Positions 1 through 64,000 of a DNA stretch of 64,000 nucleotides are shown here, in pieces (positions within the stretch are counted from its first letter, which is position 1; each line of letters begins with the position of its first letter). Under the pieces are notes generated by a model. The model was not told the origin of the DNA. It searched no databases and saw only the letters and a program-made list of their open reading frames with translations. The stretch is taken from assembly GCA_016218255.1 (NCBI GenBank), contig JACREN010000037.1, positions 1,514 through 65,513 on the forward strand, read 5' to 3'. The translations under genes were made by a program, and so were the position numbers. Origin of the DNA: Candidatus Gottesmanbacteria bacterium (GTDB lineage Bacteria > Patescibacteriota > Microgenomatia > UBA10105 > UBA927).

Positions 1-555
1 GTTGCCAAAACTTATCCTCCTGTTACCTCGTATGGTTTTTCAAAACTTATCGGTGAGCAATATTGTCGTGCATTTTGGGATGAACACAAGTTGCCATACA
101 GCATTTGCCGCCCGTTTAACGCATACGGGATTAATGAATTTCCTGGCGATGAAGTGGGGTATGCCCACGTAATTCCTGATTTGGTGAAAAAAATATTGAC
201 AGGTCAATATCCCCTTGAGCTCTTGGGAGATGGATCGCAGATTCGGTGCTTTACCCATATTTCGGATTTAGCAGATGGTATTATTGCCGTCTCAGAAAGC
301 GAAAAGGCAGTGAATGAAGATTTTAATATCGCAGATCCCAGGCCGGTGAGAATGAGCCAGCTGGCACGACTACTATGGAAAGTGAGCGGTCAAACGAAGG
401 CCCTTAAGATTCAATACGTCTCTGGGTTTGAATTTGATATTAAAAAGCGAATACCAGACATTCGGAAGATCAAAAAAATTATCGGGTGGCAGACTAAGGT
501 GCCCCTGGAGACCGGACTTAAAGAAGTTGTTTCATGGCTTAAACATACTGTATGA
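1..555 (+). CDS. NAD-dependent epimerase/dehydratase (SDR family), C-terminal part; 5' end lies outside the window
   Basis: Frame 1 is open from nt 1. It encodes YGFSK (the SDR YxxxK catalytic motif) and a C-terminal substrate-binding region typical of nucleotide-sugar epimerases/dehydratases. The stop overlaps the next start (ATGA). Confidence 0.7.
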   Translation, partial: VAKTYPPVTSYGFSKLIGEQYCRAFWDEHKLPYSICRPFNAYGINEFPGDEVGYAHVIPDLVKKILTGQYPLELLGDGSQIRCFTHISDLADGIIAVSESEKAVNEDFNIADPRPVRMSQLARLLWKVSGQTKALKIQYVSGFEFDIKKRIPDIRKIKKIIGWQTKVPLETGLKEVVSWLKHTV

Positions 556-1841
556 GTACAAAAAAAACAGCTGCCGTTATTGGCATCGGTCGGGTTGGTT
601 TGCCTATGGCGCTGTACTTGGCAGAAGCAGGGCTGACTGTGTACGGTATCGGCAGATCACAGGAAAAAATTGATGATATCGGTGCCGGGAAAATGCCGTT
701 CATGGAGAAAGACGGAGAGAAATTCCTCAAAAAACATGTCAATAAGCGGTTTATACCCACAACAGATTATTCCTTCGTGAGTCATGCCTCTTATATAATC
801 CTAACCCTCGGGACTCCTATTGATGAAAACATGAATCCCGTATATGACCAGATCGATGCGGCTATCACAAGCATCGCTCCGTATCTGAAAAAGGGTCAGA
901 CGATGATACTAAGGAGTACCGTGGCTCCAAAAACGACAGAATACGTGCGTTCTTTGCTTGCGGATCTGCGCGGAATAACGGTCGGAAAGAATTTTTACCT
1001 CGCTTTTTGTCCTGAACGTATTGCGGAAGGGTATGCGTTGGAAGAAATGAAAACACTGCCCCAGATTGTTGGCGGTTCTGACGGGCCAAGCACTCGGAAG
1101 GCAGTGGAGTTTTTTAAGCGGATCGGCGTCCAGACACTTGCCACCGATGCTGTGTCGGCTGAGTTGGCCAAATTATTTACCAATATGTACCGGTATATCA
1201 GTTTTGCCATAGCAAATGAATTTATGGTGATAGCCGGAAATTATCACAGGGATATATATGAGATTGTTCGGTTGGTTAATACCGGGTATAAGCGCGGCGG
1301 ACTCAAGCTTCCGGGTCTTACCAGCGGACCGTGCTTATTCAAAGACGGATTTTTTCTTATTTCTGATCTTCCGTTTGCGGATCTTATTTCTACTAGTTGG
1401 AAAATAAATGAATCGACACCTCTGTTTTTGGTAAAGAAGGTTAAAGAGCGTATTAATTTGAACGGAAAAAAGGTTGCGATACTGGGATTGGCCTTTAAAG
1501 CTGAGATAGATGATATCCGGGAGTCGCTGAGTTTTAAAATCAGAAAAGCGATGCTGCGTGAACGGGCGGTGGTCACTCTGCATGACCCGTTGGTTCAGGA
1601 ATACGCGAATCAAGAAATTACAAGAGACGTCTATGAAGCGGCGAAAGGCGCAAATGTACTTTTTGTTGCGACAAATCATTCCGCATATGGATTGTTGGAT
1701 TTGAAAAAATTGAAAAAGACGGTCGCAAAAAATTGCATCTTTTGTGATGTTTGGAACGTATTCGGTACAAATAAAATCGTTTTTACCATAAATCAACTAT
1801 ATAAAAACGGAACGAAGAGCAATGAAGAAAACGAAAAATAA
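552..1841 (+). CDS. UDP-glucose/GDP-mannose dehydrogenase family protein (likely UDP-glucose 6-dehydrogenase)
   Basis: N-terminal Rossmann motif GIGRVGLPMA. Catalytic-Cys motif GPCLFKD. C-terminal UDP-binding motif LGLAFKAEIDDIRES. Confidence 0.8.
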   Translation: MSTKKTAAVIGIGRVGLPMALYLAEAGLTVYGIGRSQEKIDDIGAGKMPFMEKDGEKFLKKHVNKRFIPTTDYSFVSHASYIILTLGTPIDENMNPVYDQIDAAITSIAPYLKKGQTMILRSTVAPKTTEYVRSLLADLRGITVGKNFYLAFCPERIAEGYALEEMKTLPQIVGGSDGPSTRKAVEFFKRIGVQTLATDAVSAELAKLFTNMYRYISFAIANEFMVIAGNYHRDIYEIVRLVNTGYKRGGLKLPGLTSGPCLFKDGFFLISDLPFADLISTSWKINESTPLFLVKKVKERINLNGKKVAILGLAFKAEIDDIRESLSFKIRKAMLRERAVVTLHDPLVQEYANQEITRDVYEAAKGANVLFVATNHSAYGLLDLKKLKKTVAKNCIFCDVWNVFGTNKIVFTINQLYKNGTKSNEENEK

Positions 1842-3060
1842 AAGACTCCGAATTTTGTTTGCGACATTTTCTCCCTATCGAAACGGAAAGCGCGAATCTA
1901 CCAATGGCAACGTAGAGCCAATGGTGAAGTATTTTGGGCCGCGAGTATCCAATTTTATCCTTTTGGATCAGCCGCATACCGGCAGCGATGAGATAATCCC
2001 GCATGTTGAAGTTTATAAATCGAGAAAACGAAAAAAAGCATATATTTTGAACATGTGGTATCTCCGTCCGCTATATTGGGTATTGGGGCGAATACGAACA
2101 ACTGATGATGATACAAATCTGTTGTTTAAGATACGAGATATTTTGTCTGTTTTAGCGGTGAGAATTCAAGAGGGAGGTTACTTCGATGTATTTATCGGAT
2201 TTGAATCGGTAAACGCTTTGGCAGGAATTATATTGAAAAAAGTTGGTTTGGTAAAAACGGTCGTGTATTATGTGTCAGATTACTCTCCGGTGAGATATCA
2301 AAATTCGATGTTTAATTTTTTTTATGTACTTTTGGACAGAATCTGCTGTTATTGGTCAGATTATATTTGGGATGTATCCAGGGCTATGCATCCCGCGAGA
2401 ATTGAGGCGGGGCTTATTGCAAATAAAAGCGCACCCGTAGTTCATGTACCGAATGGTTTGGAGAAACGATTCATTCGGCATATTTCTGAAAAGCATCGCA
2501 TCCCTCATTCGTTGGTATTTATGGGTACCCTTGGTATTGAGAATGGACCGGATATCGCTGTGGCTTCACTTCCTTTGGTCTTGAAAAAGATTCCAGATGT
2601 TACGCTTCATATTATCGGCAAAGGTGATAAAGATCTTGAACGACTTAAACGCCTGGCCATGCAAGCGAACCTGGAAAATCAAATAATATTTGATGGGTAC
2701 ATTAAAGACACCGATAGAATGTTTGCGACGATTCGTCGGTTTGCATTGGCACTTGCCCCGTACAGAAAAATAAAAAATTCCGTGCGATGGTACGGGGATT
2801 CCCTCAAGCTACGTGCATATACTGCAGCAGGCGTGCCGGTGATTGTGTCGTCTGTGCCTCCGCTAGGCAGAGAACTTGCAGATATCGGCGCGGCCATAGT
2901 TGCAGAGGATTCTGCCGAGGGCTTTGCGCGTGAAATTATCAGAGTATTTAATGACGAAAGAGCTTATAGCGGATTAGTAAAAAGCGCGGTAGAATACGGA
3001 AAACATCAAGCTTGGGAGCGTACGTATTCGCAAGCCATGAAAGAAATGCCTGTGTTATGA
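1822..3060 (+). CDS. glycosyltransferase family 4 (GT-B fold)
   Basis: The C-terminal domain has the GT4-type nucleotide-sugar-binding region (…AYTAAGVPVIVSSVPPLGRE…). Confidence 0.7.
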   Translation: MKKTKNKRLRILFATFSPYRNGKRESTNGNVEPMVKYFGPRVSNFILLDQPHTGSDEIIPHVEVYKSRKRKKAYILNMWYLRPLYWVLGRIRTTDDDTNLLFKIRDILSVLAVRIQEGGYFDVFIGFESVNALAGIILKKVGLVKTVVYYVSDYSPVRYQNSMFNFFYVLLDRICCYWSDYIWDVSRAMHPARIEAGLIANKSAPVVHVPNGLEKRFIRHISEKHRIPHSLVFMGTLGIENGPDIAVASLPLVLKKIPDVTLHIIGKGDKDLERLKRLAMQANLENQIIFDGYIKDTDRMFATIRRFALALAPYRKIKNSVRWYGDSLKLRAYTAAGVPVIVSSVPPLGRELADIGAAIVAEDSAEGFAREIIRVFNDERAYSGLVKSAVEYGKHQAWERTYSQAMKEMPVL

Positions 3061-6000
3061 ACACAATATCAAAGATTTTTTTAGCTGTTGCACTCTTTGC
3101 TGTGGCTTTTTTGCCGTTGACCTGGATCCGTGGTGGAGAAATTCTTTTGGGGTATGATAACGTATTTCCCGTACAGGCAAAAGCATTTCTTTTTGATCGA
3201 CTATTTTCCTGGTCGGAAATTCAGAATTTCGGCATGGATCAGTCGGGTATACAGGGCAGTTTAATCATTCACGCCATTGATGCATTGCCGCAGCTTTTGG
3301 GGGTGCCAGTTGTGTTGGGTCAACGATTTGTATTGATATTTTGGTTTATTTCCATAATTGGTGCGGCGTACGTGTTTGCAATAAAGCTGGAGGCGAGTAA
3401 ATTGATTCGCGTCCCGTACTTTCGGTATTTTTTTCCGCTTCTTTACACAGTTAATTTTTATACTCTTCAGGCGTGGTGGATCGCGGAACGGACGAAATTT
3501 TCCCTCCTAGTGGCAACTCCGCTGATTTTGAGCATATTGCTTCCCTGGCTTAACGAGTCGTTTTCTCTCCGCCGGGTTATTTTGACGGCATTGGCTGCAT
3601 CAGGTATTTTGACATTCTTTAACGGTGGTGGATGGATGGGTTTGTCTCTGTATGGCGGCTTGCTGGTGGCGCTGGGAATTTTTTACGTTCTGAACGTATA
3701 CATTTTGCTGGCGCAGAGAAAATACCGTGATATTTCGTTATTGCACGTCTGGTTTCTGTTGTTTGGCTTATTCTTTATTACCTTTAACGCATATACATTT
3801 CTACCCTTTTTAGCCCGTACGGTAAAAGGCTATCAGACTTTTTTGGCATCTGCGGGAGGGGTAAGTGGAGTGTTAGGCTGGACGTTATATTTGAGCGAAA
3901 ATACCAGCTTTATGCATTTACTGCGTTTGCAAGGGATTCCTGACTGGTACAATAACGGATCATATCACCCGTACGCCAATATTTATTTAGACAGGCCAAT
4001 TTTTGTTATCGGAAGTTTTCTATTTCCTTTATTTGCTCTTATTGGCCTTAAGCGGTATGGGAAGGAATTCGTATCGCTGACAGTATACTTTTTGTTTCTT
4101 GTCGTACTTGGGTTGTTTTTTACCGCGGGTTCCCATCCCCCTCTGGGTTTTATTTTCGAGATTTTGATGCAGAGAATTCCTGGTTTTGTACTATTCCGTT
4201 CACCAATTTATAAATTCGGTTATGTGTACTGGTTTGCGATGAGTTATTTTATAGCACTTGGTCTCTCTGCAATAGTGGCGTTGTTGGTGCAAAATATTAA
4301 AAAGCGATTCAACAATTTTGCCAGTGATTGGTTTGCCGCTGGTCTAACGGTGTTAGTTATGGGCTCAATTCTCGGTTACCATTTCCCGTTTATTACCGGA
4401 GATTTTTTTCGGATGAGCGCTGCATCGTTTTCATCCCGAGTCATAATGCCGTCGCATGTGAGCGATTTTTCTGAATGGTGGGCACATGAAGGCGCTGGCA
4501 AAAGGGTATTGTTGCTACCGAAGCTTAATGATAATTGGTTATTTGAACAATATCGATGGAAATATCTCAGTTTGTATCCGGTTTTAGGAAATTTTGGTAA
4601 TACCGGAATTGTCGAGAATTTGGATAACTTATCGCCTCAAGAGAATCACCTGATCGGTTTATTATACCGTTCGATTGAGAAGCGTCAGTACGACGTCATG
4701 AATATGGTGAGTCATCTGCTGGGAATTCAGTATATGCTTTTGCGGCGCGATTTCTATTATGATTTTCCCGATCAGGAAGCGATACGTCCGGAGTCCATAA
4801 ACGAGATACTCAAAGAAAATGGGCATGTATCGCTAATCAGATCGTTTGGTCCGTGGGATCTTTGGGGGTATTCAGACGCGCGTTCGGTGCTGCAGTCTGT
4901 TGCTGTTTCTGAGGCCGCATTCTCTGACGTCAATCGGGCGATTTCAGTTGGTGATGTTCTCCCGTTTTCATTATATCTAGGGGATGAATCATATGGACTA
5001 TCTACTCACGATTCGGGAAATCAGGTTGATGTTTATGCAACTTGCCTAAGTTGTGTAGCGGAGCGAGAACGGGTATCAGTGCAGTTTCCTGCTGCAAGAG
5101 TATTACCTGATTCACCCCTCTATCCGCTGGTTGAATGGAAAAACAGTATGCTCAGGGTGAAAAAAATAGGTGAGCCGTATCTCTACAGTCTCCTCGGTGA
5201 GGGTCTAAAAAAAACTACGGAGTTAACTGTGTTAATCAATCGTGGGCAGTCCGTATTTCTTCAACAGGTTGCACAGGCTTATGTAGCTATACTTGATGAA
5301 CTCATTACAAAATTTGACAGTGCGATTCTGGAATCACAGAATCCGTATGTGTTGTCAAGCGCGGTGAATGAGTATATCGGAGCTCAGCTCTCTCTGTTGT
5401 CACCTTATCTTTTTTCGACAAAGAAGGAAGATATCCAATCTGTTCAGGAGGTGTTGGGGAAATTGAGTGAGTTGAGAGAAATGGCAATGGGTTATTATAG
5501 CAGTAAAGATTTTGGGAAAAGAAAATTGTTCAGTCCAAATATCAGCAGTCCCGGCATGTATACAGTGGCAATCCGTAACCAAGATGCGCGCCCGAAAGAG
5601 ATACGGGTAGATGGTACAGTCGTCAACTCACCAGTTTATCTAGACGAGGGGAAACACATAGTCGAAGCAGTTTATGCTGAACCGGGTAGTCATCTTACGG
5701 CGTTTCAGTCCGCTGAAATTGCCGGAAATCAATGTTTTGCCTCTGAGACAACGGAATATGATAGAGATTCTCATTACCGTCTGCGATTTGATACGCTTAA
5801 AAATTTGGGAAAGCGGTTTTTCTTTTTTATTGACGTCGGAGATTCTTTCTCTCCTGTTGTATCGTTTCAGATAAGTGATGTAACAAACGAAACCGGAGGA
5901 TTTGACACGGTGTTTTCTTCTGGAGTGTTTAACTCACTCGTGAATGTAAAAAAGTTGCGTTTGGCATTTTGCGCACCGTTATTAACCAAGGAATTATTTG

Positions 6001-6422
6001 ATGAAACAGTAAGGAATTTTTCTTTTATTCGACTTACAGACCCCCTGGTTCGATTGGAGAAAAGCCGGACTGCCTCGTTTACTGATGAAAGGCCTACGGT
6101 GTCATTTCAGAAGAATGATCCTACATCATACTCCGTTACTATTCAGCAGGCGAGCAGCCCATATTTTTTGGTTCTGAATAACCGTTTTGACCGCGGTTGG
6201 AAAGTGCGTATGGCCGGATCAACGGAAGAAGTAGCTGAAGATAATCATGTGCTGGCCAACGGTATCAGTAACGCATGGCTGATAGAGCGGACGGGATCCT
6301 ATCAAATGACCGTTCAGTATGTCCCTCAGCAGTTTTTTTATCGGGGTATATGGATAAGCATACTATCAACGATATCAGGTGTATGTATATTTATTGCGCT
6401 TCGAAAGAGGAAACCCATATGA
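3057..6422 (+). CDS. very large polytopic membrane protein (~1121 aa): ~470-aa multi-helix N-terminal domain plus ~650-aa extracytoplasmic C-terminal domain; function unknown, possibly a GT-C-like transferase or polymerase
   Basis: Many hydrophobic segments followed by a long hydrophilic C-terminus. The start overlaps the upstream stop (ATGA) at 3057. Its N-terminal loop motifs resemble those of the 6786-8351 product. Confidence 0.6.
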   Translation: MNTISKIFLAVALFAVAFLPLTWIRGGEILLGYDNVFPVQAKAFLFDRLFSWSEIQNFGMDQSGIQGSLIIHAIDALPQLLGVPVVLGQRFVLIFWFISIIGAAYVFAIKLEASKLIRVPYFRYFFPLLYTVNFYTLQAWWIAERTKFSLLVATPLILSILLPWLNESFSLRRVILTALAASGILTFFNGGGWMGLSLYGGLLVALGIFYVLNVYILLAQRKYRDISLLHVWFLLFGLFFITFNAYTFLPFLARTVKGYQTFLASAGGVSGVLGWTLYLSENTSFMHLLRLQGIPDWYNNGSYHPYANIYLDRPIFVIGSFLFPLFALIGLKRYGKEFVSLTVYFLFLVVLGLFFTAGSHPPLGFIFEILMQRIPGFVLFRSPIYKFGYVYWFAMSYFIALGLSAIVALLVQNIKKRFNNFASDWFAAGLTVLVMGSILGYHFPFITGDFFRMSAASFSSRVIMPSHVSDFSEWWAHEGAGKRVLLLPKLNDNWLFEQYRWKYLSLYPVLGNFGNTGIVENLDNLSPQENHLIGLLYRSIEKRQYDVMNMVSHLLGIQYMLLRRDFYYDFPDQEAIRPESINEILKENGHVSLIRSFGPWDLWGYSDARSVLQSVAVSEAAFSDVNRAISVGDVLPFSLYLGDESYGLSTHDSGNQVDVYATCLSCVAERERVSVQFPAARVLPDSPLYPLVEWKNSMLRVKKIGEPYLYSLLGEGLKKTTELTVLINRGQSVFLQQVAQAYVAILDELITKFDSAILESQNPYVLSSAVNEYIGAQLSLLSPYLFSTKKEDIQSVQEVLGKLSELREMAMGYYSSKDFGKRKLFSPNISSPGMYTVAIRNQDARPKEIRVDGTVVNSPVYLDEGKHIVEAVYAEPGSHLTAFQSAEIAGNQCFASETTEYDRDSHYRLRFDTLKNLGKRFFFFIDVGDSFSPVVSFQISDVTNETGGFDTVFSSGVFNSLVNVKKLRLAFCAPLLTKELFDETVRNFSFIRLTDPLVRLEKSRTASFTDERPTVSFQKNDPTSYSVTIQQASSPYFLVLNNRFDRGWKVRMAGSTEEVAEDNHVLANGISNAWLIERTGSYQMTVQYVPQQFFYRGIWISILSTISGVCIFIALRKRKPI

Positions 6423-6796
6423 ACATTTTTGTCCGAATATCTCAAAGATTGCTTTTAAGGATCGGGCAGAACGCGCCGAGAATTCTCGTTATGTCGCTGC
6501 TGTTTTCTGTTTTGACATTCGCTTCCATTGCAGTGCCGTATATAAATATTTTTCTTTCCCCAAAAATCATTCTAGCAGTGGTATTTGTGTGCTGGTATAT
6601 GCTTTTTTGCCCTCCTGCCCGATTGCTGGAAAATCTTTCGATCGGAGTAGTATTGTGCGCAATGACCGTCACGGTATTTCGTTTTTGGGAAATCGCTGAG
6701 TGGTTTGGGGAGTTTTTATTTATGCTGCTCTTTCTTATTGCGCTCCGTTATTTAGGCATGTTTATTTCTCGATTGCGGTATTCACATGAAGCGTAG
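6419..6796 (+). CDS. small 4-helix membrane protein (125 aa), hypothetical (a GtrA-like role is speculative)
   Basis: Internal ATG at 6419 overlaps the upstream stop (ATGA). Four hydrophobic helices. It is wedged between the two large membrane-protein genes. Confidence 0.4.
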   Translation: MNIFVRISQRLLLRIGQNAPRILVMSLLFSVLTFASIAVPYINIFLSPKIILAVVFVCWYMLFCPPARLLENLSIGVVLCAMTVTVFRFWEIAEWFGEFLFMLLFLIALRYLGMFISRLRYSHEA

Positions 6797-8351
6797 TTTT
6801 TTCTTTTCGGTTTTATTCATTATCATTGTGTATCGACCGTGGTTTGCTTTCAACCGTGCGCTTTCAGGAGGAGATTGGCCGTATGTATACCGTCAAAGCG
6901 CTGAATCCTTTCCTCTATTGGCCGGGAAAGGGTATCTTTGGTTGGACACCTATTTCAATATTGCTGCAAAATTCGGTATGCAATATTTCGGACTGTCCTG
7001 GGAATTGACAGAAAAGATTTTTTGGTTTTTCCCCTTTTTATTGATAGTTTTAGTAAGCTCCTGGTATTTCTTGAATGAGGTATTTTTGTCAGAGCGTCGA
7101 GATATCCGCGCTGTGTTGTGCGGCATTGGGAGTATAGTATACTCTACTAATTCATACATTCTCATGATCGCTGGTGGTGGGCAAATGGGTGTAGCTATGG
7201 GATATGCACTAGCCCCTGCTGTGATCGGTGCATTACGTCGTCGTTCCTCTGTGGTTTCTGTTGGATTATCCGCTCTACAGTTAATGTTTGATCCGCGTCT
7301 GTTTATAATTACCATTATCGGATATACCGGAATAGAAGTTATTTATTCCTCTGTTGGGCACGGTCAACTGAAGCGATCAGCGACTCTTTTGCTTATCGTG
7401 GTGTTTTTTACTGTGTTGCTTAACGCCTTTTGGATAGTCCCAAATTTTTTTGACTATCGTGGTATGTATGAAGGTGCTACGCAAGGAGATACACTGTCAT
7501 ATTTCAGTTTCGCTACATTTTCTAACAGCCTCGCTCTGCTTCACCCGAATTGGCCCGAAAATATATTCGGTAAAGTGGGATTTATGAGACCGGAATATAT
7601 TTTTGTTGCGGTTGTGGCATATTCAGGGATCGCATTATTGCGGAAGGGGAGACATGGTGCTCTGATCGCAGCTTTCGCGGCAATTGCTTTAGCTGGTGCA
7701 TTTTTGTCAAAAGGGGTACAGGACCCTGCTGGAAGTATATACCGTTTCCTCGCGAAGATCCCGGGGTTTATGGTATTCAGAGACCCGACAAAATTTTATC
7801 TTCTTACCGCCCTTTCCTACTCGGTGCTTATACCATATAGCGTTTCGAACGTTTTTCGAAAAATATGGCCGGTTACTGCTATTCTATTTCTGTTTTTTTG
7901 GAGTGTGTTAAGTTTTCCGGCCCTTCGAGGTGATTTAGGTGGCACATTTGCCCCAAAGTTAGTGCCTGCTTCGTACACACGCCTTTATGATTGGCTAGTG
8001 GCCCGACGTAATGCTTCACATATATTATGGATTCCCAAGCATCAGAGATTTGGCTATGCAACATTGACACAAAAAGCGATAAGTAGTCAGGATGAAATAG
8101 CAGATGTGTCTCCGAACGAATTTGCCGATATTCTAAATAGCGCAGAAGGGAAGAAAATGATCACAGAAAGGGGCATCGGATTATTTATTATACCCGCAGA
8201 TTCAGAGAAAGAGATTTTTTTGACAGACCGTTCATATGACGATGCGAAGCGTAAAGCGTGGATATCTGCGATCGATACGGTGAATTGGGTAGAGAAAATA
8301 ACTATTCCCGGTGTCGCGGATTCGATTACGGTTTATAACGTGGTATACTAA
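6786..8351 (+). CDS. polytopic membrane protein (521 aa), likely a paralog of the N-terminal domain of the 3057-6422 product
   Basis: At least 10 hydrophobic helices. The first loop (SGGDW…KFGMQYFG) resembles GGE…NFGMDQSG in the upstream giant protein. Confidence 0.6.
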   Translation: MKRSFFFSVLFIIIVYRPWFAFNRALSGGDWPYVYRQSAESFPLLAGKGYLWLDTYFNIAAKFGMQYFGLSWELTEKIFWFFPFLLIVLVSSWYFLNEVFLSERRDIRAVLCGIGSIVYSTNSYILMIAGGGQMGVAMGYALAPAVIGALRRRSSVVSVGLSALQLMFDPRLFIITIIGYTGIEVIYSSVGHGQLKRSATLLLIVVFFTVLLNAFWIVPNFFDYRGMYEGATQGDTLSYFSFATFSNSLALLHPNWPENIFGKVGFMRPEYIFVAVVAYSGIALLRKGRHGALIAAFAAIALAGAFLSKGVQDPAGSIYRFLAKIPGFMVFRDPTKFYLLTALSYSVLIPYSVSNVFRKIWPVTAILFLFFWSVLSFPALRGDLGGTFAPKLVPASYTRLYDWLVARRNASHILWIPKHQRFGYATLTQKAISSQDEIADVSPNEFADILNSAEGKKMITERGIGLFIIPADSEKEIFLTDRSYDDAKRKAWISAIDTVNWVEKITIPGVADSITVYNVVY

Positions 8352-8356
8352 TTTTT

Positions 8357-9304
8357 ATGTCAGATCCAAAGACATGTCTAGTAACTGGGGGTGCTGGTTT
8401 TATCGGATCTCATCTTTGCGATTCTTTATTGTCGGCGGGATACAAGGTGTTTTGTGTTGACAATCTACTAACGGGTCAAGAAAGTAATCTAGATGATGCA
8501 AAAAAATTTCCTCTCTTTACGTTTATTCGGTACGATGTAATTAAGGAGCTTCCGATTCTAGGAACCTTGGATTATATTTTCCATTTAGCTTCGCCAGCTT
8601 CGGTAGTGGATTATCAGCGATTTGCGGAAGAAACGGCTCTTGTGAATTCTATAGGTACGAGAAATTTGTTAACTGTGGCAAAAGCACATAAGGCAAGATT
8701 TTTGTTCGCCTCGACGTCAGAAGTTTATGGCGATCCGAAAGAACATCCGCAGAGAGAAACCTATTGGGGTAACGTAAACCCTAACGGTGTACGCGCGTGC
8801 TATGATGAAGCAAAGAGATATGGGGAGATGATGGTGAAGCTCTATTATCGTAAGCATGGAGTAGACGGAAGGATTGTCCGGATTTTTAATACCTACGGAC
8901 CACGCATGAAAGAAACCGACGGCAGGGTGGTTTCTAATTTTATAACCCAAGCACTTGCTGGTAAACCGCTGACAATTTACGGTGACGGTAAGCAAACCCG
9001 TTCCTTTTGTTACGTTTCCGATCTTGTTGATGGTATTATGCGTGCAATGTTCCGGGACGGACTTTCGGGGGAAGTTTTCAATATAGGAAATCCTCATGAA
9101 TTTACCATGCTGGATTTGGCTAATAAAATACAAGGAATGGTCGGTTCTGCCTCTCCCATTGAACATGGAAAGTTGCCTGAAGATGATCCTGTGCAGAGGC
9201 AACCGGATACATCAAAAGTTGAAAAAATGTTGGCATGGAATGCCAAAGTGTCAATCGACGAAGGCTTGAAAAAAACCATCGAGTTTTATAAAAATCTTCC
9301 ATGA
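8357..9304 (+). CDS. UDP-glucuronate decarboxylase (UDP-xylose synthase)
   Basis: GGAGFIGSH Rossmann motif. ASTSEVYGDPKEHPQRETYWGNVNPNGVRACYDEAKR is a near-consensus UXS/ArnA-decarboxylase signature. Confidence 0.8.
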   Translation: MSDPKTCLVTGGAGFIGSHLCDSLLSAGYKVFCVDNLLTGQESNLDDAKKFPLFTFIRYDVIKELPILGTLDYIFHLASPASVVDYQRFAEETALVNSIGTRNLLTVAKAHKARFLFASTSEVYGDPKEHPQRETYWGNVNPNGVRACYDEAKRYGEMMVKLYYRKHGVDGRIVRIFNTYGPRMKETDGRVVSNFITQALAGKPLTIYGDGKQTRSFCYVSDLVDGIMRAMFRDGLSGEVFNIGNPHEFTMLDLANKIQGMVGSASPIEHGKLPEDDPVQRQPDTSKVEKMLAWNAKVSIDEGLKKTIEFYKNLP

Positions 9305-9522
9305 AGGTCCAGGATATTCTGTTTATTGTGGCTTTAGTATTGTTGTTGATGAGCCGCCGTCCCATCTGGTATGTTTGGGCTGGCTTGGTAAGTTTGATTT
9401 TGGCGATACCGCTGTTTTCTGGATGGATTTTTTTTACCGCAGAACGCCTGACGTGGTACGCAGCCGGTTTTTTTGCTGTTTATCTTCTGTTTTTCTTTCA
9501 TAGTCTTCATAAGGTACAATAG
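9301..9522 (+). CDS. small membrane protein (73 aa), hypothetical
   Basis: ATGA overlap with the uxs-like gene. Three hydrophobic segments. Confidence 0.4.
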   Translation: MKVQDILFIVALVLLLMSRRPIWYVWAGLVSLILAIPLFSGWIFFTAERLTWYAAGFFAVYLLFFFHSLHKVQ

Positions 9523-9526
9523 ACAA

Positions 9527-10522
9527 ATGAACATTCTCATAACCGGCGGAGCCGGATATATCGGTAGTCATATGGCCCGGATGCTATCCAAATACGATCA
9601 CTCAGTTGAAGTCATTGACTCCATGGAAAATGGTCATAGATCGGCTTTACCGGTGAAGGTCGTTATTACAGTAGCAAATATATCTGATAAAAAGGCTTTG
9701 GATACTATATTTTCCGCCACTCCGATTGATGCGGTTATACATTTTGCGGGATATATAAACGTTGAGGAATCAGTGCGTGATCCATACAAATATTTTTCTA
9801 ACAATGTTTTGAACTCTATGAATTTACTTGAGGTGATGGAAGCCCATGGGGTGAATAAGATAATCTTTTCATCCACGGCTGCGATATATGGTACGCCGCA
9901 AACAGAAAAACTAGCTGAGAATCATTCTAAGTTGCCAACGAGTCCATATGGGTTATCAAAGTGGAATTTTGAAGAATTGTTGCGGTATTTTGATCAAAAA
10001 GGAACTATACGGTCCATCAGTTTACGGTATTTTAATGCCGCAGGAGCAAGTTTAGACGGAGAGAATGGTGAGGATCATGCGCCGGAATCACACATTATTC
10101 CGTTGGCACTGAAGACCGCTTCTGGAAAACAGAAAGAGTTCTATCTATTCGGTACACAATATCCGACTCGAGACGGATCGTGTATACGAGATTATATCCA
10201 TGTTGAAGATTTGTGTAGAGCACACTTGCTTATGCTGGAAGCACTTGCGGCTGGTCATGGTACCGACGCATATAACGTTGGCACTGGTGATGGTGTTTCC
10301 AACAGGGAAGTAGTCGGAGTTGTTAAGAAGGTGACAGGTGTTGATTTTTCGGTTGTAGAGAGCGATCCAAGGCCGGGAGACCCTCACACGCTGGTAGCCG
10401 ACGTCACGAGACTTCAGAGCGAATTTGGCTGGAAGCCGATCCATTCGGATATAAAATCGATTGTGGAAAGCGCATGGAAGTGGACATCTGGGCATCCCAA
10501 TGGTTATGAAGATAGGCATTGA
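9527..10522 (+). CDS. UDP-hexose/pentose 4-epimerase (GalE family)
   Basis: ITGGAGYIGSH, SSTAAIYG and YGLSK motifs. Its length and architecture match GalE. Confidence 0.8.
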   Translation: MNILITGGAGYIGSHMARMLSKYDHSVEVIDSMENGHRSALPVKVVITVANISDKKALDTIFSATPIDAVIHFAGYINVEESVRDPYKYFSNNVLNSMNLLEVMEAHGVNKIIFSSTAAIYGTPQTEKLAENHSKLPTSPYGLSKWNFEELLRYFDQKGTIRSISLRYFNAAGASLDGENGEDHAPESHIIPLALKTASGKQKEFYLFGTQYPTRDGSCIRDYIHVEDLCRAHLLMLEALAAGHGTDAYNVGTGDGVSNREVVGVVKKVTGVDFSVVESDPRPGDPHTLVADVTRLQSEFGWKPIHSDIKSIVESAWKWTSGHPNGYEDRH

Positions 10523-11039
10523 CATAAGTCAAATTATCTATGAGGGCACAGGCGTAGCGACATATGTACGTCAAATGGTTCGTGCTTTGGTTGCCGAATC
10601 TACACATGAATATATTCTTTTTGGGTCGTCGCTACGAGGCAGAAGCGTTTTCCGACAGTTTGTTTCGGGTTTGCCCTCCAATGTGAGATTGATTACTATT
10701 CCCATTCCTCCATCTGTTTTGGATTTTTTTTGGAACCGACTCCATATTATACCGGTGGAATGGTTTACCGGGCCTCTGGATGTTTTTTGGAGTAGCGATT
10801 GGACTCAGCCGCCTCTTCATTCTGCGTTGGGAATGACAACGATTCATGATGTAATGGCTTTGTTATATCCAGAATCGTTTACCAGGAGTATCGTTGATGT
10901 ACACAAGCGACGATTACAGCGGGTCGCACGTGAGTGTACAAGAATATTATGTGATTCCGAGGCGACAAAAAATGATGTCATGAGGCTGCTCGGCGTTTCT
11001 GAGAAAAGATTGCGTGTTATTTATCCCGGATACAGTTAG
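10506..11039 (+). pseudogene. orphan GT4 N-terminal (acceptor-binding) domain only; the ORF stops at the interdomain hinge (…VIYPGYS*) — truncated gene or split-GT subunit
   Basis: 178 aa resembling a GT4 N-domain (MKIGIDIS…). It overlaps the galE-like 3' end by 17 nt. A complete GT4 gene starts 10 nt downstream. Confidence 0.4.
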
Positions 11040-11049
11040 CGTTTTTACT

Positions 11050-12177
11050 ATGATTATTGCCATTGATGGTTACGAAGCGAATGTCAAAAACAGGGTTGGT
11101 ATCGGGAGGTATGGGTATGAAATTTTGCGGCATCTGCGCAGTATAATAAACAAATCCGATAATCTGATGGTTCGTGTCTATCTTCCCTCCCACCCACTTG
11201 CGGATATGCCACCAGAGTGTGATTGGTGGCAATACCGAGTGGCTTCTTCAACTCGATTGTGGACGCTTATAGGACTTCCGTGGGCGATCTGGAGAGATAA
11301 GCCGAGGGCCGATGTAATTTTTTCTCCCACGCATTATATCCCTCGATTTATAGGTATTCCAAAAATTATGTCTATTATGGACGTTTCTTACCTTGAGTAT
11401 CCGGGGTTGTTTCGTTTAAAAGATCTATATCAATTAAGACGCTGGACTCAATATGCCGTTGAGCATGCGGTAAAAATACTTACCATTAGTGAGTTCAGTA
11501 AAAATGCTATAATGAAAGCGTATCAAGTGCCTGCTGATCATGTCGATGTAATCTACCCGGGACTCATTATGACAGGTGCCAGATGTCAAATGTCAGATGT
11601 CAGAAGAAAGTATGCGTTGAAAACTCACTATATCCTTTCCGTGGGCACGCTTCAGCCGAGGAAAAATTTTTTTCGTCTTATCGAAGCGTTTTCAGAATTT
11701 GTAAGAGACTCCGCACACAAGGAATACGAATTGATAATTGTGGGTAAGAAGGGTTGGATATATGAGGATATTATTTCGGCTCCTGCGCGCTTCAGTGTTT
11801 CTGACCGCGTCCGGTTTTTAGATTTCGTCCCTGATGAGGATTTGCCAAGTCTGTACCGCGATGCCCGTTGTTTTGCTCTTCCGAGCCTGTATGAAGGATT
11901 TGGCTTGCCTGTATTGGAGGCTATGGCTCAAGGATGTCCTGTAGTGGTCAGTAACGTATCCAGTTTACCAGAGATTGCTGGGAAGGCAGGTATATACGTT
12001 GATCCTAATAGTGTGACTGATATCCTCAGAGGATTGCGTGACGCAACTGACGAGGACACGGCAAAAAAGAAATTGCGGGTGAATTTAGGACTGGCTCAGG
12101 CGAAAAAATTTTCGTGGGATAAGGCCGCAATTGAGACATTGCGCGTCATTGAAGAAGTCGCAAAGGAAAAGATATGA
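11050..12177 (+). CDS. glycosyltransferase family 4
   Basis: Complete GT-B architecture. The C-terminal EGFGLPVLEAMAQGCPVV motif is typical of GT4. Confidence 0.8.
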   Translation: MIIAIDGYEANVKNRVGIGRYGYEILRHLRSIINKSDNLMVRVYLPSHPLADMPPECDWWQYRVASSTRLWTLIGLPWAIWRDKPRADVIFSPTHYIPRFIGIPKIMSIMDVSYLEYPGLFRLKDLYQLRRWTQYAVEHAVKILTISEFSKNAIMKAYQVPADHVDVIYPGLIMTGARCQMSDVRRKYALKTHYILSVGTLQPRKNFFRLIEAFSEFVRDSAHKEYELIIVGKKGWIYEDIISAPARFSVSDRVRFLDFVPDEDLPSLYRDARCFALPSLYEGFGLPVLEAMAQGCPVVVSNVSSLPEIAGKAGIYVDPNSVTDILRGLRDATDEDTAKKKLRVNLGLAQAKKFSWDKAAIETLRVIEEVAKEKI

Positions 12178-12773
12178 GACTCATGATCGATTTTTGGGTG
12201 TATTTAGCTACTCTAACTGGTGTCATTCCTAGTCACTCGGTGCGGCTATTTTTGTACCGTCATCTCTTCAGAATGAAGATTGGTGAAAATACTTCGATTC
12301 ACTGGCTGGCACGTTTCAATAAGCCGTCAGGTATAGAAATTGGACATAATTCGATCATCGGAAATGACGCGTTTCTTGATGGTCGCTTTTCCCGAACATG
12401 GAAAAAAGGAGAACTCCATTTGCTGGGGTACCTGAGGGATTTTTTTTCGCCGGCCGTACGGCCTGTTGTGATCGGAAACAATGTATCTATTGCGGGCGAG
12501 GTGCGCATATATACCATGCAGCATGACATAGATGATCCTGGATTTCGTGAAATCGGAGCACCGGTTGTCATAGATGATTATGTAGTGATCGGGACCAGAG
12601 TGACTGTTCTGCCAGGCGTCCATATAGGCTATGGCGCGGTTGTTGCTTCGGGAGCGGTTGTGACACATGATGTTGAACCCTATAGTCTTGTAGGAGGCGT
12701 GCCGGCCGCGCATATACGATATCGGGCTAAAGATATGCGGTATACGCTAAAGTTTGCCAGAGCGTTCCAATAA
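12174..12773 (+). CDS. hexapeptide-repeat (LbH) sugar O-acetyltransferase
   Basis: Tandem hexapeptide repeats (IGNNVSIAGEV…VIGTRVTVLPGVHIGYGAVVASGAVV). ATGA overlap with the upstream gene. Confidence 0.8.
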   Translation: MRLMIDFWVYLATLTGVIPSHSVRLFLYRHLFRMKIGENTSIHWLARFNKPSGIEIGHNSIIGNDAFLDGRFSRTWKKGELHLLGYLRDFFSPAVRPVVIGNNVSIAGEVRIYTMQHDIDDPGFREIGAPVVIDDYVVIGTRVTVLPGVHIGYGAVVASGAVVTHDVEPYSLVGGVPAAHIRYRAKDMRYTLKFARAFQ

Positions 12774-12778
12774 GCTCC

Positions 12779-13642
12779 ATGGATTTATCCATTATTATTC
12801 CAAATTATAATACCAAGTTGCTGCTTGAGCGGTGTTTACGTTCTATTTTATTATCCTTGGCAGAAGAAGCGATTCAATATGAAGTTATAGTTGTGGATAA
12901 CGCATCAAAAGATGGTTCTTTGGAGTTTGTACGTCATATATATCCTCAGATATCTTTATTGTCCAATAAAACGAATGTAGGCTATGGTAAAGCGAATAAT
13001 CAAGCTATCCGAACGGCGAGAGGTACCTATGTACTCCTGCTAAATTCAGATATTGTGGTTCAGGCTGATGGAATCGGGTCTCTTTACCGATTCATGCTTT
13101 CTTATGCCCGCATATTTGCAGGTGGAAAACTTCACAATGAGGATGGTACTCCTCAGCCATCGTGCGGTCCTTTTTTCTCGCTGCCAGCAGTGCTCCTGAT
13201 GTTGTTTCTCAAGGGTGACTATTGGGGAGCAACGCGTCGATCTCCGAGAAGCATCACTCGTGTGGATTGGGTATCCGGTGCCTGTCTTATGGGAAAGAGA
13301 GAAGCGTTTGAAGATGTTGGACTGTTTGACGAAAAGATTTTTATGTATATGGAAGAAATTGACTTACTGTATCGTGCTAAAAAGAAAGGATACGGCGTGT
13401 TGTTTTGTCCGTATGCAGAATTCATTCATACCGGAGCCGCGAGCAGCGATAACAGACGAAATCCTGTCGTTAATATATATCGAGGCCTTCTATATTTTTA
13501 TGGGAAGCATTATGGCCTCTTTTCGCTATCCGTCCTTCGGATTATACTTAAGCTAAAGGCATATCTTTCTATATGGATCGGCCGTTTTGCCGGCAGGACG
13601 GATATCGTATCTATTTATGAAAAAGCTCTTGCACTGGTCTAA
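12779..13642 (+). CDS. glycosyltransferase family 2 (possible polyprenyl-phosphate sugar synthase, GtrB/ArnC-like)
   Basis: LSIIIPNYNT…VIVVDNASKDGS…NSD is a GT-A DxD-type signature. Confidence 0.8.
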   Translation: MDLSIIIPNYNTKLLLERCLRSILLSLAEEAIQYEVIVVDNASKDGSLEFVRHIYPQISLLSNKTNVGYGKANNQAIRTARGTYVLLLNSDIVVQADGIGSLYRFMLSYARIFAGGKLHNEDGTPQPSCGPFFSLPAVLLMLFLKGDYWGATRRSPRSITRVDWVSGACLMGKREAFEDVGLFDEKIFMYMEEIDLLYRAKKKGYGVLFCPYAEFIHTGAASSDNRRNPVVNIYRGLLYFYGKHYGLFSLSVLRIILKLKAYLSIWIGRFAGRTDIVSIYEKALALV

Positions 13643-16600
13643 ACAAAATTTTTTTTTGTTGAGCGCAATCGTATGTTCGGTATTTATTCCGTTGTATCCG
13701 AAGTTGCCTCTGGTGGATATCAAAAATACCTGGGTGTATATACGGATTGAGGACTTTCTGGTCGTAGGAGTTCTGTTTTTGTTAGTTATCGCCGTCATGC
13801 GCCGGCAGATTTCGTTAAAGACGCCTCTTACTATGCCCATACTCCTTTTTTGGATTGCCGGAGGTATTGCCACAATGCACGGTATATTGCTGGTGTTTCC
13901 ATCACTTCAGGCAGTATATCCGAATGTTGCTTTTTTAAGCTTTTTACGACGGATGGAATATATGAGTTTATTTTTTGTTGGTTATTTTGCGCTAAAAGAA
14001 AAGCGTCATCTTGCTGCTTTAGTTGTTGTATTAGTTGGTACGGTTCTTGCGGTTTCTCTTTATGGCATTGGACAAAAATACCTTGGGTTCCCAGCATTTT
14101 TGACCATGAATGAGGAATATGCAAAGGGTATTCCCATACGGTTATCACAGCTGTCGCGTATATCGTCAACTTTCAGTGGTCACTACGATTTAGCTGCGTA
14201 CCTGGTGCTGGTGTTGCCAGTATTCGTTAGTCTATTGTTTGGATATACGAAGTATTGGCAGCGGGCTGTATTGATTCTCGGTGTGTTGTTAGGGTTCATT
14301 GCTCTTTTCATGACCGTATCCAGAATATCTTTTTTTGCGCTTTTATTAGCATTGGGATTCGTAGTTTTTCTGCACAAAAGAAAGCTTATTCTACTTACGC
14401 TGCCGGTGACGGTTATCTTTGTGCTTCTCTTTGTCAGTATTTCTCCGCGTGTATTTGACCGGTTTGGCAATACAGTGAAAGCTATTGATGTGGTGATAGA
14501 TGCAAAAACCGGGGATCCTATAGGTCATACTAAGACGGTTCCAAATACATATTTCATGACCAAAATCATCAAACAGCAATATGCTCGGACGATAAAAAAT
14601 ATTTATGGATTTGCGAGTCCATCGGCTTCATTTGTTGTTCCATATCTTGTTTTGCCGGAGCAGGTGGTGCTACTGGCAGAGCCCGATGCGCCGACAGGTG
14701 AAGATTTGCCTCAGGGTACGGGATATATAAACTTGTCTCTCGCTCCGGTGATACGGAAGCTCGATAATTTTTTTTATGAGCCGAAGCCTAGAACAGCAAC
14801 AACAGCTGCAGAAGTTTTTATTATCAACGGCGATTTTTTGCTCAAAAAGGTGTTTACGTACGATCTTTCATTCACCACCAGATTTCAGGGTGAATGGCCA
14901 CGCGCAATGGCGGCGTTTACGAGAAATATTTTGGTCGGGAGCGGATATGGATCTGTGGGCCTTGCGGTGGACAATAGTTATCTTCGAATGTTGGCAGAAG
15001 TCGGATCGCTTGGATTTGTGTTTTTTACCGGTATTTTTGTGGCCCTCGGGATGTATATCAAAAAAATATGGCCAGATATAGACTCCGAACAGTCAAAAAG
15101 TTTTATTATCGGGGTAATGGCAGGCCTGGCAGGGATTGGGGTGAATGCATTGTTTATAGATGTATTCGAGGCGTCAAAAGTGGCGTTTATGACATGGCTG
15201 CTAATTGGAATGGCTTTGGGACTCGCTGCATCATATCAACGGAAGGCATTTAATATGCTTAAGGAATTTAAGCGGATCCTTATCTCAATGCCCTCGATAG
15301 CGGTATTTATATTTCTTCTCATAATGTTGTTGTATTCTCCTCTGATGCGTAATAATTTTGTTGGGGATGACTTTACATGGTTCCGGTGGGTCGCAGATTG
15401 TGGTGAGCAGAATATTTCAGGGTCATGCCCGGTCAACATATCGACGGTTGTACGTTTCTTTACTCACTCGGACGGATTTTTTTATAGGCCGGGAACAAAG
15501 ATATATTTTTTAGTTATGTATACGGTTTTTTGGCTTAACCAAAATGCTTATCACGCCGTATCTCTCGCGTTGCACGGGCTCGTGGCTTTGTTGGTATTTA
15601 TTCTGGCAAATAAACTGATGAAGCAGTCATTTATGGCAGCAGCAGCAGGACTCCTGTTTCTTTTTCTCAGTGGATATTCCGAAGCTGTTCACTGGATATC
15701 CGCAACAGGATTTCTATTCAGTGCGGTATTTATTCTTGTAAGCCTTTTGAGCTTTATTAACTGGGTAGAAAAAAAGAAAATGAGATACGGCATTTTCTCA
15801 ATAGGAGCAATATTTTTTGCACTATCGTTTCATGAAGTCGGCGTTGTGACCCCATTTGTGGTTTTGGCATACAGAAGTATATTTTTGCGCGGCTATCCGT
15901 TGTCGAAAATGTTGGTTGATCGAGTAAGCGCTTTTGTATTTTTTCCACTGCCTCTTTATTTTTTGGTCAGATTTGCAGCAGGTAGTCATTGGCTTAGCGG
16001 TGACTATAATTACAACGTGCTTCGATTGCCGTTCAATGTAGTCGGAAACGCTTTTGGTTATTTCTTGCTGACGGTTTTTGGTTCTGTAACGAGTCCGCTA
16101 TATCAACTTATTCGTGGCGGTTTAAGAACCCATATAGGCATTGCGGCCGTGGTAATTCTTTGTATTTTGCTCTTAGCTATTTGGACTATACGGAATAAGT
16201 ACCATATTGTTCAGCAACAGGACCGTTCTCTTATTGGCTTCGGACTGATCTTTTCTTTCCTGACTCTTTTGCCCTTTTTGGGGCTTGGGAATATCTCTTC
16301 TAGATATAGTTATGTGGCTTCGGTAGGTGTTGCATTCACATTGGTTATTTTCATGAAGTATGTTTATATATTATTAAGGGAAAACGGCACTGCCATTGCT
16401 AAAGCAGGTACAGTAGTCATTATTTCTGTCTATATGCTATTTCAGATAATCCAGCAGCAGCAAATAACCGCGGATTGGTACCAAGCAGGTGAAAAAACGC
16501 GAAGATTTATCGTCTCTATGGGTAGTGCGTATGAGGATTCATGGGCAATTGCTCCAGTCGAATTGCATTTTGTAAATGTGCCAATACGGCACGGGGAAGC

Positions 16601-16793
16601 CTGGGTGTTTCCGGTTGGAATGCCTGATGCGGTTTGGCTAATTTATCGTAATCCAAATATTCGGGTATTTTCCTGGGCTACTCTCCCCGAAGCATTTTCC
16701 GTAATTGATGCAGGTGTGAAAACACAAAGGGTTTTTGAATTTGACGCCAGCGGTAAAGTAGTTGAGCGCATAAAGCCACCTGATATTCAATGA
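13617..16793 (+). CDS. fusion membrane protein: N-terminal O-antigen ligase/polymerase-like (Wzy_C-type) domain plus C-terminal GT-C-like (PMT/ArnT-type) polytopic domain
   Basis: The N-terminal half has the Wzy_C periplasmic-loop signature (ILVGSGYGSVGLAVDNSYLRMLAEVGSLG). The C-terminal half opens with a DD motif in its first loop (NNFVGDDFTW) and at least 10 helices. An alternative start lies at 13587. Confidence 0.65.
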   Translation: MKKLLHWSKQNFFLLSAIVCSVFIPLYPKLPLVDIKNTWVYIRIEDFLVVGVLFLLVIAVMRRQISLKTPLTMPILLFWIAGGIATMHGILLVFPSLQAVYPNVAFLSFLRRMEYMSLFFVGYFALKEKRHLAALVVVLVGTVLAVSLYGIGQKYLGFPAFLTMNEEYAKGIPIRLSQLSRISSTFSGHYDLAAYLVLVLPVFVSLLFGYTKYWQRAVLILGVLLGFIALFMTVSRISFFALLLALGFVVFLHKRKLILLTLPVTVIFVLLFVSISPRVFDRFGNTVKAIDVVIDAKTGDPIGHTKTVPNTYFMTKIIKQQYARTIKNIYGFASPSASFVVPYLVLPEQVVLLAEPDAPTGEDLPQGTGYINLSLAPVIRKLDNFFYEPKPRTATTAAEVFIINGDFLLKKVFTYDLSFTTRFQGEWPRAMAAFTRNILVGSGYGSVGLAVDNSYLRMLAEVGSLGFVFFTGIFVALGMYIKKIWPDIDSEQSKSFIIGVMAGLAGIGVNALFIDVFEASKVAFMTWLLIGMALGLAASYQRKAFNMLKEFKRILISMPSIAVFIFLLIMLLYSPLMRNNFVGDDFTWFRWVADCGEQNISGSCPVNISTVVRFFTHSDGFFYRPGTKIYFLVMYTVFWLNQNAYHAVSLALHGLVALLVFILANKLMKQSFMAAAAGLLFLFLSGYSEAVHWISATGFLFSAVFILVSLLSFINWVEKKKMRYGIFSIGAIFFALSFHEVGVVTPFVVLAYRSIFLRGYPLSKMLVDRVSAFVFFPLPLYFLVRFAAGSHWLSGDYNYNVLRLPFNVVGNAFGYFLLTVFGSVTSPLYQLIRGGLRTHIGIAAVVILCILLLAIWTIRNKYHIVQQQDRSLIGFGLIFSFLTLLPFLGLGNISSRYSYVASVGVAFTLVIFMKYVYILLRENGTAIAKAGTVVIISVYMLFQIIQQQQITADWYQAGEKTRRFIVSMGSAYEDSWAIAPVELHFVNVPIRHGEAWVFPVGMPDAVWLIYRNPNIRVFSWATLPEAFSVIDAGVKTQRVFEFDASGKVVERIKPPDIQ

Positions 16794-18226
16794 AAAATCT
16801 AACTCCATTCGCTATAGCGATTGTTATCATGGTTGCTGTCGCGGCTCGTTTCTATCATATAACTGGTTCTGTGGCAGATTGGCACAGCTGGAGACAGGTT
16901 GATACCGCGGCAGTTGCTAGGAATTTTGTAAAGTTCGGTTTTGACCCGTTTCGTCCGAGATTTGATGACTTGTCTAATATTCCTTCGGGAAAAGATAATC
17001 CATCGGGATGGCGCATGGTTGAGTTTCCCTTGTATCAGTCTATGGCATACGGAATATGGCGACTTGCCCCAGGTGTTCCGATGGAAATTATGCTTAGACT
17101 GGTGACGGTTGGCGCTTCCGTGGGTACACTTATAATTCTTTATGTTCTTATGGCAGCAACGGCGGGAAAGCTTGCCGCCTTCTTTGGCGCGTTTTGTTAT
17201 GCGGTATTGCCCTACAGTATCTATTACGGACGAGTAATCCTCCCTGACCCACTTATGGTTTTTTGGGCGGTGTTAAGTGTCTATTTGGTTTTTTTGGCGA
17301 CGGAAAAAAAGAGAGATTGGGGATTCATGTTATGTGCGGGCATTGCTGGAGCGTTTGCCTTGCTTGCTAAGCCTATGGGATTGTTTTTATTATTGCCGAT
17401 TCCCTATCTAATGCTTCGGAGGAACGGTTTTTCTATATATTCATTCATCCGTATGTTAGTTTATTCGCTTATTTGTTTGTTTCCCTTGTTTTGGTGGCGA
17501 CAATGGATTTTACAATATCCCGAAGGAATTGCAGTCTATGGTTGGCTTTTTAACGAGGGGAATATTCGTTTTAAGGGTGCATGGTTTTATTGGTTATTTG
17601 CGAAGCGCGTTGGAGAGCTTATATTGGGATATTGGGGTCTTATTCCTTTCGGAATCGGCATGCTTCTCGTATCATCAAAAAAAGAAGGGTGGTTGTTTCG
17701 TTTGTGGGTGATTGGTGGACTCCTCTATTTTATTGTGATTGCGCGAGGAAACGTGCAGCATGATTATTATCAGATTCTTCTTATCCCCATTATCTGTGTG
17801 TATCTCGGCAAAGGATTCGCTTTTCTTTTTTCCAATGCGGTCTTTTCGAAAGCTGTCAGTTACCAGCTGTCAGCGATTAGTTTTTTGTTATTATTTTCTT
17901 TTTCCTGGTATACCGCGAGAACCTATTATTGGATTAACCGGCCTGAAATCGTTGAAGCCGGAAAAGCTGCAGACAGCCTGTTGCCGGCCGGCGCGAAGGT
18001 AATTGCTTCATATAACGGGGATACCTCATTTCTTTATCAGACTAACCGTCAGGGTTGGCCCTTGGGTTTTGAGATAGATAAAAAAATAGAAGCCGGCGCA
18101 ACTCATTATGTTACGGTGTCTCCAACAGATAACGACGGGGAGACAATGGCCTTGGCCAGTAGATTTACTGTTCTCGTTCGAAACGAACGATACGCGATCA
18201 TCGATTTAACGAAGCCGAAGCGGTAA
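16790..18226 (+). CDS. GT-C fold glycosyltransferase (ArnT/PMT-like, COG1807-type)
   Basis: Polytopic protein. The first loop carries HSWRQVDTAAVARNF. A C-terminal soluble region is present. ATGA overlap with the upstream gene. Confidence 0.65.
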   Translation: MKNLTPFAIAIVIMVAVAARFYHITGSVADWHSWRQVDTAAVARNFVKFGFDPFRPRFDDLSNIPSGKDNPSGWRMVEFPLYQSMAYGIWRLAPGVPMEIMLRLVTVGASVGTLIILYVLMAATAGKLAAFFGAFCYAVLPYSIYYGRVILPDPLMVFWAVLSVYLVFLATEKKRDWGFMLCAGIAGAFALLAKPMGLFLLLPIPYLMLRRNGFSIYSFIRMLVYSLICLFPLFWWRQWILQYPEGIAVYGWLFNEGNIRFKGAWFYWLFAKRVGELILGYWGLIPFGIGMLLVSSKKEGWLFRLWVIGGLLYFIVIARGNVQHDYYQILLIPIICVYLGKGFAFLFSNAVFSKAVSYQLSAISFLLLFSFSWYTARTYYWINRPEIVEAGKAADSLLPAGAKVIASYNGDTSFLYQTNRQGWPLGFEIDKKIEAGATHYVTVSPTDNDGETMALASRFTVLVRNERYAIIDLTKPKR

Positions 18227-18232
18227 GATCTG

Positions 18233-19429
18233 TTGATCATTATGAAAATATTGTTTATTTCCGCTTTGCTGCCGTATCCCCCGTATCAGGGGGGACAGGT
18301 GCGTATATATAATCTGCTCAAATTGTTAAGTAAGAATCATGAGATATCACTATTGTCGTTTATCCGTTCACGACAAGAAAAACAGTATGTTGATAAATTA
18401 AATTTTTGCCGTATAGTGCAAACAGTCATGCGCGGCAATGCGTGGCAGATGAAGTATATTGTATCTGCAGGATTCAGCACGAAACCATTCCTTTATGCCA
18501 CATACGACAATGACGCAATGCGCAAATGCATAGTGCGTGCATTAATGGAAAACGCCTATGATCTTATCCATCTTGAGCCGGGATATGTTTTTCCATCATT
18601 GCCAAAAATTAATATTCCAGTGGTAGTTGCTGAGCACAATATTGAGCACACGATTTACGAAGGATATATCCGGAGATTTCATCCATTTTTTCTTCGGCCG
18701 TTATTGTATTGGGATATATTAAAAATGCAGAGGTGGGAGAAGCGTGCATGGAGACGGGCGCAATCTGTAGTCGCAGTTTCCGAAGATGATGCGTCTTCAA
18801 TCCGAAGCACTGTGCCGGAGACGAATGTATATGTTGTTCCAAACGGTGTCGATGGAGCTCAATTCACATTTCGACCTAAGCGAACGATTGAGAAGCGGCT
18901 CCTCTTTGTTGGGTATTTTGGGTGGATACAAAATACTGACGCATTAGCGTATCTTTTGGATCATATATGGCCTGCGATTATACGTGTTCATCCGGATGCA
19001 ACATTGCGGGTCATTGGTAAAAGGCTTTCTCCTGTATTGCAGGGTAAGATTGCTTCGATTAGCGGATCGTATAAAGATTATACAGAGGATATAGCAAAGG
19101 AATATCATGACGCGGATATATTGTTAGCGCCGGTTCGCATAGGAGGCGGAACGCGGTATAAAATATTGGAGGCTATGGCTTCCGGTTTACCGGTGATAAC
19201 GACGTCAATCGGTGCATCTGGACTTTCTATTGAAGATAAAAAGGAGGTGCTGATTGCTGACACTCCTATCGAGACTGCACATGCATTAACCGAGATCGTT
19301 CTAAACGCTAAGCTCCGGTTGGAGATGATAACCCGAGCCAGGCAAGTCGTAGAAGATCGGTATTCTTGGAGCCGTTTGGCAAAGCTGCTTGAGGGGGTAT
19401 GGAGACATGCAAAAACAAACTCACGTTGA
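18233..19429 (+). CDS. glycosyltransferase family 4
   Basis: GT-B. C-terminal motif RIGGGTRYKILEAMASGLPVITT. Confidence 0.75.
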   Translation: MIIMKILFISALLPYPPYQGGQVRIYNLLKLLSKNHEISLLSFIRSRQEKQYVDKLNFCRIVQTVMRGNAWQMKYIVSAGFSTKPFLYATYDNDAMRKCIVRALMENAYDLIHLEPGYVFPSLPKINIPVVVAEHNIEHTIYEGYIRRFHPFFLRPLLYWDILKMQRWEKRAWRRAQSVVAVSEDDASSIRSTVPETNVYVVPNGVDGAQFTFRPKRTIEKRLLFVGYFGWIQNTDALAYLLDHIWPAIIRVHPDATLRVIGKRLSPVLQGKIASISGSYKDYTEDIAKEYHDADILLAPVRIGGGTRYKILEAMASGLPVITTSIGASGLSIEDKKEVLIADTPIETAHALTEIVLNAKLRLEMITRARQVVEDRYSWSRLAKLLEGVWRHAKTNSR

Positions 19430-20276
19430 TCTTTCTATTATTATTCTTTCATATAACACCATTTCTCTATTGAGGAGGTGTCTTGCTTCTATATTTACGA
19501 GTCAGATGTCAGATGACGCTTGGGAGATTATTGTGGTTGACAATGCATCTATTGACGGTTCTGCCGATATGGTAGCAAGAGATTTTCCTAGTGTACGCGT
19601 AATAAAAAACAGAAAGAATATTGGATTTGCGGCTGGTAACAATATAGGAATACGCAGTTCTCATGGTTCCTATGTTCTGTTGTTAAATTCTGACGCCGAA
19701 GTCCGTCCTGGAACTCTTCGTACTATGTTGGATTTTTTAGTGTCTTACCCTGATGCAGGCGCGGCTACCTGCCGATTGGAGTTGGTAGACGGATCACTAG
19801 ACCCAGCATGTCATAGAGGATTTCCGACGCCTTGGGCGGCGATGACATATTTTTTGGGTTTTGAGAGACTGTTTCCGCGCGTTCCGCTATTCTCTCAATA
19901 CCACGCCTGGTATAAAGATTTATCAAGCGTTCATGAGATAGACAGTCCGAGCGGGGCATTCTTTTTGGTTCGCCGCTCTGTCATTGATGAAGTAGGTCTT
20001 TTGGATGAGGATTTTTTTATGTATGGTGAAGATATTGACTGGGCATACAGAATAAAGGAAGCCGGAAGAAAAATATTGTATAACCCCTCTGTCTCTGCTC
20101 TTCATAGAAAAAAACAGAGTGGACTGGACCAAGCAGATTCCTTACTCCAGAAACAGACAGAAAAACATTTCTATGACACAATGCGATTATTTTATCAAAA
20201 ACACTATGCTCATCGGTATGGTTGGGCTGTTACGGCCCTCGTGTTGTGGGGTATTAAAATTCGATCATTACTATGA
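19389..20276 (+). CDS. glycosyltransferase family 2
   Basis: LSIIILSYNT…IIVVDNASIDGS…NSD. An alternative start lies at 19407. Confidence 0.8.
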   Translation: MRGYGDMQKQTHVDLSIIILSYNTISLLRRCLASIFTSQMSDDAWEIIVVDNASIDGSADMVARDFPSVRVIKNRKNIGFAAGNNIGIRSSHGSYVLLLNSDAEVRPGTLRTMLDFLVSYPDAGAATCRLELVDGSLDPACHRGFPTPWAAMTYFLGFERLFPRVPLFSQYHAWYKDLSSVHEIDSPSGAFFLVRRSVIDEVGLLDEDFFMYGEDIDWAYRIKEAGRKILYNPSVSALHRKKQSGLDQADSLLQKQTEKHFYDTMRLFYQKHYAHRYGWAVTALVLWGIKIRSLL

Positions 20277-21391
20277 AAATTGGCATTGATGCGCGACTTA
20301 TTGACGAAACGGGAGTGGGGAGGTACATTCGCAATCTCATTGAGAATCTTGGGCGGCTGGATAGTCACAACCGTTATATAGTTTTTTTGAGAAAAAAATC
20401 GTTTCCCGGATTTCAGATACCAAACGCGCGATGGGAGAAGCGTCTTGCGGATGTGCCATGGCATACAGTTGTGGAACAGCTGGTCATGCCTTGGTTGTAT
20501 ATTCGGGAACATCTCGATGTTGTACATGTTCCATATTTCAATGTGCCAATTTTTTACCCCAAAACTCTTATAGTCACGATTCATGACGTCATAATTCTCC
20601 ATTTCGCTACAGGAAAATCTACGACTCTACCAATGTGGCTGTATCACATTCGTCGCTTGGGATATTGGATTGTGCTCAAGGTCGGTGTTTTGCGGGCACG
20701 ACTGATTCTTGCCGTTTCTGAGACTACGAAGCATGAGCTAGTGCGTCATTTTTCTGTTCCGGATCGAAAAATCCGAATCACCCATGAAGGAGTGGATTTG
20801 AGACTTCAGAATTTACATACTAAATTTCGAGACGACAGACGAATTATCAAGGGACCGTATTTTTTGTATGTTGGGAATGTTTATCCGCATAAAAATATTG
20901 AAGTGCTGACGGAAGCATTTGGAAAAATTTCCCCGAACTGTAGACTGGTTTTGGTAGGAAGAAGTGATTTTTTTTATGAACGATTGCGGGAAAACGTGAA
21001 AAAAGAGCAATTTGCTGACCGGGTGGTTTTTTTTGGCGAAGCGAGCGACTCGCAGTTAATGAATCTTTATGCGTATGCTACTGCACTGGTATATCCATCA
21101 CGAATGGAAGGTTTTGGATTGCCTCCTCTTGAAGCGCTTGCTTTGGAATGTCCGGTAATAACTAGCGATATACCGATATTTCGGGAAATTCTTGGTGACT
21201 TGTCGATATATTTTGACCCTGACAATTCTACGGAATTGGCTAATATTCTTTCTAAAATGCTCATGGAGCCGGTGAACACCACATGGAAAAAGCGCGCGCG
21301 AAATTATGCAAGCAGTTTTCGATGGGAAACAATGGCTGAAAGAACGTTAGCAGCATATGAATATTGCGTTCGTATACGACCGGATCAATAA
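20273..21391 (+). CDS. glycosyltransferase family 4
   Basis: EGFGLPPLEALALECPVITSD. GT4 architecture. Confidence 0.8.
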   Translation: MKIGIDARLIDETGVGRYIRNLIENLGRLDSHNRYIVFLRKKSFPGFQIPNARWEKRLADVPWHTVVEQLVMPWLYIREHLDVVHVPYFNVPIFYPKTLIVTIHDVIILHFATGKSTTLPMWLYHIRRLGYWIVLKVGVLRARLILAVSETTKHELVRHFSVPDRKIRITHEGVDLRLQNLHTKFRDDRRIIKGPYFLYVGNVYPHKNIEVLTEAFGKISPNCRLVLVGRSDFFYERLRENVKKEQFADRVVFFGEASDSQLMNLYAYATALVYPSRMEGFGLPPLEALALECPVITSDIPIFREILGDLSIYFDPDNSTELANILSKMLMEPVNTTWKKRARNYASSFRWETMAERTLAAYEYCVRIRPDQ

Positions 21392-22445
21392 GTGGGGAGG
21401 AGCAGAGCGTGTGCTTCTTGCGCTTCATAAGGTATGGCCGGAGGCGTCGATTTATACTGCAGTTTATGATCGCAAGCGTGCTGCCTGGGCACAGGTTTTT
21501 GATGTTCGGACGACCTTTCTAGATCGGGTGCCATGGGCAAGAAAACACCACGAGTGGTATCCGTGGTTGACCCCACTTGCATTCGAAACCCTTTCATTTG
21601 ACGAATACGATGTGGTGATATCCATAACATCTGCAGAGGCAAAAAATCTAATAACTAAATCAGGCACACTACATATTTGTTATTGTTTAACGCCGACGAG
21701 ATATTTGTGGAGCGGTTATCAGGAGTACGCTGACTCATCCAAAGTTTTGCCGTTTGTCGCGCCGATATTAAGAAAGTGGGATCGAATTGCAAGCGCTCGT
21801 CCTGATTATTATATAGCGATATCTGCGCGAGTATCACAGCGTATACAGGAATATTATAAGCGTGATGTTGTTCGCATCATTACTCCTCCCGTCAATACTG
21901 ATCAATTTCAAATTGGGCATGACGATAGTCAAATGGGAGAGCGGCCTTTCTTGGTTGTATCACGGCTCGTGCCGTATAAGCGTATAGATGTTATTATCGC
22001 TGCGTTCAATCAGCTCGGGTACCCACTTATTGTTATAGGGACTGGGAGCGAGAGAGAACGGCTGCGTAATTTGGCACGAAAGAACATAACATTCATTCAT
22101 ACGCATTTGACAGACGAACAGCTGGTTGGCTATTATCAAAGGTGCCGCGCGTTTGTTTTTGCCGCAGATGAAGATTTTGGACTTGCAGCGATAGAAGCAC
22201 AGGCCTGCGGTCGGCCGGTGATTGCGTTTGGAAACAGTGGTATTGCCGAAACGGTGATTCATAGAAAAACCGGTATATTGTTTTATAAACAAACACCGAA
22301 TGAATTGATTCGCGCGGTACGGCAATTTACTTCAGAATTCTATGATTCTCGTACCATTCGGCGTCATGCATTGTCGTTCGGCGTTGAACCGTTTGCAAAA
22401 CAAATGAAGGAAACAGTTCTTGACTTGTACAAAAAATATATATGA
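21357..22445 (+). CDS. glycosyltransferase family 4
   Basis: GT-B with an N-terminal glycine-rich loop (KWGGAERV). C-terminal EDFGLAAIEAQACGRPVIA. Confidence 0.75.
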   Translation: MNIAFVYDRINKWGGAERVLLALHKVWPEASIYTAVYDRKRAAWAQVFDVRTTFLDRVPWARKHHEWYPWLTPLAFETLSFDEYDVVISITSAEAKNLITKSGTLHICYCLTPTRYLWSGYQEYADSSKVLPFVAPILRKWDRIASARPDYYIAISARVSQRIQEYYKRDVVRIITPPVNTDQFQIGHDDSQMGERPFLVVSRLVPYKRIDVIIAAFNQLGYPLIVIGTGSERERLRNLARKNITFIHTHLTDEQLVGYYQRCRAFVFAADEDFGLAAIEAQACGRPVIAFGNSGIAETVIHRKTGILFYKQTPNELIRAVRQFTSEFYDSRTIRRHALSFGVEPFAKQMKETVLDLYKKYI

Positions 22446-23524
22446 AAGCTGTAATTTTTGCGGGAGGTGCTGGGACGCGGTTGTGGCCGCTGTCAAGAAA
22501 AAATTCTCCTAAGCAGTTTGAAAAAATCATTTCGGATCAGTCTACGCTGCAATTGGCAGCCAAACGGCTGTTGCCGGATTTCACCTGGAACGACATGTAT
22601 GTCTCAACCGGGTCGCAGTATGTGTCTATAGTTCAGGATCAATTGAGGGAGTTGCCGCCACACCAGGTTATAGGTGAACCGCAGATGCGGGACGTCGGTC
22701 CCGCAGTTGGGCTCATGACCGCGCTGTTGGTTCGTGAGGCTCCGGATGAGCCGATGGTCATCCTATGGAGTGACCACCTCGTGAAAGACGAGGAGTATTT
22801 CCGGCGAATACTTGCGGCATCCGGCAGAATCGTTGAGAAAAATCCTGATAAGATTGTATTTGTCGCACAAAAACCCCGGTTTCCAAGCGAAAATTTAGGA
22901 TGGATCCAATACGGAAAACGGGCATTTGAAGACCAGGGTATTCCTTTTTATTCATTTATAGATTTTCATTATCGGCCAGATAAACAAACGGCGGAACGCT
23001 ATTTCCAAAGCAGCCATTATGCATGGAATTTAGGATATTTTGTGACAACACCAAGATTTTTGTGGAAGCAGTATGAACTGCTCGTACCGAATCTTTCACA
23101 GGGACTGGGGAGAATCGCAGATAGCTGGAAAACCGGACGATTTCTCGAGGTTCTTCAGGAGATATATCCTACCCTTGAAAAAATACATTTTGATAATGCG
23201 GTCCTTGAAAAATTAAATCCGACAGACGCGCTTGTAGTGTCGGAAAATATCGGATGGAGTGATATTGGCGCGTGGGAAGCGCTAAAGGAGGCTTTGCAAG
23301 AAGCAAAGGATAAGAATGTTATTCAAGGAAATGTGTTGACTACCGATACTCGTGATTCTCTAATCTATAATTATGGCAAGCAGTTGGTTGTGACCATAGA
23401 CGGTTCTGAAATACTTGTCGTTGTGACGCCAGATGTAGTGCTTGTATGCAAAAAGGATTCAGTAGGAAAGATTAAGAAATTGGTAGAGGGATTTGCTGGA
23501 ACGGAACATGAGCATCTAGCTTGA
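22442..23524 (+). CDS. sugar-1-phosphate nucleotidyltransferase (mannose-1-phosphate guanylyltransferase-like)
   Basis: N-terminal AVIFAGGAGTRLWPLSRKNSPKQF is the NTP-transferase signature. Its length matches the ManC N-domain type. Confidence 0.75.
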   Translation: MKAVIFAGGAGTRLWPLSRKNSPKQFEKIISDQSTLQLAAKRLLPDFTWNDMYVSTGSQYVSIVQDQLRELPPHQVIGEPQMRDVGPAVGLMTALLVREAPDEPMVILWSDHLVKDEEYFRRILAASGRIVEKNPDKIVFVAQKPRFPSENLGWIQYGKRAFEDQGIPFYSFIDFHYRPDKQTAERYFQSSHYAWNLGYFVTTPRFLWKQYELLVPNLSQGLGRIADSWKTGRFLEVLQEIYPTLEKIHFDNAVLEKLNPTDALVVSENIGWSDIGAWEALKEALQEAKDKNVIQGNVLTTDTRDSLIYNYGKQLVVTIDGSEILVVVTPDVVLVCKKDSVGKIKKLVEGFAGTEHEHLA

Positions 23525-23536
23525 TATTATTTTTTT

Positions 23537-24175
23537 ATGATTTATACCTTCCTAAAGAGATGCATTGATTTGATCGGCGGTCTTTTCCTTATGATTTTTT
23601 TTGGTCCCATATGCATATTGACCGCAATTGCCATCGCTCTTGATACACCGGGTCCAGTCTTGGCGGATACCCCTCCCAGAGTTGGTAAAAACGGTAAATT
23701 TTTTAAGTTGTATAAATTCCGGTCGATGGTTGTTCATGCGCATGAAAAATTGCGGAATGATCCTCGACTGGCGAAGTTGTATAGTGAATATAAACGAAAT
23801 AGTTACAAACTTCGAGAAGATCCCCGCGTTACGACAGTGGGGCGTTTTATACGGAAGCATTCGCTCGACGAAATACCACAACTGATAAACGTTTTGAAAG
23901 GTGATATGAGTTTAGTCGGACCCCGGCCGTATTATCCCGACGAGCTTGTTGATCAACAAAAGAAATATCCGCACACAAAAGAACTGGTGAAGATTGTACT
24001 TTCGGCTAAGCCGGGCATCACCGGGATGTGGCAGGTGTCCGGAAGAAGTGAAGTGAATTTTGATAAACGGATTAAGATGGATGCAGATTATGTACGTCAG
24101 CGTTCCCTAATTCTGGACATTTTTGTACTCCTGAAAAGTCCGTGGGCGATGATTTCCGGCAAGGGAGCGGTATAA
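23537..24175 (+). CDS. polyprenyl-phosphate sugar-phosphate transferase (bacterial sugar transferase family, initiating enzyme)
   Basis: N-terminal transmembrane segment. KFRSM and [12 protein letters not shown]…[13 protein letters not shown] motifs. Confidence 0.85.
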
Positions 24176-24219
24176 ATTCGCAATTGACAAAAAACCCGGT
24201 TATCTTCAGAATATATAGT

Positions 24220-26196
24220 ATGGTTGATGATCTAAAAAAGATCGAACTTCCGATTGAACCTGGAGTACACGATATTTCTAAATCTATGAAACGATCATTT
24301 CATTGGAAAATTTTGTTTATTCCTCTCGGCGTCCTGGTTATTTTTGTCCTTGTCGTCGGCATGATGCTGCTCCCTCTCCGTGGTGTCATTGCCAAGGCTC
24401 AGGATGTTATGCGTGTCGGCAAAGAAGCAGGGGCAGCGATAAAGAATCAGGATCTGGAGAAATCAAAAGTTGCTTTGACTGAAACTAGGCAGCAATTAGT
24501 GCTTTTGGATGGCGAATATGCAAAAGTTAAACCACTTAAAATGTTGCCGGTATTGGGTACCTACATAACCGATGGGGAGCATGCTATCAAAGCTGGGTTT
24601 GCAGGATTGGATGCTGCGAATAAGGCCATTGAAGCGCTTGAACCAAATGCTGACCTTTTAGGGCTGAAAGGGAAAAGTACATTTGTATCAGGAACTGCTG
24701 ATGATCGCATTCAAACCGCAGTGAAGACCATGAATGCTTTGACACCAAAAATTAATGAGATGGCGTTGTCTATAGATATACTGCGGAAAGAGTTAAGCGC
24801 GATTGACCCTGCTCGATATCCAAATTCGATCGGAAAAACCGCGGTTCGCGAACCACTCGCGCGTGCAAAAGAAGTGGTAGAGAACGCCGCAAATCTTTTT
24901 GTGAACGCTCAGCCCCTTCTTCTGAACCTTCCCAAGATGCTGGGTGAGCCTACAGAAAAGCGATATCTCATTCTATTTCAAAATGATAAGGAGCTGCGGG
25001 CGACCGGCGGATTTATCACGGCATATGCGCAGTTCCGTTTCGTGAAAGGCAAGGCTATTCTGGAGCGCGCTGACGATATCTATGCGCTGGATGCATCAAG
25101 GTCAAAAAATTTTCCTGCCCCACCCGAGATACTTAAATTTCATAAGGGTGTTTACAATCTTAACATCCGGGATAGCAATCTTTCACCTGATTTAACGTTG
25201 TCTATGCAAAAATTTGAAGAATTGTATAAGACGACATCGGGAAAAGAGATTATAGATGGTATTTGGACTGTCGATACCCATGTGCTTGTGGAAGTGCTGC
25301 GGATACTCGGTCCCACATGGGTATACGGTAGAGAATTTAGCGCGGATATAGATAAGCGGTGTGATTGTCCGAAGGCGGTGTACGAGTTGGAGGATTATTC
25401 AACGCGACCGGTGAACTACGTCAGAACCGCCAGAAAAGATGTGATTGGCGTCCTTATGCAGACACTGCTTCAAAAAGCATTGGGTGTATCGCCGTCTAAA
25501 TATTGGGGAAGCCTTTTTCAGATGTTGATTTCTGAAATCAATCAAAAGCACGTCCAGGCATATTTTCATGATACCGCTGTCCAGAAGGCGGTTGAAAGCT
25601 TTAATATGGCCGGACGGATTATGACTGCTACAGAAACGGCTACCCTTTTAGCTTATAAAGAAGGAAATGGTTGGGATTATCTTCATATCAATAACAGCAA
25701 TATGGCGGGCGCAAAATCAAATATGTTCGTGACGGAAAAAGTTACAAAAGATATGACTGTTACGAGCGATGGAATCATCACAACAAAACTTACTGTTGAA
25801 TATAAAAATCCGTATCCTGGAAGTGACTGCGGATTGGAGAGCGGCGGATTATGCTTAAACGCTCCGCTCAGGAATTGGGTGCGTGTCTATGTTCCAGCAG
25901 GAAGCAAACTGGTTGAAAGCCGCGGTGTGCAGTCTCCCAAAGACGGAAAACCTGTTGCGATGGACACGTATGACAGTTTAAGTAAAACGGTGTTTGAAGG
26001 GTTTTTGGTGGTAAATCCTTTGGGTACTGCGCGGCTTGAGCTTACGTATACTTCTCCGGTTAAGCAACTGGATGGAAAATACAGACTCCTTGTACAAAAA
26101 CAATCGGGAACTGATGGAGATGAATATACGCTAAAGCTTGGCGGACGCGAGCGGAAGAAATTTACGCTTGAGACGGACACGGAATTGACGTTTTAG
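24220..26196 (+). CDS. large membrane-anchored extracytoplasmic protein, DUF4012-like (uncertain); start may be 24286 (MKRSFHW…)
   Basis: One N-terminal transmembrane helix, then a ~600-aa soluble domain. It is placed directly after the initiating transferase. Confidence 0.5.
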   Translation: MVDDLKKIELPIEPGVHDISKSMKRSFHWKILFIPLGVLVIFVLVVGMMLLPLRGVIAKAQDVMRVGKEAGAAIKNQDLEKSKVALTETRQQLVLLDGEYAKVKPLKMLPVLGTYITDGEHAIKAGFAGLDAANKAIEALEPNADLLGLKGKSTFVSGTADDRIQTAVKTMNALTPKINEMALSIDILRKELSAIDPARYPNSIGKTAVREPLARAKEVVENAANLFVNAQPLLLNLPKMLGEPTEKRYLILFQNDKELRATGGFITAYAQFRFVKGKAILERADDIYALDASRSKNFPAPPEILKFHKGVYNLNIRDSNLSPDLTLSMQKFEELYKTTSGKEIIDGIWTVDTHVLVEVLRILGPTWVYGREFSADIDKRCDCPKAVYELEDYSTRPVNYVRTARKDVIGVLMQTLLQKALGVSPSKYWGSLFQMLISEINQKHVQAYFHDTAVQKAVESFNMAGRIMTATETATLLAYKEGNGWDYLHINNSNMAGAKSNMFVTEKVTKDMTVTSDGIITTKLTVEYKNPYPGSDCGLESGGLCLNAPLRNWVRVYVPAGSKLVESRGVQSPKDGKPVAMDTYDSLSKTVFEGFLVVNPLGTARLELTYTSPVKQLDGKYRLLVQKQSGTDGDEYTLKLGGRERKKFTLETDTELTF

Positions 26197-26200
26197 CTTC

Positions 26201-26773
26201 ATGGCAGCACCCCGTTTCTATAGGGTTGAGGGATATATCATTGGGCGAAAACCGGTGGGTGAGGGCGACCGGGTGATTACCATTTTTACCAGAGAATACG
26301 GTAAGCTACGGCTGTATGCTCAAGGAATTCGGCGCATATCGAGCCGCAGAGCACCACATTTGGAGCTTTTCAATCGTGTCAGGCTTCTTATTTATCGGGG
26401 GAGAATGATGGACATGATTGGTGAAGCCGAGATGGTGAGATCGTCCGATGAAATTCGAAGTGATCTTACACGGGTGAGTATTGCATACTATTTCTGTGAG
26501 CTCATCGATGTGTTGTTGCCGGAGCGTCAGGAACACGATGATGTTTTTGAACTTTTGTCTGTTTCGTTGGATTCGATACCCTCCTATGCTTCCGAGAAAT
26601 TGCTGATATTTGCCGGCCGTGTGTCGTTTTCACTTCTTGAACTTCTCGGTTTTTTGGCAAAAGGCAAAGAGCCTGTGGCAGCGGAAATCGTTTCATATAT
26701 AGAACGCATTGCTGAGAAGCGTCTGAAAACGCCAAAATTTTACCGTTTACTGACACGGGGAGTCCGTATTTGA
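26201..26773 (+). CDS. recO: DNA repair protein RecO (short form)
   Basis: N-terminal OB-fold pattern EGYIIGRKPVGEGDRVITIFTREYGKLRLYAQG matches the RecO family. Confidence 0.75.
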   Translation: MAAPRFYRVEGYIIGRKPVGEGDRVITIFTREYGKLRLYAQGIRRISSRRAPHLELFNRVRLLIYRGRMMDMIGEAEMVRSSDEIRSDLTRVSIAYYFCELIDVLLPERQEHDDVFELLSVSLDSIPSYASEKLLIFAGRVSFSLLELLGFLAKGKEPVAAEIVSYIERIAEKRLKTPKFYRLLTRGVRI

Positions 26774-26785
26774 TACAATCGTTAT

Positions 26786-28093
26786 ATGGCCATATTAGAT
26801 AAGATTGTTGCGCTTGCGAAACGAAGGGGTTTTGTATATCCAGGAAGCGAGCTCTATGGCGGAATCGGAGGTTTTTGGGATTATGGACCAAATGGCGTAG
26901 AGTTGGCTAACAACATCAAGCGCTCATGGTGGCAGGCGATGGTGCATGATCGTGAAGATGTGGTGGGATTAGATTCCGCGATCATCATGAACCCCAAAGT
27001 TTGGGAAGCATCAGGTCACGTTTCTTCTTTTACTGATCCGTTGACCGAATGCAAAGTGTGTCATCAGCGATTTCGGGCAGATCAGCCGGATGAAATTGAA
27101 GCACACACGGATAAACATAGGCATGAGGGGCAAAAATCAGTTGCGTGGACAGAAGCACGACAATTTAATCTGCTGTTCCGTACATTTGTGGGTCCGGTAG
27201 AGGATAACTCGTCGCTTGCTTATCTCCGCGGAGAGACATGCCAGGGGATTTACGTGAACTTTCTCAACGTATTGTCTTCTATGCGGGTGAGGGTTCCGTT
27301 TGGTATAGCCCAAATTGGTAAAGCATTCCGTAATGAAGTGACTCCGGGAAAATATTTATTCCGTGTCCGCGAGTTTGAGCAGATGGAGCTTGAGTTTTTT
27401 GTGCACCCGCGTGAGGCGACGGAACGGTTTACCTATTGGAAAGAAGAGCGTTTGCGCTGGCACCTTTCGCTTGGGTTACAGAAGGATCATGTGCGTTTTC
27501 GGCAGCATGAATCTACGGAACGTGCACATTACGCGGCTGATTCCTGGGATATTGAGTATGATTATCCTGAATGGGGATGGAAGGAGCTCGAAGGAATTGC
27601 GAACAGGACTGATTATGATCTAAAAACGCATGGGAAATGGTCTGGGAAAGATCTTTCATATAGTGATCCCTTGACGAATGAACGATACATACCTTTTGTT
27701 ATTGAGCCATCAGTAGGAGTATCACGACTCTTTTTGGCACTTCTTATCGATGCGTACAAAGAAGATGATAAACGGGCGTTTTTACAGCTGAAGCCGTCTT
27801 TAGCGCCAGTAACAGCTGCGATATTCCCGCTCGTAGCTAATAAGCCGCAGCTTGTTGAAAAGGCGCGATCCGTATATCATTTTCTGAAAAAACATTTTGT
27901 CGTAGGTTGGGATGATCGGGGAAATATAGGGAAACGGTATTTGGCACAGGATGAAATCGGGACCCCCTGGTGTGTCACTGTAGATTATGATACGTTAAAA
28001 GATGATACGGTGACGGTTCGGGATCGGGATACGACGAAGCAGGAACGGGTATCTATTGATCGGCTCAAGGAATATATTGGAGCCAAATTATAG
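26786..28093 (+). CDS. glyQS: glycine--tRNA ligase (alpha2 type)
   Basis: The N-terminus matches GlyQS over its full length (GFVYPGSELYGGIGGFWDYGP…). Confidence 0.9.
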   Translation: MAILDKIVALAKRRGFVYPGSELYGGIGGFWDYGPNGVELANNIKRSWWQAMVHDREDVVGLDSAIIMNPKVWEASGHVSSFTDPLTECKVCHQRFRADQPDEIEAHTDKHRHEGQKSVAWTEARQFNLLFRTFVGPVEDNSSLAYLRGETCQGIYVNFLNVLSSMRVRVPFGIAQIGKAFRNEVTPGKYLFRVREFEQMELEFFVHPREATERFTYWKEERLRWHLSLGLQKDHVRFRQHESTERAHYAADSWDIEYDYPEWGWKELEGIANRTDYDLKTHGKWSGKDLSYSDPLTNERYIPFVIEPSVGVSRLFLALLIDAYKEDDKRAFLQLKPSLAPVTAAIFPLVANKPQLVEKARSVYHFLKKHFVVGWDDRGNIGKRYLAQDEIGTPWCVTVDYDTLKDDTVTVRDRDTTKQERVSIDRLKEYIGAKL

Positions 28094-28102
28094 GATTTCA
28101 TT

Positions 28103-28567
28103 ATGAATAAAAAATTGGTTGGTATTGGTTTGGCGATCGTACTTGTGTTGACCATTGGATTGGTCGCATATACTTTTATTCCTCCTAAAAAGTCTGCGAA
28201 GCCCACGGTGACAGAAGAAACGGTGCCGCAGGATATTGAGACATTGAGTCCGTCAGTTCAGGTGACGGTGTCCAAAAGCAAAGTCAAAGACAATACGGTT
28301 GTGCTCTCTGTGTTGGGGTTGGCCAGTAAGTACACGAGCGTGGCATATGAACTCAGCTACGAAACGCAGGGGATTATACAAGGCGCTACCAGTAAGCCAT
28401 TGGATATAGGCGGGAAGGATTCGTTTGTCCGGGACGATATTTATCTCGGCACGTGCTCGCGGAATGTCTGCCGGCCGCATAGCGGAGTGAAAAGCGTATC
28501 GCTTGTGCTGGAATTTATCAGCCTATCCGGAAAGAAAAGTCAATTTTCCAAAGACTTCGATCTCTAG
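28103..28567 (+). CDS. membrane-anchored hypothetical protein
   Basis: N-terminal transmembrane helix plus a 120-aa extracytoplasmic domain. No recognisable motif. Confidence 0.45.
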   Translation: MNKKLVGIGLAIVLVLTIGLVAYTFIPPKKSAKPTVTEETVPQDIETLSPSVQVTVSKSKVKDNTVVLSVLGLASKYTSVAYELSYETQGIIQGATSKPLDIGGKDSFVRDDIYLGTCSRNVCRPHSGVKSVSLVLEFISLSGKKSQFSKDFDL

Positions 28568-28633
28568 TATCCACGTTTTTCAGTTATCATTTTTCTCAAA
28601 CATTTTTGTCTATTGAATGTCGTGAAATACCCC

Positions 28634-28662
28634 TTGACAGCCCGTGAAAAATGGGAGACTAT
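28634..28662 (+). promoter_or_regulatory. candidate promoter for the dcw operon (-35 TTGACA, weak -10)
   Basis: TTGACA at 28634-28639. After a 17-bp spacer comes GACTAT, a poor -10 hexamer. Confidence 0.3.
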
Positions 28663-28696
28663 GGATAAAGATGGGAAGATATGGTAGACTTTGGGA
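28652..28696 (+). promoter_or_regulatory. MraZ-box-like operator: five direct 10-bp-periodic repeats ATGG[G/A/T]A
   Basis: TGGGA at 28652, TGGAT at 28662, TGGGA at 28672, TGGTA at 28682, TGGGA at 28692. The mraZ ATG at 28697 follows immediately. Confidence 0.5.
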
Positions 28697-29095
28697 ATGA
28701 AGCTGTTCCTTGGGGAATACGACCATGCACTAGACGAACGAGGCCGGGTGACGCTCCCAAAAAAGATTCGGGCAGAGATAGACGACCGTGAACTGGTACT
28801 TGCGAAAGGGTTTGATCCTTGTATTTTTGGTTTTGATAAAGCGAGTTGGGAGCGTGAAGCGGCCAAGCACCTTGACACACCGGTGACCGACGAAAAAGCC
28901 AGAAACTTACGGCGGTACTTATTCAGTGCCGCCCAAAAAGTTGAGATAGACAAACTTGGTCGTATTCTTTTGCCTGCCCTGCTCAAGGAATATGCTTTTA
29001 TAGCAACTGAGTTGATTGTGATCGGCGCCGGAGACCATTTTGAGATTTGGGATAAGTCCCGATGGCAATCGTATGTAAATAAATCATCGCCATGA
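28697..29095 (+). CDS. mraZ: transcriptional regulator MraZ
   Basis: MKLFLGEYDHALDERGRVTLPKK and the second SpoVT/AbrB-like repeat are characteristic. It is first in the dcw cluster. Confidence 0.9.
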   Translation: MKLFLGEYDHALDERGRVTLPKKIRAEIDDRELVLAKGFDPCIFGFDKASWEREAAKHLDTPVTDEKARNLRRYLFSAAQKVEIDKLGRILLPALLKEYAFIATELIVIGAGDHFEIWDKSRWQSYVNKSSP

Positions 29096-29937
29096 GCAAG
29101 TATCATACGCCGGTGCTGTTGCAAGAGACGATTGAAGGTTTGCGGGTGAGACCTGGGAAGCGATATATTGACGCTACAGTGGGTGGTGGCGGGCACGGAA
29201 TTGAGATTGTACGGAGAGGTGGAGCGCTTTTGGGGATTGATGCTGATAAAGAGGCAGTCGCATTTGCATCACAAACGTTCGCAGGGTATTCAGGGAGTTG
29301 GAAAATTGTTCATGGTAATTTTCGTGATATTGAATCGATTGGAAGGGCGTATGGATTTGATGCGGTGGATGGCATAGTTTTTGACTTAGGGGTATCAAGT
29401 TATCAGCTCGACACCCCATCGAGAGGATTTAGTTATCGGTTTGAGGATGCACCACTTGATTTGCGGCTTGATCAGTCGAGAGGGGAAAATGCTGCAGAGT
29501 GGATAGCATCGGCAAGTGAGGAAGAATTGTATGAAGTTATTGCAAAATATGGTGAGGAAGAGCGTGCTGGGGCAATTGCTCATGATATTGTCTTGGCGCG
29601 TCGTATAAGTCCAATAAGGTCAGCCCGTCAGTTGGCAGCGATCGTATCGGATAGCGCGGCGACCTTATCGAGAATATTTCAGGCTCTTAGAATTTATGTT
29701 AACGACGAACTGGGAGCCATACGGGGTGGATTATTTGGAGCAGCGGGTTTGTTGGTTCCGACCGGAAGATTGGCGGTAATAAGTTTTCATTCATTGGAGG
29801 ATCGGTTGGTTAAGGAATTTATGAAACGTCCCCAGTGGCATCAAATAACAAAGAAGCCGCTGCGAGCAAGCGAAAGCGAGCTATCTTCTAATAGAAGGGG
29901 AAGAAGCGCAAAGTTGCGTATAGCAGAAAGAATATGA
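29092..29937 (+). CDS. rsmH: 16S rRNA (cytosine1402-N4)-methyltransferase RsmH
   Basis: HTPVLLQETIEGL…DATVGGGGH. ATGA overlap with mraZ. Confidence 0.9.
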   Translation: MSKYHTPVLLQETIEGLRVRPGKRYIDATVGGGGHGIEIVRRGGALLGIDADKEAVAFASQTFAGYSGSWKIVHGNFRDIESIGRAYGFDAVDGIVFDLGVSSYQLDTPSRGFSYRFEDAPLDLRLDQSRGENAAEWIASASEEELYEVIAKYGEEERAGAIAHDIVLARRISPIRSARQLAAIVSDSAATLSRIFQALRIYVNDELGAIRGGLFGAAGLLVPTGRLAVISFHSLEDRLVKEFMKRPQWHQITKKPLRASESELSSNRRGRSAKLRIAERI

Positions 29938-30230
29938 TACGAGCGTTTGGGAAATTATGTCTTCATCTTTTGCCGATATTTTTAGTGCTGGTTGTGCTGG
30001 CGGAATTCATGGTAACAAACTATTTGGCTGCGAAAGGAAGGGAAGTGGGTGCGGTAGAACAAAAAATTGTCGATTTTCAGGATGAGAACGAGCGTTTAGC
30101 ACAGCAAATTGCCTCAGCGTCTTCGTTGCTTCACGTGTCTGCGGAAGCCCGGGCCATGGGCTTCATTGAGCCAGCACAATATATGACCATAGGACCCGAG
30201 CAATTTACGGTCGCACTGTCTACGCGCTAG
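29934..30230 (+). CDS. ftsL: cell division protein FtsL-like
   Basis: 98 aa with a single transmembrane helix and a coiled coil. It sits in the conserved rsmH-ftsL-ftsI position. Confidence 0.6.
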   Translation: MIRAFGKLCLHLLPIFLVLVVLAEFMVTNYLAAKGREVGAVEQKIVDFQDENERLAQQIASASSLLHVSAEARAMGFIEPAQYMTIGPEQFTVALSTR

Positions 30231-30236
30231 TCACAT

Positions 30237-31913
30237 ATGTTTCGCATGTGGCTGATTTTTTCATTATTCGCACTTCTCTTTTGTTTTATTTCCTTACGAT
30301 TATTTTATTGGCAAGTGATAGCGGGAGATCGGTTGAAAGCGCGTGCAGCATCTCAATATAGTGCTGAATTTATACTACCAGCGTCTCGTGGGAAAATACT
30401 TGCTTCTGACTCGAGTCCACTAGTGATTAATCAGCCTGCCTTTTTAGCGTACGCGGAACCTAAAAAAATAAAGAATATTTCTCATTTCCTTTCCTCAGTT
30501 CACACTGTTCTGGGAGCAAATGAAACTGATATAGATGGTTTGTTGGCTGATGAGGAGCGATCATGGGTGCTTCTTGCGCATAAAGTAGAGCTTCCTGTGG
30601 TTGAAAAACTGAAAGCGCTTGGTTTGTCAGGTTTAGGTTTTGAAAAAGAGCCAAAGCGGTATTATCCCGAAGCGTCGATGGCAGCCCATGTATTGGGGTT
30701 TGTCGGATCTGATGAGAATGGACGAGATAAAGGGTATTTCGGATTAGAAGGATATTACGATCGGGATCTCCGCGGAAAAGACGGAGTGGTTGAGTTGGAA
30801 AAAGACGCGAGAGGTATGCCGATTCTTATAGGTGAAGCCAAAAGGATTGAAGCTGAAGACGGGAGAACCCTTGTGCTGTGGGTGGACAAGAGTATCCAAA
30901 ATATATTGGAAAATCGGTTATCAGAAGGAATACGGAAGTACGGTGCACAGGAAGGATCAGTAGTCATTATGGATCCACAGACTGGGGGTATTTTGGGAAT
31001 GGTCAGTTTTCCTTCATACCATCCGCAAAATTTTCTGTCCTATGAAAAAACACTGTACAAAAATCCAATTGTAGCTTCATCGTATGAGCCGGGTTCTACG
31101 TTTAAAGCACTCGTTATGAGTGCAGGCATACAAGAAAAGGTGATATCACCAACAACGACCATGGAAGAAATAGGGCCTCTGAATGTCAATGAATATGCCA
31201 TCCGAACATGGAACAACGAATATCACGGAACGATAAATATGACAAAAGTGTTGGAGCGGTCATCGAATGTAGGCATGGTCTTTGTTGCACAAAAATTGGG
31301 CAAAGAGAGCTTGCTTCGTTATATCCGGGATTTTGGATTTGGTCAGCCGACCGGTATCGATGTGGAAGAGGAAAGCTCTCCAGCACTTCGGGACAGGAAA
31401 AATTGGACTGAGATAGACTACGCGACTGCCTCATTTGGGCAAGGCATCGCGGTGACTCCGATTCAAATGGTTCGGGCAGTTGGTGCACTTGCCAACGGCG
31501 GTTGGATCATGGAGCCGCACATAGTTAAGGAAATTATTGAATCTCGCGGTAGGGTGCTCAGGATAAAGCCAAAAAAAATCCGTCAGGTTATTAGTCCGGC
31601 CACGTCAAGAATTGTAACGGAAATGATGGTAGCGGCTGTGGATAACGGTGAAGCCAAATGGGCGAAGCCATCCGGCTACCGAATAGCCGGGAAAACAGGC
31701 ACGGCACAGATCCCAGTAGCAGGGCATTATGATGAAAAGAAAACAATTGCCTCATTTGTTGGTTTTGCACCGGCCGATAATCCAAAATTTGTTATGCTGG
31801 TCACGCTTCGGGAGCCAACAAGTTCGCCGTGGGGGTCGGAAACCGCGGCTCCGCTATTTTTTACGATTGCCAGAGACCTTTTTCGGTATTTTGGCATCAC
31901 ACCGGGCCAATAA
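30237..31913 (+). CDS. ftsI: peptidoglycan D,D-transpeptidase FtsI (class B PBP)
   Basis: N-terminal transmembrane segment. Active-site STFK (SYEPGSTFK). Transpeptidase domain. Confidence 0.85.
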   Translation: MFRMWLIFSLFALLFCFISLRLFYWQVIAGDRLKARAASQYSAEFILPASRGKILASDSSPLVINQPAFLAYAEPKKIKNISHFLSSVHTVLGANETDIDGLLADEERSWVLLAHKVELPVVEKLKALGLSGLGFEKEPKRYYPEASMAAHVLGFVGSDENGRDKGYFGLEGYYDRDLRGKDGVVELEKDARGMPILIGEAKRIEAEDGRTLVLWVDKSIQNILENRLSEGIRKYGAQEGSVVIMDPQTGGILGMVSFPSYHPQNFLSYEKTLYKNPIVASSYEPGSTFKALVMSAGIQEKVISPTTTMEEIGPLNVNEYAIRTWNNEYHGTINMTKVLERSSNVGMVFVAQKLGKESLLRYIRDFGFGQPTGIDVEEESSPALRDRKNWTEIDYATASFGQGIAVTPIQMVRAVGALANGGWIMEPHIVKEIIESRGRVLRIKPKKIRQVISPATSRIVTEMMVAAVDNGEAKWAKPSGYRIAGKTGTAQIPVAGHYDEKKTIASFVGFAPADNPKFVMLVTLREPTSSPWGSETAAPLFFTIARDLFRYFGITPGQ

Positions 31914-31929
31914 ATGCTATAATAATTAC

Positions 31930-33111
31930 ATGCTTCGGAGCCTCAAGTGGCTTTATCATCTTCTTGTTGCCATATGTGCCGCATTGTGGTTTCGTATGCC
32001 GGCCAGAAAGCTTATAGTCGTTGGTGTCACGGGTACTGACGGAAAAACGACTACGACAAGTCTCATTTATGAAATCTTGAAGCTTTCGGGATACAAAGTT
32101 TCAATGATCACCTCAGTGAATGCGGTAATCGCAGGAGTCCCATACGATACTGGTTTTCATGTGACAACACCAACGGCATGGTGGGTGCAGAAGTATCTCC
32201 GAGAGGCAGTTAATCATGGCGATACTCATATGGTTCTTGAAGTGACTTCCCACGGACTTGCTCAAAATAGAGTATTTGGCATATCGTTTGCTGTCGGAGT
32301 TTTGACTAATATTACCCATGAGCATTTAGATTGGCACCGATCGTTTGATGATTACGTAAAAACGAAGTTGATGCTTCTTAAGAGTGCAAGTGCGGCAGTT
32401 CTTAATCGCGATGACGCAGTGATTTATGCCAAGGCGGTTGAACGTCTTCGAAATAAGAAATTGGTGTTATACGCGATACGGAGAGATGCTCTAATTACGC
32501 CAAAAACATATCCGTTTATTACGAAGCTGCCGGGGGAATTTAACCGGTATAATTGCTTGGCTGCATTGGCGGCAACGTATGCTTTAGGAGTTCCCAAGAA
32601 AAAAGCGCTCTCTGCAATTGCGCGTTTTCGCGGTGTGCCGGGAAGAATGGAGGTTATAGTTCGTAAACCATATGTAGTTATTGTCGATTTTGCCCATACA
32701 CCAAATGCACTTATTCAGGCGCTCAGAACCGTTCGGAAATTAGCCAAGAAGCGTCTTATCCATGTATTTGGGAGTGCCGGACTGCGAGATCACAGTAAGC
32801 GCCCACTTATGGGAAAAGCATCCAGTTCGTATGCCGATATAATTGTTCTTACGGAAGAGGACTATCGGACAGAGGATGTAAATATTATTATGGACGAATT
32901 GACAGCAGGGATTGAATCCGGAAAAGAGGTTCACCGTATCGTGAACCGTCAAGAGGCGATTGTATATGCTATGAAGATAGCGCGTCCTGGAGATGTGATT
33001 ATGATAACAGGAAAGGGGCACGAGAAGAGTTTATGCCGAGGTACGACAGAATATCCCTGGAGTGACCAGGAGGAAGTCAGAAAAAATTTACAGCTGCTCG
33101 TAAACACATGA
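31930..33111 (+). CDS. murE: Mur ligase, MurE-like (UDP-MurNAc-L-Ala-D-Glu:diamino acid ligase) lacking the usual N-terminal domain
   Basis: P-loop GVTGTDGKTTTTS lies only ~30 aa from the start, preceded by a hydrophobic segment (LKWLYHLLVAICAALWF). Central and C-terminal Mur ligase domains are present. A longer upstream ORF would overlap ftsI by 185 nt and is rejected. Confidence 0.8.
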   Translation: MLRSLKWLYHLLVAICAALWFRMPARKLIVVGVTGTDGKTTTTSLIYEILKLSGYKVSMITSVNAVIAGVPYDTGFHVTTPTAWWVQKYLREAVNHGDTHMVLEVTSHGLAQNRVFGISFAVGVLTNITHEHLDWHRSFDDYVKTKLMLLKSASAAVLNRDDAVIYAKAVERLRNKKLVLYAIRRDALITPKTYPFITKLPGEFNRYNCLAALAATYALGVPKKKALSAIARFRGVPGRMEVIVRKPYVVIVDFAHTPNALIQALRTVRKLAKKRLIHVFGSAGLRDHSKRPLMGKASSSYADIIVLTEEDYRTEDVNIIMDELTAGIESGKEVHRIVNRQEAIVYAMKIARPGDVIMITGKGHEKSLCRGTTEYPWSDQEEVRKNLQLLVNT

Positions 33112-33854
33112 CGCAAATAAATTATCCGTACTATACATCAAAACTGCTCTCTTCTGTGCCGGGCTTAATACATGGATTTTCTACGAAAAGAATGGGCGAC
33201 ATGAGAAACCGAAAGGCGAGAAAATTATTTCTTTCGCAGTTGTCTGTTCGCGATATATTTCTTTCTATGGCCGAACAGGTGCATGGTACATCAATCACCA
33301 TTCTTGAAAGTTTAGATGTTGTGACTGATACTAAGGCTGTCGGATCTGACGGTATCGTGTCGAAAGCAATCATGAAAAATGATACCCACCATGTATTAGG
33401 TGTGCGCGTGGCGGATTGTGTGCCAATAATAGCCGTGGATCCAGAAGCCAGAGTTATTGGTGTGGCTCATGCTGGATGGAAGGGCACCATTGGGGGGATA
33501 TCGGGAACGTTACTCAAGTCTATGAAGAAGGTTGGCGCAAAGATGGATCGAGTTTTAGTTTGGGTTGGTCCTCACATCGAGAAATGTTGCTATAGCGTTT
33601 CTTATGATAGAGCATTGAGATTTGTGCAGGCGTTTCATGGAAATCCAACTATTGCATCAAAAATTGGGGCTACCTGGCATGTGGATATCGGCAATGCAAA
33701 TGTGATCCAGTTAACGAATATGGGTGTTCGACCGGATAATATCGACATGCTTTCCGCGTGCACCCGTTGTCAGGCTGATGACTTTTTTTCATATAGAAGA
33801 GATTCAAAGAATTCCTTTGGGGAAATGCTTGGAGTTGTTGGATTCCGTGAATAA
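33108..33854 (+). CDS. pgeF: purine nucleoside phosphorylase/laccase-domain protein YfiH (PgeF family)
   Basis: VADCVPII…GVAHAGWKGT is the DUF152/PgeF signature. Confidence 0.8.
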   Translation: MTQINYPYYTSKLLSSVPGLIHGFSTKRMGDMRNRKARKLFLSQLSVRDIFLSMAEQVHGTSITILESLDVVTDTKAVGSDGIVSKAIMKNDTHHVLGVRVADCVPIIAVDPEARVIGVAHAGWKGTIGGISGTLLKSMKKVGAKMDRVLVWVGPHIEKCCYSVSYDRALRFVQAFHGNPTIASKIGATWHVDIGNANVIQLTNMGVRPDNIDMLSACTRCQADDFFSYRRDSKNSFGEMLGVVGFRE

Positions 33855-33859
33855 GGCAT

Positions 33860-35281
33860 ATGAATATTGATTGGGAAGAAATACATTCAATTCATTTTGT
33901 TGGTTTGAAGGGCGTGGCTATGACTGCGCTTGCTGTGTGGGCAAAAGAGGCTGGTTTCCGGGTTAGCGGTTCTGATGTGGATGATATTTTCCCCACGGAT
34001 GAAATATTAGCCGATGCGAATATCCGCGCGCACGTGGGTTTTGACTCTCAAACACTAAAGAAAAAGCGTCCGGACCTCGTGATTTATACCGGAGCGCATG
34101 GAGGTCAGGATAATGATGAGGTGAGAGAGGCAAAATCATTAGGAATTCGCATTATGTCTCATGGGCAAGCATTGGGAGAGGTGATGAGGAGAAAGCGACA
34201 GATATCGGTTGCGGGAAGCCATGGAAAAACGACGACAACGGCAATGATTGCGACTATTTTGTGCTCTGCTGGTAAAGATCCATCCTATGCCATCGGGTGC
34301 GGTAAAATTTTTGGCTTGGGTCTGCCCGGAAGAAGCGGCTACGGCGATTGGTTCCTCGCTGAGGCAGACGAATATGTTACTGATCCTCATCACGACATGA
34401 CACCGAGATTCCTGTGGCAAAATCCGGAAATACTTGTAGTGACGAATATAGATTTTGACCATCCGGACGCATATTCATCGTTGGGCGAAATTCAGCAGGC
34501 CTTCGTAAAGCTGGCTTCGCAGCAACAGGGAAGACGAGTAACCATTGTGAATGCAGATGATGAAGCAAGTGCGGTACTTTTGGGCGATGGTTTGAATGAT
34601 ATCACCACATACGGTCTTTCTCCGCGCGCAGGGTTACGCGTCTTACATGTTGGATTTGGTGAAAGGAGGACTTTTTTTACATTGTCGGAAAATGGTGTTC
34701 CTGTCGGAGAATTCACTATAAAGGTTCCGGGTCTTCATAATGTGGTAAATGCCGCTGCGGCAGCTGCTGCAGCTCGGTCTGTTGGTGTGCGTTGGGATGA
34801 TATAAAGGCGGGATTATTATTATTCGGAGGAACGAAGCGGAGGTTCGAAGAGATTGGCAAAATTCACGGTTGTACGGTATATGATGATTATGCCCATCAT
34901 CCTAAAGAAATACAGGCCACATTGGCAGCTGCGCGTGCGTGGTATCCAAAGCAAAGAATCATAACGGTTTTTCAACCACATACATATTCGCGCACGAAGG
35001 CATTGCTTGCTTACTTTGGAGTGAGTTTTGATAAGTCCGATATTGTCGTAATTGCGGATATCTACGCATCAGCGCGGGAACATGACACGCTTGGTATAAC
35101 CAGCGGAGATCTGGCGTCTGAGATACGGAAGCGGCAGGTCAATGTTCATCAATTGCACTCATATGATTCTGTTTCAGCATTCCTGTTGAGAGAAGGTCGT
35201 GATGGGGATATTATGATTTTTATGGGGGCCGGAGATATAGCCGGATGGGGACAACAATTTGTCTCGGAGATGACGCAATAA
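33860..35281 (+). CDS. murC: UDP-N-acetylmuramate--L-alanine ligase
   Basis: N-terminal Rossmann domain. P-loop AGSHGKTTTTAM. Mur ligase C-terminal domain. Confidence 0.85.
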   Translation: MNIDWEEIHSIHFVGLKGVAMTALAVWAKEAGFRVSGSDVDDIFPTDEILADANIRAHVGFDSQTLKKKRPDLVIYTGAHGGQDNDEVREAKSLGIRIMSHGQALGEVMRRKRQISVAGSHGKTTTTAMIATILCSAGKDPSYAIGCGKIFGLGLPGRSGYGDWFLAEADEYVTDPHHDMTPRFLWQNPEILVVTNIDFDHPDAYSSLGEIQQAFVKLASQQQGRRVTIVNADDEASAVLLGDGLNDITTYGLSPRAGLRVLHVGFGERRTFFTLSENGVPVGEFTIKVPGLHNVVNAAAAAAAARSVGVRWDDIKAGLLLFGGTKRRFEEIGKIHGCTVYDDYAHHPKEIQATLAAARAWYPKQRIITVFQPHTYSRTKALLAYFGVSFDKSDIVVIADIYASAREHDTLGITSGDLASEIRKRQVNVHQLHSYDSVSAFLLREGRDGDIMIFMGAGDIAGWGQQFVSEMTQ

Positions 35282-35286
35282 TCAGT

Positions 35287-36270
35287 ATGAAATCTACTAT
35301 AGAAGAGCTAAAAGAAGTGTTGGGCGACCGTCTACACATAAATGTACCTTTGGCTCCTTATACCACTCTAAAGATTGGCGGCTTAGCAGACGCATGGTGC
35401 GAGGTGCATTCTGTGGATGATTTGGTTGAGGTTGCTACAGCAGCTCGAATACGGAATATACCTGTAACTTTATTGGGTGGCGGGTCAAATGTGCTTATCA
35501 GCGATAAGGGCATTCGTGGACTGGTAATAAAAAACAATACTGAATCAATTTCTATGAGAGGGGCCAGGGGGAAGCTCAGCGCTGGGAAATCAGAGCGGCT
35601 CGTCTATGTGGAGGCTGATAGCGGCGTAGTGATGAATAAACTTGTCCGGTTTACCTGTGATGAAGGATTGGCTGGGCTAGAGATGCATCTGGGACTTCCT
35701 GGAACCGTAGGGGGGGCTTTATATATGAATTCTAAATGGATGCGTCCCGAAGGTTATGTTGGGGATGTCGTATATCAGGCAGAAATATTAGACGAAAAGA
35801 ATATCCGACGGATAGTACCAAATTCGTATTTTCAATTCGGATATGACTATAGCAGTATTCAGAAAACTCACGATATCGTTCTTCGTGTTGTGTTTGTGTT
35901 AGCGCAAAGTGATGTTAAGCATCTGTGGCAAATTGCGAACGCCAGTATTGCATATAGGAGACAAACGCAGCCTCAGGGGGTGCGAAGTCCAGGCTGTACA
36001 TTTCGAAATATATCTGCTGCTCAGGCGTTAATTTCGTCGTTGCCAGAAGGTAGTACATCGGCGGGTTTTTTGCTAGATCATGCCGGGGTAAAGAAATATT
36101 GCGTCCGCGACGCGGAAATATCAAATGTTCATGCAAATTTTATTGTCAATAAAGGAAAAGCTACTGCAGATGATGTGGTACAATTAATAAATAGAGCAAA
36201 AGAACAGGTTAAACGGCAATTCGGAGTGACTCTTGAGGAAGAAATTGTACGATTGGGAGAATTTTCATGA
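35287..36270 (+). CDS. murB: UDP-N-acetylenolpyruvoylglucosamine reductase
   Basis: FAD-binding TTLKIGGLADAW…LLGGGSNVL. MurB C-terminal domain. Confidence 0.85.
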   Translation: MKSTIEELKEVLGDRLHINVPLAPYTTLKIGGLADAWCEVHSVDDLVEVATAARIRNIPVTLLGGGSNVLISDKGIRGLVIKNNTESISMRGARGKLSAGKSERLVYVEADSGVVMNKLVRFTCDEGLAGLEMHLGLPGTVGGALYMNSKWMRPEGYVGDVVYQAEILDEKNIRRIVPNSYFQFGYDYSSIQKTHDIVLRVVFVLAQSDVKHLWQIANASIAYRRQTQPQGVRSPGCTFRNISAAQALISSLPEGSTSAGFLLDHAGVKKYCVRDAEISNVHANFIVNKGKATADDVVQLINRAKEQVKRQFGVTLEEEIVRLGEFS

Positions 36271-37607
36271 GCATGCAGACATTAATTATACAAGGTGGGA
36301 TCCCTTTGCGGGGTGAAATTGCGGTTGCAGGAGCTAAAAATGTGGCTCTAAAGGCATTTGCTTCTGCAATATTAACTGACGACAGGGTAGAAATACTAAA
36401 TGTTCCTCTAATTGCGGATGTTTATTACATGCTTGATGTTTTAAAAAGCCTCGGTATAGAAACCGATATCCATGATCATTCGGTTCAGATTCAGAGCTTT
36501 TCCTTGAAGAATACGACTGTGCCGATTGATATAGGTGCTCGACTTCGGACATCTTCTTTGGTTGTCGGTCCGCTTTTGGCGCGGTTTGGTGAGGCTCGTA
36601 TTCCAAATCCTGGCGGATGCCGGATCGGCGCCAGGCCAATAGATAGACATATTCATGGGCTCCAGAAGATGGGCGCGAAGATAACGTATCATCCAGAGGA
36701 TGGTTTTTTCTATTTGCAGGCGTCGAAGCTGCATGGAGCAGAAATAGAGTTCGAGAAAAATACACATACCGGAACCGAGGCACTGATATTAGCAGCAGTG
36801 CTCGCAGAAGGAGAAACCGTGCTAAAAAATGCTGCCTGTGAGGTTGAGGTGGATGACCTTATCCGGTTTTTGGTTTCAATGGGTGCACAAGTTAAACGAA
36901 TCAAGGAGCGGGAAATTGTGATTCGTGGAGTATCGAAGCTTCATGGGGCCAGATTCTCATTAATGCCGGATCGGAATGAAGAGGTAACATTTGCGCTCGC
37001 AGCTGTAGCAACCGGTGGAGACGTGATTGTTCGTCATTCTAGACGTGCTCATTTAGGTGCTTTTTTAAAGGTATTTGCTCAAGCAGGAGGATCACATGAA
37101 GTAATTGATGATACAACGACTAGATACGTTCAAAAAGGGCCGATTCAGTCAACCGATATCGTGACAAAGCCACACCCTGGCTTTATGACGGATTGGCAGG
37201 CACCATGGGCTCTCTATATGACGCAGGCAGTCGGGATATCAACGATACACGAGACGGTGTTTGAGAGTAGATTTTCCTATGTGTCAGAATTGCGCAAAAT
37301 GGGAGCACACATTGATTTTTTTGACCCGCCAGTTCAGGACCCTGAATCGTATTATAATTTTAACTGGAGTGACCGACTCGAAGGATACCATCAGGCAATA
37401 CGGATTTTTGGACCAACTCCGCTTCACGATGCGGTTGTAGAAATTGATGATCTGCGCGCAGGTGCAACCGTGCTTTTAGCTGCGCTTGTCGCTTCTGGAA
37501 CTAGTTATATTCACGGTGTCGAGCAGATTGACCGCGGATATGAGAATATAGAAGAGCGTTTTCAAAAGCTTGGTGCCCGTATTACACGAAAGGAGAAGGA
37601 ATTATGA
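36267..37607 (+). CDS. murA: UDP-N-acetylglucosamine 1-carboxyvinyltransferase
   Basis: IQGGIPLRGEIAVAGAKNVALK and the EPSP-synthase fold. ATGA overlap with murB. Confidence 0.9.
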   Translation: MSMQTLIIQGGIPLRGEIAVAGAKNVALKAFASAILTDDRVEILNVPLIADVYYMLDVLKSLGIETDIHDHSVQIQSFSLKNTTVPIDIGARLRTSSLVVGPLLARFGEARIPNPGGCRIGARPIDRHIHGLQKMGAKITYHPEDGFFYLQASKLHGAEIEFEKNTHTGTEALILAAVLAEGETVLKNAACEVEVDDLIRFLVSMGAQVKRIKEREIVIRGVSKLHGARFSLMPDRNEEVTFALAAVATGGDVIVRHSRRAHLGAFLKVFAQAGGSHEVIDDTTTRYVQKGPIQSTDIVTKPHPGFMTDWQAPWALYMTQAVGISTIHETVFESRFSYVSELRKMGAHIDFFDPPVQDPESYYNFNWSDRLEGYHQAIRIFGPTPLHDAVVEIDDLRAGATVLLAALVASGTSYIHGVEQIDRGYENIEERFQKLGARITRKEKEL

Positions 37608-38911
37608 GCAGGGAGTTAATTGCAGTCGTGTTAGCAGGCGGTGCAGGAAGCAGATTCTGGCCGATCACAACAAATAAGCTGTTATTACCCTTTTTAGGAC
37701 GAAGGTTTATTGATTTTTCAGTGGCTGATGTAATGCCTAAAGAGATTACCCGCATGGTAATCATAACGAGCACTGAAAATAAAGAAACCATTGACTCAAT
37801 GCACTTTGGAGTTCCTACGGTGACGGTCTTGCAGCATAGGCCGATGGGTATGGCAGACGCACTGCTCTCTGCCTCCTCAGAATTGGAAAACGCCCGTTTG
37901 CTCGTTATAATTGCCGACGACTTACTGGATAGAAAAATATTGAAGTCTGTTGCAGGATATGCTGATAAAAAAGAAATATATGGCGCTATTCCCGGCTGGA
38001 AAACACCATCATATTTCCCAGGTGGATACATTATGACAGTGGGTGATCGGATCGTAAACATCGTTGAAAAACCGGGTGAAGGAAAAGAACCGAGCAATTT
38101 CGTCGCTGTATCTGGGCACTATATTGCAGATAGCAATGCGCTTCTAAAGGAAATACGGGCGGCACAAAGCACTGCCGATGATGTATATGAGCGAGCGGTA
38201 TCCGTGCTTATGCGGAGAGAACAGTTTTGCATGGTTCCATATAGTGGTAATTTTATTTCCCTGAAATACCCCTGGGATGTACTATCTGCGATGGATTATC
38301 TTCTGAAATCACGATTACGGCCCCACAGGGGGAAAAACGTATCGATACGTGATTCAGTCATTATTGAAGGAGATGTATACATAGATGATGGTGTTCAAAT
38401 ATTTGAACATACAAAAATTGTTGGCCCCTGTTATATTGGGAAAAATTCGATTATCGGCAACAATAACTTAATTAGACACAGTCATATCGGTGAAAATTGT
38501 GTGAGCGGATTTAACACAGATATTACACGCAGTTACATAGGAAATAACTGCTGGTTTCATAGCAATTATATTGGGGATAGCTTCCTTGAAGGGAATATCA
38601 GCATGGGGTCCGGTACTGTACTTGCTAATCTTAAACTTGATGAGGCCGGAATTGGGTCGCAGGTAAAAGATGTCCGTATTGAAACTGGACTGAACAGACT
38701 TGGAGCAGTGATTGGTCAGGGGGTGCGTCTTGGAGTGAATATTAGCGTGATGCCGGGAGTAAAGATCGGTAGTGGGTCTTTTGTCGGAGCGGGTGTCATT
38801 CTTGATAAAGATATACCGGAACATAGCTTTTGTAAAGCGACCGCAGGGTATACCATCGGAAAGAACAACATATCCGTTGCCCCTCGGAGCGCAAATCAGT
38901 TTAAATATTAA
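37604..38911 (+). CDS. sugar-1-phosphate nucleotidyltransferase with C-terminal LbH acyltransferase domain (GlmU-like)
   Basis: N-terminal AVVLAGGAGSRFWPIT is an NTP-transferase motif. The C-terminal 150 aa are hexapeptide repeats. It is adjacent to murA. Confidence 0.6.
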   Translation: MSRELIAVVLAGGAGSRFWPITTNKLLLPFLGRRFIDFSVADVMPKEITRMVIITSTENKETIDSMHFGVPTVTVLQHRPMGMADALLSASSELENARLLVIIADDLLDRKILKSVAGYADKKEIYGAIPGWKTPSYFPGGYIMTVGDRIVNIVEKPGEGKEPSNFVAVSGHYIADSNALLKEIRAAQSTADDVYERAVSVLMRREQFCMVPYSGNFISLKYPWDVLSAMDYLLKSRLRPHRGKNVSIRDSVIIEGDVYIDDGVQIFEHTKIVGPCYIGKNSIIGNNNLIRHSHIGENCVSGFNTDITRSYIGNNCWFHSNYIGDSFLEGNISMGSGTVLANLKLDEAGIGSQVKDVRIETGLNRLGAVIGQGVRLGVNISVMPGVKIGSGSFVGAGVILDKDIPEHSFCKATAGYTIGKNNISVAPRSANQFKY

Positions 38912-39634
38912 ATGAAGCGGCAGTCTATAATTATTCTTCATGGTTGGGGTTTGTCAGGCGAAAGGTTTTTGCCGTTAGCTGAAGAACTTCGGGCACGAGG
39001 TTATACGGCTTATGTGCCAGACATGCCGGGTTTTGGTGCGAGCAGTGTTCCCAAAAATTCCCTCACATTGGCTGATTATGCGAATTTTCTTAATATATTT
39101 ATACAGAAACATGATATCCGTAATCCTGTATTGATTGGCCATTCTTTTGGCGGAAGAGTGTCGATCAAATATAACATGATGTATCCAAAAATTGTTCGAG
39201 CACTTATTTTAACCGGAACGCCGGGATTTACCCCTGTAAACAGGAAAAAATTACTGTTATTTATTTTTTTGGCAAAAGTTGGTGGAGCTTTTTGGTCTTT
39301 ACCGCCATTTTGTTTGTTTAGAGAATTTGTTCAGAAATGGTATTACTACGCAGTCGGTGCAAGAGATTTTTATCGCGCGGAGGGCTCAATGAGACAAACG
39401 TTTAAAAATATTGTTCAAGAAGATTTGGAATTGGCGATGAAGTCTGTGAAAATTCCTTGTCTTCTGCTGTGGGGTGGGCAGGATACGATAGTGCCGATTT
39501 CAATTGCGCATAAAATGGCAGCTATCATGGGGACGAGTACTTTAATAACCATTCCCGATTTTGGTCATAACGTGCCATATAGAAATTCCGCCAGGTTTGC
39601 TCATCTCGTGGCGCAATTTATTCATCGCATATGA
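38912..39634 (+). CDS. alpha/beta-fold hydrolase
   Basis: HGWG…GHSFGG nucleophile elbow with a C-terminal His. Confidence 0.7.
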   Translation: MKRQSIIILHGWGLSGERFLPLAEELRARGYTAYVPDMPGFGASSVPKNSLTLADYANFLNIFIQKHDIRNPVLIGHSFGGRVSIKYNMMYPKIVRALILTGTPGFTPVNRKKLLLFIFLAKVGGAFWSLPPFCLFREFVQKWYYYAVGARDFYRAEGSMRQTFKNIVQEDLELAMKSVKIPCLLLWGGQDTIVPISIAHKMAAIMGTSTLITIPDFGHNVPYRNSARFAHLVAQFIHRI

Positions 39635-41094
39635 ACTCATTGCTTGACGTAATTTTAGTGATTTGGTGGTTTCGCATCGTCGCGAATATCGCCTCGTGCA
39701 TACAATTGTGGTATATAAAAGAATACCGTATCGATCGCATGTTGGTCCATCTCAAAACAGAAGAGGGCAAAGGCGTTCTGTGGATGGATTTTCGGAGGCC
39801 AAGAATATCTCCAAAGACGATCGTATTGGGTATAAGCTGTGCACTGGCGGTTTACACGCTATATAGTTCTCTTTCGATTCATCCATTGTTGCGGTTGTTT
39901 GTCATAGACTGCCTTACGTTTCCAATAGTTTCGGTTTTAGTCTTGCTATTTCAAGTTCCCACACACCTATATCATGAAATTATCATCGCGAGGGCCGATG
40001 CGAAAATCCGAAACCACGCACCGCTTGTAGTAATCGGCATCACCGGAAGCTATGGGAAGACTTCTATTAAAGAATTTCTTTCTGTTATTCTCTCTTCCCA
40101 ATATCGGATCCTCAAAACTGAATCCAGCAAAAACTCAGCTATCGCGGTCGCTGAGACGGTTATAACAAAACTTCTTCCGGATCATGAGATGTTTGTGGTC
40201 GAAATGGCAGCATATAAAAAGGGCGAAATCGCGCGTATCGCCGCGATGGTACACCCATCGGTTGCGATAGTCGGTCCTATAAATGCGCAACATCAGGACC
40301 TTTTCGGTTCGATGGAAGAGACTGTGCGTGCGAAGTATGAGCTCGTTGAGGCATTGCCGAATAATCAGATAGTGGTAATGAATGCAGATAATGCATATAC
40401 GAGATCGATGGGTGAAATGGCAGCTCGTCATGGTAAAACTGTATGGTGGTATACGACAAAAAATTGGTCAATTCCTAAGACAGGCGCAATTTTTCGGGCA
40501 GAGCATATACAGACTGATGAGCGACAAATAGCGTGTATTATTAGTTTTAGAAGGGAACGCGAAAAAATTGCTGTTCAGATATTGGGAGAGCACCAAGCCG
40601 GTAACATAGTGGCAAGTATTGCCGGTGCCGTGGCTGCAGGTATGAAGTTTTCGGATGCTGCGCGTGCAGCATGCCGGATTAGACCGTTTACAAAAACGAT
40701 GCAACCCGTATTGGGAGTAAACGGCGCTGCTTTCATCGATGACACATTTAATAACAATCCGGATGCTGCGCTAGCGGCAATAGAATACCTTAGGGGGAGG
40801 AAGGGCAGAAAAATTTTAGTATTTCAGCCTATGATTGAATTGGGAAAATATGGTGAGGCAAGTCATTTTGATGTCGGGAGGGCAGCAGGATCCGTTTGTG
40901 ACGATATTTTATTAACGAACCGGAATTATTTCGATTCGTTTGTGGGCGGTGCTCGAAGCGTGAAGGCATCGAAAAAAGTACGCGTGCTATCGCCAAGCAA
41001 AGCTGCGGGGTATATCCGGTCCAGAATCGGGCCCAATGACACAGTATTATTTAAGGGTAAAGAGGCGGAACGCGTTTTGGGTAAACTTATATGA
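39631..41094 (+). CDS. murF: MurF-like Mur ligase (UDP-MurNAc-tripeptide--D-Ala-D-Ala ligase) with the N-terminal domain replaced by ~3 transmembrane helices
   Basis: P-loop GITGSYGKTS at ~aa 137. EMAAYKKGEI and VMNADNA motifs match MurF. The first 120 aa are hydrophobic segments. Confidence 0.8.
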   Translation: MNSLLDVILVIWWFRIVANIASCIQLWYIKEYRIDRMLVHLKTEEGKGVLWMDFRRPRISPKTIVLGISCALAVYTLYSSLSIHPLLRLFVIDCLTFPIVSVLVLLFQVPTHLYHEIIIARADAKIRNHAPLVVIGITGSYGKTSIKEFLSVILSSQYRILKTESSKNSAIAVAETVITKLLPDHEMFVVEMAAYKKGEIARIAAMVHPSVAIVGPINAQHQDLFGSMEETVRAKYELVEALPNNQIVVMNADNAYTRSMGEMAARHGKTVWWYTTKNWSIPKTGAIFRAEHIQTDERQIACIISFRREREKIAVQILGEHQAGNIVASIAGAVAAGMKFSDAARAACRIRPFTKTMQPVLGVNGAAFIDDTFNNNPDAALAAIEYLRGRKGRKILVFQPMIELGKYGEASHFDVGRAAGSVCDDILLTNRNYFDSFVGGARSVKASKKVRVLSPSKAAGYIRSRIGPNDTVLFKGKEAERVLGKLI

Positions 41095-42308
41095 TTTCCT
41101 GTTCATTATCACCCAATACCGAGACGGATGATGTTTGGTTGGCTCTAAAAGTAATGCTTAGTCCAGGTATATGGAAGAAGGGATCATTCATTGATGAAGC
41201 TGAGCGGTGGTTCTCTGATTATTTTAGAGATTCTGAGGCGGTATCTTTTAATAGCGGCAGATCAGCTCTGTTAGGCATATTGAAGGCTTTTAATATTGGC
41301 CAGGGCGACGAAGTTCTTGTTCAGGCATTTACTTGTGTGGCCGTACCCAACAGCGTGCTTTGGGCTGGAGCAAAGCCGGTTTTTGTGGATATTGACGAAA
41401 CGCTCAATGTAGATGTTCAGGATGCGCGGTCAAAAATATCTTCCAAAACAAAAGCACTCATTGTCCAGCATACCTTTGGTTCGCCCGCTGATATGAAGCA
41501 GTTGACCATATTTGCAAAAAAACATGGTATTTTTTTGATCGAAGATTGCGCACATAGCCTGGGAGCGCTATATAATGGCAAAAAAGTTGGATCCTTTGGA
41601 GATGCATCTTTTTTTAGTTTTGGAAGAGACAAGGTAATATCCAGCGTTTGGGGTGGGATGGGGGTTATACGAGCAAAACACAAAGCTCAGTGCCGTGCAT
41701 TGCGCACATACCAACGCCAATTGCCAATACCGTCTTTATTTTGGATATTTCAGCAGCTGTTTCATCCAATCGCCTTCTCTGTTATTCTAGCGTCGTACAA
41801 TATATGGTTAGGAAAAATATTATTATTCGGCATGCAAAAATTTCATTTGTTATCGTTTCCGGTATATTCGGATGAGAAAAAGAGCAAACGGCCGGCAGGT
41901 TTCCCAGCTATTTTTCCCAATGCGCTCGCTATTCTTGCGCTGAATCAGCTGAAAAAGCTTGATAGGTATAATCGCGGTCGGCGCGCCGTTGCTGCATATT
42001 TCCGCAAGCGATTATATCGTGATACGATATTGCCTGATGTCGGAGGATCGATATATCTTCGATTCCCATTTGTTGTGAATAATCCTAGTGCATTGATTGA
42101 GCGAGCTAAGAAGCATGGGGTGCTTTTTGGTAATTGGTATCAGCATATAATCGATCCGGCTGGAGTGTCGTTTTTTGCGCTTGGATATAAGATCGGATCG
42201 TGTCCGCGCGCAGAATACATTGCGTCTCGTATAGTGAATTTACCAACCAGAGTATCTTTGACAGATGCAGCGAAAATTGTTTCATTATGTCTCAATAAGT
42301 CATTATGA
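41091..42308 (+). CDS. DegT/DnrJ/EryC1/StrS-family PLP-dependent aminotransferase
   Basis: SGRSALLGILKAFN…FSFGRDKVIS (PLP-Lys region). Fold type I sugar aminotransferase pattern. Confidence 0.8.
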   Translation: MISCSLSPNTETDDVWLALKVMLSPGIWKKGSFIDEAERWFSDYFRDSEAVSFNSGRSALLGILKAFNIGQGDEVLVQAFTCVAVPNSVLWAGAKPVFVDIDETLNVDVQDARSKISSKTKALIVQHTFGSPADMKQLTIFAKKHGIFLIEDCAHSLGALYNGKKVGSFGDASFFSFGRDKVISSVWGGMGVIRAKHKAQCRALRTYQRQLPIPSLFWIFQQLFHPIAFSVILASYNIWLGKILLFGMQKFHLLSFPVYSDEKKSKRPAGFPAIFPNALAILALNQLKKLDRYNRGRRAVAAYFRKRLYRDTILPDVGGSIYLRFPFVVNNPSALIERAKKHGVLFGNWYQHIIDPAGVSFFALGYKIGSCPRAEYIASRIVNLPTRVSLTDAAKIVSLCLNKSL

Positions 42309-43195
42309 CACAATATAAACAAAAAGCGGTTTGGGTATCTCATTCGTCTATGGGCGATTATTTGCGTTGCCCCCGTTCGTATTACCTGCGCAATGTATAT
42401 CGTGACCAACGAAACAATCATCGCATGACACTTATGCAACCTGCACTTGCGCTTGGGCAGGTAGTTCATGAAGTCATAGAGGCACTTTCTATTTTACCTG
42501 TGGAAGAGCGTCTCAATCGTCCACTTCTTGATGAATTTGATAATATTTGGTTGCAAATATCAGGTGAAAAGGGAGGGTTTGCGGATTTAGAGGAAGAAAA
42601 AATATATAAGGATCGGGGCAGAAGCATGATGGCTAGAGTACAGGCGCATCCAGGACCCATTGGGCGAAAGGCCACGAAGATTAGGGATCCTCTGCCTAAT
42701 TTCCTTTTGTCTGAAGAGGATAATATTATACTTTGCGGAAAAATTGACTGGTTGGAATATGATGAAATAACCGACAGCATTTACGTTCTTGATTTTAAAA
42801 CCGGAAAGATGGATGAAAGGCCGGATTCACTGCAGCTTCCGATTTATTATCTTTTGGCTTCCGCATGTCAAAAAAGACCTGTTATAGGCTTGCGTTATTG
42901 GTATATAGACAGAGATGATAATCCCGTGGATATGCCTTTGCCGGATAAAGTGGAAGGAAAGAATCGGATTTTGGAAGTTGCCCGAAGTATTGCACTCGCC
43001 CGTAAGTTGGATAGATTTCTCTGTCGGAGCAAAGACGGCTGCAGCGCATGCAGACCCATGGAGGCGATTATCGCCGGAAAGGGGAAGTTTGTCGGCGAAA
43101 GCGAATTTCATCAGGATATTTATATTCTGCCGTCTCCGCACGAGCGTCCTGTTGCAATTTCTGAATCGAGGAGACCGGACGATCTGCCTTTTTAA
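42305..43195 (+). CDS. PD-(D/E)XK nuclease with Cas4/AddB-type Fe-S Cys ligands
   Basis: N-terminal Cys (LRCP). IDW…LDFKTGK core. QLPIYY (RecB-family QhxxY). C-terminal CRSKDGCSAC (C-x6-C-x2-C). Confidence 0.6.
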   Translation: MTQYKQKAVWVSHSSMGDYLRCPRSYYLRNVYRDQRNNHRMTLMQPALALGQVVHEVIEALSILPVEERLNRPLLDEFDNIWLQISGEKGGFADLEEEKIYKDRGRSMMARVQAHPGPIGRKATKIRDPLPNFLLSEEDNIILCGKIDWLEYDEITDSIYVLDFKTGKMDERPDSLQLPIYYLLASACQKRPVIGLRYWYIDRDDNPVDMPLPDKVEGKNRILEVARSIALARKLDRFLCRSKDGCSACRPMEAIIAGKGKFVGESEFHQDIYILPSPHERPVAISESRRPDDLPF

Positions 43196-43196
43196 T

Positions 43197-44213
43197 ATGT
43201 TTATGAGATGTGAGATGAGGGAAATTCAGAATAAAGAACTTTGGGAGAGCTTTCTTCTTTCGCACTCTCCGGCATCTCTGTTTCAGAGTTGGCCTTGGGG
43301 CGAGGTGCAAAGAAGGCAGGGTATCTGTGTTTGGCGGTATGGTGTGTTTGAGGAAGGTCGTTTATCGGGTATCGTGCAAGTAAGCAAGATTTGTGCGAAA
43401 AGAGGATGGTTTCTGCATGTACGTCATGGTCCGATTATCGGACACAGTCAGAGCCATCTGTGGCAGTTTGTTATGGATTGGTTAGCGGATAAGGCCAGAA
43501 AAGAGCGCTGCTGGTTTGTGAGAATAAATCCACTAGTAGAGGACAATTCTTTTTATAGAACCTTGTTTTCTTCTTTGTGTTTATTACGTGCGGCAATTCA
43601 TGCAATGGATGGTGAATACTGTTGGGTATTAGATCTTGATCGCTCCACTGACGAGATTTTGGCGGATATGCGAAAATCAACGCGCTATGAGATTAGAAGA
43701 AGTGAAAAAATGGCAATTGAGGTGGTCCGTTCAGATAAAGCAAAAGATCTTGCATGGTTTATGTCATTATACAAAAAAACGTCTCTGCGTCATGAGTTTG
43801 TTCCCCACCAGGGGATTGGTGAGGAATTTAGCATTTTCGCACGAAATGGTCAAGCGCAGCTCTATTTGGCACGTTTTGGTGGCGAGGTATTGGCGGGTGC
43901 CTTAATCCTGTGGTACGGCGATCAGGCCATTTATCATCATGGAGCTTCTGTGACAAGTCGAGTACCTGCATCATATGCAATACAGTGGCAGGCTATACTT
44001 GATGCAAAAAAACGAGGAATTAAGTTATACAATTTTTGGGGAATAGCGCCAGAAGACAATATTAATCATCCTTGGAGAGGAATAACTTTATTCAAAAAGG
44101 GATTTGGAGGGCGTATTAGCGAGTACATTCATGCGCATGATTTACCTGTTTCGCCTTTTTACCAATTATCTCGCGGTGTGGAGACTATACGAAGAATTCG
44201 TAAAGGATATTAA
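43197..44213 (+). CDS. FemAB-family peptidoglycan aminoacyl (peptidyl) transferase
   Basis: LFQSWPWGEV and the tandem GNAT-like FemX architecture. ~338 aa. Confidence 0.7.
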   Translation: MFMRCEMREIQNKELWESFLLSHSPASLFQSWPWGEVQRRQGICVWRYGVFEEGRLSGIVQVSKICAKRGWFLHVRHGPIIGHSQSHLWQFVMDWLADKARKERCWFVRINPLVEDNSFYRTLFSSLCLLRAAIHAMDGEYCWVLDLDRSTDEILADMRKSTRYEIRRSEKMAIEVVRSDKAKDLAWFMSLYKKTSLRHEFVPHQGIGEEFSIFARNGQAQLYLARFGGEVLAGALILWYGDQAIYHHGASVTSRVPASYAIQWQAILDAKKRGIKLYNFWGIAPEDNINHPWRGITLFKKGFGGRISEYIHAHDLPVSPFYQLSRGVETIRRIRKGY

Positions 44214-44228
44214 TCGCTTGCTTTTGGT

Positions 44229-44257
44229 TTGAGTTTTGATGGCTAAGCAGCTATACT
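44229..44257 (+). promoter_or_regulatory. sigma70-like promoter upstream of dgkA (TTGAGT-17-TATACT)
   Basis: -35 at 44229-44234, -10 at 44252-44257. ATG at 44270 implies a ~6-nt leader. Confidence 0.45.
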
Positions 44258-44269
44258 GACATCACGGAT

Positions 44270-44650
44270 ATGAGAGAATTACTTCGAAAACATCATATTT
44301 CATTCAAAAATGCTATTGCAGGAATTCTATGGGCAGTTCGTACACAGCCCAACTTCCGTATTCATATTATTTGTTCAATCGCGGTTTTATGCTCGGCTTG
44401 GTATTTTGAGGTATCGCGAACAGAGGTGGCCTTGCTTGTATTTGCTATCGTTCTGGGGTTAGGCGCAGAAATGATAAATACGGCTTTGGAGTCTATGACA
44501 GATCTCATAACAAAAGAATGGCGCAATGAAGCAAAAATAGCAAAAGATGTTGCTGCCGGTATGATGCTGCTTGTTGCCGTTGGCGCCGTACTGGTGGGAT
44601 TGGTTATTTTGGTGCCGTACGCATCTTCCCGATTTGGGTGGAGTCAATAG
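44270..44650 (+). CDS. dgkA: diacylglycerol/undecaprenol kinase (DgkA family)
   Basis: Three transmembrane helices. GAEMINTALESMTDL catalytic motif. Confidence 0.85.
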   Translation: MRELLRKHHISFKNAIAGILWAVRTQPNFRIHIICSIAVLCSAWYFEVSRTEVALLVFAIVLGLGAEMINTALESMTDLITKEWRNEAKIAKDVAAGMMLLVAVGAVLVGLVILVPYASSRFGWSQ

Positions 44651-44654
44651 CATT

Positions 44655-45701
44655 ATGGGATTTCTTCTTGGCGTTTTATTGTTTTCCTGGTTTGTGAGCA
44701 GTCTCTTGTATATTCCGTTTATTCAGTTGCTTTATCGGTGGCGGTTCCAGCGGTTGCGTCAAAAAACGAGAGACGCGTTTGATCAGCGGACGCCTATTTT
44801 TGACAGATTTCATAAAAATAAAGCCGGCACACCAGTTGGCGGCGGATTACTAATCATAGCGCTGACAACCATACTATTTCCTCTGATACTTCTACTTATG
44901 AAATATTTTTGGATTCCGGTTACAGCAGTTTATCCGATGCGCAGTGAAATTAAGATAGTGCTTTTCTCATTCGTCTCATTCGGCTTACTTGGACTGCTGG
45001 ACGATATGAAAAAGACGTTTATGTGGGCAAAATCTGGTTTTTTTGGATTGCGTCTCCGTCATAAATTGCTATTGGAAATCATTTTGGCCGTTCTTGTGAG
45101 CTTTTGGATGGTGCATGAGTTGAAGATCGATATCTTTTACATTCCTTTTGTTGGGGTCATCCAGATGGGGTTATGGTATATCCCCTTTGCGGCATTGGTG
45201 ATTATTGCGTTTGCCAATGCTTTTAATATAACAGATGGGCTCGATGGGTTAGCTTCCGGAATACTTATGATTGCGCTTGCCGCATTTTGGTTTATCTCCG
45301 CATCTATTCTTGATACACCTCTTTCCGTTTTTATCGTATTGTGGCTAGGGTCATTGATAGCATTTTTGTACTTTAACGTATTTCCTGCTCGTATTTTTTT
45401 GGGTGACGTCGGGGCCCTTTCTTTTGGTGCAACTCTTGCCGTAGTAGGATTAATACTTGGGAAAGCGCCTGTTCTTGCCGTGATTGGGGCAATATTCGTC
45501 TTTGAAGTTACATCATCGCTCCTTCAATTGCTTTCGAGGAAGTTTTTGGGAAGAAAAATTTTTGCTGCGGCCCCATTACACCTTTGGCTTCAGTTTAAGG
45601 GTTGGTCTGAACCGAAAATTGTCATGCGATTCTGGGTACTTTCAATTGTATTTGCGATATTCGGTTTATGGATCGCGTTTTTGACCCGGCAGCCCATGTA
45701 A
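44655..45701 (+). CDS. mraY: phospho-N-acetylmuramoyl-pentapeptide transferase
   Basis: LLDDMKK and NAFNITDGLDGLASG motifs. 10 transmembrane helices. Confidence 0.9.
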   Translation: MGFLLGVLLFSWFVSSLLYIPFIQLLYRWRFQRLRQKTRDAFDQRTPIFDRFHKNKAGTPVGGGLLIIALTTILFPLILLLMKYFWIPVTAVYPMRSEIKIVLFSFVSFGLLGLLDDMKKTFMWAKSGFFGLRLRHKLLLEIILAVLVSFWMVHELKIDIFYIPFVGVIQMGLWYIPFAALVIIAFANAFNITDGLDGLASGILMIALAAFWFISASILDTPLSVFIVLWLGSLIAFLYFNVFPARIFLGDVGALSFGATLAVVGLILGKAPVLAVIGAIFVFEVTSSLLQLLSRKFLGRKIFAAAPLHLWLQFKGWSEPKIVMRFWVLSIVFAIFGLWIAFLTRQPM

Positions 45702-45706
45702 TCGAT

Positions 45707-47056
45707 ATGCAAAAACCTCATGATGCATTGTTTGAATTCTTGAGCTATGCGGTGAATAGGGGGACAGATGAGATCTCATTTTTCTACCGCGTAGACCTAG
45801 GTGAGAAAACTATACGATTTACGGAGACGATTGGTATACCTGGTCTGGCCTCAAGATTAGATACCGTTCCTGGTGAATTAACGAGGCGAGTTTTGGAATC
45901 GCTGCAATTGATGCTGGGGATAAGCTACTGGAAAATTTATTGTCCTAGAAATATACGGACAGGAGTCATAAAGCTTTCCAAGTCGCAAGCTCAATTTTGG
46001 AATACAGTATATACGAAGGGCTTGGGGGAATTTTTTTACCGGAATAGTATTGACCCGCGTGGTCTAATTCAATTTCCTTATGATGTCAAAACGCGCTCCA
46101 CAAAGGGTCCGCTTTTGTCTGTGGCTGGAAGTATTCTCCAGCTTGGAGGGGGAAAAGATTCGGTGGTCACTGGTGAGCTTCTAAAAGAATGTAATATGCC
46201 GTTTGTTCCAGTCAGCTTAAATACAAGTGCTGTACAGAGAGAGGTTGCGGGCGTGATGGGTAAGTCAGTCTTGGATGTGACAAGGGTCATCGATCCGGAT
46301 CTCTTTGTGCTAAATAAAGGAATAGGCGTATACAATGGTCATATTCCGATTTCAGCCGTCTACGCGTTTGTGGATGTGCTGGTAGCCGTTTTATACGGAT
46401 ACCAATATATTATTGCCTCAAACGAAGAAAGCGCAAATTTTGGAAACATCCTCTACCATGGAGAAGAAATAAACCATCAGTGGAGTAAATCGTGGGAATT
46501 TGAACAATTGTTTCAGCAGTATATTATTGATAATCTGACACCAAGCATATCCTATTTTTCAATGCTTCGGCCGCTTAAAGAGGCCGCTATTGTAAAGATG
46601 TTTGTGCGTTACAAACAGTATTTTTCCGTTTTTACCAGCTGTAATGCGAACTTTCGTATTAATTATCCTCAGATCGGGTCGCGGTGGTGTGGAGAATGCC
46701 CCAAGTGTGCATTTGTTTTTTTGCTGCTGTCGGCATTTATGGCAAAAAATGAAGTTTTCAATATATTTCAAAAGAATTTATTTTCAGATTCAGGATTATT
46801 TTCTCTTTATGAGGAATTATTGGGATTAGCGCGGTTTAAGCCTTTTGAGTGTGTTGGGACGCCGGAGGAATCACAGTGGGCTTTTTGGCGAGTGATGGAG
46901 AATCATGAGTACGACACGGATGCAATTGTGAAACTACTTCGGAATGCGTTGCCGTTTCGCGTGAACGATATGAATATGTTGGAGAAAGAACTGTTTGAAA
47001 AGCGGGGAGTTCACGCAATACCCAAATCATTTGCTTCAGTACTTTCCAGATTATGA
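45707..47056 (+). CDS. uncharacterised PP-loop ATP-pyrophosphatase-like protein with a QueC-like Cys cluster (candidate peptidoglycan-precursor-modifying enzyme)
   Basis: GGGKDS (SGGxDS variant) at ~aa 157. WCGECPKC at the C-terminal side. 449 aa. ATGA overlap with murD. Confidence 0.5.
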   Translation: MQKPHDALFEFLSYAVNRGTDEISFFYRVDLGEKTIRFTETIGIPGLASRLDTVPGELTRRVLESLQLMLGISYWKIYCPRNIRTGVIKLSKSQAQFWNTVYTKGLGEFFYRNSIDPRGLIQFPYDVKTRSTKGPLLSVAGSILQLGGGKDSVVTGELLKECNMPFVPVSLNTSAVQREVAGVMGKSVLDVTRVIDPDLFVLNKGIGVYNGHIPISAVYAFVDVLVAVLYGYQYIIASNEESANFGNILYHGEEINHQWSKSWEFEQLFQQYIIDNLTPSISYFSMLRPLKEAAIVKMFVRYKQYFSVFTSCNANFRINYPQIGSRWCGECPKCAFVFLLLSAFMAKNEVFNIFQKNLFSDSGLFSLYEELLGLARFKPFECVGTPEESQWAFWRVMENHEYDTDAIVKLLRNALPFRVNDMNMLEKELFEKRGVHAIPKSFASVLSRL

Positions 47057-48291
47057 CCATAGCATCACTTCAGAAATATAGACGGATTCTCATACTTGGT
47101 TTTGGAAGTGAAGGGAAATCGAGTGAGGCATTTCTGCGGACCCATGTGCCCCACGCTCTAATCGACTCGGCAGATATGAAAAGCGATCCGAATTATTTAT
47201 CAAGGCAGAATCAGTACGATTTGATCATAAAAACGCCCGGAATTCCAAAAAATAAAGTGACTCGGCCTTATACGACTGCCACAAATATATTTTTTGCAAA
47301 TGCGAAAGGAATGATTATCGGGGTAACTGGATCAAAGGGCAAAAGCACGACAGCATCGCTGATCTACACGATTCTAAAGACGGATGGAAGATCTGTTCAT
47401 CTGGTCGGTAATATCGGAAAGCCTGCTCTTGATGTAATTCAGGCCGGAAATAATCCGGATGCCGTCTATGTATACGAGCTTTCCAGTTATCAACTTGATG
47501 ACATAAAATATTCGCCACATATAGCTGTGATGACTAATTTTTTTCCAGAGCACATGGATTACCACGGTAGCGTAGCGGCATATTGGGAGGCGAAAAAGAA
47601 AATAATCGCCTATGCTACAGAATCCGACTATTTAGTGTATCATCCTCGTTATCCTGAGTTAACCGAATTAGCCCGGAGTTGTCCTGCAAAAGCAAGCCCA
47701 GCAGAAATACATATACCCATTGATGATCATGACATTCCATTGATTGGTCAGCACAACAAAGAAAATATTCAGCTTGCTGTGACTGTCGCAAAAATTTTAA
47801 GAATTGGAGACGAAACAGTCGGGCGTGCTATCCGTGCGTTTATTCCTCTGCCACATCGATTGCAGTGTATAGGTGTATATAAAGGTATAACATTTTATGA
47901 TGATGCGATATCCACAACGCCTCAATCAACTCTCAGAGCCCTAGAGGCGTTTCCTCATGTTGGTTCCATCCTTCTGGGTGGACAGAATAGGGGGTATGAT
48001 TTTAGCGAGTTGGCCAGAGAAATTGCGCGTCGTAAAATACAAGTCCTCGTTTTGTTTCCAGATAGCGGGGATGCGATTTCTGATGCGCTTGCAGCGATGA
48101 AGTACGTGCCGAGGATGGTACTGAAAACATCTGATATGGCTTCTGCCGTGAAGTTTGTTTATCGTCATGCGCCGCGTGATTCAGTCTGTTTGCTTTCTAC
48201 AGCTTCTCCGAGTTACAGTGTATGGAAAAATTTTGAAGAAAAAGGTTCAATTTTTCAGAAATACGTTAAAATATTTGGTGAAGAGTTATGA
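47053..48291 (+). CDS. murD: UDP-N-acetylmuramoylalanine--glutamate ligase (MurD family)
   Basis: N-terminal Rossmann RILILGFGSEGKS. P-loop GVTGSKGKSTT. Mur ligase domains. Confidence 0.85.
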   Translation: MTIASLQKYRRILILGFGSEGKSSEAFLRTHVPHALIDSADMKSDPNYLSRQNQYDLIIKTPGIPKNKVTRPYTTATNIFFANAKGMIIGVTGSKGKSTTASLIYTILKTDGRSVHLVGNIGKPALDVIQAGNNPDAVYVYELSSYQLDDIKYSPHIAVMTNFFPEHMDYHGSVAAYWEAKKKIIAYATESDYLVYHPRYPELTELARSCPAKASPAEIHIPIDDHDIPLIGQHNKENIQLAVTVAKILRIGDETVGRAIRAFIPLPHRLQCIGVYKGITFYDDAISTTPQSTLRALEAFPHVGSILLGGQNRGYDFSELAREIARRKIQVLVLFPDSGDAISDALAAMKYVPRMVLKTSDMASAVKFVYRHAPRDSVCLLSTASPSYSVWKNFEEKGSIFQKYVKIFGEEL

Positions 48292-49385
48292 AATTATTTC
48301 GGATGAAGCAAATAAGGCATGCGGACTGGTGGTTGATTGTAGGCGTGGTGCTTATGGCGGCGTTCGGATTGGTTATGGTTTATGATTCTTCAGTCGCCAT
48401 TGCCCTGCGAGATTTTTCCAATCAGTATTATTTTGTGCGGGAACAGGCAAAATGGTTGGCGATTGGCGGCATGGCGTGTTTTATATTTTCGGTGGTAGAT
48501 TATCATGTTTGGCAGAAATTAGCCTTGCCTTTGCTTCTTGTTACCATAGGGCTATTACTTATTGTATTCGTCCCTGGTGTTGGTATCCATGCATTGGGAG
48601 CCCGAAGATGGATAAACATGGGTTTTTTTGTATTACAGCCTGCCGAACTTGCTAAATTGGTATTGGTTATGTATTTATCAGCCTGGTTCAGTCAGCCTGA
48701 AAAAAAACGGTTTGGCGCATTTTTACTTCTTGTTTCTGTTGTGGCGGGATTGGTTCTTGTAGAGCCGGATTTGGGAACAAGTGTCATCATTTTGGGCATA
48801 GCGCTTGCACTTTATTTTTTTTCGGGAGCCCCTGCGTATCAATTTCTATTATTGTTTCCGGTAACACTGGTTATGCTCGTTAGTTTAGCGGTGGCTTCTC
48901 CCTATAGATTTCGGCGGTTGACTACTTTTTTAAACCCTGATATTGATCCTCAGGGAGCTTCGTATCAGATTCGTCAAATATTAATTGGACTTGGAAGCGG
49001 AGGATTGTTTGGCGTTGGACTAGGAAGATCGAGACAGAAATATGAATACCTGCCGGAGGCAAATACTGATTCAATATTTGCTATTATTGGCGAAGAAATC
49101 GGATTTGTCGGTGCTCTCGTTGTAATTGTTATGTTTCTATTCATTGTTTGGCGTGGATTTCGTATTGCCAAGCTCGCACCTGATGTCTTTGGTCGCATGT
49201 TGGCTTTGGGTATATCTTCCTGGATAGCAATACAGTCAGGGATAAATTTGTCTTCTGCCGTTGCTCTCATACCTTTTACTGGTGTACCGTTACCTTTGAT
49301 ATCATATGGCGGTTCTAGTTTGATTATATTGCTTTCCGCACTGGGGATTCTATTAAATATCAGTCGGCAGAGGCAGCGGGTATGA
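48288..49385 (+). CDS. ftsW: SEDS-family peptidoglycan glycosyltransferase FtsW
   Basis: 10 transmembrane helices. Matches the FtsW/RodA family. It sits in the murD-ftsW-murG position. Confidence 0.85.
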   Translation: MKLFRMKQIRHADWWLIVGVVLMAAFGLVMVYDSSVAIALRDFSNQYYFVREQAKWLAIGGMACFIFSVVDYHVWQKLALPLLLVTIGLLLIVFVPGVGIHALGARRWINMGFFVLQPAELAKLVLVMYLSAWFSQPEKKRFGAFLLLVSVVAGLVLVEPDLGTSVIILGIALALYFFSGAPAYQFLLLFPVTLVMLVSLAVASPYRFRRLTTFLNPDIDPQGASYQIRQILIGLGSGGLFGVGLGRSRQKYEYLPEANTDSIFAIIGEEIGFVGALVVIVMFLFIVWRGFRIAKLAPDVFGRMLALGISSWIAIQSGINLSSAVALIPFTGVPLPLISYGGSSLIILLSALGILLNISRQRQRV

Positions 49386-50491
49386 AACAATATAGGAAAA
49401 TATGTATTACCGGAGGGCACCCGACACCCGCTATTGCTGTGGCTGAAACCCTAAAGAGCTTGCATCCTGATTGGAAAATTGTATGGATTGGTCGGAATAT
49501 CGCGCTCGATGATTCATCGATACCGGCTGAAGAAGAGTCGCTTGTGCGTCAACAGAATATCCGTTTTTTGGGTATACGCGCAGGTAGATCGTCTCATCCT
49601 CTCCAGATATTTTTGGGATTTTTTCAGGCTTTTGGACATTGTTTGAGAGAGAAGCCTGACTGTATTGTCTCGTTTGGCGGATATGTGGCTCTGCCGGTAG
49701 CAGCTGCAGGGTGGCTATTACAAATTCCAATAATCACTCACGAACAGACTCATGGTGCAGGTTTGACAAATCGGATAATCGCTGGTATGGCAAGACGCAT
49801 ATGTGTTTCTTTTCGGGAGAGCATGAGGTATTTCCCGGTGAAAAAAACCATTCTGACAGGATTACCGCTTCGAAGAAAACTCTTTCAGCCGGTGAAAAAA
49901 TCGCAGTTGAACCTTGATGGGCATATGCCGATGTTATATATAACCGGAGGAAGCACCGGTGCTGTATCATTAAATAAAATTTTGTTTCCCCTGATATTTG
50001 CATTGGTTGATCATTGGTGCATCGTTCATCAAACGGGTCGGGTATCGTATGAAGATGCAATTCGAGTAAAGGAATCCCTCGGAGCAGAGAAGAAAGGTCG
50101 CTATATTGTACAGAAATTTATCGCTCTTGATGAATTAGCGTGGCTTTATGCGCATGCACGTATTGTGATTGCTCGAGCTGGAGCAAATACCGTTGGGGAA
50201 CTTGCGGCTCTTGGGAAAGTAAGTGTGCTTCTGCCGCTCCCTTGGTCTTCAGATCAGGAGCAACAAGCAAATGCGCGATGGCTTGAATCGTCCGGATCAG
50301 CCGTCGTTCTATCTCAGCAAACGACCACTCCCGCATTACTTGCAAAAGCGCTTCATTTGGTTGATGTTAATTTTGAAATCTATAAGCGTCATGCGGATCA
50401 GATGAGGGCGCTTATGACTCATGACGCGAGTGTTTTGGTAGCGGCAGAGATTGCGCTAATACTTGAGCATGTACGAAAAAGTCCTCATTAG
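49382..50491 (+). CDS. murG: undecaprenyldiphospho-muramoylpentapeptide beta-N-acetylglucosaminyltransferase
   Basis: ITGGHPTPAIAVAE and GT28 C-terminal domain motifs. Confidence 0.85.
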   Translation: MKQYRKICITGGHPTPAIAVAETLKSLHPDWKIVWIGRNIALDDSSIPAEEESLVRQQNIRFLGIRAGRSSHPLQIFLGFFQAFGHCLREKPDCIVSFGGYVALPVAAAGWLLQIPIITHEQTHGAGLTNRIIAGMARRICVSFRESMRYFPVKKTILTGLPLRRKLFQPVKKSQLNLDGHMPMLYITGGSTGAVSLNKILFPLIFALVDHWCIVHQTGRVSYEDAIRVKESLGAEKKGRYIVQKFIALDELAWLYAHARIVIARAGANTVGELAALGKVSVLLPLPWSSDQEQQANARWLESSGSAVVLSQQTTTPALLAKALHLVDVNFEIYKRHADQMRALMTHDASVLVAAEIALILEHVRKSPH

Positions 50492-51164
50492 AAAATTCGG
50501 CCGCATAGGGATGTGGTGCACTTGTATGCTCATCGGCTCTTTGGCCGTTGTTTACATTGTGAACAGCATCTTCGACATCCGTACGATCGAAGTAATTAGC
50601 GGAAATGTCCTTCTGTCTATAAATGAAAAAGAGTTGCCCAGGAACCTATTGTTTTTTCCTTCGGAAAAACTCCGTATTCAATTGTTGCAGGAGAACCCGC
50701 TATTACATGATATTCAGATCCGGAAAAAATTTCCCCATACTTTAACCATCGAACCAATTCAGCGCATGGGTGCGGTTAGATTGGTACGGGGCGAACAGAC
50801 GGTCGTTCTGGATTGGCAGGGTGTTGTGATACCAGATACTGATGAGGCGGTTGCGCTCCCGAAAATTATTCAAAGCGGCGAGCCAGCACACATTGGCCAG
50901 AAGATAACGGATTATATAGTGCGTCAGAGTTTATTGTTTATTCAGCATCTGGACGCCCGATGGAGTGTGGATTTCGTTGAAATGAGAGATGAGGAGTCTT
51001 TCATTGTCCGAATCGGAAAAATAGACAGTGTAATTAGTCAAGACGCTGATATGAAGGTTATCGCGGCTACTTTACAAACGCTGCTCGAGGGGTTTAGAAT
51101 AAAAGGAACACTGCCCTCGGTTGTTGATCTTCGTTTCGACAAGCCGATTGTCACCTTTAACTGA
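50463..51164 (+). CDS. ftsQ: cell division protein FtsQ/DivIB-like
   Basis: One transmembrane helix plus a POTRA-like region. It occupies the conserved position before ftsA. Confidence 0.6.
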   Translation: MSMYEKVLIRKFGRIGMWCTCMLIGSLAVVYIVNSIFDIRTIEVISGNVLLSINEKELPRNLLFFPSEKLRIQLLQENPLLHDIQIRKKFPHTLTIEPIQRMGAVRLVRGEQTVVLDWQGVVIPDTDEAVALPKIIQSGEPAHIGQKITDYIVRQSLLFIQHLDARWSVDFVEMRDEESFIVRIGKIDSVISQDADMKVIAATLQTLLEGFRIKGTLPSVVDLRFDKPIVTFN

Positions 51165-51165
51165 T

Positions 51166-52473
51166 ATGGCGCGCGACACCACAGTGTCCGGCATTGATGT
51201 CGGAACATCAAAAATTACCACATTGGTTGCCACAATTGGCGAAGAAGACGATGTACGGGTTATCGGCGTCGCTACGGTTGCGAGTAAAGGGCTCCGAAAA
51301 GGGCAGGTCGTCAATATAGAGGAAGCGACGCAGGCGATCTCTCAATCTCTGGAGTCAGCGGAGCGAATGGCTGGTGCATCAGTGGGCCGGGCGTTTGTTT
51401 CCGTGGGTGGTAGCCATATAGCCTCGCTAAACTCCCATGGTGTTGTTGCGGTGGCTGAGCCAGAGAAAGAAATTTCGGATAATGATGTAAAACGTGTTAT
51501 CGAAGCGGCAAAAGCAATTTCTCTTCCTTCATCCCGCGAAATACTTCATGTGCTTCCACGTGGGTATATTGTCGATAGTCAGGAAGGAATAATTGATCCG
51601 GTTGGTATGACAGGGGTACGTTTGGAAGTTGATACACATTTGGTAACCGGAGGTGCTACTGCAATTCGAAATTTGAGAAAATGTGTCGAGGAACTGGGTG
51701 TCGAGGTGGGGGGTATGGTTTTTGGGGGCCTTGCGTCTGCTGCTGCGACTCTATCGGATACAGAAAAAGAACTGGGAGTGGTCCTTATCGATATCGGAGG
51801 AGGTACAACCGATGTCGCAATTTTCATTGAAGGTGCGCTTTCCTATTCATCGGTAATTCCCATCGGCGCTATAAATATTACAAAAGATCTCGCGGCAGGG
51901 CTTCGGGTATCTCTTGAGAGTGCGGAAAAGATTAAATTGATGCTTGGTCAGTCTCCAAAAATGCCAGCAGTCGCTGACGATGACGAGGGGGCAACACGAA
52001 GTGCGGCAAAAGGTGATAAACAGGATGAAATGGATGTTTCTGATATGGGCTTACCTGAAGAACTCCGTACGGTTTCTAAAAAAACACTTATTGAGGGCAT
52101 TATTAAGCCAAGACTAAATGAGATTTTTACCATGGTTGGTTTGGAAATTAAGAGGAGCGGTTTTGGCGGCATGACGCCATCCGGTGTCGTAATTACCGGT
52201 GGAGGCGCTTTGACGGTAGGTGCAGTGGAATCGGCACGTCGTTGTCTTGCTATGTCTGTGCATATAGGTACTCCCAGAAAAATATCCGGTCTTATCGATG
52301 AAATTACGACTTCTCCGTTCGCTGCAAGTTGCGGTTTATTGCTGCACGGTAGAAAATTGGAGAAAGCGGAACAGAGTTCATTTTTGGGAGGAATTGGAAG
52401 ATTTGGAGATAGAGTGCAAATTAAAGGTATTGCAGGAAAGATGATTGATCTGGTAAAGTCGTTCTTGCCCTAA
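51166..52473 (+). CDS. ftsA: cell division protein FtsA
   Basis: Actin-like ATPase motifs (GIDVGTSKI…DIGGGTTD). Confidence 0.9.
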   Translation: MARDTTVSGIDVGTSKITTLVATIGEEDDVRVIGVATVASKGLRKGQVVNIEEATQAISQSLESAERMAGASVGRAFVSVGGSHIASLNSHGVVAVAEPEKEISDNDVKRVIEAAKAISLPSSREILHVLPRGYIVDSQEGIIDPVGMTGVRLEVDTHLVTGGATAIRNLRKCVEELGVEVGGMVFGGLASAAATLSDTEKELGVVLIDIGGGTTDVAIFIEGALSYSSVIPIGAINITKDLAAGLRVSLESAEKIKLMLGQSPKMPAVADDDEGATRSAAKGDKQDEMDVSDMGLPEELRTVSKKTLIEGIIKPRLNEIFTMVGLEIKRSGFGGMTPSGVVITGGGALTVGAVESARRCLAMSVHIGTPRKISGLIDEITTSPFAASCGLLLHGRKLEKAEQSSFLGGIGRFGDRVQIKGIAGKMIDLVKSFLP

Positions 52474-52523
52474 AAATTTTTGAAACACGAAGTGTTTGCT
52501 TCGCAAAAGCAAGAAATTTTTAG
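52474..52523 (+). promoter_or_regulatory. structured ftsA-ftsZ spacer (two adjacent hairpins flanked by palindromic AAAAATTTTT blocks)
   Basis: AAACAC-gaa-GTGTTT at 52483-52497. GCTT-cgcaa-AAGC at 52498-52510. AAAAATTTTT at 52472-52481 and AAATTTTT at 52514-52521. Confidence 0.3.
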
Positions 52524-52571
52524 GGTGAACCCATAGTTTTTCTTCGGACTGCCCCCGAATGTTCAAATAGT

Positions 52572-53726
52572 ATGCTTATTAAGCCTGACATTGCCCGGTT
52601 TGCGAAAATTAAAGTCGTTGGCATTGGTGGTGGAGGCGGTAACGCGATTAATTCCATGATCAGTGTTAACCAGATTAGCGGTGTTGATTTTGTCTGTGTG
52701 AATACTGACGCACAGGCTTTGTTGACATGCAGTGCGCCGACTAAAGTTCAGATAGGTGAAAATCTTACCAGGGGGCTTGGCGCAGGAGGAAGTCCAGAGG
52801 TTGGCAGCCAGGCTGCCGAGGAGTCTCGAGAGAAGCTTAAGGAACATCTGCGCGATGCGGATATGGTTTTTCTGACGTGTGGCGAAGGTGGCGGAACCGG
52901 AACTGGCGCAACTCCGGTGATTGCGCAAATCGCAAAAGAATTGGGCGCTCTGACAATTGCTGTGGTAACCAAACCATTTCATTTCGAAGGTACTCGACGG
53001 ATGGTGACAGCGGAGGAGGGTATTGCAAATTTGAAAGACAAAGTGGATACACTGATTGTGATTCCCAATCAAAGACTTCTTGAGGTCATAGATAAAAAAA
53101 TGACGCTTTTGGAAGCGTTTCGGGTGACTGATTCCGTACTTGGTCAAGGTGTGCAAGGGATCGCCGATCTTATCACGATGCCTGGGCTTATAAATGTGGA
53201 TTTTGCCGACGTCCGTACGATCATGACCAATGCGGGGTCGTCGCTCATGGGTATTGGAACCGGTGTTGGTGAAAATCGGGCAGCAACAGCGGCTCGTACA
53301 GCGATTGCATCTCCACTTCTAGAGGTATCTATAGAAGGCGCAAAGGGTGTGCTTTTCAATATTACCGGGGGATCAGATTTGACTATGGCAGAAGTGGATG
53401 CAGCTGCGAAACAGATTGCGGAAGTGGTCGATCCCGACGCGAATATTATTTTTGGTGCAACCATTGACGATCAGATGGTGGATCAGGTGCGCATTACCGT
53501 CATTGCTACCGGGTTTGATGAAACGAAGCGTCGGTTAAAAGAATTGTCTGGTCGACCCGGCTATGGAGCCAATGTTGGAAGCCAGGGTATATTTACGAAG
53601 CCTGTGACGGCATCAAGTCAGCAAACGATTGCTCCGCAATCTAAACCGGTGCTGTCACCTGCAGATGACTTGCCGCCGGAAGAAGATGAATTCGATATCC
53701 CCGCGTTTCTACGACAGAGGAGTTAA
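52572..53726 (+). CDS. ftsZ: cell division GTPase FtsZ
   Basis: GIGGGGGNAIN and GGGTGTG tubulin signature. Confidence 0.95.
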   Translation: MLIKPDIARFAKIKVVGIGGGGGNAINSMISVNQISGVDFVCVNTDAQALLTCSAPTKVQIGENLTRGLGAGGSPEVGSQAAEESREKLKEHLRDADMVFLTCGEGGGTGTGATPVIAQIAKELGALTIAVVTKPFHFEGTRRMVTAEEGIANLKDKVDTLIVIPNQRLLEVIDKKMTLLEAFRVTDSVLGQGVQGIADLITMPGLINVDFADVRTIMTNAGSSLMGIGTGVGENRAATAARTAIASPLLEVSIEGAKGVLFNITGGSDLTMAEVDAAAKQIAEVVDPDANIIFGATIDDQMVDQVRITVIATGFDETKRRLKELSGRPGYGANVGSQGIFTKPVTASSQQTIAPQSKPVLSPADDLPPEEDEFDIPAFLRQRS

Positions 53727-53744
53727 ATGATAGTATAATGGGGT

Positions 53745-55193
53745 ATGCGACTCCCGTTAAAGATTCTTCTCGTTTGGATCATTGTTTTGACCATCCTTTA
53801 TTCCACGCTTTCTATTGTCCGTCACAATCATTTTCAGTCCGGTGGATTTGATTTGGGTATCTATGATCAGGCGGTGTGGCAGTACTCCCGCTTGCAGTGG
53901 CCGTACAATACGATAAAAGCAAGATTTATCCTTGGTGATCATCTCACGCTGACATTACCGCTCTTAGCTCCGCTCTTTTGGCTTTGGGAAGACGTACGGA
54001 TACTTCTTGTGTTTCAGGCGTTTTGGTTAAGCCTGTCTGCTTTTGCTGTGTATAAAATTGTTGAATTGCGGTGGCAACGTTATTCCGTGCAATGGGCGGC
54101 TCTTGCGATAAGTATAATATATAGTGTATTTCCCGGAATTCAATACGCAATATTTTTTGATTTCCACCCCGTCGTTATCGGTGTTGGGCTTTTGTTATGG
54201 ATTGCATATTTTTTGGAGGCTGGAAGGAAAAAATTACTGCGGTGTGCAATTGTATTACTCATATTGACTCAGGAAAACATGGGACTGGCTCTCGCAGGTC
54301 TCGGCGCAATCTATTTTTTTCAGAGAGCCCACCGCAAGGCAGCGACCCTTTTTATCATTGTAGGAATTGTATCGAGTTTGATCGCAGTGAAGATGATCGC
54401 GGCTATGTCCCCAAGCGGTTTTGAGTATCAACCGGTGTTCTCAAACAGTATTGTCGGATTTATCACACAATTATTTGATAACCCTGAAAAGCAGCAATCG
54501 TGGTTCTCATCGTTTGCGTGGTTCTCTTTTCTTCCATTTCTCTCTCCTGGGGCGTTTTTCGCCGTTTTATTGGATCTTTCTCAGTATTTTGCTACCGGTC
54601 CGGTATTTGTGCGTATGTGGAGTCCGTTTGCTCACCATCGGGCCATATTGGCTCCATTTTTAATTTTAGGCTTGTTGGATGCGTTGCATTATCTCATTGG
54701 TGTCCCGTCGAATAGAAAGAAAAGCGGAAAATGGATAGGTATAATCGCTGTGGTTTTATTTTGTTCGGCATTGATGCAACAATACCTATTTCACTATCCA
54801 TTAAACAAGATTGCAAAGGCTGAATATTGGCTGGAAGAACAGTGGATGCGCGATAACAGGGAATTGCTCAGACAGGTTCCGGTGGATGCCACGGCTGCAT
54901 CCCAACAAAGCCTGGTGCCACACCTGAGTCATCGCAAAGAAATGTATCTAATATACCCTGTAGAACATGACTATGATGATAAGCGGTGCGGACAGGCAAA
55001 ATGCTGGTGGCTGGATTTCGCCGGACAACCGGAGTATCTGATCGTGGATCTGCACCCGGGCCAGTGGTTGACACAATTACTTGAAACGAATGAGCATTTT
55101 GGTGAGGCCGTGGCAAATATGGAGAAGACAAAATCTATCACGCTGGTGCGAAATATCGGTAGTGCCCGGCTATACAGAATATTAAAGAAATAG
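53745..55193 (+). CDS. polytopic membrane protein, DUF2079-like (predicted membrane glycosyl-modifying enzyme family; uncertain)
   Basis: At least 10 transmembrane helices. N-terminal loop HNHFQSGGFDLGIYDQ. Confidence 0.5.
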   Translation: MRLPLKILLVWIIVLTILYSTLSIVRHNHFQSGGFDLGIYDQAVWQYSRLQWPYNTIKARFILGDHLTLTLPLLAPLFWLWEDVRILLVFQAFWLSLSAFAVYKIVELRWQRYSVQWAALAISIIYSVFPGIQYAIFFDFHPVVIGVGLLLWIAYFLEAGRKKLLRCAIVLLILTQENMGLALAGLGAIYFFQRAHRKAATLFIIVGIVSSLIAVKMIAAMSPSGFEYQPVFSNSIVGFITQLFDNPEKQQSWFSSFAWFSFLPFLSPGAFFAVLLDLSQYFATGPVFVRMWSPFAHHRAILAPFLILGLLDALHYLIGVPSNRKKSGKWIGIIAVVLFCSALMQQYLFHYPLNKIAKAEYWLEEQWMRDNRELLRQVPVDATAASQQSLVPHLSHRKEMYLIYPVEHDYDDKRCGQAKCWWLDFAGQPEYLIVDLHPGQWLTQLLETNEHFGEAVANMEKTKSITLVRNIGSARLYRILKK

Positions 55194-55219
55194 ACACCAA
55201 GCAATAATTTTGTTATACT
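55191..55219 (+). promoter_or_regulatory. promoter upstream of ileS leader (-35 TAGACA, extended -10 TGtTATACT)
   Basis: TAGACA at 55191-55196. 17-bp spacer. TG at 55211 and TATACT at 55214-55219. Confidence 0.4.
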
Positions 55220-55225
55220 TATAGG

Positions 55226-55404
55226 AGTGATTGATGCTTGCGTTTGATCCCGGCCATCACCGGGAGAGCAGAACGAAGAAACCGAAAGGGAGTAGACCGT
55301 TCCGGGAAAGCCCGTGATAGCATTCAAAAAGAAGCAAAAAAGGTGGTACCACGAACATCCGTTCGTCCTTTATAATAGAAGGAGAGCGGTTTTTTTTTGA
55401 CGAT
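55226..55404 (+). promoter_or_regulatory. putative T-box riboswitch leader (Ile specifier in a terminal loop, T-box sequence GGUGGUACC, SD-sequestering hairpin)
   Basis: Hairpin UCCCGG-CCAUCA-CCGGGA at 55248-55265 presents AUC followed by a purine A. AAAAAAGGTGGTACCACG at 55336-55353 matches the T-box core, with UGGU complementary to a tRNA-Ile ACCA end. Hairpin TCCTT-tataatag-AAGGA at 55366-55383 contains the SD. A T10 run follows. Confidence 0.45.
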
Positions 55405-58233
55405 ATGAACACGCTAAGAGTAAATAATTTTCAGCAGAAACTCGATATTCCGAAAGCGGAACATGAAGTATTGGCCTATTGGGATGAAACGAATGCGTTT
55501 GAAAAATCTGTAGAGCAAAGGCCCGAGGATAAGCGGTACGTGTTTTATGATGGTCCCCCGTTTGCGACTGGGCTTCCTCATTACGGCCATATCCTTGCAT
55601 CGACAATAAAAGACGTTATTCCACGATACTGGACCATGAAGGGATATCGAGTCGAGCGGGTATGGGGATGGGATTGCCACGGAGTACCAATAGAAAACAT
55701 GATTGAGAAAGAGTTGGAGCTGAAAGGCGGAAAAAAAGGTATTGAAGAGCTTGGTATCGACAAATTTAATAGAGCGTGCCGATCGGCTATACTTCGATTT
55801 GATAAAGAGTGGGAAAAGATAATCCGCAGAATCGGCCGTTGGGTGGACTTCAAGAATTCGTACAAAACCATGGACAAAGACTATATGGAGTCTGTCTGGT
55901 GGGCTTTTAAAACGATGTATGAGAAGGGGTTTGTATATCAGGGAAGAAAAGTAATTCTGTATTGTCCTCGCTGTGCAACGCCCCTCTCCAATTTTGAAAT
56001 CGCCATGGACAATAGTTATAAGGACGTAGAAGATAACTCCGTTTTTGTAAAGTTCAAAGTCAAGGAAAAACAGAATGAGTATCTGATAGCCTGGACGACG
56101 ACGCCCTGGACTCTAATCGGTAATGTAGGACTGGCGGTAGACGCAAAAGCAGAATACGTACTGGTCAGAATAGAAAACGCGCATTATTGGATTGCAAAAT
56201 CACGCAAGGATGCAGTGCTTGGTGATATTGGAGTTGTCGAAAAAACTGTGGTCGGGTCGGCATTGGATGGTATTTCATATGAGCCCCTGTATACATATAT
56301 GCCCCTTGATGGAAAAAAAGCGCATTATGTGGCCGTGGCCGATTTTGTGTCTCTCGCTGATGGGACGGGCATCGTGCACACGGCAGCAATTTTTGGAGAA
56401 GACGATTATCGGTTAGCTGTGGAAAAGGATTTGCCGCGGGTGCCTACGCTAGACGAACAAGGAAAGTTTTTGGATTTTATCACTCCTCTAGCCGGCGTGT
56501 ATTATAAAAAATCTGAAACCTGGATTATGGGAGATTTAATAAAGCGGGGCTTCATGTATCGCGCAGAAAAAATTATCCATTCATATCCCTTTTGCTATCG
56601 TTGCGAGACGCCTCTCTATTATAACGCGGTTCCCGCTTGGTTTATTGATGTCCAAAAAATGAAAAGAGATTTATGCCAACAGAATGAGAATATCCATTGG
56701 TATCCGGATCATTTGAAGCATGGTCGATTTGGCAACGGGCTCTCTACTGCGCCGGATTGGAATATTTCGCGGTCGCGTTATTGGGGGACGCCGATGCCGG
56801 TATGGCAGAGTGTTGATGGCAAAACAAAACTTATTGGTTCACTCGCTGAACTAAAACAGTGGGCGGTCGATCCGGAAAAGGTTGATACTCTTACTGATAT
56901 TCACCGGGAGTTTCTTGATGATATAGAGGTGTGGATGGATGACGCAAAAACTATCAAGGGCAGAAGAATTCCTGAAGTTTTTGACTGTTGGGTGGAATCT
57001 GGTAGTATGCCCTACGCCTCGATTCATTACCCGTTCGCCAACAGGGATGTGTTTGAAAAAAGCCATCCGGCGCAATTTATTGCAGAATATATCGCACAAA
57101 CTCGTGCCTGGTTTTATACGTTGCACGTTATGTCCGTTGGACTTTTTGGCAAGTATACGTTTGAAAATGCGGTGACAACCGGTACTATTCTGGCAGAAGA
57201 TGGGACAAAGATGAGCAAATCGAAGAAAAATTATCCTGATCCCGCTTTACTATTTGAGCAATACGGTGTTGATGCATTGAGGTTCTATCTTATGGGTTCG
57301 GTCGTTATGAAAGCAGAGAATTTGAATTTTTCTGAATCTCAGGTTCGGGAAACATATCAAAAATTGATATCCACCGTATGGAATGTCTTTAGTTTTTATA
57401 AGCTCTATGCAGGTAATGCTGTACCAGGAGATGATGTGCCTGAGCCGGCGCACGTGTTGGATCGTTGGATCGTCGGTCAGACAGAATCGCTTATTTTAGA
57501 AGTTACTACCGCCCTGAATGTATATGACACTGCGTCTGCCTGTAGGGTAATTTTGGATTTTGTTACAGAACTTTCTACGTGGTACCTGCGAAGGAGCCGT
57601 GATCGTCTGAAGAATGATGAACTCGCCGTGTCCGTTTTTGGCTGGGTATTGATTCAGTTGGTGAAAGTAATGGCACCCTTGACGCCCTTTATAACCGAGC
57701 GCATTTATCAGAATTTAAAGGGTGATATGTCCGTTCATCTGACTACGTGGCCAGGAGCACGATTAAGCTCCGAAGCAAAAAACTCCACGCTGAATGACAA
57801 TATGCTGCTTGTTCGGCAGATTTGTGAACTTGGTCATGCGGCCAGAAAGGAAAAAGGTATTAAAGTACGGCAGCCGCTCCGTAGCTGTCAGCTGTCTGTT
57901 GTCAGCGGTCAGCTTGATGAAGAATTGCTTGCGCTCGTTAGAGAAGAGCTCAACGTTAAGAGTGTCGTTGTGCAAAAGGGCGATGGGGAGCTTGCCGTAA
58001 CATTGGATACAGATATCACACCTGATCTCGTTGCAGAGGGACAGGCTAGAGAACTCATACGGCAAATTCAAATGCTTCGGCGTGAGAAAGGGTGTAAAAT
58101 AGATGAGCGCATTAGTGTTCAGCTTCCCAATATATATGAAGGGTTACCTAAAGAACTGGCATCTATTATTCAAAAAGAGACACTGGCTGATGCTTTGACA
58201 TGGGGAGAGACGCTTTCCATTTTGACTGGTTAA
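55405..58233 (+). CDS. ileS: isoleucine--tRNA ligase
   Basis: HYGH (PHYGHIL) and KMSKS motifs. Editing (CP1) and anticodon-binding domains. 942 aa. Confidence 0.95.
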   Translation: MNTLRVNNFQQKLDIPKAEHEVLAYWDETNAFEKSVEQRPEDKRYVFYDGPPFATGLPHYGHILASTIKDVIPRYWTMKGYRVERVWGWDCHGVPIENMIEKELELKGGKKGIEELGIDKFNRACRSAILRFDKEWEKIIRRIGRWVDFKNSYKTMDKDYMESVWWAFKTMYEKGFVYQGRKVILYCPRCATPLSNFEIAMDNSYKDVEDNSVFVKFKVKEKQNEYLIAWTTTPWTLIGNVGLAVDAKAEYVLVRIENAHYWIAKSRKDAVLGDIGVVEKTVVGSALDGISYEPLYTYMPLDGKKAHYVAVADFVSLADGTGIVHTAAIFGEDDYRLAVEKDLPRVPTLDEQGKFLDFITPLAGVYYKKSETWIMGDLIKRGFMYRAEKIIHSYPFCYRCETPLYYNAVPAWFIDVQKMKRDLCQQNENIHWYPDHLKHGRFGNGLSTAPDWNISRSRYWGTPMPVWQSVDGKTKLIGSLAELKQWAVDPEKVDTLTDIHREFLDDIEVWMDDAKTIKGRRIPEVFDCWVESGSMPYASIHYPFANRDVFEKSHPAQFIAEYIAQTRAWFYTLHVMSVGLFGKYTFENAVTTGTILAEDGTKMSKSKKNYPDPALLFEQYGVDALRFYLMGSVVMKAENLNFSESQVRETYQKLISTVWNVFSFYKLYAGNAVPGDDVPEPAHVLDRWIVGQTESLILEVTTALNVYDTASACRVILDFVTELSTWYLRRSRDRLKNDELAVSVFGWVLIQLVKVMAPLTPFITERIYQNLKGDMSVHLTTWPGARLSSEAKNSTLNDNMLLVRQICELGHAARKEKGIKVRQPLRSCQLSVVSGQLDEELLALVREELNVKSVVVQKGDGELAVTLDTDITPDLVAEGQARELIRQIQMLRREKGCKIDERISVQLPNIYEGLPKELASIIQKETLADALTWGETLSILTG

Positions 58234-59282
58234 CTGCACTATTATTGTTAGGCATCGGTTCGTTTGGACTTTTTATCCTCCTAACCATTGATAGATATCT
58301 TTTTTCTCAACAACTTGTGTATTTGGTTGCGGCAAGTATCATATTGGTCGTCGTTTCCAAAATTGACCGGGCGATACTGTGGTGGTTTGCTCCTGTTGGC
58401 TATATCATTGCGATACTTCTCGTTTTGTTGCCGTTTTTTGGTCCGAGCATTCGCGGAAGCCATCGCTGGATATTTGTTGGTGGTGTGCAACTGCTTCAGC
58501 CTTCGGAAATCATAAAACCGCTTCTTCTTCTTGCATTTGCGAGAACCATGGCGTCATTTTCGCCACGGAATATCCGAAATGTCCCACTGTTGATGATAGT
58601 ATTTATTATTCCTTTCTTGTTGGTATTCAGGCAACCAGATCTGGGGACATCGTTGGTTTATGGCGGTATGTGGTTAACCATGCTGGTGGCGTCCGGCGTA
58701 TCCATAATCTTGCTTGGGGCCGCGAGTGGAGGTATGGCGCTGCTGGCACCGATGCTGTGGCAACTCCTGGCCGCATATCAGAAGGCACGCATAACGACAT
58801 TTTTGAATCCCGCATTGGATCCTCGGGGCGCAGGATATAACGCGGTGCAGGCGGTGATTGCTGTGGGAAGCGGACAATTTTTTGGAAGAGGTTTGGGGCG
58901 AGGCACTCAGAGCCATTTACGTTTTTTGCCAGAATTTCATACTGATTTTATCTTTGCGACTCTTGTGGAGGAGCTGGGATTTTTGGGTGGAGTAGCGCTG
59001 TTATTGTGTTACGCATTTCTCTTATGGCGCATTATTGCGCCTCTCGTGCGTGGACGTGTACAGGACATATTTCATTTTGCCTATGCTGTAGGACTTTTTG
59101 CTATGCTTCTGGTTCAGATATTTATTAATGCTGGGATGAATATGGGTATCATACCGGTTACAGGAATCACACTGCCCTTCGTATCGTATGGAGGCAGTTC
59201 ACTTCTTTCCATCGCAATATCATTTGGCATTTTGTGGTCGCTTGCGCGTGAAAAGCGAGTTGGTGTGATTGCAATCCATTGA
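58200..59282 (+). CDS. SEDS-family peptidoglycan glycosyltransferase (RodA/FtsW paralog)
   Basis: N-terminus DAFHFDWLTALLLLGIGSFGLF. 10 transmembrane helices. C-terminal SEDS motifs. ATG 58200 overlaps the ileS 3' end by 34 nt. Confidence 0.8.
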   Translation: MGRDAFHFDWLTALLLLGIGSFGLFILLTIDRYLFSQQLVYLVAASIILVVVSKIDRAILWWFAPVGYIIAILLVLLPFFGPSIRGSHRWIFVGGVQLLQPSEIIKPLLLLAFARTMASFSPRNIRNVPLLMIVFIIPFLLVFRQPDLGTSLVYGGMWLTMLVASGVSIILLGAASGGMALLAPMLWQLLAAYQKARITTFLNPALDPRGAGYNAVQAVIAVGSGQFFGRGLGRGTQSHLRFLPEFHTDFIFATLVEELGFLGGVALLLCYAFLLWRIIAPLVRGRVQDIFHFAYAVGLFAMLLVQIFINAGMNMGIIPVTGITLPFVSYGGSSLLSIAISFGILWSLAREKRVGVIAIH

Positions 59283-59288
59283 TTATCT

Positions 59289-59297
59289 TGGTACAAT
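59289..59297 (+). promoter_or_regulatory. extended -10 promoter element (TGgTACAAT) 7 nt upstream of the rplU ATG (leaderless-type)
   Basis: TG at 59289-59290, TACAAT at 59292-59297, ATG at 59305. Confidence 0.4.
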
Positions 59298-59304
59298 AGC
59301 ATAT

Positions 59305-59619
59305 ATGTTTGCCGTTGTTCGAATTGCCGGAAAGCAATATACCGTTCGGCCAGATCAAAAAATTCTGGTGGATTCTTTGGCGGGTGGAGAAGGTGACGCA
59401 GTGACGTTTGACGAAGTGCTTCTCTTGGTTGATGAGAAAAAGACTTCGGTAGGCACTCCGACCTTGAAAGATGTTTCGGTGCGGGCTAAAATTATAAAAC
59501 AGCAAAAAGGAGATAAGGTAGACGTATTGCGATATAAATCTAAGGTTCGACACAGAAGACATATAGGATTCCGGGCACACCTCACTGAGCTTCAGATTCT
59601 TGCAATCGGCAAGGCATGA
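59305..59619 (+). CDS. rplU: 50S ribosomal protein L21
   Basis: MFAVVRIAGKQYTV… matches the L21 N-terminus. An upstream in-frame ATG at 59269 is unlikely. Confidence 0.9.
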   Translation: MFAVVRIAGKQYTVRPDQKILVDSLAGGEGDAVTFDEVLLLVDEKKTSVGTPTLKDVSVRAKIIKQQKGDKVDVLRYKSKVRHRRHIGFRAHLTELQILAIGKA

Positions 59620-60788
59620 ACGACTATTTATTTTTCTTCGGCAGAACCCCAAATCTTTCATGGGTAGAGCTTTTGGTCTTTTTTCCCGGTGCAACCAAGC
59701 TTTTTGAGACGGTTGCAGTGGTATCAGAAAAGGAATTTCAGAGTAAAGATCGGTCTCCTGACGAGTGGATCCGTATCTTGGGAGGAGTGACAAAAATTTC
59801 ACGCGTGGTCACCCGATTACCATATGTAGCAACACCTGCTGACCTGGCTTCTGTGGTATCTGATGCGCGGGTGCCTGGCGCAGGCACATTAACGTTCGGA
59901 GTAAGTACGAGCGAAGCAGATGCGCCTATACCCCGACATTTTTTGGAAAAGATGAAACAAATTTTAGCCTCGGATGATCACCGAGTGCGTTTTATCGAAT
60001 CTCGCCATGGCAATGCTCTCACAAGTGTAGTAATTGCGAAAAATGACATTATTGATATTGTTCTTTTGAAAGTTTCCGATGGGTACTCTATAAGCCGTAC
60101 CCTAGCAGTGCAAGATTTTGAATCATGGAGCCAGCGTGATTATGGTCGACCGCACGCAGATCCTAAAGCGGGCATGCTTCCGCCCAAGGTAGCGCGGATG
60201 GCAGTAAATATAGCCGGTACGCCCGGAGGTGTCCTTCTTGATCCGTTTTGTGGAATGGGAACTGTTTTGGCAGAGGCGCTTTTGCTCGGTTGGTGCGTGA
60301 AGGGAAGCGATCAATCGGAAGAGGTGGTTGAGAAAGCGAAACTAAACCTGGAGTGGTTGGAAAAATTGTATCTTCATGGCAAAGTGGCAATCTTTCCGGA
60401 TATGAAATTGTTTGTCAGTGATGCTACACATGTATCAGAGTACTTAAAACCGGAATCAATTAATGCGATTGTGACCGAGCCATATATGGGCCCGACAATT
60501 GGTGAAAATGACAAATTTCGAATGACCAATGATAAATTAAAAAATGTTATAAAGGGGCTGGAAAAACTCTACTTGGGCTGTTTGAAGGATTGGCATCCTA
60601 TCCTGAAGACTGGAGGAAGGGTTGTCATAGCACTGCCGGAATACAAGATTGAGGACAAAATGTTCTTCGTGAAAAAAGTGATTGACAGGTGTGAAAACCT
60701 TGGGTATACTAAGCTCCACGGTCCGGTCGAATATGGTCGACCGCAGGCAATAGTGAGAAGAGAATTTTACGTTTTTGAAAAGACATAA
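59616..60788 (+). CDS. class I SAM-dependent RNA methyltransferase (UPF0020/Trm11-RlmL-like)
   Basis: LLDPFCGMGTV (motif I). VTEPYMG (motif IV, (D/N)PPY variant). ~160-aa THUMP-like N-terminal region. Confidence 0.65.
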   Translation: MNDYLFFFGRTPNLSWVELLVFFPGATKLFETVAVVSEKEFQSKDRSPDEWIRILGGVTKISRVVTRLPYVATPADLASVVSDARVPGAGTLTFGVSTSEADAPIPRHFLEKMKQILASDDHRVRFIESRHGNALTSVVIAKNDIIDIVLLKVSDGYSISRTLAVQDFESWSQRDYGRPHADPKAGMLPPKVARMAVNIAGTPGGVLLDPFCGMGTVLAEALLLGWCVKGSDQSEEVVEKAKLNLEWLEKLYLHGKVAIFPDMKLFVSDATHVSEYLKPESINAIVTEPYMGPTIGENDKFRMTNDKLKNVIKGLEKLYLGCLKDWHPILKTGGRVVIALPEYKIEDKMFFVKKVIDRCENLGYTKLHGPVEYGRPQAIVRREFYVFEKT

Positions 60789-60794
60789 TAACTT

Positions 60795-61046
60795 ATGGCA
60801 CATATTAAAGCTGGAGGAGTTGCAAAAGGAAATAAGGATTCAGTATCGAAGCGCTTAGGCGTGAAGATATATGGTGGTCAACAGGCGATAACAGGAAATA
60901 TCATCATCCGTCAAAAAGGTACGAAAGTTCATCCTGGAGAAGGCGTAAGCATGGGGAAGGATTTCACTATATTTGCGGTGATGGACGGCGAGGTTGCATT
61001 TAGTACGCGTCGCGGTAAACAGTTTGTTTCGGTACTGCCCAAGTAG
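60795..61046 (+). CDS. rpmA: 50S ribosomal protein L27
   Basis: MAHIKAGGVAKGNKDS matches the L27 N-terminus, with no N-terminal propeptide. Confidence 0.9.
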   Translation: MAHIKAGGVAKGNKDSVSKRLGVKIYGGQQAITGNIIIRQKGTKVHPGEGVSMGKDFTIFAVMDGEVAFSTRRGKQFVSVLPK

Positions 61047-61053
61047 TAAATTC

Positions 61054-61872
61054 ATGTCTGATACGCAACAGGTGTTACATCTGGATATCGATTTGGGTCA
61101 GCCAAATCCACTGCAGCCTCGAGGTTTGATCGCCCCCGACAGTCTTCGAGATTTATCAAATTCCATAAAAGAACATGGAATAATAGAACCGCTTGTTGTG
61201 GCGAAAACGCCAGCTGGATACCAGATCATCGCTGGAGAGCGTCGGTGGCGGGCATCTAAGCTTGCTGGTTTGACGACAGTTCCTGTGGTCGTGAAGGAGA
61301 CGACAGCAAAAGGCATGCTGGAAATGGCAATCGTTGAAAACGTTCAACGCGAAGATCTCAATCCTATTGAGCGGGCGCAGGCGTTTCAGCGGCTTATTGA
61401 AGAGTTTGGTTTGCCGCTACTTGAGATAGCCAAGCGAATCGGTAAAAGCGAATCCTACGTATCGAATACCATGCGGCTTTTGGGACTCCCGGATGCTATA
61501 AAAGATGGTCTTATATCTGGAGCCATGACGGAGGGGCATGCACGAGCAATCGCAGGATTGGGCGACACGAAGCTCATGGTCGAAGCGTATAAAACGATAT
61601 TGGCAGAAAGTGCATCGGTGCGAAGAGCGGAAGATTTAGCCAGGCGACTGAAGGCACAATACGATAAAAAGCCGACCCAACGCGTGGAGCGCATACATAG
61701 CGATGAGCTAGATGGCATGGCGAAAGATATCGCTCAGGCTGTGAATGGGATGGTTAAAATAACGCAGTCAAAGGTGGAGGCTCGGGTCGTTTTTGTGATC
61801 CGGGGTAATTTAGAAACCACAAGTAAACTTCTCAAAACGCTTCGCGATCGAGTCGTCCCTGCCAAAAAGTGA
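61054..61872 (+). CDS. parB: ParB/Spo0J-family partition protein
   Basis: GERRWRAS (ParB box II). HTH region. N-terminal ParB/Srx domain. Confidence 0.85.
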   Translation: MSDTQQVLHLDIDLGQPNPLQPRGLIAPDSLRDLSNSIKEHGIIEPLVVAKTPAGYQIIAGERRWRASKLAGLTTVPVVVKETTAKGMLEMAIVENVQREDLNPIERAQAFQRLIEEFGLPLLEIAKRIGKSESYVSNTMRLLGLPDAIKDGLISGAMTEGHARAIAGLGDTKLMVEAYKTILAESASVRRAEDLARRLKAQYDKKPTQRVERIHSDELDGMAKDIAQAVNGMVKITQSKVEARVVFVIRGNLETTSKLLKTLRDRVVPAKK

Positions 61873-61884
61873 GTTGATATCGTG

Positions 61885-61956
61885 TGGACCTGAGAGGTAT
61901 CGAACCTCTGACCTTTCGAATGTGAGTCGAACGCTCTACCACTGAGCTACAGGTCC
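61885..61956 (-). tRNA. tRNA-Val (anticodon CAC), 72 nt, CCA not encoded
   Basis: Reverse-complement sequence GGACCTGTAGCTCAGTGGTAGAGCGTTCGACTCACATTCGAAAGGTCAGAGGTTCGATACCTCTCAGGTCCA folds as a cloverleaf. Acceptor stem 7 bp, perfect. D-arm GCTC/GAGC. Anticodon loop CUCACAU. T-arm AGAGG-TTCGATA-CCTCT. An extended -10 (TGaTATAAT) lies on the minus strand at 61980-61988. Confidence 0.85.
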
Positions 61957-61967
61957 CGCATAAGTTC

Positions 61968-61996
61968 TTGACGATAGTAATTATATCACCTACACT
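61968..61996 (+). promoter_or_regulatory. sigma70-like promoter for lepB (TTGACG-17-TACACT), leaderless-type spacing
   Basis: -35 at 61968-61973, -10 at 61991-61996, ATG at 62009. Confidence 0.45.
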
Positions 61997-62008
61997 GAAT
62001 TTACCTCT

Positions 62009-62572
62009 ATGGAGATTCTAAAACGGATTATCGCTGGAATATTCGATTTTTTGCAGGGCATTGTGGTCTTTTTGGCGTTACTGGTAATGGTATATTTGTT
62101 TGTTATGTCACCACAGGAGATAAATGGGGCTTCTATGGAGCCAAGCTTTTATAACGGTGAATTTATCCTCACAAATAAGATAATTTATAAATTTCGGAAT
62201 CCCAAGCGTGGAGAAGTCGTGATTTTTAAGTCTCCAAAAAATAAGGAGATAGACTATATAAAGCGGGTGATTGGGTTACCGGGAGATACAGTAAAATTGT
62301 ACAAAAGTGCTCTTTATGTAAACGGTCAAAAGCTGGAGGAGCCGTATTTGGCCCCCGGAGTATATATATTTGGAGGATCGTATCTGGCGGAAGGGTATGA
62401 AGTGACCGTACCTTCAGGCATGTATTTCGTTGTGGGTGATAATAGACCGCATAGTTCAGATTCGCGTGAGTTCGGGCCAGTATCAAAAGAGGATTTTATT
62501 GGTCATGCAATTCTTCGTTATTGGCCGTTTCAGAAGGTAGGGTTGGTCGCAACTCCTCATTATACGCTCTAA
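62009..62572 (+). CDS. lepB: signal peptidase I
   Basis: SMEPSF (Ser box). KRVIGLPGD. GDNRPHSSDSR (box E). Confidence 0.9.
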   Translation: MEILKRIIAGIFDFLQGIVVFLALLVMVYLFVMSPQEINGASMEPSFYNGEFILTNKIIYKFRNPKRGEVVIFKSPKNKEIDYIKRVIGLPGDTVKLYKSALYVNGQKLEEPYLAPGVYIFGGSYLAEGYEVTVPSGMYFVVGDNRPHSSDSREFGPVSKEDFIGHAILRYWPFQKVGLVATPHYTL

Positions 62573-62574
62573 CA

Positions 62575-64000
62575 TCAGAGAGCTTCCCGAAATAGTAGCT
62601 GGGAAAGATAAAAGAATATTTTTGCCTCAGCAAGTGATCCTCCGCTGCGAGCCGCTTCAGCCTGACTGCGATATTCCTGAGCGCTTTGAAAGCGTCTGGC
62701 TCTGATTCCGATGGATTCTCCACGTCCTGTAGCAGCTGTAAGAATTCTGGTCAGATTTGAATCATAGGAAGCTGTGCTTGCAGAAAATCTGTTTGTTTCC
62801 GAAAGGGGGAAGAGCGATGTTTGGGCTCCCAATGCATACTTATAAAGGTAGGCTATCTTTTCTGAGATTTGGAGAGAGGCCTGAATAGTATTTTCTGTGT
62901 TTTGGGTTTTGCGATAGATGGATAATTGCGTGATGCTTTGTTCAAGATTTGTTTTTGCTATTGCATGCCGTCCGATAGCGATGGCTGATCTGGCAAGCGC
63001 TAACGATCGGCGGGCGGCAGTCAGAGAGTTGTGATTTGTCAGATTAAGAATAAGTTGGTTGATCTCATCGAACTTTTGGGTGGTCGTCGTGGCGACGGAC
63101 GCCTCAGTCAAAAGGGTGTTTGCGGTAACTGATATGCTATATATCTTTTGTGCACCGGGTGTAATGGTGCCGGTATATTCTTTCCAGGTGTTTGCACTGT
63201 CGGTAAATTGCGCGGCAATGAGGGTATACGGTCCGGCTCCGGTACCGGTGAGCTTCACATCGTACGTACCGGTGTCGGGACTTGGTATGAAGACGATGCC
63301 ATCCGGCCCGTCATGGGTAGTGCCGTTATGCGTTACCTGAAGAGAAACAGGAGAGCGGACGAGAAACAGAAGACCGGGCGTGACGGAAGTCGGGCTACCT
63401 GCAACGATGTCTGCATCAGTGTGCGCAATAGCGAGAATATCCAGTATTGCATCAATGCTGTCGCTTGCCGCAATGGTGTTTTTGTGATTTTGGCTGACTG
63501 ATGTGCCGGTATCGCCGGTCAGTTTTGCGCGAAAAAGAGTGACAAGATTATCTCCTTCGGTTGTCGTTTCTGCAGTTACAGGTTTGCCGTCAGTCCAATT
63601 GCCGAGCGCTGTGTCGATCCATGAGGGATCCGAGACAACATACCCGTTGATAGTAGAAAATGTCGTGCCGGTGAGGGCGTCAAGTAGTGGAAACGTTGCA
63701 CTTGCGCTTGTGTTCAAATCAGATAGCCATGTGTTTGTGAATGACATGGTCGCCGGATCAATGAGCTGGTTGTCTGATTGTCTGCGTAGGTATGCAGCCA
63801 GTGGGAGAAGATTCTGTATAACCGGAAGACTGGACCGAATAGTTTCGCGATTCGTTGCGAATGATCGGCGGTTGAGTTGTAAAACCAACCGTTCTCCTAG
63901 CCAAAGAAGAGAATTGTCCTGAGGCAGGTCGCCAGCTGACCAGGCGGGATATGCAATTGCTGCACCCTGATTGGGTGTTCCGGCCGTGATAAGGTGCTTT
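62575..64000 (-). CDS. Thr/Ser/Ala-rich hypothetical secreted/surface protein; partial, N-terminus beyond the window end
   Basis: Minus-strand frame is open from 64000 down to the stop at 62575-62577. Low-complexity T/S/A-rich composition. No recognisable catalytic motif. Plus-strand ORFs 63059-63922 are antisense artefacts of it. Confidence 0.5.
   Translation of the reverse strand, partial: KHLITAGTPNQGAAIAYPAWSAGDLPQDNSLLWLGERLVLQLNRRSFATNRETIRSSLPVIQNLLPLAAYLRRQSDNQLIDPATMSFTNTWLSDLNTSASATFPLLDALTGTTFSTINGYVVSDPSWIDTALGNWTDGKPVTAETTTEGDNLVTLFRAKLTGDTGTSVSQNHKNTIAASDSIDAILDILAIAHTDADIVAGSPTSVTPGLLFLVRSPVSLQVTHNGTTHDGPDGIVFIPSPDTGTYDVKLTGTGAGPYTLIAAQFTDSANTWKEYTGTITPGAQKIYSISVTANTLLTEASVATTTTQKFDEINQLILNLTNHNSLTAARRSLALARSAIAIGRHAIAKTNLEQSITQLSIYRKTQNTENTIQASLQISEKIAYLYKYALGAQTSLFPLSETNRFSASTASYDSNLTRILTAATGRGESIGIRARRFQSAQEYRSQAEAARSGGSLAEAKIFFYLSQLLFREAL

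Follow-up and report, generated by a model that had tools for sequence, protein, structure and literature searches.

AftD (arabinofuranosyltransferase D), a cell-wall enzyme of Mycobacteriales that adds arabinofuranose to arabinan and for which we used as references the M. abscessus structures 6W98, 6WBX and 6WBY and the Pfam family PF11847 (GT-C_AftD, formerly DUF3367), has the essential residues K39, D41, E251, K361 and D474, and the AftD authors considered E251 and D474/E475 the most likely to be catalytic (bioRxiv 10.1101/2019.12.22.885152). The conserved aftD locus also encodes MmpA (C. glutamicum NCgl2761 / M. tuberculosis Rv0226c; NF053599), a short polytopic protein whose homology to AftD spans the N-terminal 668 residues of the latter (PMC8698533), and Foldseek pointed to MmpA as a glycosyltransferase (bioRxiv 10.64898/2026.07.31.741767). 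A further point of comparison is offered by the GtrA/GtrB/GtrC-type, ArnC/E/F/T and GT136 three-component pentofuranose systems, in which a GT-C enzyme whose C-terminal domain binds carbohydrate draws on a lipid-linked donor to modify a glycan outside the membrane, and is encoded in a glycan locus together with a small or dedicated membrane partner (PMC11127046).

The window analysed here, the whole stretch of 64,000 nucleotides from a Candidatus Gottesmanbacteria contig, carries three adjacent genes, G1, G2 and G3 (Table 1), which form a conserved module, probably for an envelope glycan, of Microgenomates (CPR/Patescibacteria), a group of ultra-small bacteria. G1 and G3 are distant relatives of AftD, one of a long and one of a short form; the enzyme type is known, and its setting is largely unannotated. 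The three reading frames and their lengths, as given in a preliminary description of this DNA, agree with the ORF coordinates and with the NCBI gene calls on the same contig, where the lengths are identical (P0001 for G1, P0220 for G2 and P0099 for G3). The chain of overlapping start and stop codons that it described is real: ATGA overlaps are found at the junction of G1 with the upstream GT4 gene and at the G1/G2 junction, and G2 and G3 overlap by 11 nt. A GAGG lies 8 nt upstream of the ATG of G2, and promoter-like and terminator-like sites inside the block showed no excess, their counts not being different from those in shuffles. Overlapping genes in the order G1-G2-G3 also occur in loci L001 and L003-L005, where G1 identity is 26-38%, and the three genes are adjacent in 33 of the 66 assessable Microgenomates genome loci; in another 13 only G1-G2 is present, and in 10 G1-G3 stand without any G2 being detected. 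The overlaps and the gene order, both kept in distant relatives, support the proposal that the genes act as one unit.

Table 1. Positions in the window of the genes, domains and conserved motifs discussed in the text
Feature	Position	Strand	Description
G1	3057..6422	+	1121 aa; putative long AftD-like GT-C glycosyltransferase; ATG 3057, stop 6420-6422
G1 membrane module	3057..4391	+	aa 1-445; 11 helices; from DSSP of the model and hydropathy
G1 D34, first extracytoplasmic loop	3156..3158	+	invariant in 53 and in 42 sequences
G1 motif FRSPIYKF	4194..4217	+	aa 380-387; F380, R381, K386 and F387 invariant
G1 extracytoplasmic alpha/beta domain of the GT-C super-domain	4392..5111	+	about aa 446-685
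G1 extracytoplasmic helical bundle	5112..5501	+	about aa 686-815; long helices 689-813 in the model
G1 beta-sandwich region	5502..6323	+	about aa 816-1089; all-beta in the model
G1 C-terminal membrane anchor helix	6324..6407	+	aa 1090-1117 in the model; hydropathy 1097-1115
G2	6419..6796	+	125 aa; small 4-helix membrane protein, no known family
G3	6786..8351	+	521 aa; short AftD-like / MmpA-like GT-C paralog
G3 D30, first outer loop ('GDWPY')	6873..6875	+	D30 and W31 invariant in 53 sequences
G3 motif FRDPTKF	7776..7796	+	aa 331-337; R332, D333 and K336 invariant; counterpart of G1 FRSPIYKF in BLASTP and hhalign
Giant ligase/polymerase-like ORF	13587..16793		

The preliminary description had suspected an Emb/Aft-type GT-C architecture, and rightly so, AftD being the best solved match of G1 and G3 by fold, and of G1 also by family profile. 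The AF2 models of G1 (pLDDT 88.8, pTM 0.85) and G3 (pLDDT 90.3, pTM 0.90) both have the GT-C layout, in which the N-terminal module is polytopic, has juxtamembrane helices in its first outer loop and a break in its third helix, and leads into an extracytoplasmic alpha/beta domain; the DSSP strings show the features by which the AftD authors described the fold. The conserved acidic residue that marks the first extracytoplasmic loop of GT-C enzymes is present in both proteins (D34 in G1 and D30 in G3). All Foldseek matches with probability 1.0, for G1 as for G3, were GT-C enzymes. The three AftD entries headed the G1 matches (E 5e-18 to 3e-16, the best being mycobacterial 6w98_A at E 5e-18), followed by PglB and ALG12, and AftD was also the best match of G3 (E 1.3e-7), followed by STT3/AglB/PglB, DPY19, AftA and ALG12/9. 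STT3, AglB and PglB are second-tier fold matches of both proteins, much weaker than AftD.

The family of the two large proteins had been called unknown, which no longer holds for G1, a member of the AftD/DUF3367 (PF11847) superfamily. We found 96 full-length homologs of G1, nearly all from CPR bacteria, and several pass the Pfam gathering threshold of 26 bits, namely P0002 (26.6 bits; 50% identical to G1), P0005 (31.7) and P0040 (42.2), with matches covering profile positions 24-544 of 661. PF11847 is carried by about half of the listed G1 homologs, whereas G1 itself gave no match even at E ≤ 10; by these scores, membership holds for the G1 clade and not for the G1 sequence scored alone. Searched directly against the PDB, the G1 sequence returned nothing useful. 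With the G1 family profile, hmmsearch retrieved AftD (E 1.5e-5), matched in three colinear stretches with the terminal beta-sandwich and helix among the regions covered, and hhalign aligned the G1 family with the actinobacterial AftD-like protein P0098 at a probability of 98.7% (E 1.5e-16, 551 columns), the N-terminal module included.

Like AftD, G1 has an 11-helix GT-C module, an outward alpha/beta domain, further domains, a terminal beta-sandwich and a membrane helix, at about 11% identity in structural alignment. The juxtamembrane helices of the G1 model lie in the first outer loop (DSSP). Its alpha/beta domain, of mixed helices and strands in the model, aligns through profile positions 452-586 to AftD 439-569, and also to the C-terminal domain of G3. 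Where AftD has three carbohydrate-binding modules, G1 has the helical bundle and the beta-sandwich domains, and, unlike P0098, it did not match the F5/8-C and CBM_AftD Pfam models. PF18915 (DUF5667) matches the homologs P0052 and P0088 where G1 has its helical bundle, a region that AftD lacks and for which the family profile found only noise matches to helical bundles in the PDB. The beta-sandwich region probably comprises two domains, judging by the strand pattern of the model, and has weak Foldseek matches to glycosidase beta-sandwich domains. Conservation of its last sandwich extends to AftD (profile positions 1044-1117, aligned with AftD 1198-1272), and about 100 aa of it also match the C-termini of G3 homologs of 657-690 aa. 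G1 ends in one C-terminal helix, while the C-terminal region of AftD is a five-helix, ACP-binding one. The hydrophilic domain of about 650 aa described earlier at the C-terminus of G1 is indeed hydrophilic, but it is not C-terminal in topology, since it sits between the 11-helix module and the final TM helix.

G3 can likewise be placed, as a short AftD-like paralog that resembles MmpA. Its family, with 1454 cluster representatives at E ≤ 1e-30, has no Pfam model. The NCBIfam MmpA model (NF053599) matches G3 at 39.3 bits (E 3e-10), against a curated cutoff of 210 bits and over about 150 residues only (aa 272-421); it matches 50 of 53 G3-family members around the FRDPTKF motif, all under the cutoff, and 4 of 42 G1-family members, and PF11847 matches a single one of the 53, at E 0.009. 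With P0098, hhalign gave E 1.2e-4 for the G3 family, compared with the far lower value obtained for the G1 family. Neither a direct search with G3 nor the G3 profile reached AftD in the PDB, which only the G1 family profile did, and the link between G3 and AftD therefore rests on the fold and on the link of G3 to G1. The genomic arrangement recalls that of MmpA, with G3 being a short paralog of the N-terminal part of G1, encoded one small gene downstream, at a position conserved across loci.

The proposed paralogy of G1 and G3 is far beyond chance. Profile-profile alignment of the two families (hhalign) gave a probability of 99.8% (E 4.4e-29, 525 columns), covering all of G3 and residues 7-611 of G1, and in HMM cross-searches each family's HMM detected the other protein. 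Pairwise BLASTP found one local match only (E 2e-5, 25% over 134 aa), the core of which is the FRSPIYKF motif of G1; the corresponding FRDPTKF of G3 falls inside the region matching MmpA. The loop motifs that the preliminary description had compared (GGE…NFGMDQSG in G1 and GGD…KFGMQYFG in G3) stood in their first region only, and there with a shifted register. G1 has its invariant Asp, D34, in 'GYD' and not in 'GGE' (26-28); it aligns with D30 in the 'GGD' of G3. The 'NFGMDQSG' of G1 (57-64) aligns with G3 49-56 and not with 'KFGMQYFG' (62-69). The 'FGM' resemblance is a chance one: the consensus of the G3 family at that place is AKIGV, and FGM is not conserved. Both families keep the FR-x-P-x-KF motif and, in the first outer loop, an invariant Asp; further invariant loop motifs are LRLQGIPDW in G1 and HPNWPEN and MFDPR in G3. 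These elements may be read as signs of an active enzyme in both families, with D34 of G1 as a candidate catalytic or metal-binding residue.

Part of the essential residues of AftD can be followed into G1. K361 has its kept equivalent in K386, through a chain of alignments from G1 to P0098 to 6w98, W272 of AftD also has an equivalent in G1, and D34 falls within 2 residues of K39 and D41 in the AftD motif D37-T-K39-L-D41, with a register that varies by 2-4 residues among three alignments. D30 of G3 is aligned with the Asp of 'ADTK' in P0098. An Asp in the first outer loop is common to AftD and G1, as is a first-loop motif, FG.DQS in G1 and FGQAQNQ in AftD. The residues thought most likely catalytic in AftD, E251 and D474/E475, are not matched by any conserved acidic residue in the alignments of the G1 family: E251 lies in a segment inserted with respect to G1, and D474 aligns with L506 (consensus Y.WGY.SL.PL) in a loop of uncertain register. 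This counts against the explanation that we propose below, and it would mean either that the active site of G1 is not simply AftD-like or that the alignment is wrong in those regions.

The small protein between the two paralogs, G2, has four hydrophobic segments by hydropathy and is predicted to be N-in. Homologs stand at the same position in L001, L003-L005 and 50 of the 66 assessable genome loci, and a homolog search found only 16 relatives, none of them annotated. A Pfam scan of 16 family members at E ≤ 10 gave scattered noise and no family match; GtrA, Multi_Drug_Res and EamA were not matched, by which we rejected G2 as a GtrA, SMR/ArnE-ArnF or other known family protein, and the scan found no similarity to a known flippase or subunit. 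The invariant residues P40, E94 and G97 are placed by prediction in outward-facing loops. Because its conserved residues face outward, the most likely role for G2 is that of an accessory subunit to G1; a role in flipping the lipid-linked donor across the membrane is less likely. The stoichiometric membrane complex of G1, G2 and G3 suggested in the preliminary description is plausible, given the translational coupling and the fact that G2 always follows a G1-type gene.

The module lies in a glycan locus that adjoins, on the upstream side, the mur/fts cluster of cell-division and wall genes. The locus encodes a nucleotide-sugar dehydrogenase, SDR epimerases/dehydratases, GT4 and GT2 enzymes, an acetyltransferase and a phosphoglycosyl transferase, together with a giant ligase/polymerase-like protein and a PMT-like GT-C. 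The giant ORF was considered as a third paralog and rejected, BLASTP finding nothing and neither family HMM matching it at E ≤ 1. Among the window ORFs scanned, there was no polyprenyl-phosphate-sugar synthase of the membrane-anchored GtrB/DPM1 type or of the UbiA type, no Wzx or ABC exporter, and no UbiA-type or DprE-type gene of the decaprenyl-phospho-arabinose pathway. The lack of such a synthase and exporter likewise speaks against the explanation proposed below. The host of AftD makes arabinan, while the host of G1 is a CPR bacterium without known arabinan. The module follows the same logic as the Gtr, Arn and GT136 systems, from which it differs in that neither a recognisable donor synthase nor a flippase of a known family adjoins G1-G3, that G2 matches neither GtrA, SMR/ArnEF nor MATE models, and that two coupled GT-C paralogs are present here against one there.

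Homology, fold, paralogy and conserved gene order are established by the results above. For the catalytic activity of the module, its donor type and its acceptor, we infer that G1 and G3 would be extracytoplasmic glycosyltransferases using lipid-linked donors, in a physical complex with G2 as a small partner, an explanation that, taken as a whole, we consider probable. The cytoplasmic phosphoglycosyl transferase, GT4, GT2 and nucleotide-sugar enzymes of the locus would build a lipid-linked precursor of the wall glycan. Acting at the outer face of the cytoplasmic membrane, G1 and G3 would extend the growing extracellular wall glycan by a sugar drawn from a polyprenyl-phosphate-linked donor. In G1, the 11-helix module and the outward alpha/beta domain would together form the active site, the outward helical bundle and beta-sandwich domains would probably bind glycan, and the anchor helix ends the protein. 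G3 shares the GT-C core and lacks the extra domains, a parallel to MmpA and AftD in Mycobacteriales. The linkages made by the two paralogs probably differ, or the two act in sequence.

Two other roles could be assigned to proteins of this fold. G3, and possibly G1, might be a non-catalytic GT-C-fold scaffold or lipid-handling factor that helps another enzyme or a transporter, as proposed for MmpA in the export of trehalose mycolate. MmpA is the sole curated model to which G3 shows similarity, and the G3 of the window has lost the terminal beta-sandwich and anchor kept by its longer homologs. The MmpA phenotype consists of defective acetylation and export of trehalose corynomycolate, with transferase activity not demonstrated (PMC8698533), and AftD has a non-enzymatic partner role with TmaT (bioRxiv 10.64898/2026.07.31.741767); on the other hand, this preprint itself suggests that MmpA may be a glycosyltransferase. 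The 32 columns invariant among 53 G3-family sequences, several of them in outward loops by the layout of the model (D30/W31, R171, P254-N255-W256, N259 and R332-D333-K336), form the pattern of an active site and not of a scaffold. Moreover, the MmpA phenotype concerns trehalose mycolates, and neither mycolates nor trehalose lipids are known from CPR bacteria. We regard a scaffold role as unlikely. Alternatively, G1 and/or G3 could act like a polymerase, ligase or oligosaccharyltransferase, with an entire oligosaccharide being passed from a lipid-diphosphate carrier to a wall polymer or surface protein, instead of single monophosphate-linked sugars. Such a reaction would suit a locus in which the phosphoglycosyl transferase makes a diphosphate-linked primer and no monophosphate-sugar synthase is recognisable, and STT3, AglB and PglB are the next best fold matches of G3 after AftD. 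It is nevertheless quite improbable, as a search for W[WY]D in G1 and G3 found no WWDxG-type oligosaccharyltransferase motif, the locus already has a separate ligase/polymerase-like giant protein, and in AftD, the nearest relative in sequence as well as in fold, the donor is thought to be the single-sugar monophosphate carrier DPA (bioRxiv 10.1101/2019.12.22.885152).

The reading of G1 and G3 as transporters, or as members of the YfhO, DUF2723 or Wzy families named as candidates in the preliminary description, deserves almost no weight. It would agree with their polytopic membrane architecture and with NCBI, where a protein identical to G1 is called a 'DMT family transporter', but no match to the EamA/DMT, YfhO, DUF2723 or Wzy Pfam models was obtained (E ≤ 10 for EamA/DMT; for the last three, E ≤ 10 with G1 and E ≤ 1 with G3), and transporter folds among the Foldseek matches of G3 were noise only (probability ≤ 0.12, TM about 0.1), far from the AftD/GT-C matches. 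These results effectively refute it.

Under the glycosyltransferase explanation, three gene families that are widespread in CPR metagenomes yet essentially unannotated receive a fold and a probable activity, the G1 protein being mislabelled, the G3 family (about 1450 representatives) being without a Pfam model and G2 without any family. AftD-type enzymes, discussed so far only for Actinobacteria and arabinan, have a conserved Microgenomates counterpart beside the wall cluster, indicating a conserved, uncharacterised envelope glycan in bacteria not yet grown alone. As the pairing of a long and a short form mirrors that of AftD and MmpA, the function of MmpA, an essential protein of M. tuberculosis, can be approached by comparison. 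A bolder and rather doubtful idea is that the pairing of a long AftD-type with a short MmpA-type protein, here with a 4-helix partner, represents an ancient two-enzyme module, predating Actinobacteria or exchanged beyond them, that builds an undescribed CPR wall glycan. If so, mycobacterial MmpA would ancestrally be a glycosyltransferase working with AftD and not a dedicated trehalose-lipid delivery factor, and G2 would represent a novel type of accessory subunit for GT-C enzymes or of lipid-sugar flippase. Among the genome loci, the module was also found in tandem arrays of the form G1-G2-G1-G2-G3.

The source genome, Candidatus Gottesmanbacteria, belongs to the Microgenomates group of the CPR. 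Genes in the window lie on one strand, tightly packed, and GC skew is positive throughout. Reading the ORFs at 3057-8351 recovered the three chained genes of the preliminary description, referred to here as G1 (long), G2 (small) and G3 (short). G1 begins within an ATGA shared with the stop codon of the GT4 gene before it, the G1/G2 junction is also an ATGA overlap, with GAGG 8 nt upstream of G2, and G2 and G3 overlap by 11 nt. Public gene calls of identical proteins (P0001, P0220 and P0099, respectively) have equal lengths. By hydropathy, G1 has about 11 membrane segments and a further one at its C-terminus, G2 has four, and G3 is polytopic over its N-terminal two-thirds. Promoter-like and terminator-like sites within the block showed no excess over shuffles.

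Features of the window and regions of the G1 protein
Feature	Coordinates	Strand	Length (aa)	Description
G1	3057..6422 (ATG 3057, stop 6420-6422)	+	1121	Long membrane protein
G1 membrane module				11 helices, first in order (model)
G1 alpha/beta domain	~aa 446-685			Model
G1 helical bundle	~aa 686-815			Model; DUF5667 match in relatives
G1 beta-sandwich region	~aa 816-1089			Model; probably two domains by strand pattern
G1 C-terminal anchor				One helix, after the beta-sandwiches (model)
G1 C663 and C666	5043..5054			CxxC
G2	6419..6796	+	125	Small membrane protein
G3	6786..8351	+	521	Short paralog
GT4 N-terminal-domain protein	10461..11039	+	192	Stand-alone
GT4	11014..12177	+	387	Complete
Giant membrane ORF	13587..16793	+	1068	~20 hydrophobic segments
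PMT-like GT-C	16790..18226	+		
Phosphoglycosyl transferase	23537..24175			
DUF4012 protein	24142..26196	+	684	One membrane helix
mur/fts cluster	30237..53726	+		
DegT aminotransferase	41091..42308			Within mur/fts cluster
PD-(D/E)XK nuclease-family protein	42305..43195			Within mur/fts cluster
FemAB-family protein	42915..44213			Within mur/fts cluster
ORF between MraY and Mur ligase	45668..47056		462	No Pfam match
DUF2079 protein	53745..55193	+		Polytopic; E 7e-44

G1 and G3 are very probably both AftD-like proteins with a GT-C fold, that is, AftD-like GT-C paralogs. Pfam and NCBIfam scans matched no family to G1 or G2, and the sole direct match of G3 was a sub-threshold one to the MmpA model. 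G1 homologues come almost exclusively from CPR; a precomputed PF11847 assignment (GT-C_AftD, the former DUF3367) is attached to about half of them, and NCBI names a few 'alpha-(1->3)-arabinofuranosyltransferase family'. On re-scanning, their PF11847 matches were just over the threshold (26.6-42.2 bits versus 26), covering profile positions 24-544 of 661. Against the PDB, the sole meaningful match of the G1 family profile was M. abscessus AftD (E 1.5e-5), in three colinear pieces corresponding to the first outer loop, the first outward domain and the terminal beta-sandwich plus helix. With hhalign, the G1 family aligned to P0098, an actinobacterial AftD-like protein, with a probability of 98.7% and an E-value of 1.5e-16; P0098 in turn matched the M. 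abscessus AftD structure 6W98 (E 1.6e-40). The AlphaFold model of G1 (pLDDT 88.8, pTM 0.85) was matched best in Foldseek by the three AftD entries, at E 5e-18 to 3e-16 with a probability of 1.0, and next by PglB and ALG12, while that of G3 (pLDDT 90.3, pTM 0.90) retrieved AftD (E 1.3e-7), then STT3/AglB/PglB, DPY19, AftA and ALG12/9. AftD being the top match of both models, the likeness to Emb/Aft-type GT-C enzymes noted in the preliminary description is borne out, and its 'family unknown' no longer applies, since profile and fold of G1 and the fold of G3 reach AftD. The NCBI label 'DMT family transporter' for the protein identical to G1 is a misannotation, given an AftD-like GT-C fold and profile and no DMT/EamA signal.

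Directly compared by BLASTP, G1 and G3 shared one local match (E 2e-5, 25% over 134 aa, centred on IPGF..FR.P..KF). When the family alignments, with 53 homologues each, were compared profile to profile, the match reached a probability of 99.8% and an E-value of 4.4e-29 over 525 columns. Because this alignment spans G3 residues 3-521 and G1 residues 7-611, G3 is a full-length paralog of the N-terminal 610 residues of G1. The proposed paralogy is therefore upheld, while half of the loop-motif evidence first offered for it is coincidence: G1 'NFGMDQSG' lies opposite G3 49-56 (family consensus AKIGV), not 'KFGMQYFG', so that the 'FGM' pairing fails, and G1 'GGE' (26-28) is not conserved. The profile alignment places the invariant G1 D34 ('GYD') opposite the invariant G3 D30 ('GGD'). 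Longer G3 homologues (657-690 aa) from more distant loci have about 100 additional C-terminal residues, equivalent to the last beta-sandwich and anchor helix of G1. By sequence comparison, G3 is best described as G1 without its central ~420 residues and, in its own clade, also without the terminal module; as close relatives are equally short, this form is not a truncation artefact.

Where AftD has three carbohydrate-binding modules followed by several C-terminal helices to which acyl carrier protein binds (bioRxiv 10.1101/2019.12.22.885152), the G1 model has a helical bundle, beta-sandwiches and one anchor helix. Residues were mapped by chained alignments from G1 through P0098 to 6W98, in which the chain index equals the paper numbering plus 3. 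G1 K386 falls opposite the essential AftD K361 and G1 W275 opposite the fully conserved AftD W272, and G1 D34 lies within the AftD D37-T-K39-L-D41 motif, in a register that varies between alignments. AftD E251 and D474, the likeliest catalytic residues in the view of the AftD authors, have no conserved acidic counterpart in G1 in these alignments, which would mean either that the active site is rewired or that the loop alignments are unreliable. The outward-facing part of G1 also contains an invariant CxxC pair (42 of 42 family sequences), which could form a disulfide or bind a metal.

MmpA (NCgl2761 / Rv0226c) is encoded in the conserved aftD locus of Mycobacteriales, and when it is lost, trehalose corynomycolate is no longer acetylated and exported (PMC8698533). 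The MmpA model matched 50 of 53 G3-family sequences, each below its cutoff, and 4 of 42 in the G1 family; PF11847 was found in about half of the listed G1 homologues and in 1 of 53 of the G3 family, which aligned to P0098 at E 1.2e-4, against 1.5e-16 for the G1 family. This reciprocal pattern suggests, short of proof, that G1 is the counterpart of AftD and G3 that of MmpA. According to a 2026 preprint, Foldseek suggests that MmpA may be a glycosyltransferase (bioRxiv 10.64898/2026.07.31.741767); we put catalytic activity of G3 at even chances.

A conservation scan restricted to a single genome for each species yielded 79 loci, 66 of them assessable. The three genes were adjacent in 33 of the 66, G1-G2 alone occurred in 13, and G1-G3 in 10 where G2 was undetected by a weak HMM built on 5 sequences; G3 was further away in 6, and 4 had neither. 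Gene overlaps are preserved in distant loci. All informatively named loci are from the Microgenomates group (Levy-, Gottesman-, Roizman-, Woese-, Davies-, Shapiro-, Blackburn- and Dojkabacteria), and the G3 family numbers 1454 cluster representatives (clustering at 50% identity, E<=1e-30). Taxon labels of the assemblies behind loci L006-L084 are unreliable: many clearly CPR contigs are titled 'uncultured Gammaproteobacteria' (e.g. CAZCCG010000002.1, Candidatus Saccharimonadales in nr).

G2 homologues lie between both large genes in all four loci inspected in detail; the homologue search for G2 yielded only 16 relatives, and the family has no Pfam match. Helix 1 of the family is followed by a conserved 'LPY', and the segment joining helices 3 and 4 holds an invariant E94..G97; from four N-terminal Lys/Arg, the positive-inside rule predicts both motifs on the outer face. 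Tandem arrays (G1-G2-G1-G2-G3 in L049 and L054; G1-G2-G1 in L045 and L057) have a G2 after every G1-type gene, the small gene being duplicated with the long GT-C and not with the short one.

With fold, homology, paralogy and conserved linkage of G1 and G3 established, a mechanism can be proposed. As in established GT-C enzymes, G1 and G3 would act at the outer face of the membrane, moving a sugar from a lipid-phosphate carrier onto the extracellular glycan made by the triad's locus. Like the binding modules of AftD, the beta-sandwiches of G1 may hold the polymer, and G3 would supply a second specificity. G2 could serve G1 as an accessory subunit or, with lower probability, flip the carrier, although any specific role for it is doubtful. 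We consider this overall picture probable. The MmpA matches would also suit a non-catalytic MmpA-like scaffold, which we regard as unlikely; en-bloc oligosaccharide transfer, for a pair whose Foldseek matches below AftD include PglB, is rated somewhat lower still. A transporter or a YfhO/Wzy-type protein is highly improbable: YfhO, DUF2723 and Wzy, all candidates of the preliminary description, and DMT gave zero signal in model scans of G1 and G3.

The kind of enzyme is already known, and NCBI labels some relatives AftD-family. What appears undescribed is the CPR-wide G1-G2-G3 module, the distinct G1 ectodomain, the G3 and G2 families, which lack models, and the parallel with AftD/MmpA; the literature searched contained nothing on AftD-like or DUF3367 proteins in Patescibacteria.

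Near the triad are genes for a nucleotide-sugar dehydrogenase, two SDR epimerase/dehydratases (one GalE-like), a nucleotidyl transferase, several GT4 and GT2 enzymes, a hexapeptide acetyltransferase, a phosphoglycosyl transferase, a DUF4012 protein, the giant ORF (a ligase-like membrane protein) and a PMT-like GT-C. Scans of window ORFs recognised neither a Wzx or ABC exporter nor a polyprenyl-phosphate-sugar synthase of the membrane-anchored kind. The stand-alone GT4 N-terminal domain directly precedes the complete GT4, and since such a pair (177-196 aa, then 374-386 aa) recurs in L001, L003, L004 and L005, it is a conserved arrangement and not a frameshift. The giant ORF is unrelated to G1 or G3; it has no Pfam match and only weak O-antigen-ligase-like NCBIfam matches (aa 57-294). 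In L001, L003 and L004, the GT2 gene is followed at the equivalent position by a gene of 1009-1072 aa. The PMT-like gene follows the giant ORF with a 4-nt overlap, and the DUF4012 gene, into which the end of the phosphoglycosyl transferase gene runs, is the last of the glycan locus, just before recO.

Beyond the glycan locus, the mur/fts cluster encodes an FtsI-type PBP, Mur ligases, MurB, MurA, a GlmU-like protein, MraY, FtsW, MurG and FtsA, with the unusual inserts listed in the table. Just past the division genes, the DUF2079 protein may be another envelope glycan enzyme.

Follow-up and report, generated by a model that had tools for sequence, protein, structure and literature searches.

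The O-antigen ligase WaaL (Wzy_C, PF04932; GT121; structure 7TPG) has a fold of 12 transmembrane (TM) helices, a long extracytoplasmic TM9-TM10 loop with the motif G-x-G ... [H/D]-N-x9-G-xx-G, and arginines at residue positions that bind undecaprenyl diphosphate (Und-PP); residue roles are given here according to PMC3643930 and PMC10920833, and the catalytic His of WaaL and PglL is required (PMC3643930). Wzy-type and SEDS polymerases (clan GT-C1: GT119, GT125-129) belong to the GT-C(B) fold class, and the SEDS proteins and most polymerases of this clan carry Asp or Glu where O-antigen ligases carry His (PMC10920833). PMT_2/TMTC-like GT-C(A) proteins (PF13231; relatives of GT39 PMT and GT83 ArnT, and bacterial PMT_2+TPR proteins) have a multi-pass domain with an acidic pair directly after TM1; the donors of GT39 and GT83 are lipid-P-monosaccharides according to CAZy (PMC10920833, Table 1). 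In three-component systems (GtrA/GtrB/Gtr-type GT-C; CsbB/GtcA/YfhO), a GT-C is encoded beside a GT2 within a polysaccharide locus, its presumed role being to modify the lipid-linked polymer outside the membrane (PMC11127046).

We analyzed a 64-kb stretch of DNA (64,000 nucleotides, the window) of a Candidatus Gottesmanbacteria bacterium. The preliminary description of this region had proposed that a single 1058-aa polypeptide fuses a polymerase/ligase-like half with a GT-C-like half and is followed by a separate PMT-like gene; the fusion proved to be genuine, and every structural claim was upheld. The intact ORF (Table 1) has an alternative in-frame TTG start upstream, at position 13587, which would lengthen the product to 1068 aa. 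The protein deposited as MBI5449440.1 (Candidatus Gottesmanbacteria), named "O-antigen ligase family protein" by NCBI, corresponds to the 1058-aa form (100% identity).

More than 120 full-length homologues (49-71% identity) were found and, as regards a possible splitting of the orthologs, both halves were contained in one unbroken ORF in 80 of 80 loci, i.e. in the best-matching species-representative genomes (Gottesman-, Levy-, Roizman- and Woesebacteria). In one related contig (L090) the two halves are called as two overlapping genes, as might be the case if an assembly or frameshift error had merged neighboring genes elsewhere. However, the break in L090 occurs at a run of five A residues and removal of one A restores the fusion, which suggests that the split is the likely error. 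The chance of an artefact is vanishingly small, this possibility being effectively refuted by the single ORFs seen in 80 independent genomes as well as in over 120 protein clusters. The joining of a WaaL/Wzy-type enzyme to a second, previously unannotated GT-C transferase is confirmed. To our knowledge, the known Wzy enzymes are stand-alone proteins, unlike the fusion. The architecture is undescribed, yet it is standard in the 80 best-matching genomes, which by name belong to at least four CPR lineages; the earlier term "unusual" therefore holds in the sense of undescribed, but not of rare.

Table 1. Features of the fusion gene and its neighbors (positions within the window)
Feature	Position	Strand	Remarks
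Upstream soluble GT2, 287 aa	12779..13642	+	Overlaps fusion start by 26 nt
Whole fusion ORF, 1058 aa + stop	13617..16793	+	ATG at 13617, stop at 16791-16793; MBI5449440.1; single ORF in 80/80 related loci
N-half, aa 1-538, 12-TM WaaL/Wzy_C-like (GT-C class B)	13617..15230	+	AF2 model, Foldseek, NCBIfam
TVSR motif with invariant R236	14313..14324	+	Start of Pfam Wzy_C match; invariant in A1/A3
Beta-rich insertion, ~130 aa (aa 287-416), TM9-TM10 loop	14475..14864	+	DSSP strands, both models
Catalytic loop TTR422FQGEW ... GSGYGSVGLAV-D452-N-x9-G-xx-G	14874..15014	+	Motif comparison with WaaL
Cytoplasmic linker, aa 539-557, SYQRKAFNMLKEFKRILIS	15231..15287	+	5 K/R; pLDDT below 50 for aa 543-554
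C-half, aa 558-1058, GT-C class A-like, PMT_2/TMTC-like	15288..16790	+	hhalign, Foldseek; outside every Pfam model
NNFVGDDFTW, aa 579-588, invariant D584-D585	15351..15380	+	First extracytoplasmic loop, directly after first C-half helix
C-terminal alpha/beta domain, aa ~975-1058, VNVPIRxGEAWVFPVG	16539..16790	+	Model secondary structure, pLDDT ~81-92
Downstream separate PMT/PMT_2 GT-C gene, 478 aa	16790..18226	+	ATGA start/stop overlap, 4 nt
Bac_transf polyprenyl-phosphate phosphoglycosyltransferase	23537..24175	+	Pfam 198 bits; NCBIfam EPS_sugtrans/WbaP-like

The N-half shares the 12-TM fold of WaaL and the GT-C(B) class of the Wzy-type/SEDS polymerases. The top PDB match (Foldseek) of its AF2 model (pLDDT 80.7) was WaaL (7tpg_B; E 1.9e-4, probability 1.0, TMt 0.59), followed by the SEDS proteins FtsW and RodA; NCBIfam gave weak matches to PEP_O_lig_1 (a putative O-glycosylation ligase model; top match) and IctB. 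Unlike WaaL, the native sequence scored below the Pfam Wzy_C cut-off (17 versus 31.7 bits), but deletion of aa 287-416 in silico restored a full-length match (model positions 2-148 of 149) with 31.9 bits, only marginally above this cut-off. The deleted segment is thus an insertion relative to the Pfam model, and the Wzy_C-like nature proposed for this half was borne out. Stand-alone N-half relatives exceed the cut-off directly. Their total length is smaller by ~60 aa, and the Wzy_C region comprises ~195-220 aa versus ~250 aa in the fusion (aa 222-~470), i.e. ~30-55 aa less, which suggests that the length difference lies largely within the insertion. This beta-rich domain, additional to the WaaL loop, contains a conserved motif (PTGEDLPQGTGYINL, aa 359-375) and, when analyzed alone, matched no Pfam family. 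The complete TM9-TM10 extracytoplasmic loop comprises 179 aa (aa 276-454), the last ~14 of which form the Wzy_C motif; it corresponds to the "~170-aa extracytoplasmic insertion" noticed earlier, of which ~130 aa are inserted relative to Pfam Wzy_C. The Wzy_C-type motif quoted at that time, GSGYGSVGLAVDNSYLRMLAEVGSLG, was located at aa 441-466.

Arginines are conserved in the N-half at the Und-PP-binding positions of WaaL. A weak hhalign alignment places TVSR opposite LTQTR215 of E. coli WaaL, and R236 is likely the counterpart of R215. The WaaL motif H[NSQ]x9Gxx[GTY] is present as well, but its His is replaced by an invariant Asp (D452), which was found at this position in all 223 homologues carrying the motif (223/223), as in the polymerases. 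The D-N-x9-G-xx-G of the fusion was aligned with H338-N-x9-G-xx-G of E. coli WaaL as a motif, the direct hhalign of the N-half to this protein being insignificant. As far as we know, CPR bacteria are regarded as devoid of an outer membrane and of a lipid A-core, the acceptor of WaaL. Because of this view of the CPR and the replacement of the ligase His, polymerization seems a likelier role for the N-half than ligation to lipid A; for the half first designated "ligase", "polymerase" would be the preferable guess.

The positive-inside pattern of the N-half loops places both ends of this half in the cytoplasm. Together with the 12 TM helices, the K/R-rich linker positions the catalytic loops of both halves outside the membrane in the predicted topology.

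No Pfam family matched the C-half, in contrast to the PMT_2/TMTC-like proteins. It was linked by hhalign (A2) to the PMT_2+TPR protein P0182 (98.4% probability, E 4e-15), its distant stand-alone relatives attain the PMT_2 cut-off, and 89,047 cluster representatives are related to it at E<=1e-3. Its Foldseek matches (PglB, AglB, Pmt4, Pmt1/2, STT3, EmbB and DPY19), headed by GT-C(A) enzymes, had modest scores (E about 1e-2, TM-scores 0.3-0.4). The DD motif, which had been recognized in the first loop, is indeed located there and is invariant; the F-x-DD pattern also occurs in the distant PMT_2/TPR relatives P0180-P0182. The motifs G-F-(F/Y)-R-P, H-x-x-S-x-x-L-H, (S/H)-E-(A/S)-x-x-W-x-S and R-Y-x-Y are likewise shared with the PMT_2/TMTC-like proteins. 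The model predicts about 11-13 helices ("10 or more" had been expected). Besides DD, about 45 positions are invariant among homologues that are 29-52% identical. Polar or charged residues occupy many of these positions (including R624, H646, H653, E740, R785, D796, N807, N811, R833, N892 and R896), and stand-alone C-half paralogs retain DD and these other invariant residues. The invariant DD after the first helix, the PMT_2/TPR link and the GT-C folds indicate that the C-half is a predicted GT-C(A)-type transferase, in line with the GT-C-like character first ascribed to it. It differs from the PMT_2/TMTC-like proteins in being fused behind a Wzy_C module and in having a small alpha/beta domain (P989, A995, P999 and G1001 invariant) in place of the C-terminal TPR repeats; by analogy with TPR-bearing relatives, this domain is probably extracytoplasmic.

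The gene order is fixed in the 80 loci: hexapeptide acyltransferase, GT2, fusion, PMT-like GT-C, GT4, GT2, GT4, GT4. Judged from its sequence, the operon is translationally coupled. The product of the gene immediately downstream, correctly described at the outset as a separate ArnT/PMT-like GT-C, exceeded the Pfam cut-offs of PMT (37.3 bits) and PMT_2 (36.1 bits); the gene is conserved in every locus reaching that far and has no detectable relationship to the C-half. As in Wzx/Wzy pathways, a Bac_transf phosphoglycosyltransferase is accompanied by many glycosyltransferases (several GT4/GT2 enzymes), together with sugar-nucleotide enzymes and an acetyltransferase; in contrast to those pathways, neither a clear Wzx flippase in the operon nor a chain-length regulator at the locus was recognized. 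The fusion also resembles the three-component systems, since a GT2 adjoins the fusion, N-only or C-only modules in almost every architecture seen, and its GT-C is likewise presumed to act on a lipid-linked polymer outside the membrane. However, this GT-C is covalently joined to a polymerase/ligase-like enzyme, neither GT2 protein has TM helices or more than weak, non-specific matches to Und-P-sugar synthases, and no dedicated synthase of this kind (GtrB/ArnC-type) or GtrA-type flippase was recognized in the operon. In related lineages, N-only genes occupy the operon slot of the fusion, which shows that the core pathway can do without the C-half, and an extra C-only paralog is accompanied by its own GT2. 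The two halves are therefore independent modules.

Several other functions can be considered for the fusion. The N-half could be a true ligase or O-oligosaccharyltransferase (WaaL/PglL/WsaB-like) that transfers the finished Und-PP-glycan to a protein (S-layer, pilin), a glycolipid or the cell wall, with the C-half decorating the glycan or priming the acceptor. This is suggested by the closest solved structure (WaaL), the NCBI family name and the top NCBIfam match, as well as by the lack of a separate ligase or LCP gene in the window. It is nevertheless unlikely: the His required in WaaL/PglL (PMC3643930) is an invariant Asp, as in the polymerase/SEDS pattern, the operon contains no other recognized Wzy candidate, and attachment could be performed by an LCP protein, whose gene is carried by one related locus.

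PglB, AglB and STT3, which are among the top matches of the C-half, use lipid-PP-oligosaccharide donors. The C-half might thus be an OST-like enzyme that moves the Und-PP-polymer of the N-half en bloc to the final acceptor, the fusion being a polymerase-ligase in one chain that hands its product directly to the next step; the absence of LCP and ligase genes from the window would fit this scheme. We consider it improbable, since the sequence relationship is with PMT_2/TMTC-like proteins, the related GT39 and GT83 use lipid-P-monosaccharide donors (PMC10920833, Table 1), the WWD-type OST motif was not seen in the C-half, and the same operon persists in the N-only lineages despite the lack of this half, which therefore looks accessory. 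Less probable still is a role of the C-half as a membrane scaffold or regulator devoid of catalytic activity (pseudo-glycosyltransferase), e.g. in chain-length control or localization of the N-half: no curated family matched the C-half and neither a cognate lipid-P-sugar synthase nor a flippase was found, but DD and the other invariant positions persist among such divergent homologues and are retained in stand-alone paralogs.

We favor, with a probability of roughly 0.55, a bifunctional extracytoplasmic enzyme that serves a lipid-carrier-dependent pathway for cell-surface glycan in this CPR (Microgenomatia) bacterium, composed of a Wzy-like N-half and a decorating GT-C(A) C-half. Judging from the operon, the lipid-linked glycan would be started by the Bac_transf phosphoglycosyltransferase, and the repeat unit would be built on Und-PP in the cytoplasm with the aid of the GT4/GT2 enzymes and then flipped across the membrane. 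The N-half would hold the Und-PP-linked glycan via the conserved arginines R236 and R422, with Asp452 as the base activating the acceptor, most likely for Wzy-like polymerization or, alternatively, for transfer to a non-LPS acceptor. The C-half, joined by the short cytoplasmic linker, may use its DD motif and a polyprenyl-phosphate sugar donor to add a sugar to the same glycan at the outer face of the membrane.

Fusion would provide the two activities at a 1:1 ratio, side by side. The occurrence of the same fusion in a conserved cell-surface sugar-polymer operon of all 80 genomes suggests that the two steps performed outside the membrane are probably physically coupled. It is plausible that, as first proposed, the handling of the polymer would in this way be coupled to its Und-P-sugar-dependent decoration.

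The fusion gene comprises 1058 codons and a terminal stop in a single open reading frame with no interruption, and its product is identical to the GenBank protein MBI5449440.1, deposited as [quoted passage not shown]. The two motifs quoted in the preliminary description were located where it had placed them: GSGYGSVGLAVDNSYLRMLAEVGSLG at aa 441-466, within the N-terminal half of the protein (N-half, aa 1-538), and NNFVGDDFTW at aa 579-588, within the C-terminal half (C-half, aa 558-1058). A search of the protein collection revealed, in Gottesmanbacteria and further Patescibacteria, more than 120 full-length relatives (approx. 1010-1096 aa, 49-71% identity). In a genome scan performed with one genome per GTDB species we obtained 581 relatives, and the best 80 of these 581 loci (Gottesman-, Levy-, Roizman- and Woesebacteria, according to the record titles) were translated and compared with the genes of the window. 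In all 80 best-matching loci the N- and C-halves were contained within a single ORF, which excludes an assembly artefact. The fusion, whose possible origin from an assembly error had been raised at the outset, is therefore genuine, as is also evident from the more than 120 full-length relatives.

Two proteins considered as a different architecture, P0126 (836 aa) and P0169 (769 aa), proved to be N-terminally truncated calls; a broken N part is present upstream of P0126 in contig L074. The preliminary description had also asked whether orthologs are split into two genes. Set beside the 80 single-ORF loci, the only split found was that in locus L090 (positions 2940-3010), where separate genes are called for the N- and C-parts, with an overlap of 11 nt at GATGAAAAATAAATAC. 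This locus was rejected as a true split ortholog: the break lies inside an A5 run, and the deletion of one A from this run generates an in-frame fusion of approx. 1041 aa, which makes L090 unreliable evidence of a natural split. The sole "split ortholog" is thus probably an indel.

The native fusion protein matched the Pfam domain Wzy_C (PF04932) with a score of only 17.2 bits, below the gathering cut-off of 31.7 bits, and this match was confined to model positions 2-66. Following the in silico deletion of aa 287-416, the score was 31.9 bits, just above the cut-off, and the match covered model positions 2-148 of 149; the deleted insertion alone gave no match in the Pfam scan. Because the removal of this segment results in a near-full-length match to the model, the N-half appears to be a complete Wzy_C domain split by an insertion. 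Three of the four stand-alone homologues scanned exceeded the Wzy_C cut-off (33.9-41.9 bits), and the homologue P0407 remained below it (28.5 bits). The NCBIfam models weakly matched by the N-half were IctB and one for a putative O-glycosylation ligase.

The AlphaFold2 model of the N-half (pLDDT 80.7, pTM 0.75) contains 12 membrane helices and, between TM9 and TM10, an extracytoplasmic loop of 179 aa, close in length to the extracytoplasmic insertion of approx. 170 aa previously noted ahead of the Wzy_C motif; the loop contains a beta-rich domain (aa 287-416). A Foldseek comparison with the PDB placed WaaL (7tpg_B) first (E 1.9e-4, probability 1.0, target TM-score 0.59), and the peptidoglycan polymerases FtsW and RodA next. 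The 12-TM fold, the top-ranking WaaL structure and the Wzy_C score obtained after removal of the insertion together uphold the assignment of the N-half as Wzy_C/WaaL-like. On the basis of the K/R content of its short loops, which obeys the positive-inside rule, a cytoplasmic location is predicted for the N-terminus and for the linker joining the two halves (aa 539-557, five K/R), and an outside location for the large loop. A nearly invariant segment, PTGEDLPQGTGYINL (aa 359-375; nt 14691-14741), was observed inside the insertion. Its E-L-P-x-G..Y core is retained in stand-alone relatives and its pLDDT is <50; it is therefore a conserved but unmodelled loop.

The WaaL ligase of E. coli requires residues R215, R288 and H338, which are conserved in PglL (PMC3643930). 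The essential His of the WaaL/PglL ligases (E. coli H338, PglL H349) lies in the motif H[NSQ]x9Gxx[GTY] (PMC3643930, PMC10920833), present in the E. coli waaL sequence as H-N-x9-G-xx-G (HNEIIEAGSLKGLMG). In the fusion protein we found the same motif spacing in the form D452-N-SYLRMLAEV-G-SL-G, with Asp in place of the ligase His. Asp occupies this position in 223 of 223 retrieved motif-carrying homologues, including the stand-alone relatives ("ATDNDYLR.LGETG"); the essential ligase His is absent from the fusion family and Asp452 is invariant. We also searched the N-half for counterparts of E. coli R215 and R288, the two Und-PP phosphate-binding arginines. R236 (TVSR) and R422 (TTRF) are invariant and occur where the two WaaL arginines are expected, and their motif context suggests that they may correspond to R215 and R288, respectively. 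Because hhalign of the fusion family with E. coli WaaL gave no significant alignment, the equivalence of the catalytic residues is based on motif spacing.

According to the CAZy analysis (PMC10920833), the residue at this position is His in ligases, but Asp or Glu in SEDS polymerases and in almost every Wzy-type polymerase of clan GT-C1; with D452, the fusion resembles these polymerases. No LPS genes were found in the window. CPR bacteria are regarded as monoderm, without an outer membrane or LPS. Taken together, the replacement of His by Asp, the presumed absence of LPS in the CPR and the gene content of the window speak against a lipid A-core ligase, and the N-half is more likely to be a polymerase, or a ligase for another acceptor. 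The change from His to Asp also argues against the name under which the protein was deposited, and "O-antigen ligase" is probably wrong for an LPS-less bacterium.

Alone, the C-half gave no relevant Pfam match even at E<=1 (PF13231, PF02366 and similar models included) and no NCBIfam match, and nothing relevant was found among PDB sequences with A1, the profile of the whole fusion family. A search with the C-half only yielded weak matches to proteins combining PMT_2 with TPR repeats, with which it visibly shares the motifs G-F-(F/Y)-R-P, H-x-x-S-x-x-L-H and E-(A/S)-x-x-W-x-S as well as an F-x-DD element behind the first helix. When A2, a profile built from 14 C-half sequences, was compared by hhalign with the retrieved protein P0182, the probability was 98.4% (E 4e-15, 283 columns). 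P0182 itself scores 28.8 bits against PMT_2 (cut-off 26.1), and this cut-off is also reached by some distant stand-alone relatives of the C-half, among them P0282 (27.0 bits). In an exhaustive HMM search with A2, 89,047 cluster representatives reached E<=1e-3, of which 1,441 also reached E<=1e-30. Current family libraries miss a GT-C module of approx. 500 residues, which is kin to approx. 89,000 protein clusters and lies outside every Pfam model.

In the full-length AlphaFold2 model (pLDDT 76.6, pTM 0.70), pLDDT values of 72-96 were obtained for most of the C-half, and a single block near aa 791-800 scored low. The highest-ranking Foldseek matches of this model were the GT-C(A) enzymes PglB, AglB, Pmt4, Pmt1/2 and STT3, then EmbB, DPY19 and AftA; WaaL appeared at rank 5, matching the N-half. 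GT-C(A) enzymes carry catalytic acidic residues just after the first helix. In the fusion family D584-D585, invariant in both A1 and A2, follow helix 558-578 at a distance of 6-7 residues, within the first extracytoplasmic loop. The Foldseek comparison indicates that the C-half has a GT-C(A) fold, and the earlier proposal of a GT-C-like domain with a DD motif in its first loop is supported by the invariant Asp pair, the Foldseek matches and the hhalign result. Two other possible relatives of the C-half, the product of the downstream PMT-like gene and a 1136-aa membrane protein, were rejected, as neither BLASTP nor hhalign detected any similarity. The C-half is not a recent copy of the neighbouring PMT-like gene.

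Wzy-type polymerases and ligases (GT-C class B) and lipid-phosphate-sugar transferases of GT-C class A are normally separate proteins. The fusion joins these two known enzyme classes, a Wzy/WaaL-like class B module and a PMT_2-like class A module, and the initial observation was correct in both its substance and its structural interpretation. No description of the fusion emerged from literature searches directed at it or at CPR glycan clusters, and the conserved fusion has apparently not been described previously.

Each half also occurs on its own. Stand-alone relatives of the N-half (481-519 aa, approx. 34% identity) pass the Wzy_C cut-off, with P0407 as the exception, and in other Patescibacteria such N-only genes fill the slot of the fusion (GT2, N-only gene, PMT-like, GT4 ... 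Bac_transf, DUF4012). No relative of the C-half was found in the N-only loci. The stand-alone C-half paralogs P0172 and P0173 (481-483 aa) were rejected as an ortholog without the N-half, since each is an extra paralog in genomes that also hold the fusion. The operon of this C′ lineage (L091 191-7111; L002-L004) comprises, in this order, genes for a hexapeptide acyltransferase, the fusion (1060 aa), GT2, C′ (483 aa) and a PMT-like protein, and so carries a duplicated GT2 and GT-C pair on top of the fusion. The existence of N-only genes and of stand-alone C-half paralogs indicates that both halves are autonomous modules, and the C-half seems to be an accessory function that supplements a core pathway. 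In the N-only lineages we also observed an LCP (LytR_cpsA_psr) gene in the L005/L006 cluster (L005 643-1653) and an unrelated PMT_2-type gene (L005 2853-4355, with a weak TMEM260_N match; L007 899-2305). No LCP gene was found in the window.

The fusion gene is part of a tightly packed operon, since the GT2 gene upstream and the PMT-like gene downstream both overlap it (see the table). The latter is the separate ArnT/PMT-like GT-C gene that had been noted immediately after the fusion, and it encodes a clear PMT/PMT_2 protein. Gene order is almost invariant in the best 80 of the 581 loci: (521-aa membrane protein), GT4, hexapeptide acyltransferase, GT2, fusion, PMT-like GT-C, then GT4, GT2, GT4, GT4 and (ManC). 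The operon of the window encodes a UDP-glucose dehydrogenase, two epimerase/dehydratases, a ManC-like nucleotidyltransferase, an acetyltransferase, a Bac_transf phosphoglycosyltransferase (PGT), a DUF4012 protein and 7-8 GT4/GT2 proteins (2 GT2 and 5-6 GT4-type ORFs), and is followed closely by the dcw cell-wall cluster. Such a set of genes is that of a lipid-carrier-dependent surface glycan pathway. Dozens of loci carrying a Patescibacteria-type operon with the same synteny (L012, L019, L021 and others) are titled "uncultured Gammaproteobacteria bacterium"; these titles seem to be generic or taxonomically incorrect.

Coordinates of the fusion gene and of other features of the window
Feature	Position (nt)	Strand	Remarks
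1136-aa protein	3012-6422	+	approx. 10 TM helices in first 430 aa, large non-membrane region, C-terminal TM helix
Small ORF	6275-6796	+	probably approx. 126 aa from internal Met; 3-4 TM helices; overlaps end of 1136-aa gene
521-aa membrane protein	6786-8351	+	weak NCBIfam MmpA-like match
192-aa ORF	10461-11039	+	GT4 N-terminal domain only; overlaps start of full GT4 gene
GT4 gene	11014-12177	+	full length
GT2 gene	12779-13642	+	overlaps fusion start by 26 nt
Fusion gene	13617-16793	+	1058 aa
PMT-like gene	16790-18226	+	4-nt overlap with fusion stop
DUF4012 protein	24142-26196	+	684 aa, single TM; directly after Bac_transf
dcw-type cell-wall cluster	30237-55193	+	directly downstream; several Mur-ligase paralogs
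FemAB-family gene	42915-44213		in dcw-type cluster
SEDS gene	48288-49385		in dcw-type cluster
DUF2079 membrane protein	53745-55193		in dcw-type cluster
Second SEDS gene	58200-59282

Several of these features deserve comment. The 521-aa membrane protein, located upstream of the GT4 and acyltransferase genes in many related loci, is a candidate for the flippase of the pathway. The small ORF, which has no family match, could conceivably encode a small lipid-sugar flippase. The 1136-aa protein matched nothing in Pfam or NCBIfam and showed no profile similarity to the C-half; single-sequence searches of PDB sequences, with it and with the 521-aa protein, were empty. Together, the 192-aa ORF and the adjoining GT4 gene may be a glycosyltransferase gene that is split or frameshifted, or may reflect an alternative start further upstream. 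The DUF4012 gene likewise follows Bac_transf in related N-only loci.

A locus of the Wzx/Wzy type comprises an initiating PGT, GTs for the repeat unit and a Wzx flippase. The operon, with its Bac_transf PGT and its GT4/GT2 genes, contained no match to the MOP/Wzx family, and neither a clear Wzx flippase nor a GtrA-type flippase was recognised in the window. Both GT2 proteins of the operon lack TM helices and show weak partial matches to Und-P-sugar synthases (for the one adjoining the fusion, a partial match to ArnC with E 1e-3), and they are therefore unlike the synthases of the GtrB/ArnC type. In three-component GtrABC-like systems, the gene of the GT-C protein has as neighbours the genes of a small GtrA-type flippase and of a GT2 dedicated to polyprenyl phosphate (GtrB/ArnC/CsbB-type). 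The window also has a GT2 gene adjacent to a GT-C module, at a conserved position, but its product is TM-less and a GtrA match is lacking.

The best supported model of the function of the fusion, which we infer from these data, comprises three steps: (i) a repeat unit would be assembled on Und-PP and flipped across the membrane, (ii) the N-half would polymerise this unit, or transfer it to an acceptor, and (iii) the tethered C-half would add a sugar from a polyprenyl-phosphate donor at the outer face of the membrane, by analogy with three-component modification systems (review PMC11127046). The weak points of this model are the two GT2 proteins, neither of which is synthase-like, and the missing GtrA-type or clear Wzx flippase. 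The fusion might instead be a self-contained polymerase and transferase of an undescribed kind, in which the Asp-type N-half polymerises Und-PP units and the C-half either transfers the chain en bloc or inserts lipid-P-sugar residues, but we consider this unlikely. If the en bloc version were true, the C-half would take over the role of WaaL or LCP enzymes in these CPR bacteria by moving the finished chain to the final acceptor; if residues were inserted during polymerisation, a single polypeptide would assemble a heteropolymer from two classes of lipid-linked donor. With such a polymerase and transferase, the adjacency to dcw and the presence in all 80 best-matching genomes would point towards a hitherto unknown, major envelope polymer in the Microgenomatia.

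A fusion kept in 80 of the 80 best-matching species-representative genomes is a natural "Rosetta stone". Its conservation predicts that both extracytoplasmic steps of glycan assembly are physically coupled, acting side by side on the same lipid-linked glycan, and the operon beside the dcw cluster provides a starting point for finding the surface glycan of these uncultured CPR bacteria.

Follow-up and report, generated by a model that had tools for sequence, protein, structure and literature searches.

What does the gene between mraY and murD in the cell wall cluster of this Candidatus Gottesmanbacteria genome encode? The window (the whole 64,000-nucleotide stretch of DNA analyzed here) carries a cluster made up of rsmH, ftsI, murE, pgeF, murC, murB, murA, murF, mraY, murD, ftsW, murG, ftsQ, ftsA, and ftsZ. 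An earlier note, made from the DNA letters, had placed a 449-amino-acid open reading frame (ORF) inside the mraY-murD-ftsW-murG block, with a stop codon overlapping the murD start in an ATGA, and had offered two functions for it: an epimerase of the MurL type partnered with a MurD2-type ligase, or an enzyme amidating a stem-peptide carboxylate. Our reading of the sequence bore out the ORF and its overlap, and the domain and profile matches of the neighboring genes bore out its setting (Table 1). MurL (XOO_1319) of Xanthomonas oryzae is a UDP-N-acetyl-alpha-D-muramoyl-L-alanyl-L-glutamate epimerase; the reaction and its ATP-to-AMP stoichiometry were measured on the Xanthomonas enzyme and on orthologs from Micromonospora and Salinispora, as these sources report (Feng et al. 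2017; PMC8788868, PMC5808125). We put at roughly 85% the probability that the ORF is the Patescibacteria counterpart of MurL, which together with an overlapping MurD2-type ligase would bring D-Glu into the precursor without free D-Glu.

Table 1. Positions in the window of the MurL homolog, its predicted domains and motifs, and the adjoining genes.
Feature	Position	Strand	Details
mraY (phospho-MurNAc-pentapeptide transferase)	44571..45701	+	Pfam Glycos_transf_4; TIGR00445 E 3e-51, aligned from residue 79
MurL homolog ORF	45707-47056	+	449 aa; ATG at 45707, TGA at 47054-47056
MurL N-terminal domain, ~residues 1-138	45707..46120	+	Three-stranded sheet and helices; conserved GISYWK, YTKGLGEF
PP-loop ATP-pyrophosphatase (QueC-like Rossmann) domain, ~residues 139-300	46121..46606	+	
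PP-loop motif GGGKDS, residues 147-152	46145..46162	+	Predicted ATP phosphate (pyrophosphate) binding
Four-Cys motif C312-x15-C328-x2-C331-x2-C334 (SCN...WCGECPKC)	46640..46708	+	Predicted QueC-like structural zinc site
CGECPKC, residues 328-334	46688-46708		Part of the four-Cys motif; fourth Cys (C312) upstream
KPFECVGT motif, residues 378-385, C-terminal helical domain	46838..46861	+	Invariant
ATGA overlap, murL stop/murD start	47053..47056	+	Read from the sequence; murD ATG 47053-47055
MurD2-type ligase	47053..48291	+	TIGR01087 249 bits (cutoff 212); Mur_ligase_M, Mur_ligase_C
Diagnostic residue E166	47548-47550		
Diagnostic residue I286	47908-47910		
Diagnostic residue R313	47989-47991		
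Diagnostic residue P386	48208-48210		
Diagnostic residue Y388	48214-48216		

The start codon assigned to the ORF agrees with the N termini of aligned homologs. An alternative upstream ATG at 45668 gives a protein of 462 aa and overlaps the end of mraY; this longer version is the one deposited in GenBank (HY948_04090, labeled "hypothetical protein"), and the exact 449-aa product is absent from the protein records. The mraY gene ends 5 nt upstream of the ORF, and its true start probably lies downstream of the TTG that opens the longest reading frame. At the other end, the ATGA may couple translation of the murL homolog to that of murD.

A profile search against MurL, one of the checks proposed by the earlier note, gave a match to the NCBIfam model NF041275 (MurL) over essentially the full length of the protein (residues 7 to 446 against model positions 8 to 443 of 447; E = 1.3e-109, 366.7 bits). 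Because a curated family model is matched at this level, an ORF with these motifs is not a product of chance. A pseudogene reading was also rejected. The annotated MurL (EC 5.1.1.23) of Xanthomonas sacchari is 35% identical to the window protein over 437 aa (E = 2e-86), and the motifs GGGKDS, NGHIP, SNExSA, NHQWSK, SSCNxNF, WCGxCPKC, and KPFECVG are common to the window protein and Xanthomonas MurL. NF041275 takes its name from Xanthomonadales and is tuned to them, with an equivalog cutoff of 700 bits that the X. sacchari protein exceeds (836.5 bits) and the window protein does not reach, so that the score by itself would not guarantee equal function; the tuning of the model explains the "hypothetical protein" label. 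Several close metagenome homologs have already been named MurL-type epimerases by JGI. No Pfam family was found for the window protein at E values up to 0.01, which reflects the library copy rather than the protein, because Xanthomonas MurL was likewise unmatched in the same copy; two newer families, PF26298 and PF26299, are listed for all homologs in the protein collection. A search of solved structures returned none related by sequence to the window protein, even at E values up to 10.

MurL-like genes also occur on Pseudonocardia plasmids, with 30% identity, a score of 300 bits on the MurL model, and no murD nearby. Since such a paralog scores nearly as high, sequence similarity alone does not fix the substrate. 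The window protein might thus be a MurL-like paralog that adenylates some other peptide or carboxylate in the same way, beside an ordinary D-Glu ligase, as the existence of family members outside a mur context and the score below the equivalog cutoff would allow. We consider this improbable in view of the residues of the neighboring ligase, which show the MurD2 signature and not the canonical one, and of the gene's position next to or fused with murD in nearly all informative relatives, both described below.

A MurL route would also bear on where D-Glu comes from. The earlier note had remarked that murI is missing from the window, and a domain scan and a six-frame search agreed: no glutamate racemase, D-amino-acid transaminase, or Ddl domain was present in the scanned window ORFs of at least 150 aa, and E. 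coli MurI and DdlB, used as queries in a six-frame tblastn, had no match in the 64 kb. A MurI homolog was likewise missing from 879 kb of related loci. The absence of murI from the window is only weakly informative about the genome, because ddl is missing there as well.

The partner ligase can be compared with MurD2 (EC 6.3.2.53) residue by residue. According to Feng et al., specificity for L-Glu is set by Glu at the position of E. coli D182 (E197 in X. oryzae) and Arg at that of K348 (R358); MurD2 with both E197 and R358 reverted regains the use of D-Glu, further MurD2 states are Pro at A414 (P433) and Phe at L416 (F435), and E. coli MurD takes L-Glu when it carries the K319T mutation (PMC8788868). 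We checked the residue mapping on Xanthomonas MurD2 and used canonical MurDs with solved structures as controls. At E. coli positions 182, 319, 348, 414, and 416, the residues are E-I-R-P-Y in the window MurD, E-I-R-P-F in Xanthomonas MurD2, and D-K-K-A-L in E. coli MurD, with Y388 of the window protein standing in place of Phe at the last site. At position 319, the window MurD and Xanthomonas MurD2 both have Ile, whereas all canonical D-Glu MurDs examined have Lys; the controls carry Asp or Thr at 182 and, in all cases, Ala at 414; Arg at 348 and an aromatic residue at 416 are also found in some D-Glu-specific MurDs. The complete EIRPY signature recurs in 46 of 67 partner MurDs from related loci, and 12 of the 67 retain Asp at 182. 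Overall identity is 33% to Xanthomonas MurD2 versus 28% to E. coli MurD, and because the window MurD is hardly closer overall to MurD2 than to E. coli MurD, the shared signature could be convergent. Both the window MurD and Xanthomonas MurD2 pass the TIGR01087 "D-glutamate ligase" model, and the Xanthomonas record is so named, which makes that label misleading. Judged by the published residue signature, the window MurD is of the MurD2 type and is predicted to use L-Glu.

The same residues bear on a repair or proofreading role, in which MurD would mainly use D-Glu from a MurI encoded elsewhere and MurL would rescue precursors mischarged with L-Glu. Such a role would fit the gene for the peptidoglycan editing factor, pgeF, in the same cluster and the Asp kept at position 182 in a minority of partner MurDs. 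It is hard to reconcile with the window MurD itself, which has the very Glu and Arg whose reversion returns MurD2 to D-Glu use and lacks the Lys at 319, and permanent fusion of the two proteins in many lineages better fits an obligatory two-step route than occasional repair. We therefore regard repair as unlikely and an obligatory MurL/MurD2 route as the better account of the locus.

Linkage between the two genes was examined in 80 related loci, all of which showed Patescibacteria-style gene arrangements. In 34 of these, MurL and MurD form a single fusion protein, one of which was confirmed at the domain level (MurL at residues 4 to 415, MurD at residues 441 to 830). Separate adjacent murL and murD genes were present in another 33, of which 15 have the same 4-nt ATGA overlap, and 5 more loci have adjacent genes when ORF starts are allowed for (38 in total). 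With the four loci that end at a contig edge set aside, murL is fused or directly adjacent to murD in 72 of 76 informative loci, which argues against the paralog explanation. The earlier note had called for this co-occurrence check and had named loss of the GGGKDS and Cys motifs, or of mur synteny, in orthologs as evidence against its proposal; the GGGKDS and Cys motifs are invariant or nearly so in 28 aligned homologs, and the murD linkage holds in the 72 loci just named. Its MurL/MurD2 option is thus supported by the NF041275 match, the identity to X. sacchari MurL, the MurD2 residues, and the linkage.

At 50% identity the family of the window protein comprises 2,576 representatives, 1,221 of them matching with E values of 1e-30 or better, and at least 590 reference genomes carry a relative. 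In the literature, by contrast, the MurL/MurD2 route is described as confined to relatively few genera, its limited distribution is the ground on which it is promoted as a narrow-spectrum antibiotic target, and Patescibacteria do not appear in the distribution given by two reviews (PMC8788868, PMC5808125). Neither for MurL nor for glutamate racemase did the searchable literature yield a relevant report from Patescibacteria or the candidate phyla radiation, and it yielded none on a Patescibacteria distribution, MurL-MurD fusions, or a QueC-like fold assignment. The MurL pathway looks far more common in Patescibacteria than searchable papers report, and the argument from a limited range has to be weighed against this number of genomes. 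The suggestion that the locus holds an undescribed step in this lineage is defensible as far as the lineage goes and falls for the enzyme: both the pair of enzymes and the reaction have been described before, and the gene is a MurL homolog.

Conservation was assessed in an alignment of 28 Patescibacteria homologs (44 to 64% identity), in which the GGGKDS and CGECPKC motifs singled out by the earlier note proved to be invariant or nearly so. G147, G149, K150, D151, and S152 of the PP-loop are invariant, as are all four cysteines (C312, C328, C331, and C334), which are also common to Xanthomonas MurL. So are K378, P379, F380, C382, V383, G384, and T385 of the C-terminal motif, and the form KPF[ED]CVG was found in 75 of 78 MurL ORFs of related loci, with KPFECVG in Xanthomonas MurL. 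The family motifs NHQWSK and SSCN are likewise invariant in the 28 homologs. The AlphaFold2 model of the window protein (pLDDT 92.1) places GGGKDS between the first strand (residues 139 to 145) and the first helix (residues 150 to 161) of a catalytic domain with a QueC-like fold, whose closest fold relatives are QueC and Cap9. The N-terminal domain is specific to MurL and presumably binds substrate, and the four-Cys site may bind zinc. C382 might serve as a catalytic acid/base or as a thioester nucleophile, and C382, H212, H257, and E240 are candidates for the base.

What points to QueC is the predicted fold, together with the pattern of the motifs; in the sequence profile the PP-loop alone aligns. 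The comparison with QueC that the earlier note envisaged supported the fold and did not support membership in the sequence family: hhalign against E. coli QueC gave a probability of 4.9% over 23 columns, with only the PP-loop (SGGQDS) aligning, and PF06508 (QueC) was not among the Pfam matches at E values up to 0.01. The hallmark of QueC is C(x)8CxxCxxC, with C(x)19CGxCxx as the QatC variant (PMC13329287); E. coli QueC reads C188-x8-CGHCAAC, and the window protein has variants only, GGGKDS for SGGxDS and C(x)15CGECPKC for C(x)8CxxCxxC. Neither of two QueC-family papers from 2026 (one of them PMC13329287) mentions MurL. One JGI metagenome homolog bears the name "7-cyano-7-deazaguanine synthase," and together with the QueC-like fold this might suggest that a PP-loop enzyme of the QueC type, or one that modifies tRNA, sits in the cell wall cluster by accident. 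The missing PF06508 match, the profile comparison with QueC, the extra N- and C-terminal domains common to MurL, and the conserved linkage to murD all speak against it; the synteny and fusion data effectively refute this reading.

The fold also bears on the second function offered by the earlier note, an ATP-dependent amidation in which NH3 would attack the adenylate of a stem-peptide carboxylate to give iso-glutamine, as with MurT/GatD. In its favor, QueC and Cap9 use ATP to activate a carboxylate, which then combines with NH3 or an amine to give an amide. The glutaminase domain or partner of MurT/GatD or AsnB-type enzymes was not found here, nor was the Mur-ligase fold of MurT; amidation is thus not supported, and we give it slightly less credence than either the paralog or the repair role.

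Under the MurL reading, MurC would supply UDP-MurNAc-L-Ala, to which the MurD2-type ligase is predicted to add L-Glu. MurL would bind ATP in its QueC-like PP-loop domain, with GGGKDS holding the phosphates and the four cysteines a structural zinc, and would adenylate the alpha-carboxylate of the terminal L-Glu with release of PPi. The alpha-proton of the acyl-adenylate, or of an oxazolone derived from it, could then be abstracted and put back on the other face, in an epimerization expected to run one way only. The ATGA overlap here and the fusion in relatives would keep MurL and MurD coordinated, so that epimerization of the L-Glu intermediate would precede the MurE step, possibly with channeling between the two enzymes; MurE, MurF, MraY, and MurG, whose genes also lie in the cluster, would proceed as usual. 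The activity of the window protein itself is predicted from its homology and context.

A broader proposal, which we favor with less assurance than the assignment of the gene itself, is that the MurL/MurD2 route, often as a fused bifunctional protein, is a main D-Glu route across Patescibacteria and that MurL is a zinc-binding adenylating enzyme of the PP-loop type, QueC-like but divergent. MurL was reported as having no known domains, and its discoverers called its mechanism unclear; if the proposal is true, the QueC-like fold would be the first structural basis for the AMP-forming, one-way epimerization, and together with the recurrent MurL-MurD fusion it supplies concrete hypotheses about mechanism. 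For annotation, a MurL homolog is labeled "hypothetical protein" and the D-glutamate ligase name of its partner is probably wrong, a misannotation that probably affects many Patescibacteria genomes.

Among known systems, MurI reaches the same end, D-Glu at stem-peptide position 2, but has no relation to the window protein; it works on free glutamate, reversibly and without a cofactor. QueC, Cap9, and QatC differ from the window protein in a PP-loop that opens with Ser rather than Gly and, for QueC, in a Cys spacing of x8 rather than x15; QueC lacks the large extra N- and C-terminal domains, and its substrate is a deazaguanine rather than a UDP-sugar dipeptide, with amide or nitrile formation as the outcome where MurL performs epimerization and hydrolysis. 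Xanthomonas MurD2 resembles the window ligase in Glu, Arg, and Pro at the positions of E. coli D182, K348, and A414, an aromatic residue at L416, and Ile at K319, and differs in having Phe rather than Tyr at the last aromatic site, in overall sequence, and in length (478 versus 412 aa). Xanthomonas MurL has the same length and architecture as the window protein, which matches the profile end to end, and shares all of the conserved motifs with it; in X. sacchari, as in the window, its gene lies directly upstream of and overlaps that of a MurD2-type ligase. The X. sacchari pair lies outside the cell wall cluster and has an aspartate kinase/diaminopimelate decarboxylase gene as its neighbor, whereas the window pair is part of that cluster, with mraY on one side and ftsW on the other, and occupies the site of canonical murD. 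The window sequence is divergent (367 bits against the cutoff of 700), the two genes are fused in many Patescibacteria, and the MurL enzymes that have been assayed are those of Xanthomonas, Micromonospora, and Salinispora.

The ORF that the earlier note placed between mraY and murD is real when read from the sequence, as are its ATGA overlap with murD and its GGGKDS and CGECPKC motifs (see table). GenBank holds it as HY948_04090, a 462-aa "hypothetical protein" with an upstream start, from a Candidatus Gottesmanbacteria metagenome-assembled genome (67,964-bp contig); the start used here agrees with homologue N termini in the alignment. The block that the note had called canonical proved in profile searches to be a full cell wall and division cluster, in the order rsmH, ftsI, murE, pgeF, murC, murB, murA, a glmU-like gene, murF, genes for a DegT-type aminotransferase, a PD-(D/E)XK protein, and a FemAB-family protein, dgkA, mraY, the murL ORF, murD, ftsW, murG, ftsQ, ftsA, and ftsZ.

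Coordinates of genes in the window and of segments in the window MurL
Feature	Position	Remarks
ORF, 1136 aa	3012-6422	no Pfam family
ORF, 521 aa	6786-8351	no Pfam family
ORF, 1068 aa	13587-16793	no Pfam family
pgeF (peptidoglycan editing factor) homologue	33108-33854	between murE and murC; 139 bits on TIGR00726, just below the 141 cut-off
DegT/DnrJ/EryC1-type aminotransferase, PD-(D/E)XK nuclease-family protein, FemAB-family peptidyltransferase	41091-44213	inserted between murF and dgkA/mraY
DgkA-type kinase	44270-44650	small; directly 5' of mraY; Pfam DAGK_prokar, E 2e-30
mraY, longest ORF	from TTG 44571	overlaps dgkA by 80 nt; stop 5 nt upstream of murL ATG
murL	45707-47056 (+)	449 aa; ATG 45707, TGA 47054-47056
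murD	47053-48291 (+)	412 aa; ATGA overlap 47053-47056
ftsW	48288-49385
Second FtsW/RodA-family gene	58200-59282	after ileS
ORF, 437 aa	62575-63888 (-)	no Pfam family
MurL N-terminal domain	about residues 1-138	AlphaFold2 model
MurL Rossmann-like domain	about residues 139-300	AlphaFold2 model; GGGKDS between first strand and first helix
MurL GGGKDS	residues 147-152
MurL Cys-rich segment	residues 312-334	AlphaFold2 model
MurL CGECPKC	residues 328-334
MurL helical C-terminal domain		AlphaFold2 model; carries KPFECVGT

Several other features of the window were recorded. DegT and FemAB genes occupy the same place in the related locus L003, and the FemAB gene in the window suggests that the stem peptide bears an interpeptide branch. 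The dgkA-mraY arrangement recurs in three related loci (L002, L018, and L070), and because the longest mraY ORF overlaps dgkA, translation of mraY probably begins further downstream. A glycosyltransferase/sugar-nucleotide gene cluster takes up about the first 24 kb and contains the first three tabulated ORFs that lack a Pfam family.

The MurL option raised in the earlier note was supported by a full-length match to the NCBIfam model NF041275 "MurL_Xanthmoales" (UDP-N-acetyl-alpha-D-muramoyl-L-alanyl-L-glutamate epimerase; E 1.3e-109), with residues 7-446 aligned to model positions 8-443 of 447 and a score of 366.7 bits, below the NCBI cut-off of 700. Neither the window protein nor a genuine Xanthomonas MurL matched a Pfam family, so a MurL model is absent from the release used. 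In a tblastn search of a plasmid collection, we recovered a Xanthomonas sacchari record in which a gene annotated as murL adjoins murD; the product of this murL aligns with the window protein over 437 aa at 35% identity (E 2e-86) and shares GGGKDS, NGHIP, SNExSA, NHQWSK, SSCNxNF, WCGxCPKC, and KPFECVG. GGGKDS, CGECPKC, C312, and C382 are invariant or nearly so in 28 homologues with 44 to 64% identity. The X. sacchari record itself (locus L083; NZ_CP010410.1, strain R1, 508,653 bp) is labelled "plasmid"; its genes include murL, murD, ssb, and one for a bifunctional aspartate kinase/diaminopimelate decarboxylase, and it is possibly a chromid or part of a chromosome instead.

The same search returned plasmid-borne MurL-like genes of Pseudonocardia, one on Pseudonocardia sp. 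plasmid pLS1-1 (4965-6374 in locus L084) and two further matches. These genes show 30% identity to the window protein, score 300 bits on NF041275, and keep SGGKDS, NHQWAK, SSCN, WCxxCxKC, and KPLECVG; their neighbours are hypothetical genes, with no adjoining murD, and they are possibly a paralogue with another substrate. Since such a paralogue scores 300 bits and the window protein falls below the cut-off, the assigned function draws on the partner signature and gene fusions, not on similarity alone.

MurL (XOO_1319) and MurD2 (XOO_1320) were discovered through complementation of a D-Glu auxotroph; MurL unidirectionally epimerises the terminal L-Glu to the D form at the cost of one ATP, which yields AMP, and alpha-carboxylate adenylation is the proposed mechanism (PMC8788868; PMC5808125). 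Four glutamate-site residues differ between E. coli MurD and X. oryzae MurD2 (D182 to E197, K348 to R358, A414 to P433, and L416 to F435); the E197D/R358K double reversion turns MurD2 to D-Glu use, and E. coli MurD K319T gains use of L-Glu (PMC8788868). We aligned E. coli MurD (numbered from the residue following Met1), the window MurD, 67 partner MurDs of related loci, and X. sacchari MurD2, and took the residues of four PDB chains from pairwise alignments. At positions 182, 319, 348, 414, and 416, E. coli MurD has D, K, K, A, and L and X. sacchari MurD2 has E, I, R, P, and F; the latter are the published MurD2 states, which validates the mapping. Canonical D-Glu enzymes with solved structures have T, K, R, A, and W (Streptococcus agalactiae, 3lk7), D, K, K, A, and L (Pseudomonas aeruginosa, 7sy9), D, K, K, A, and F (7sir), and D, K, K, A, and F with 348 uncertain (Thermotoga maritima, 4buc). 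Therefore, 182, 319, and 414 are the discriminating positions; less weight falls on 348 and on an aromatic residue at 416. With E, I, R, P, and Y, the window MurD has the MurD2 state at all five, in line with the MurD2-type partner suggested earlier; EIRPY is found in 46 of the 67 partners and DIRPY in 9. MurD2-type ligases pass the "murD" equivalog model TIGR01087 (cut-off, 212 bits), with 249 bits for the window MurD and 298 bits for the Xanthomonas protein (7310-8746 in locus L083), and the X. sacchari gene is named a D-glutamate ligase. It looks as if L-Glu ligases are systematically misannotated through this model.

When one genome per species was scanned, at least 590 genomes proved to hold a relative, and gene arrangement was examined in the 80 best loci by ORF calls and BLAST. 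Patescibacteria labels among these include Roizman-, Levy-, Woese-, Moran-, Uhr-, Falkow-, Staskawicz-, Taylor-, and Kerfeldbacteria, as well as Saccharibacteria, Peregrinibacteria/Peribacteria, Gracilibacteria, and Absconditabacterales. In 34 loci, a single ORF of about 770 to 906 aa joins an N-terminal MurL to a C-terminal MurD (residues 4-415 and 441-830 in one fusion by HMM), and two others are truncated where the contig stops. Separate adjacent genes occur in 33 loci, 15 of them with the window's 4-nt overlap, and in 5 others if long ORF starts are allowed for; the order mraY-murL-murD-ftsW-murG recurs in several related loci. In the remainder, murD lies 0.5 to 3.4 kb downstream (3 loci), the locus stops at a contig edge (4 loci), or the arrangement is unclear (1 Absconditabacterales locus, alternative genetic code). 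The repeated fusion is strong independent evidence that MurL and MurD act in consecutive steps. Fusion length was also reached by 17 of the best 150 representatives at 50% identity, a level at which the family has 2,576 representatives (1,221 with E 1e-30 or better); at 90% identity, it has at least 3,764 clusters.

In three Gracilibacteria and Absconditabacterales loci (L043, L067, and L080), which use an alternative genetic code, table 11 ORF calls put murD 1.3 to 3.4 kb from murL or on the opposite strand, which may be a genetic-code artefact or a real difference. A few metagenome-assembled records carry other labels ("uncultured Gammaproteobacteria" for L003, L010, L018, L066, L070, and L075; Weeksellaceae for L004; Bacillota for L016; Alphaproteobacteria for L069, L078, and L079). 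Their MurLs are 38 to 48% identical to the window protein and their gene arrangements are Patescibacteria style, some fused; the labels are probably wrong.

Searches of the 64-kb window and of 879 kb from related loci found neither murI nor ddl. The lack of murI in the window, on which the earlier note remarked, is weak evidence, because ddl is equally absent and must lie elsewhere. The stated distribution of MurL/MurD2 is some Gammaproteobacteria, few Alphaproteobacteria, and rare actinobacteria (PMC8788868; PMC5808125), and our literature search found no published report in Patescibacteria. Judged by sequence, the window pair is most plausibly this known pathway in such a lineage, and the undescribed precursor-tailoring step once envisaged gives way to it. 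Some close metagenome homologues are already named as MurL epimerase by the JGI pipeline. No new explanation is needed for the window murL; the wide distribution, fusions, and QueC-like fold merit a brief report and corrected annotations.

The AlphaFold2 model of the window MurL (28-sequence alignment) has a pLDDT of 92.1 and a pTM of 0.92. QueC hallmarks are SGGxDS and C(x)8CxxCxxC, with C(x)19CGxCxx in the QatC variant (PMC13329287). In QueC-type enzymes, a carboxylic acid is activated with ATP and is then attacked by a nucleophile, in agreement with the AMP-forming adenylation proposed for MurL. The QueC-like domain of MurL would adenylate the substrate carboxylate with formation of AMP, and the alpha-proton would then be removed and returned, with the invariant C382, H212, H257, and E240 as candidate residues. 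The Cys motif is C188-x8-CGHCAAC in E. coli QueC and C312-x15-CGECPKC in the window MurL, and only the PP-loop aligns between the two by sequence profile. Therefore, the PP-loop/QueC-like description in the earlier note holds for the predicted fold and variant motifs but not for family membership: MurL is, as modelled, QueC-like in fold and motif logic and lies outside the QueC Pfam family.
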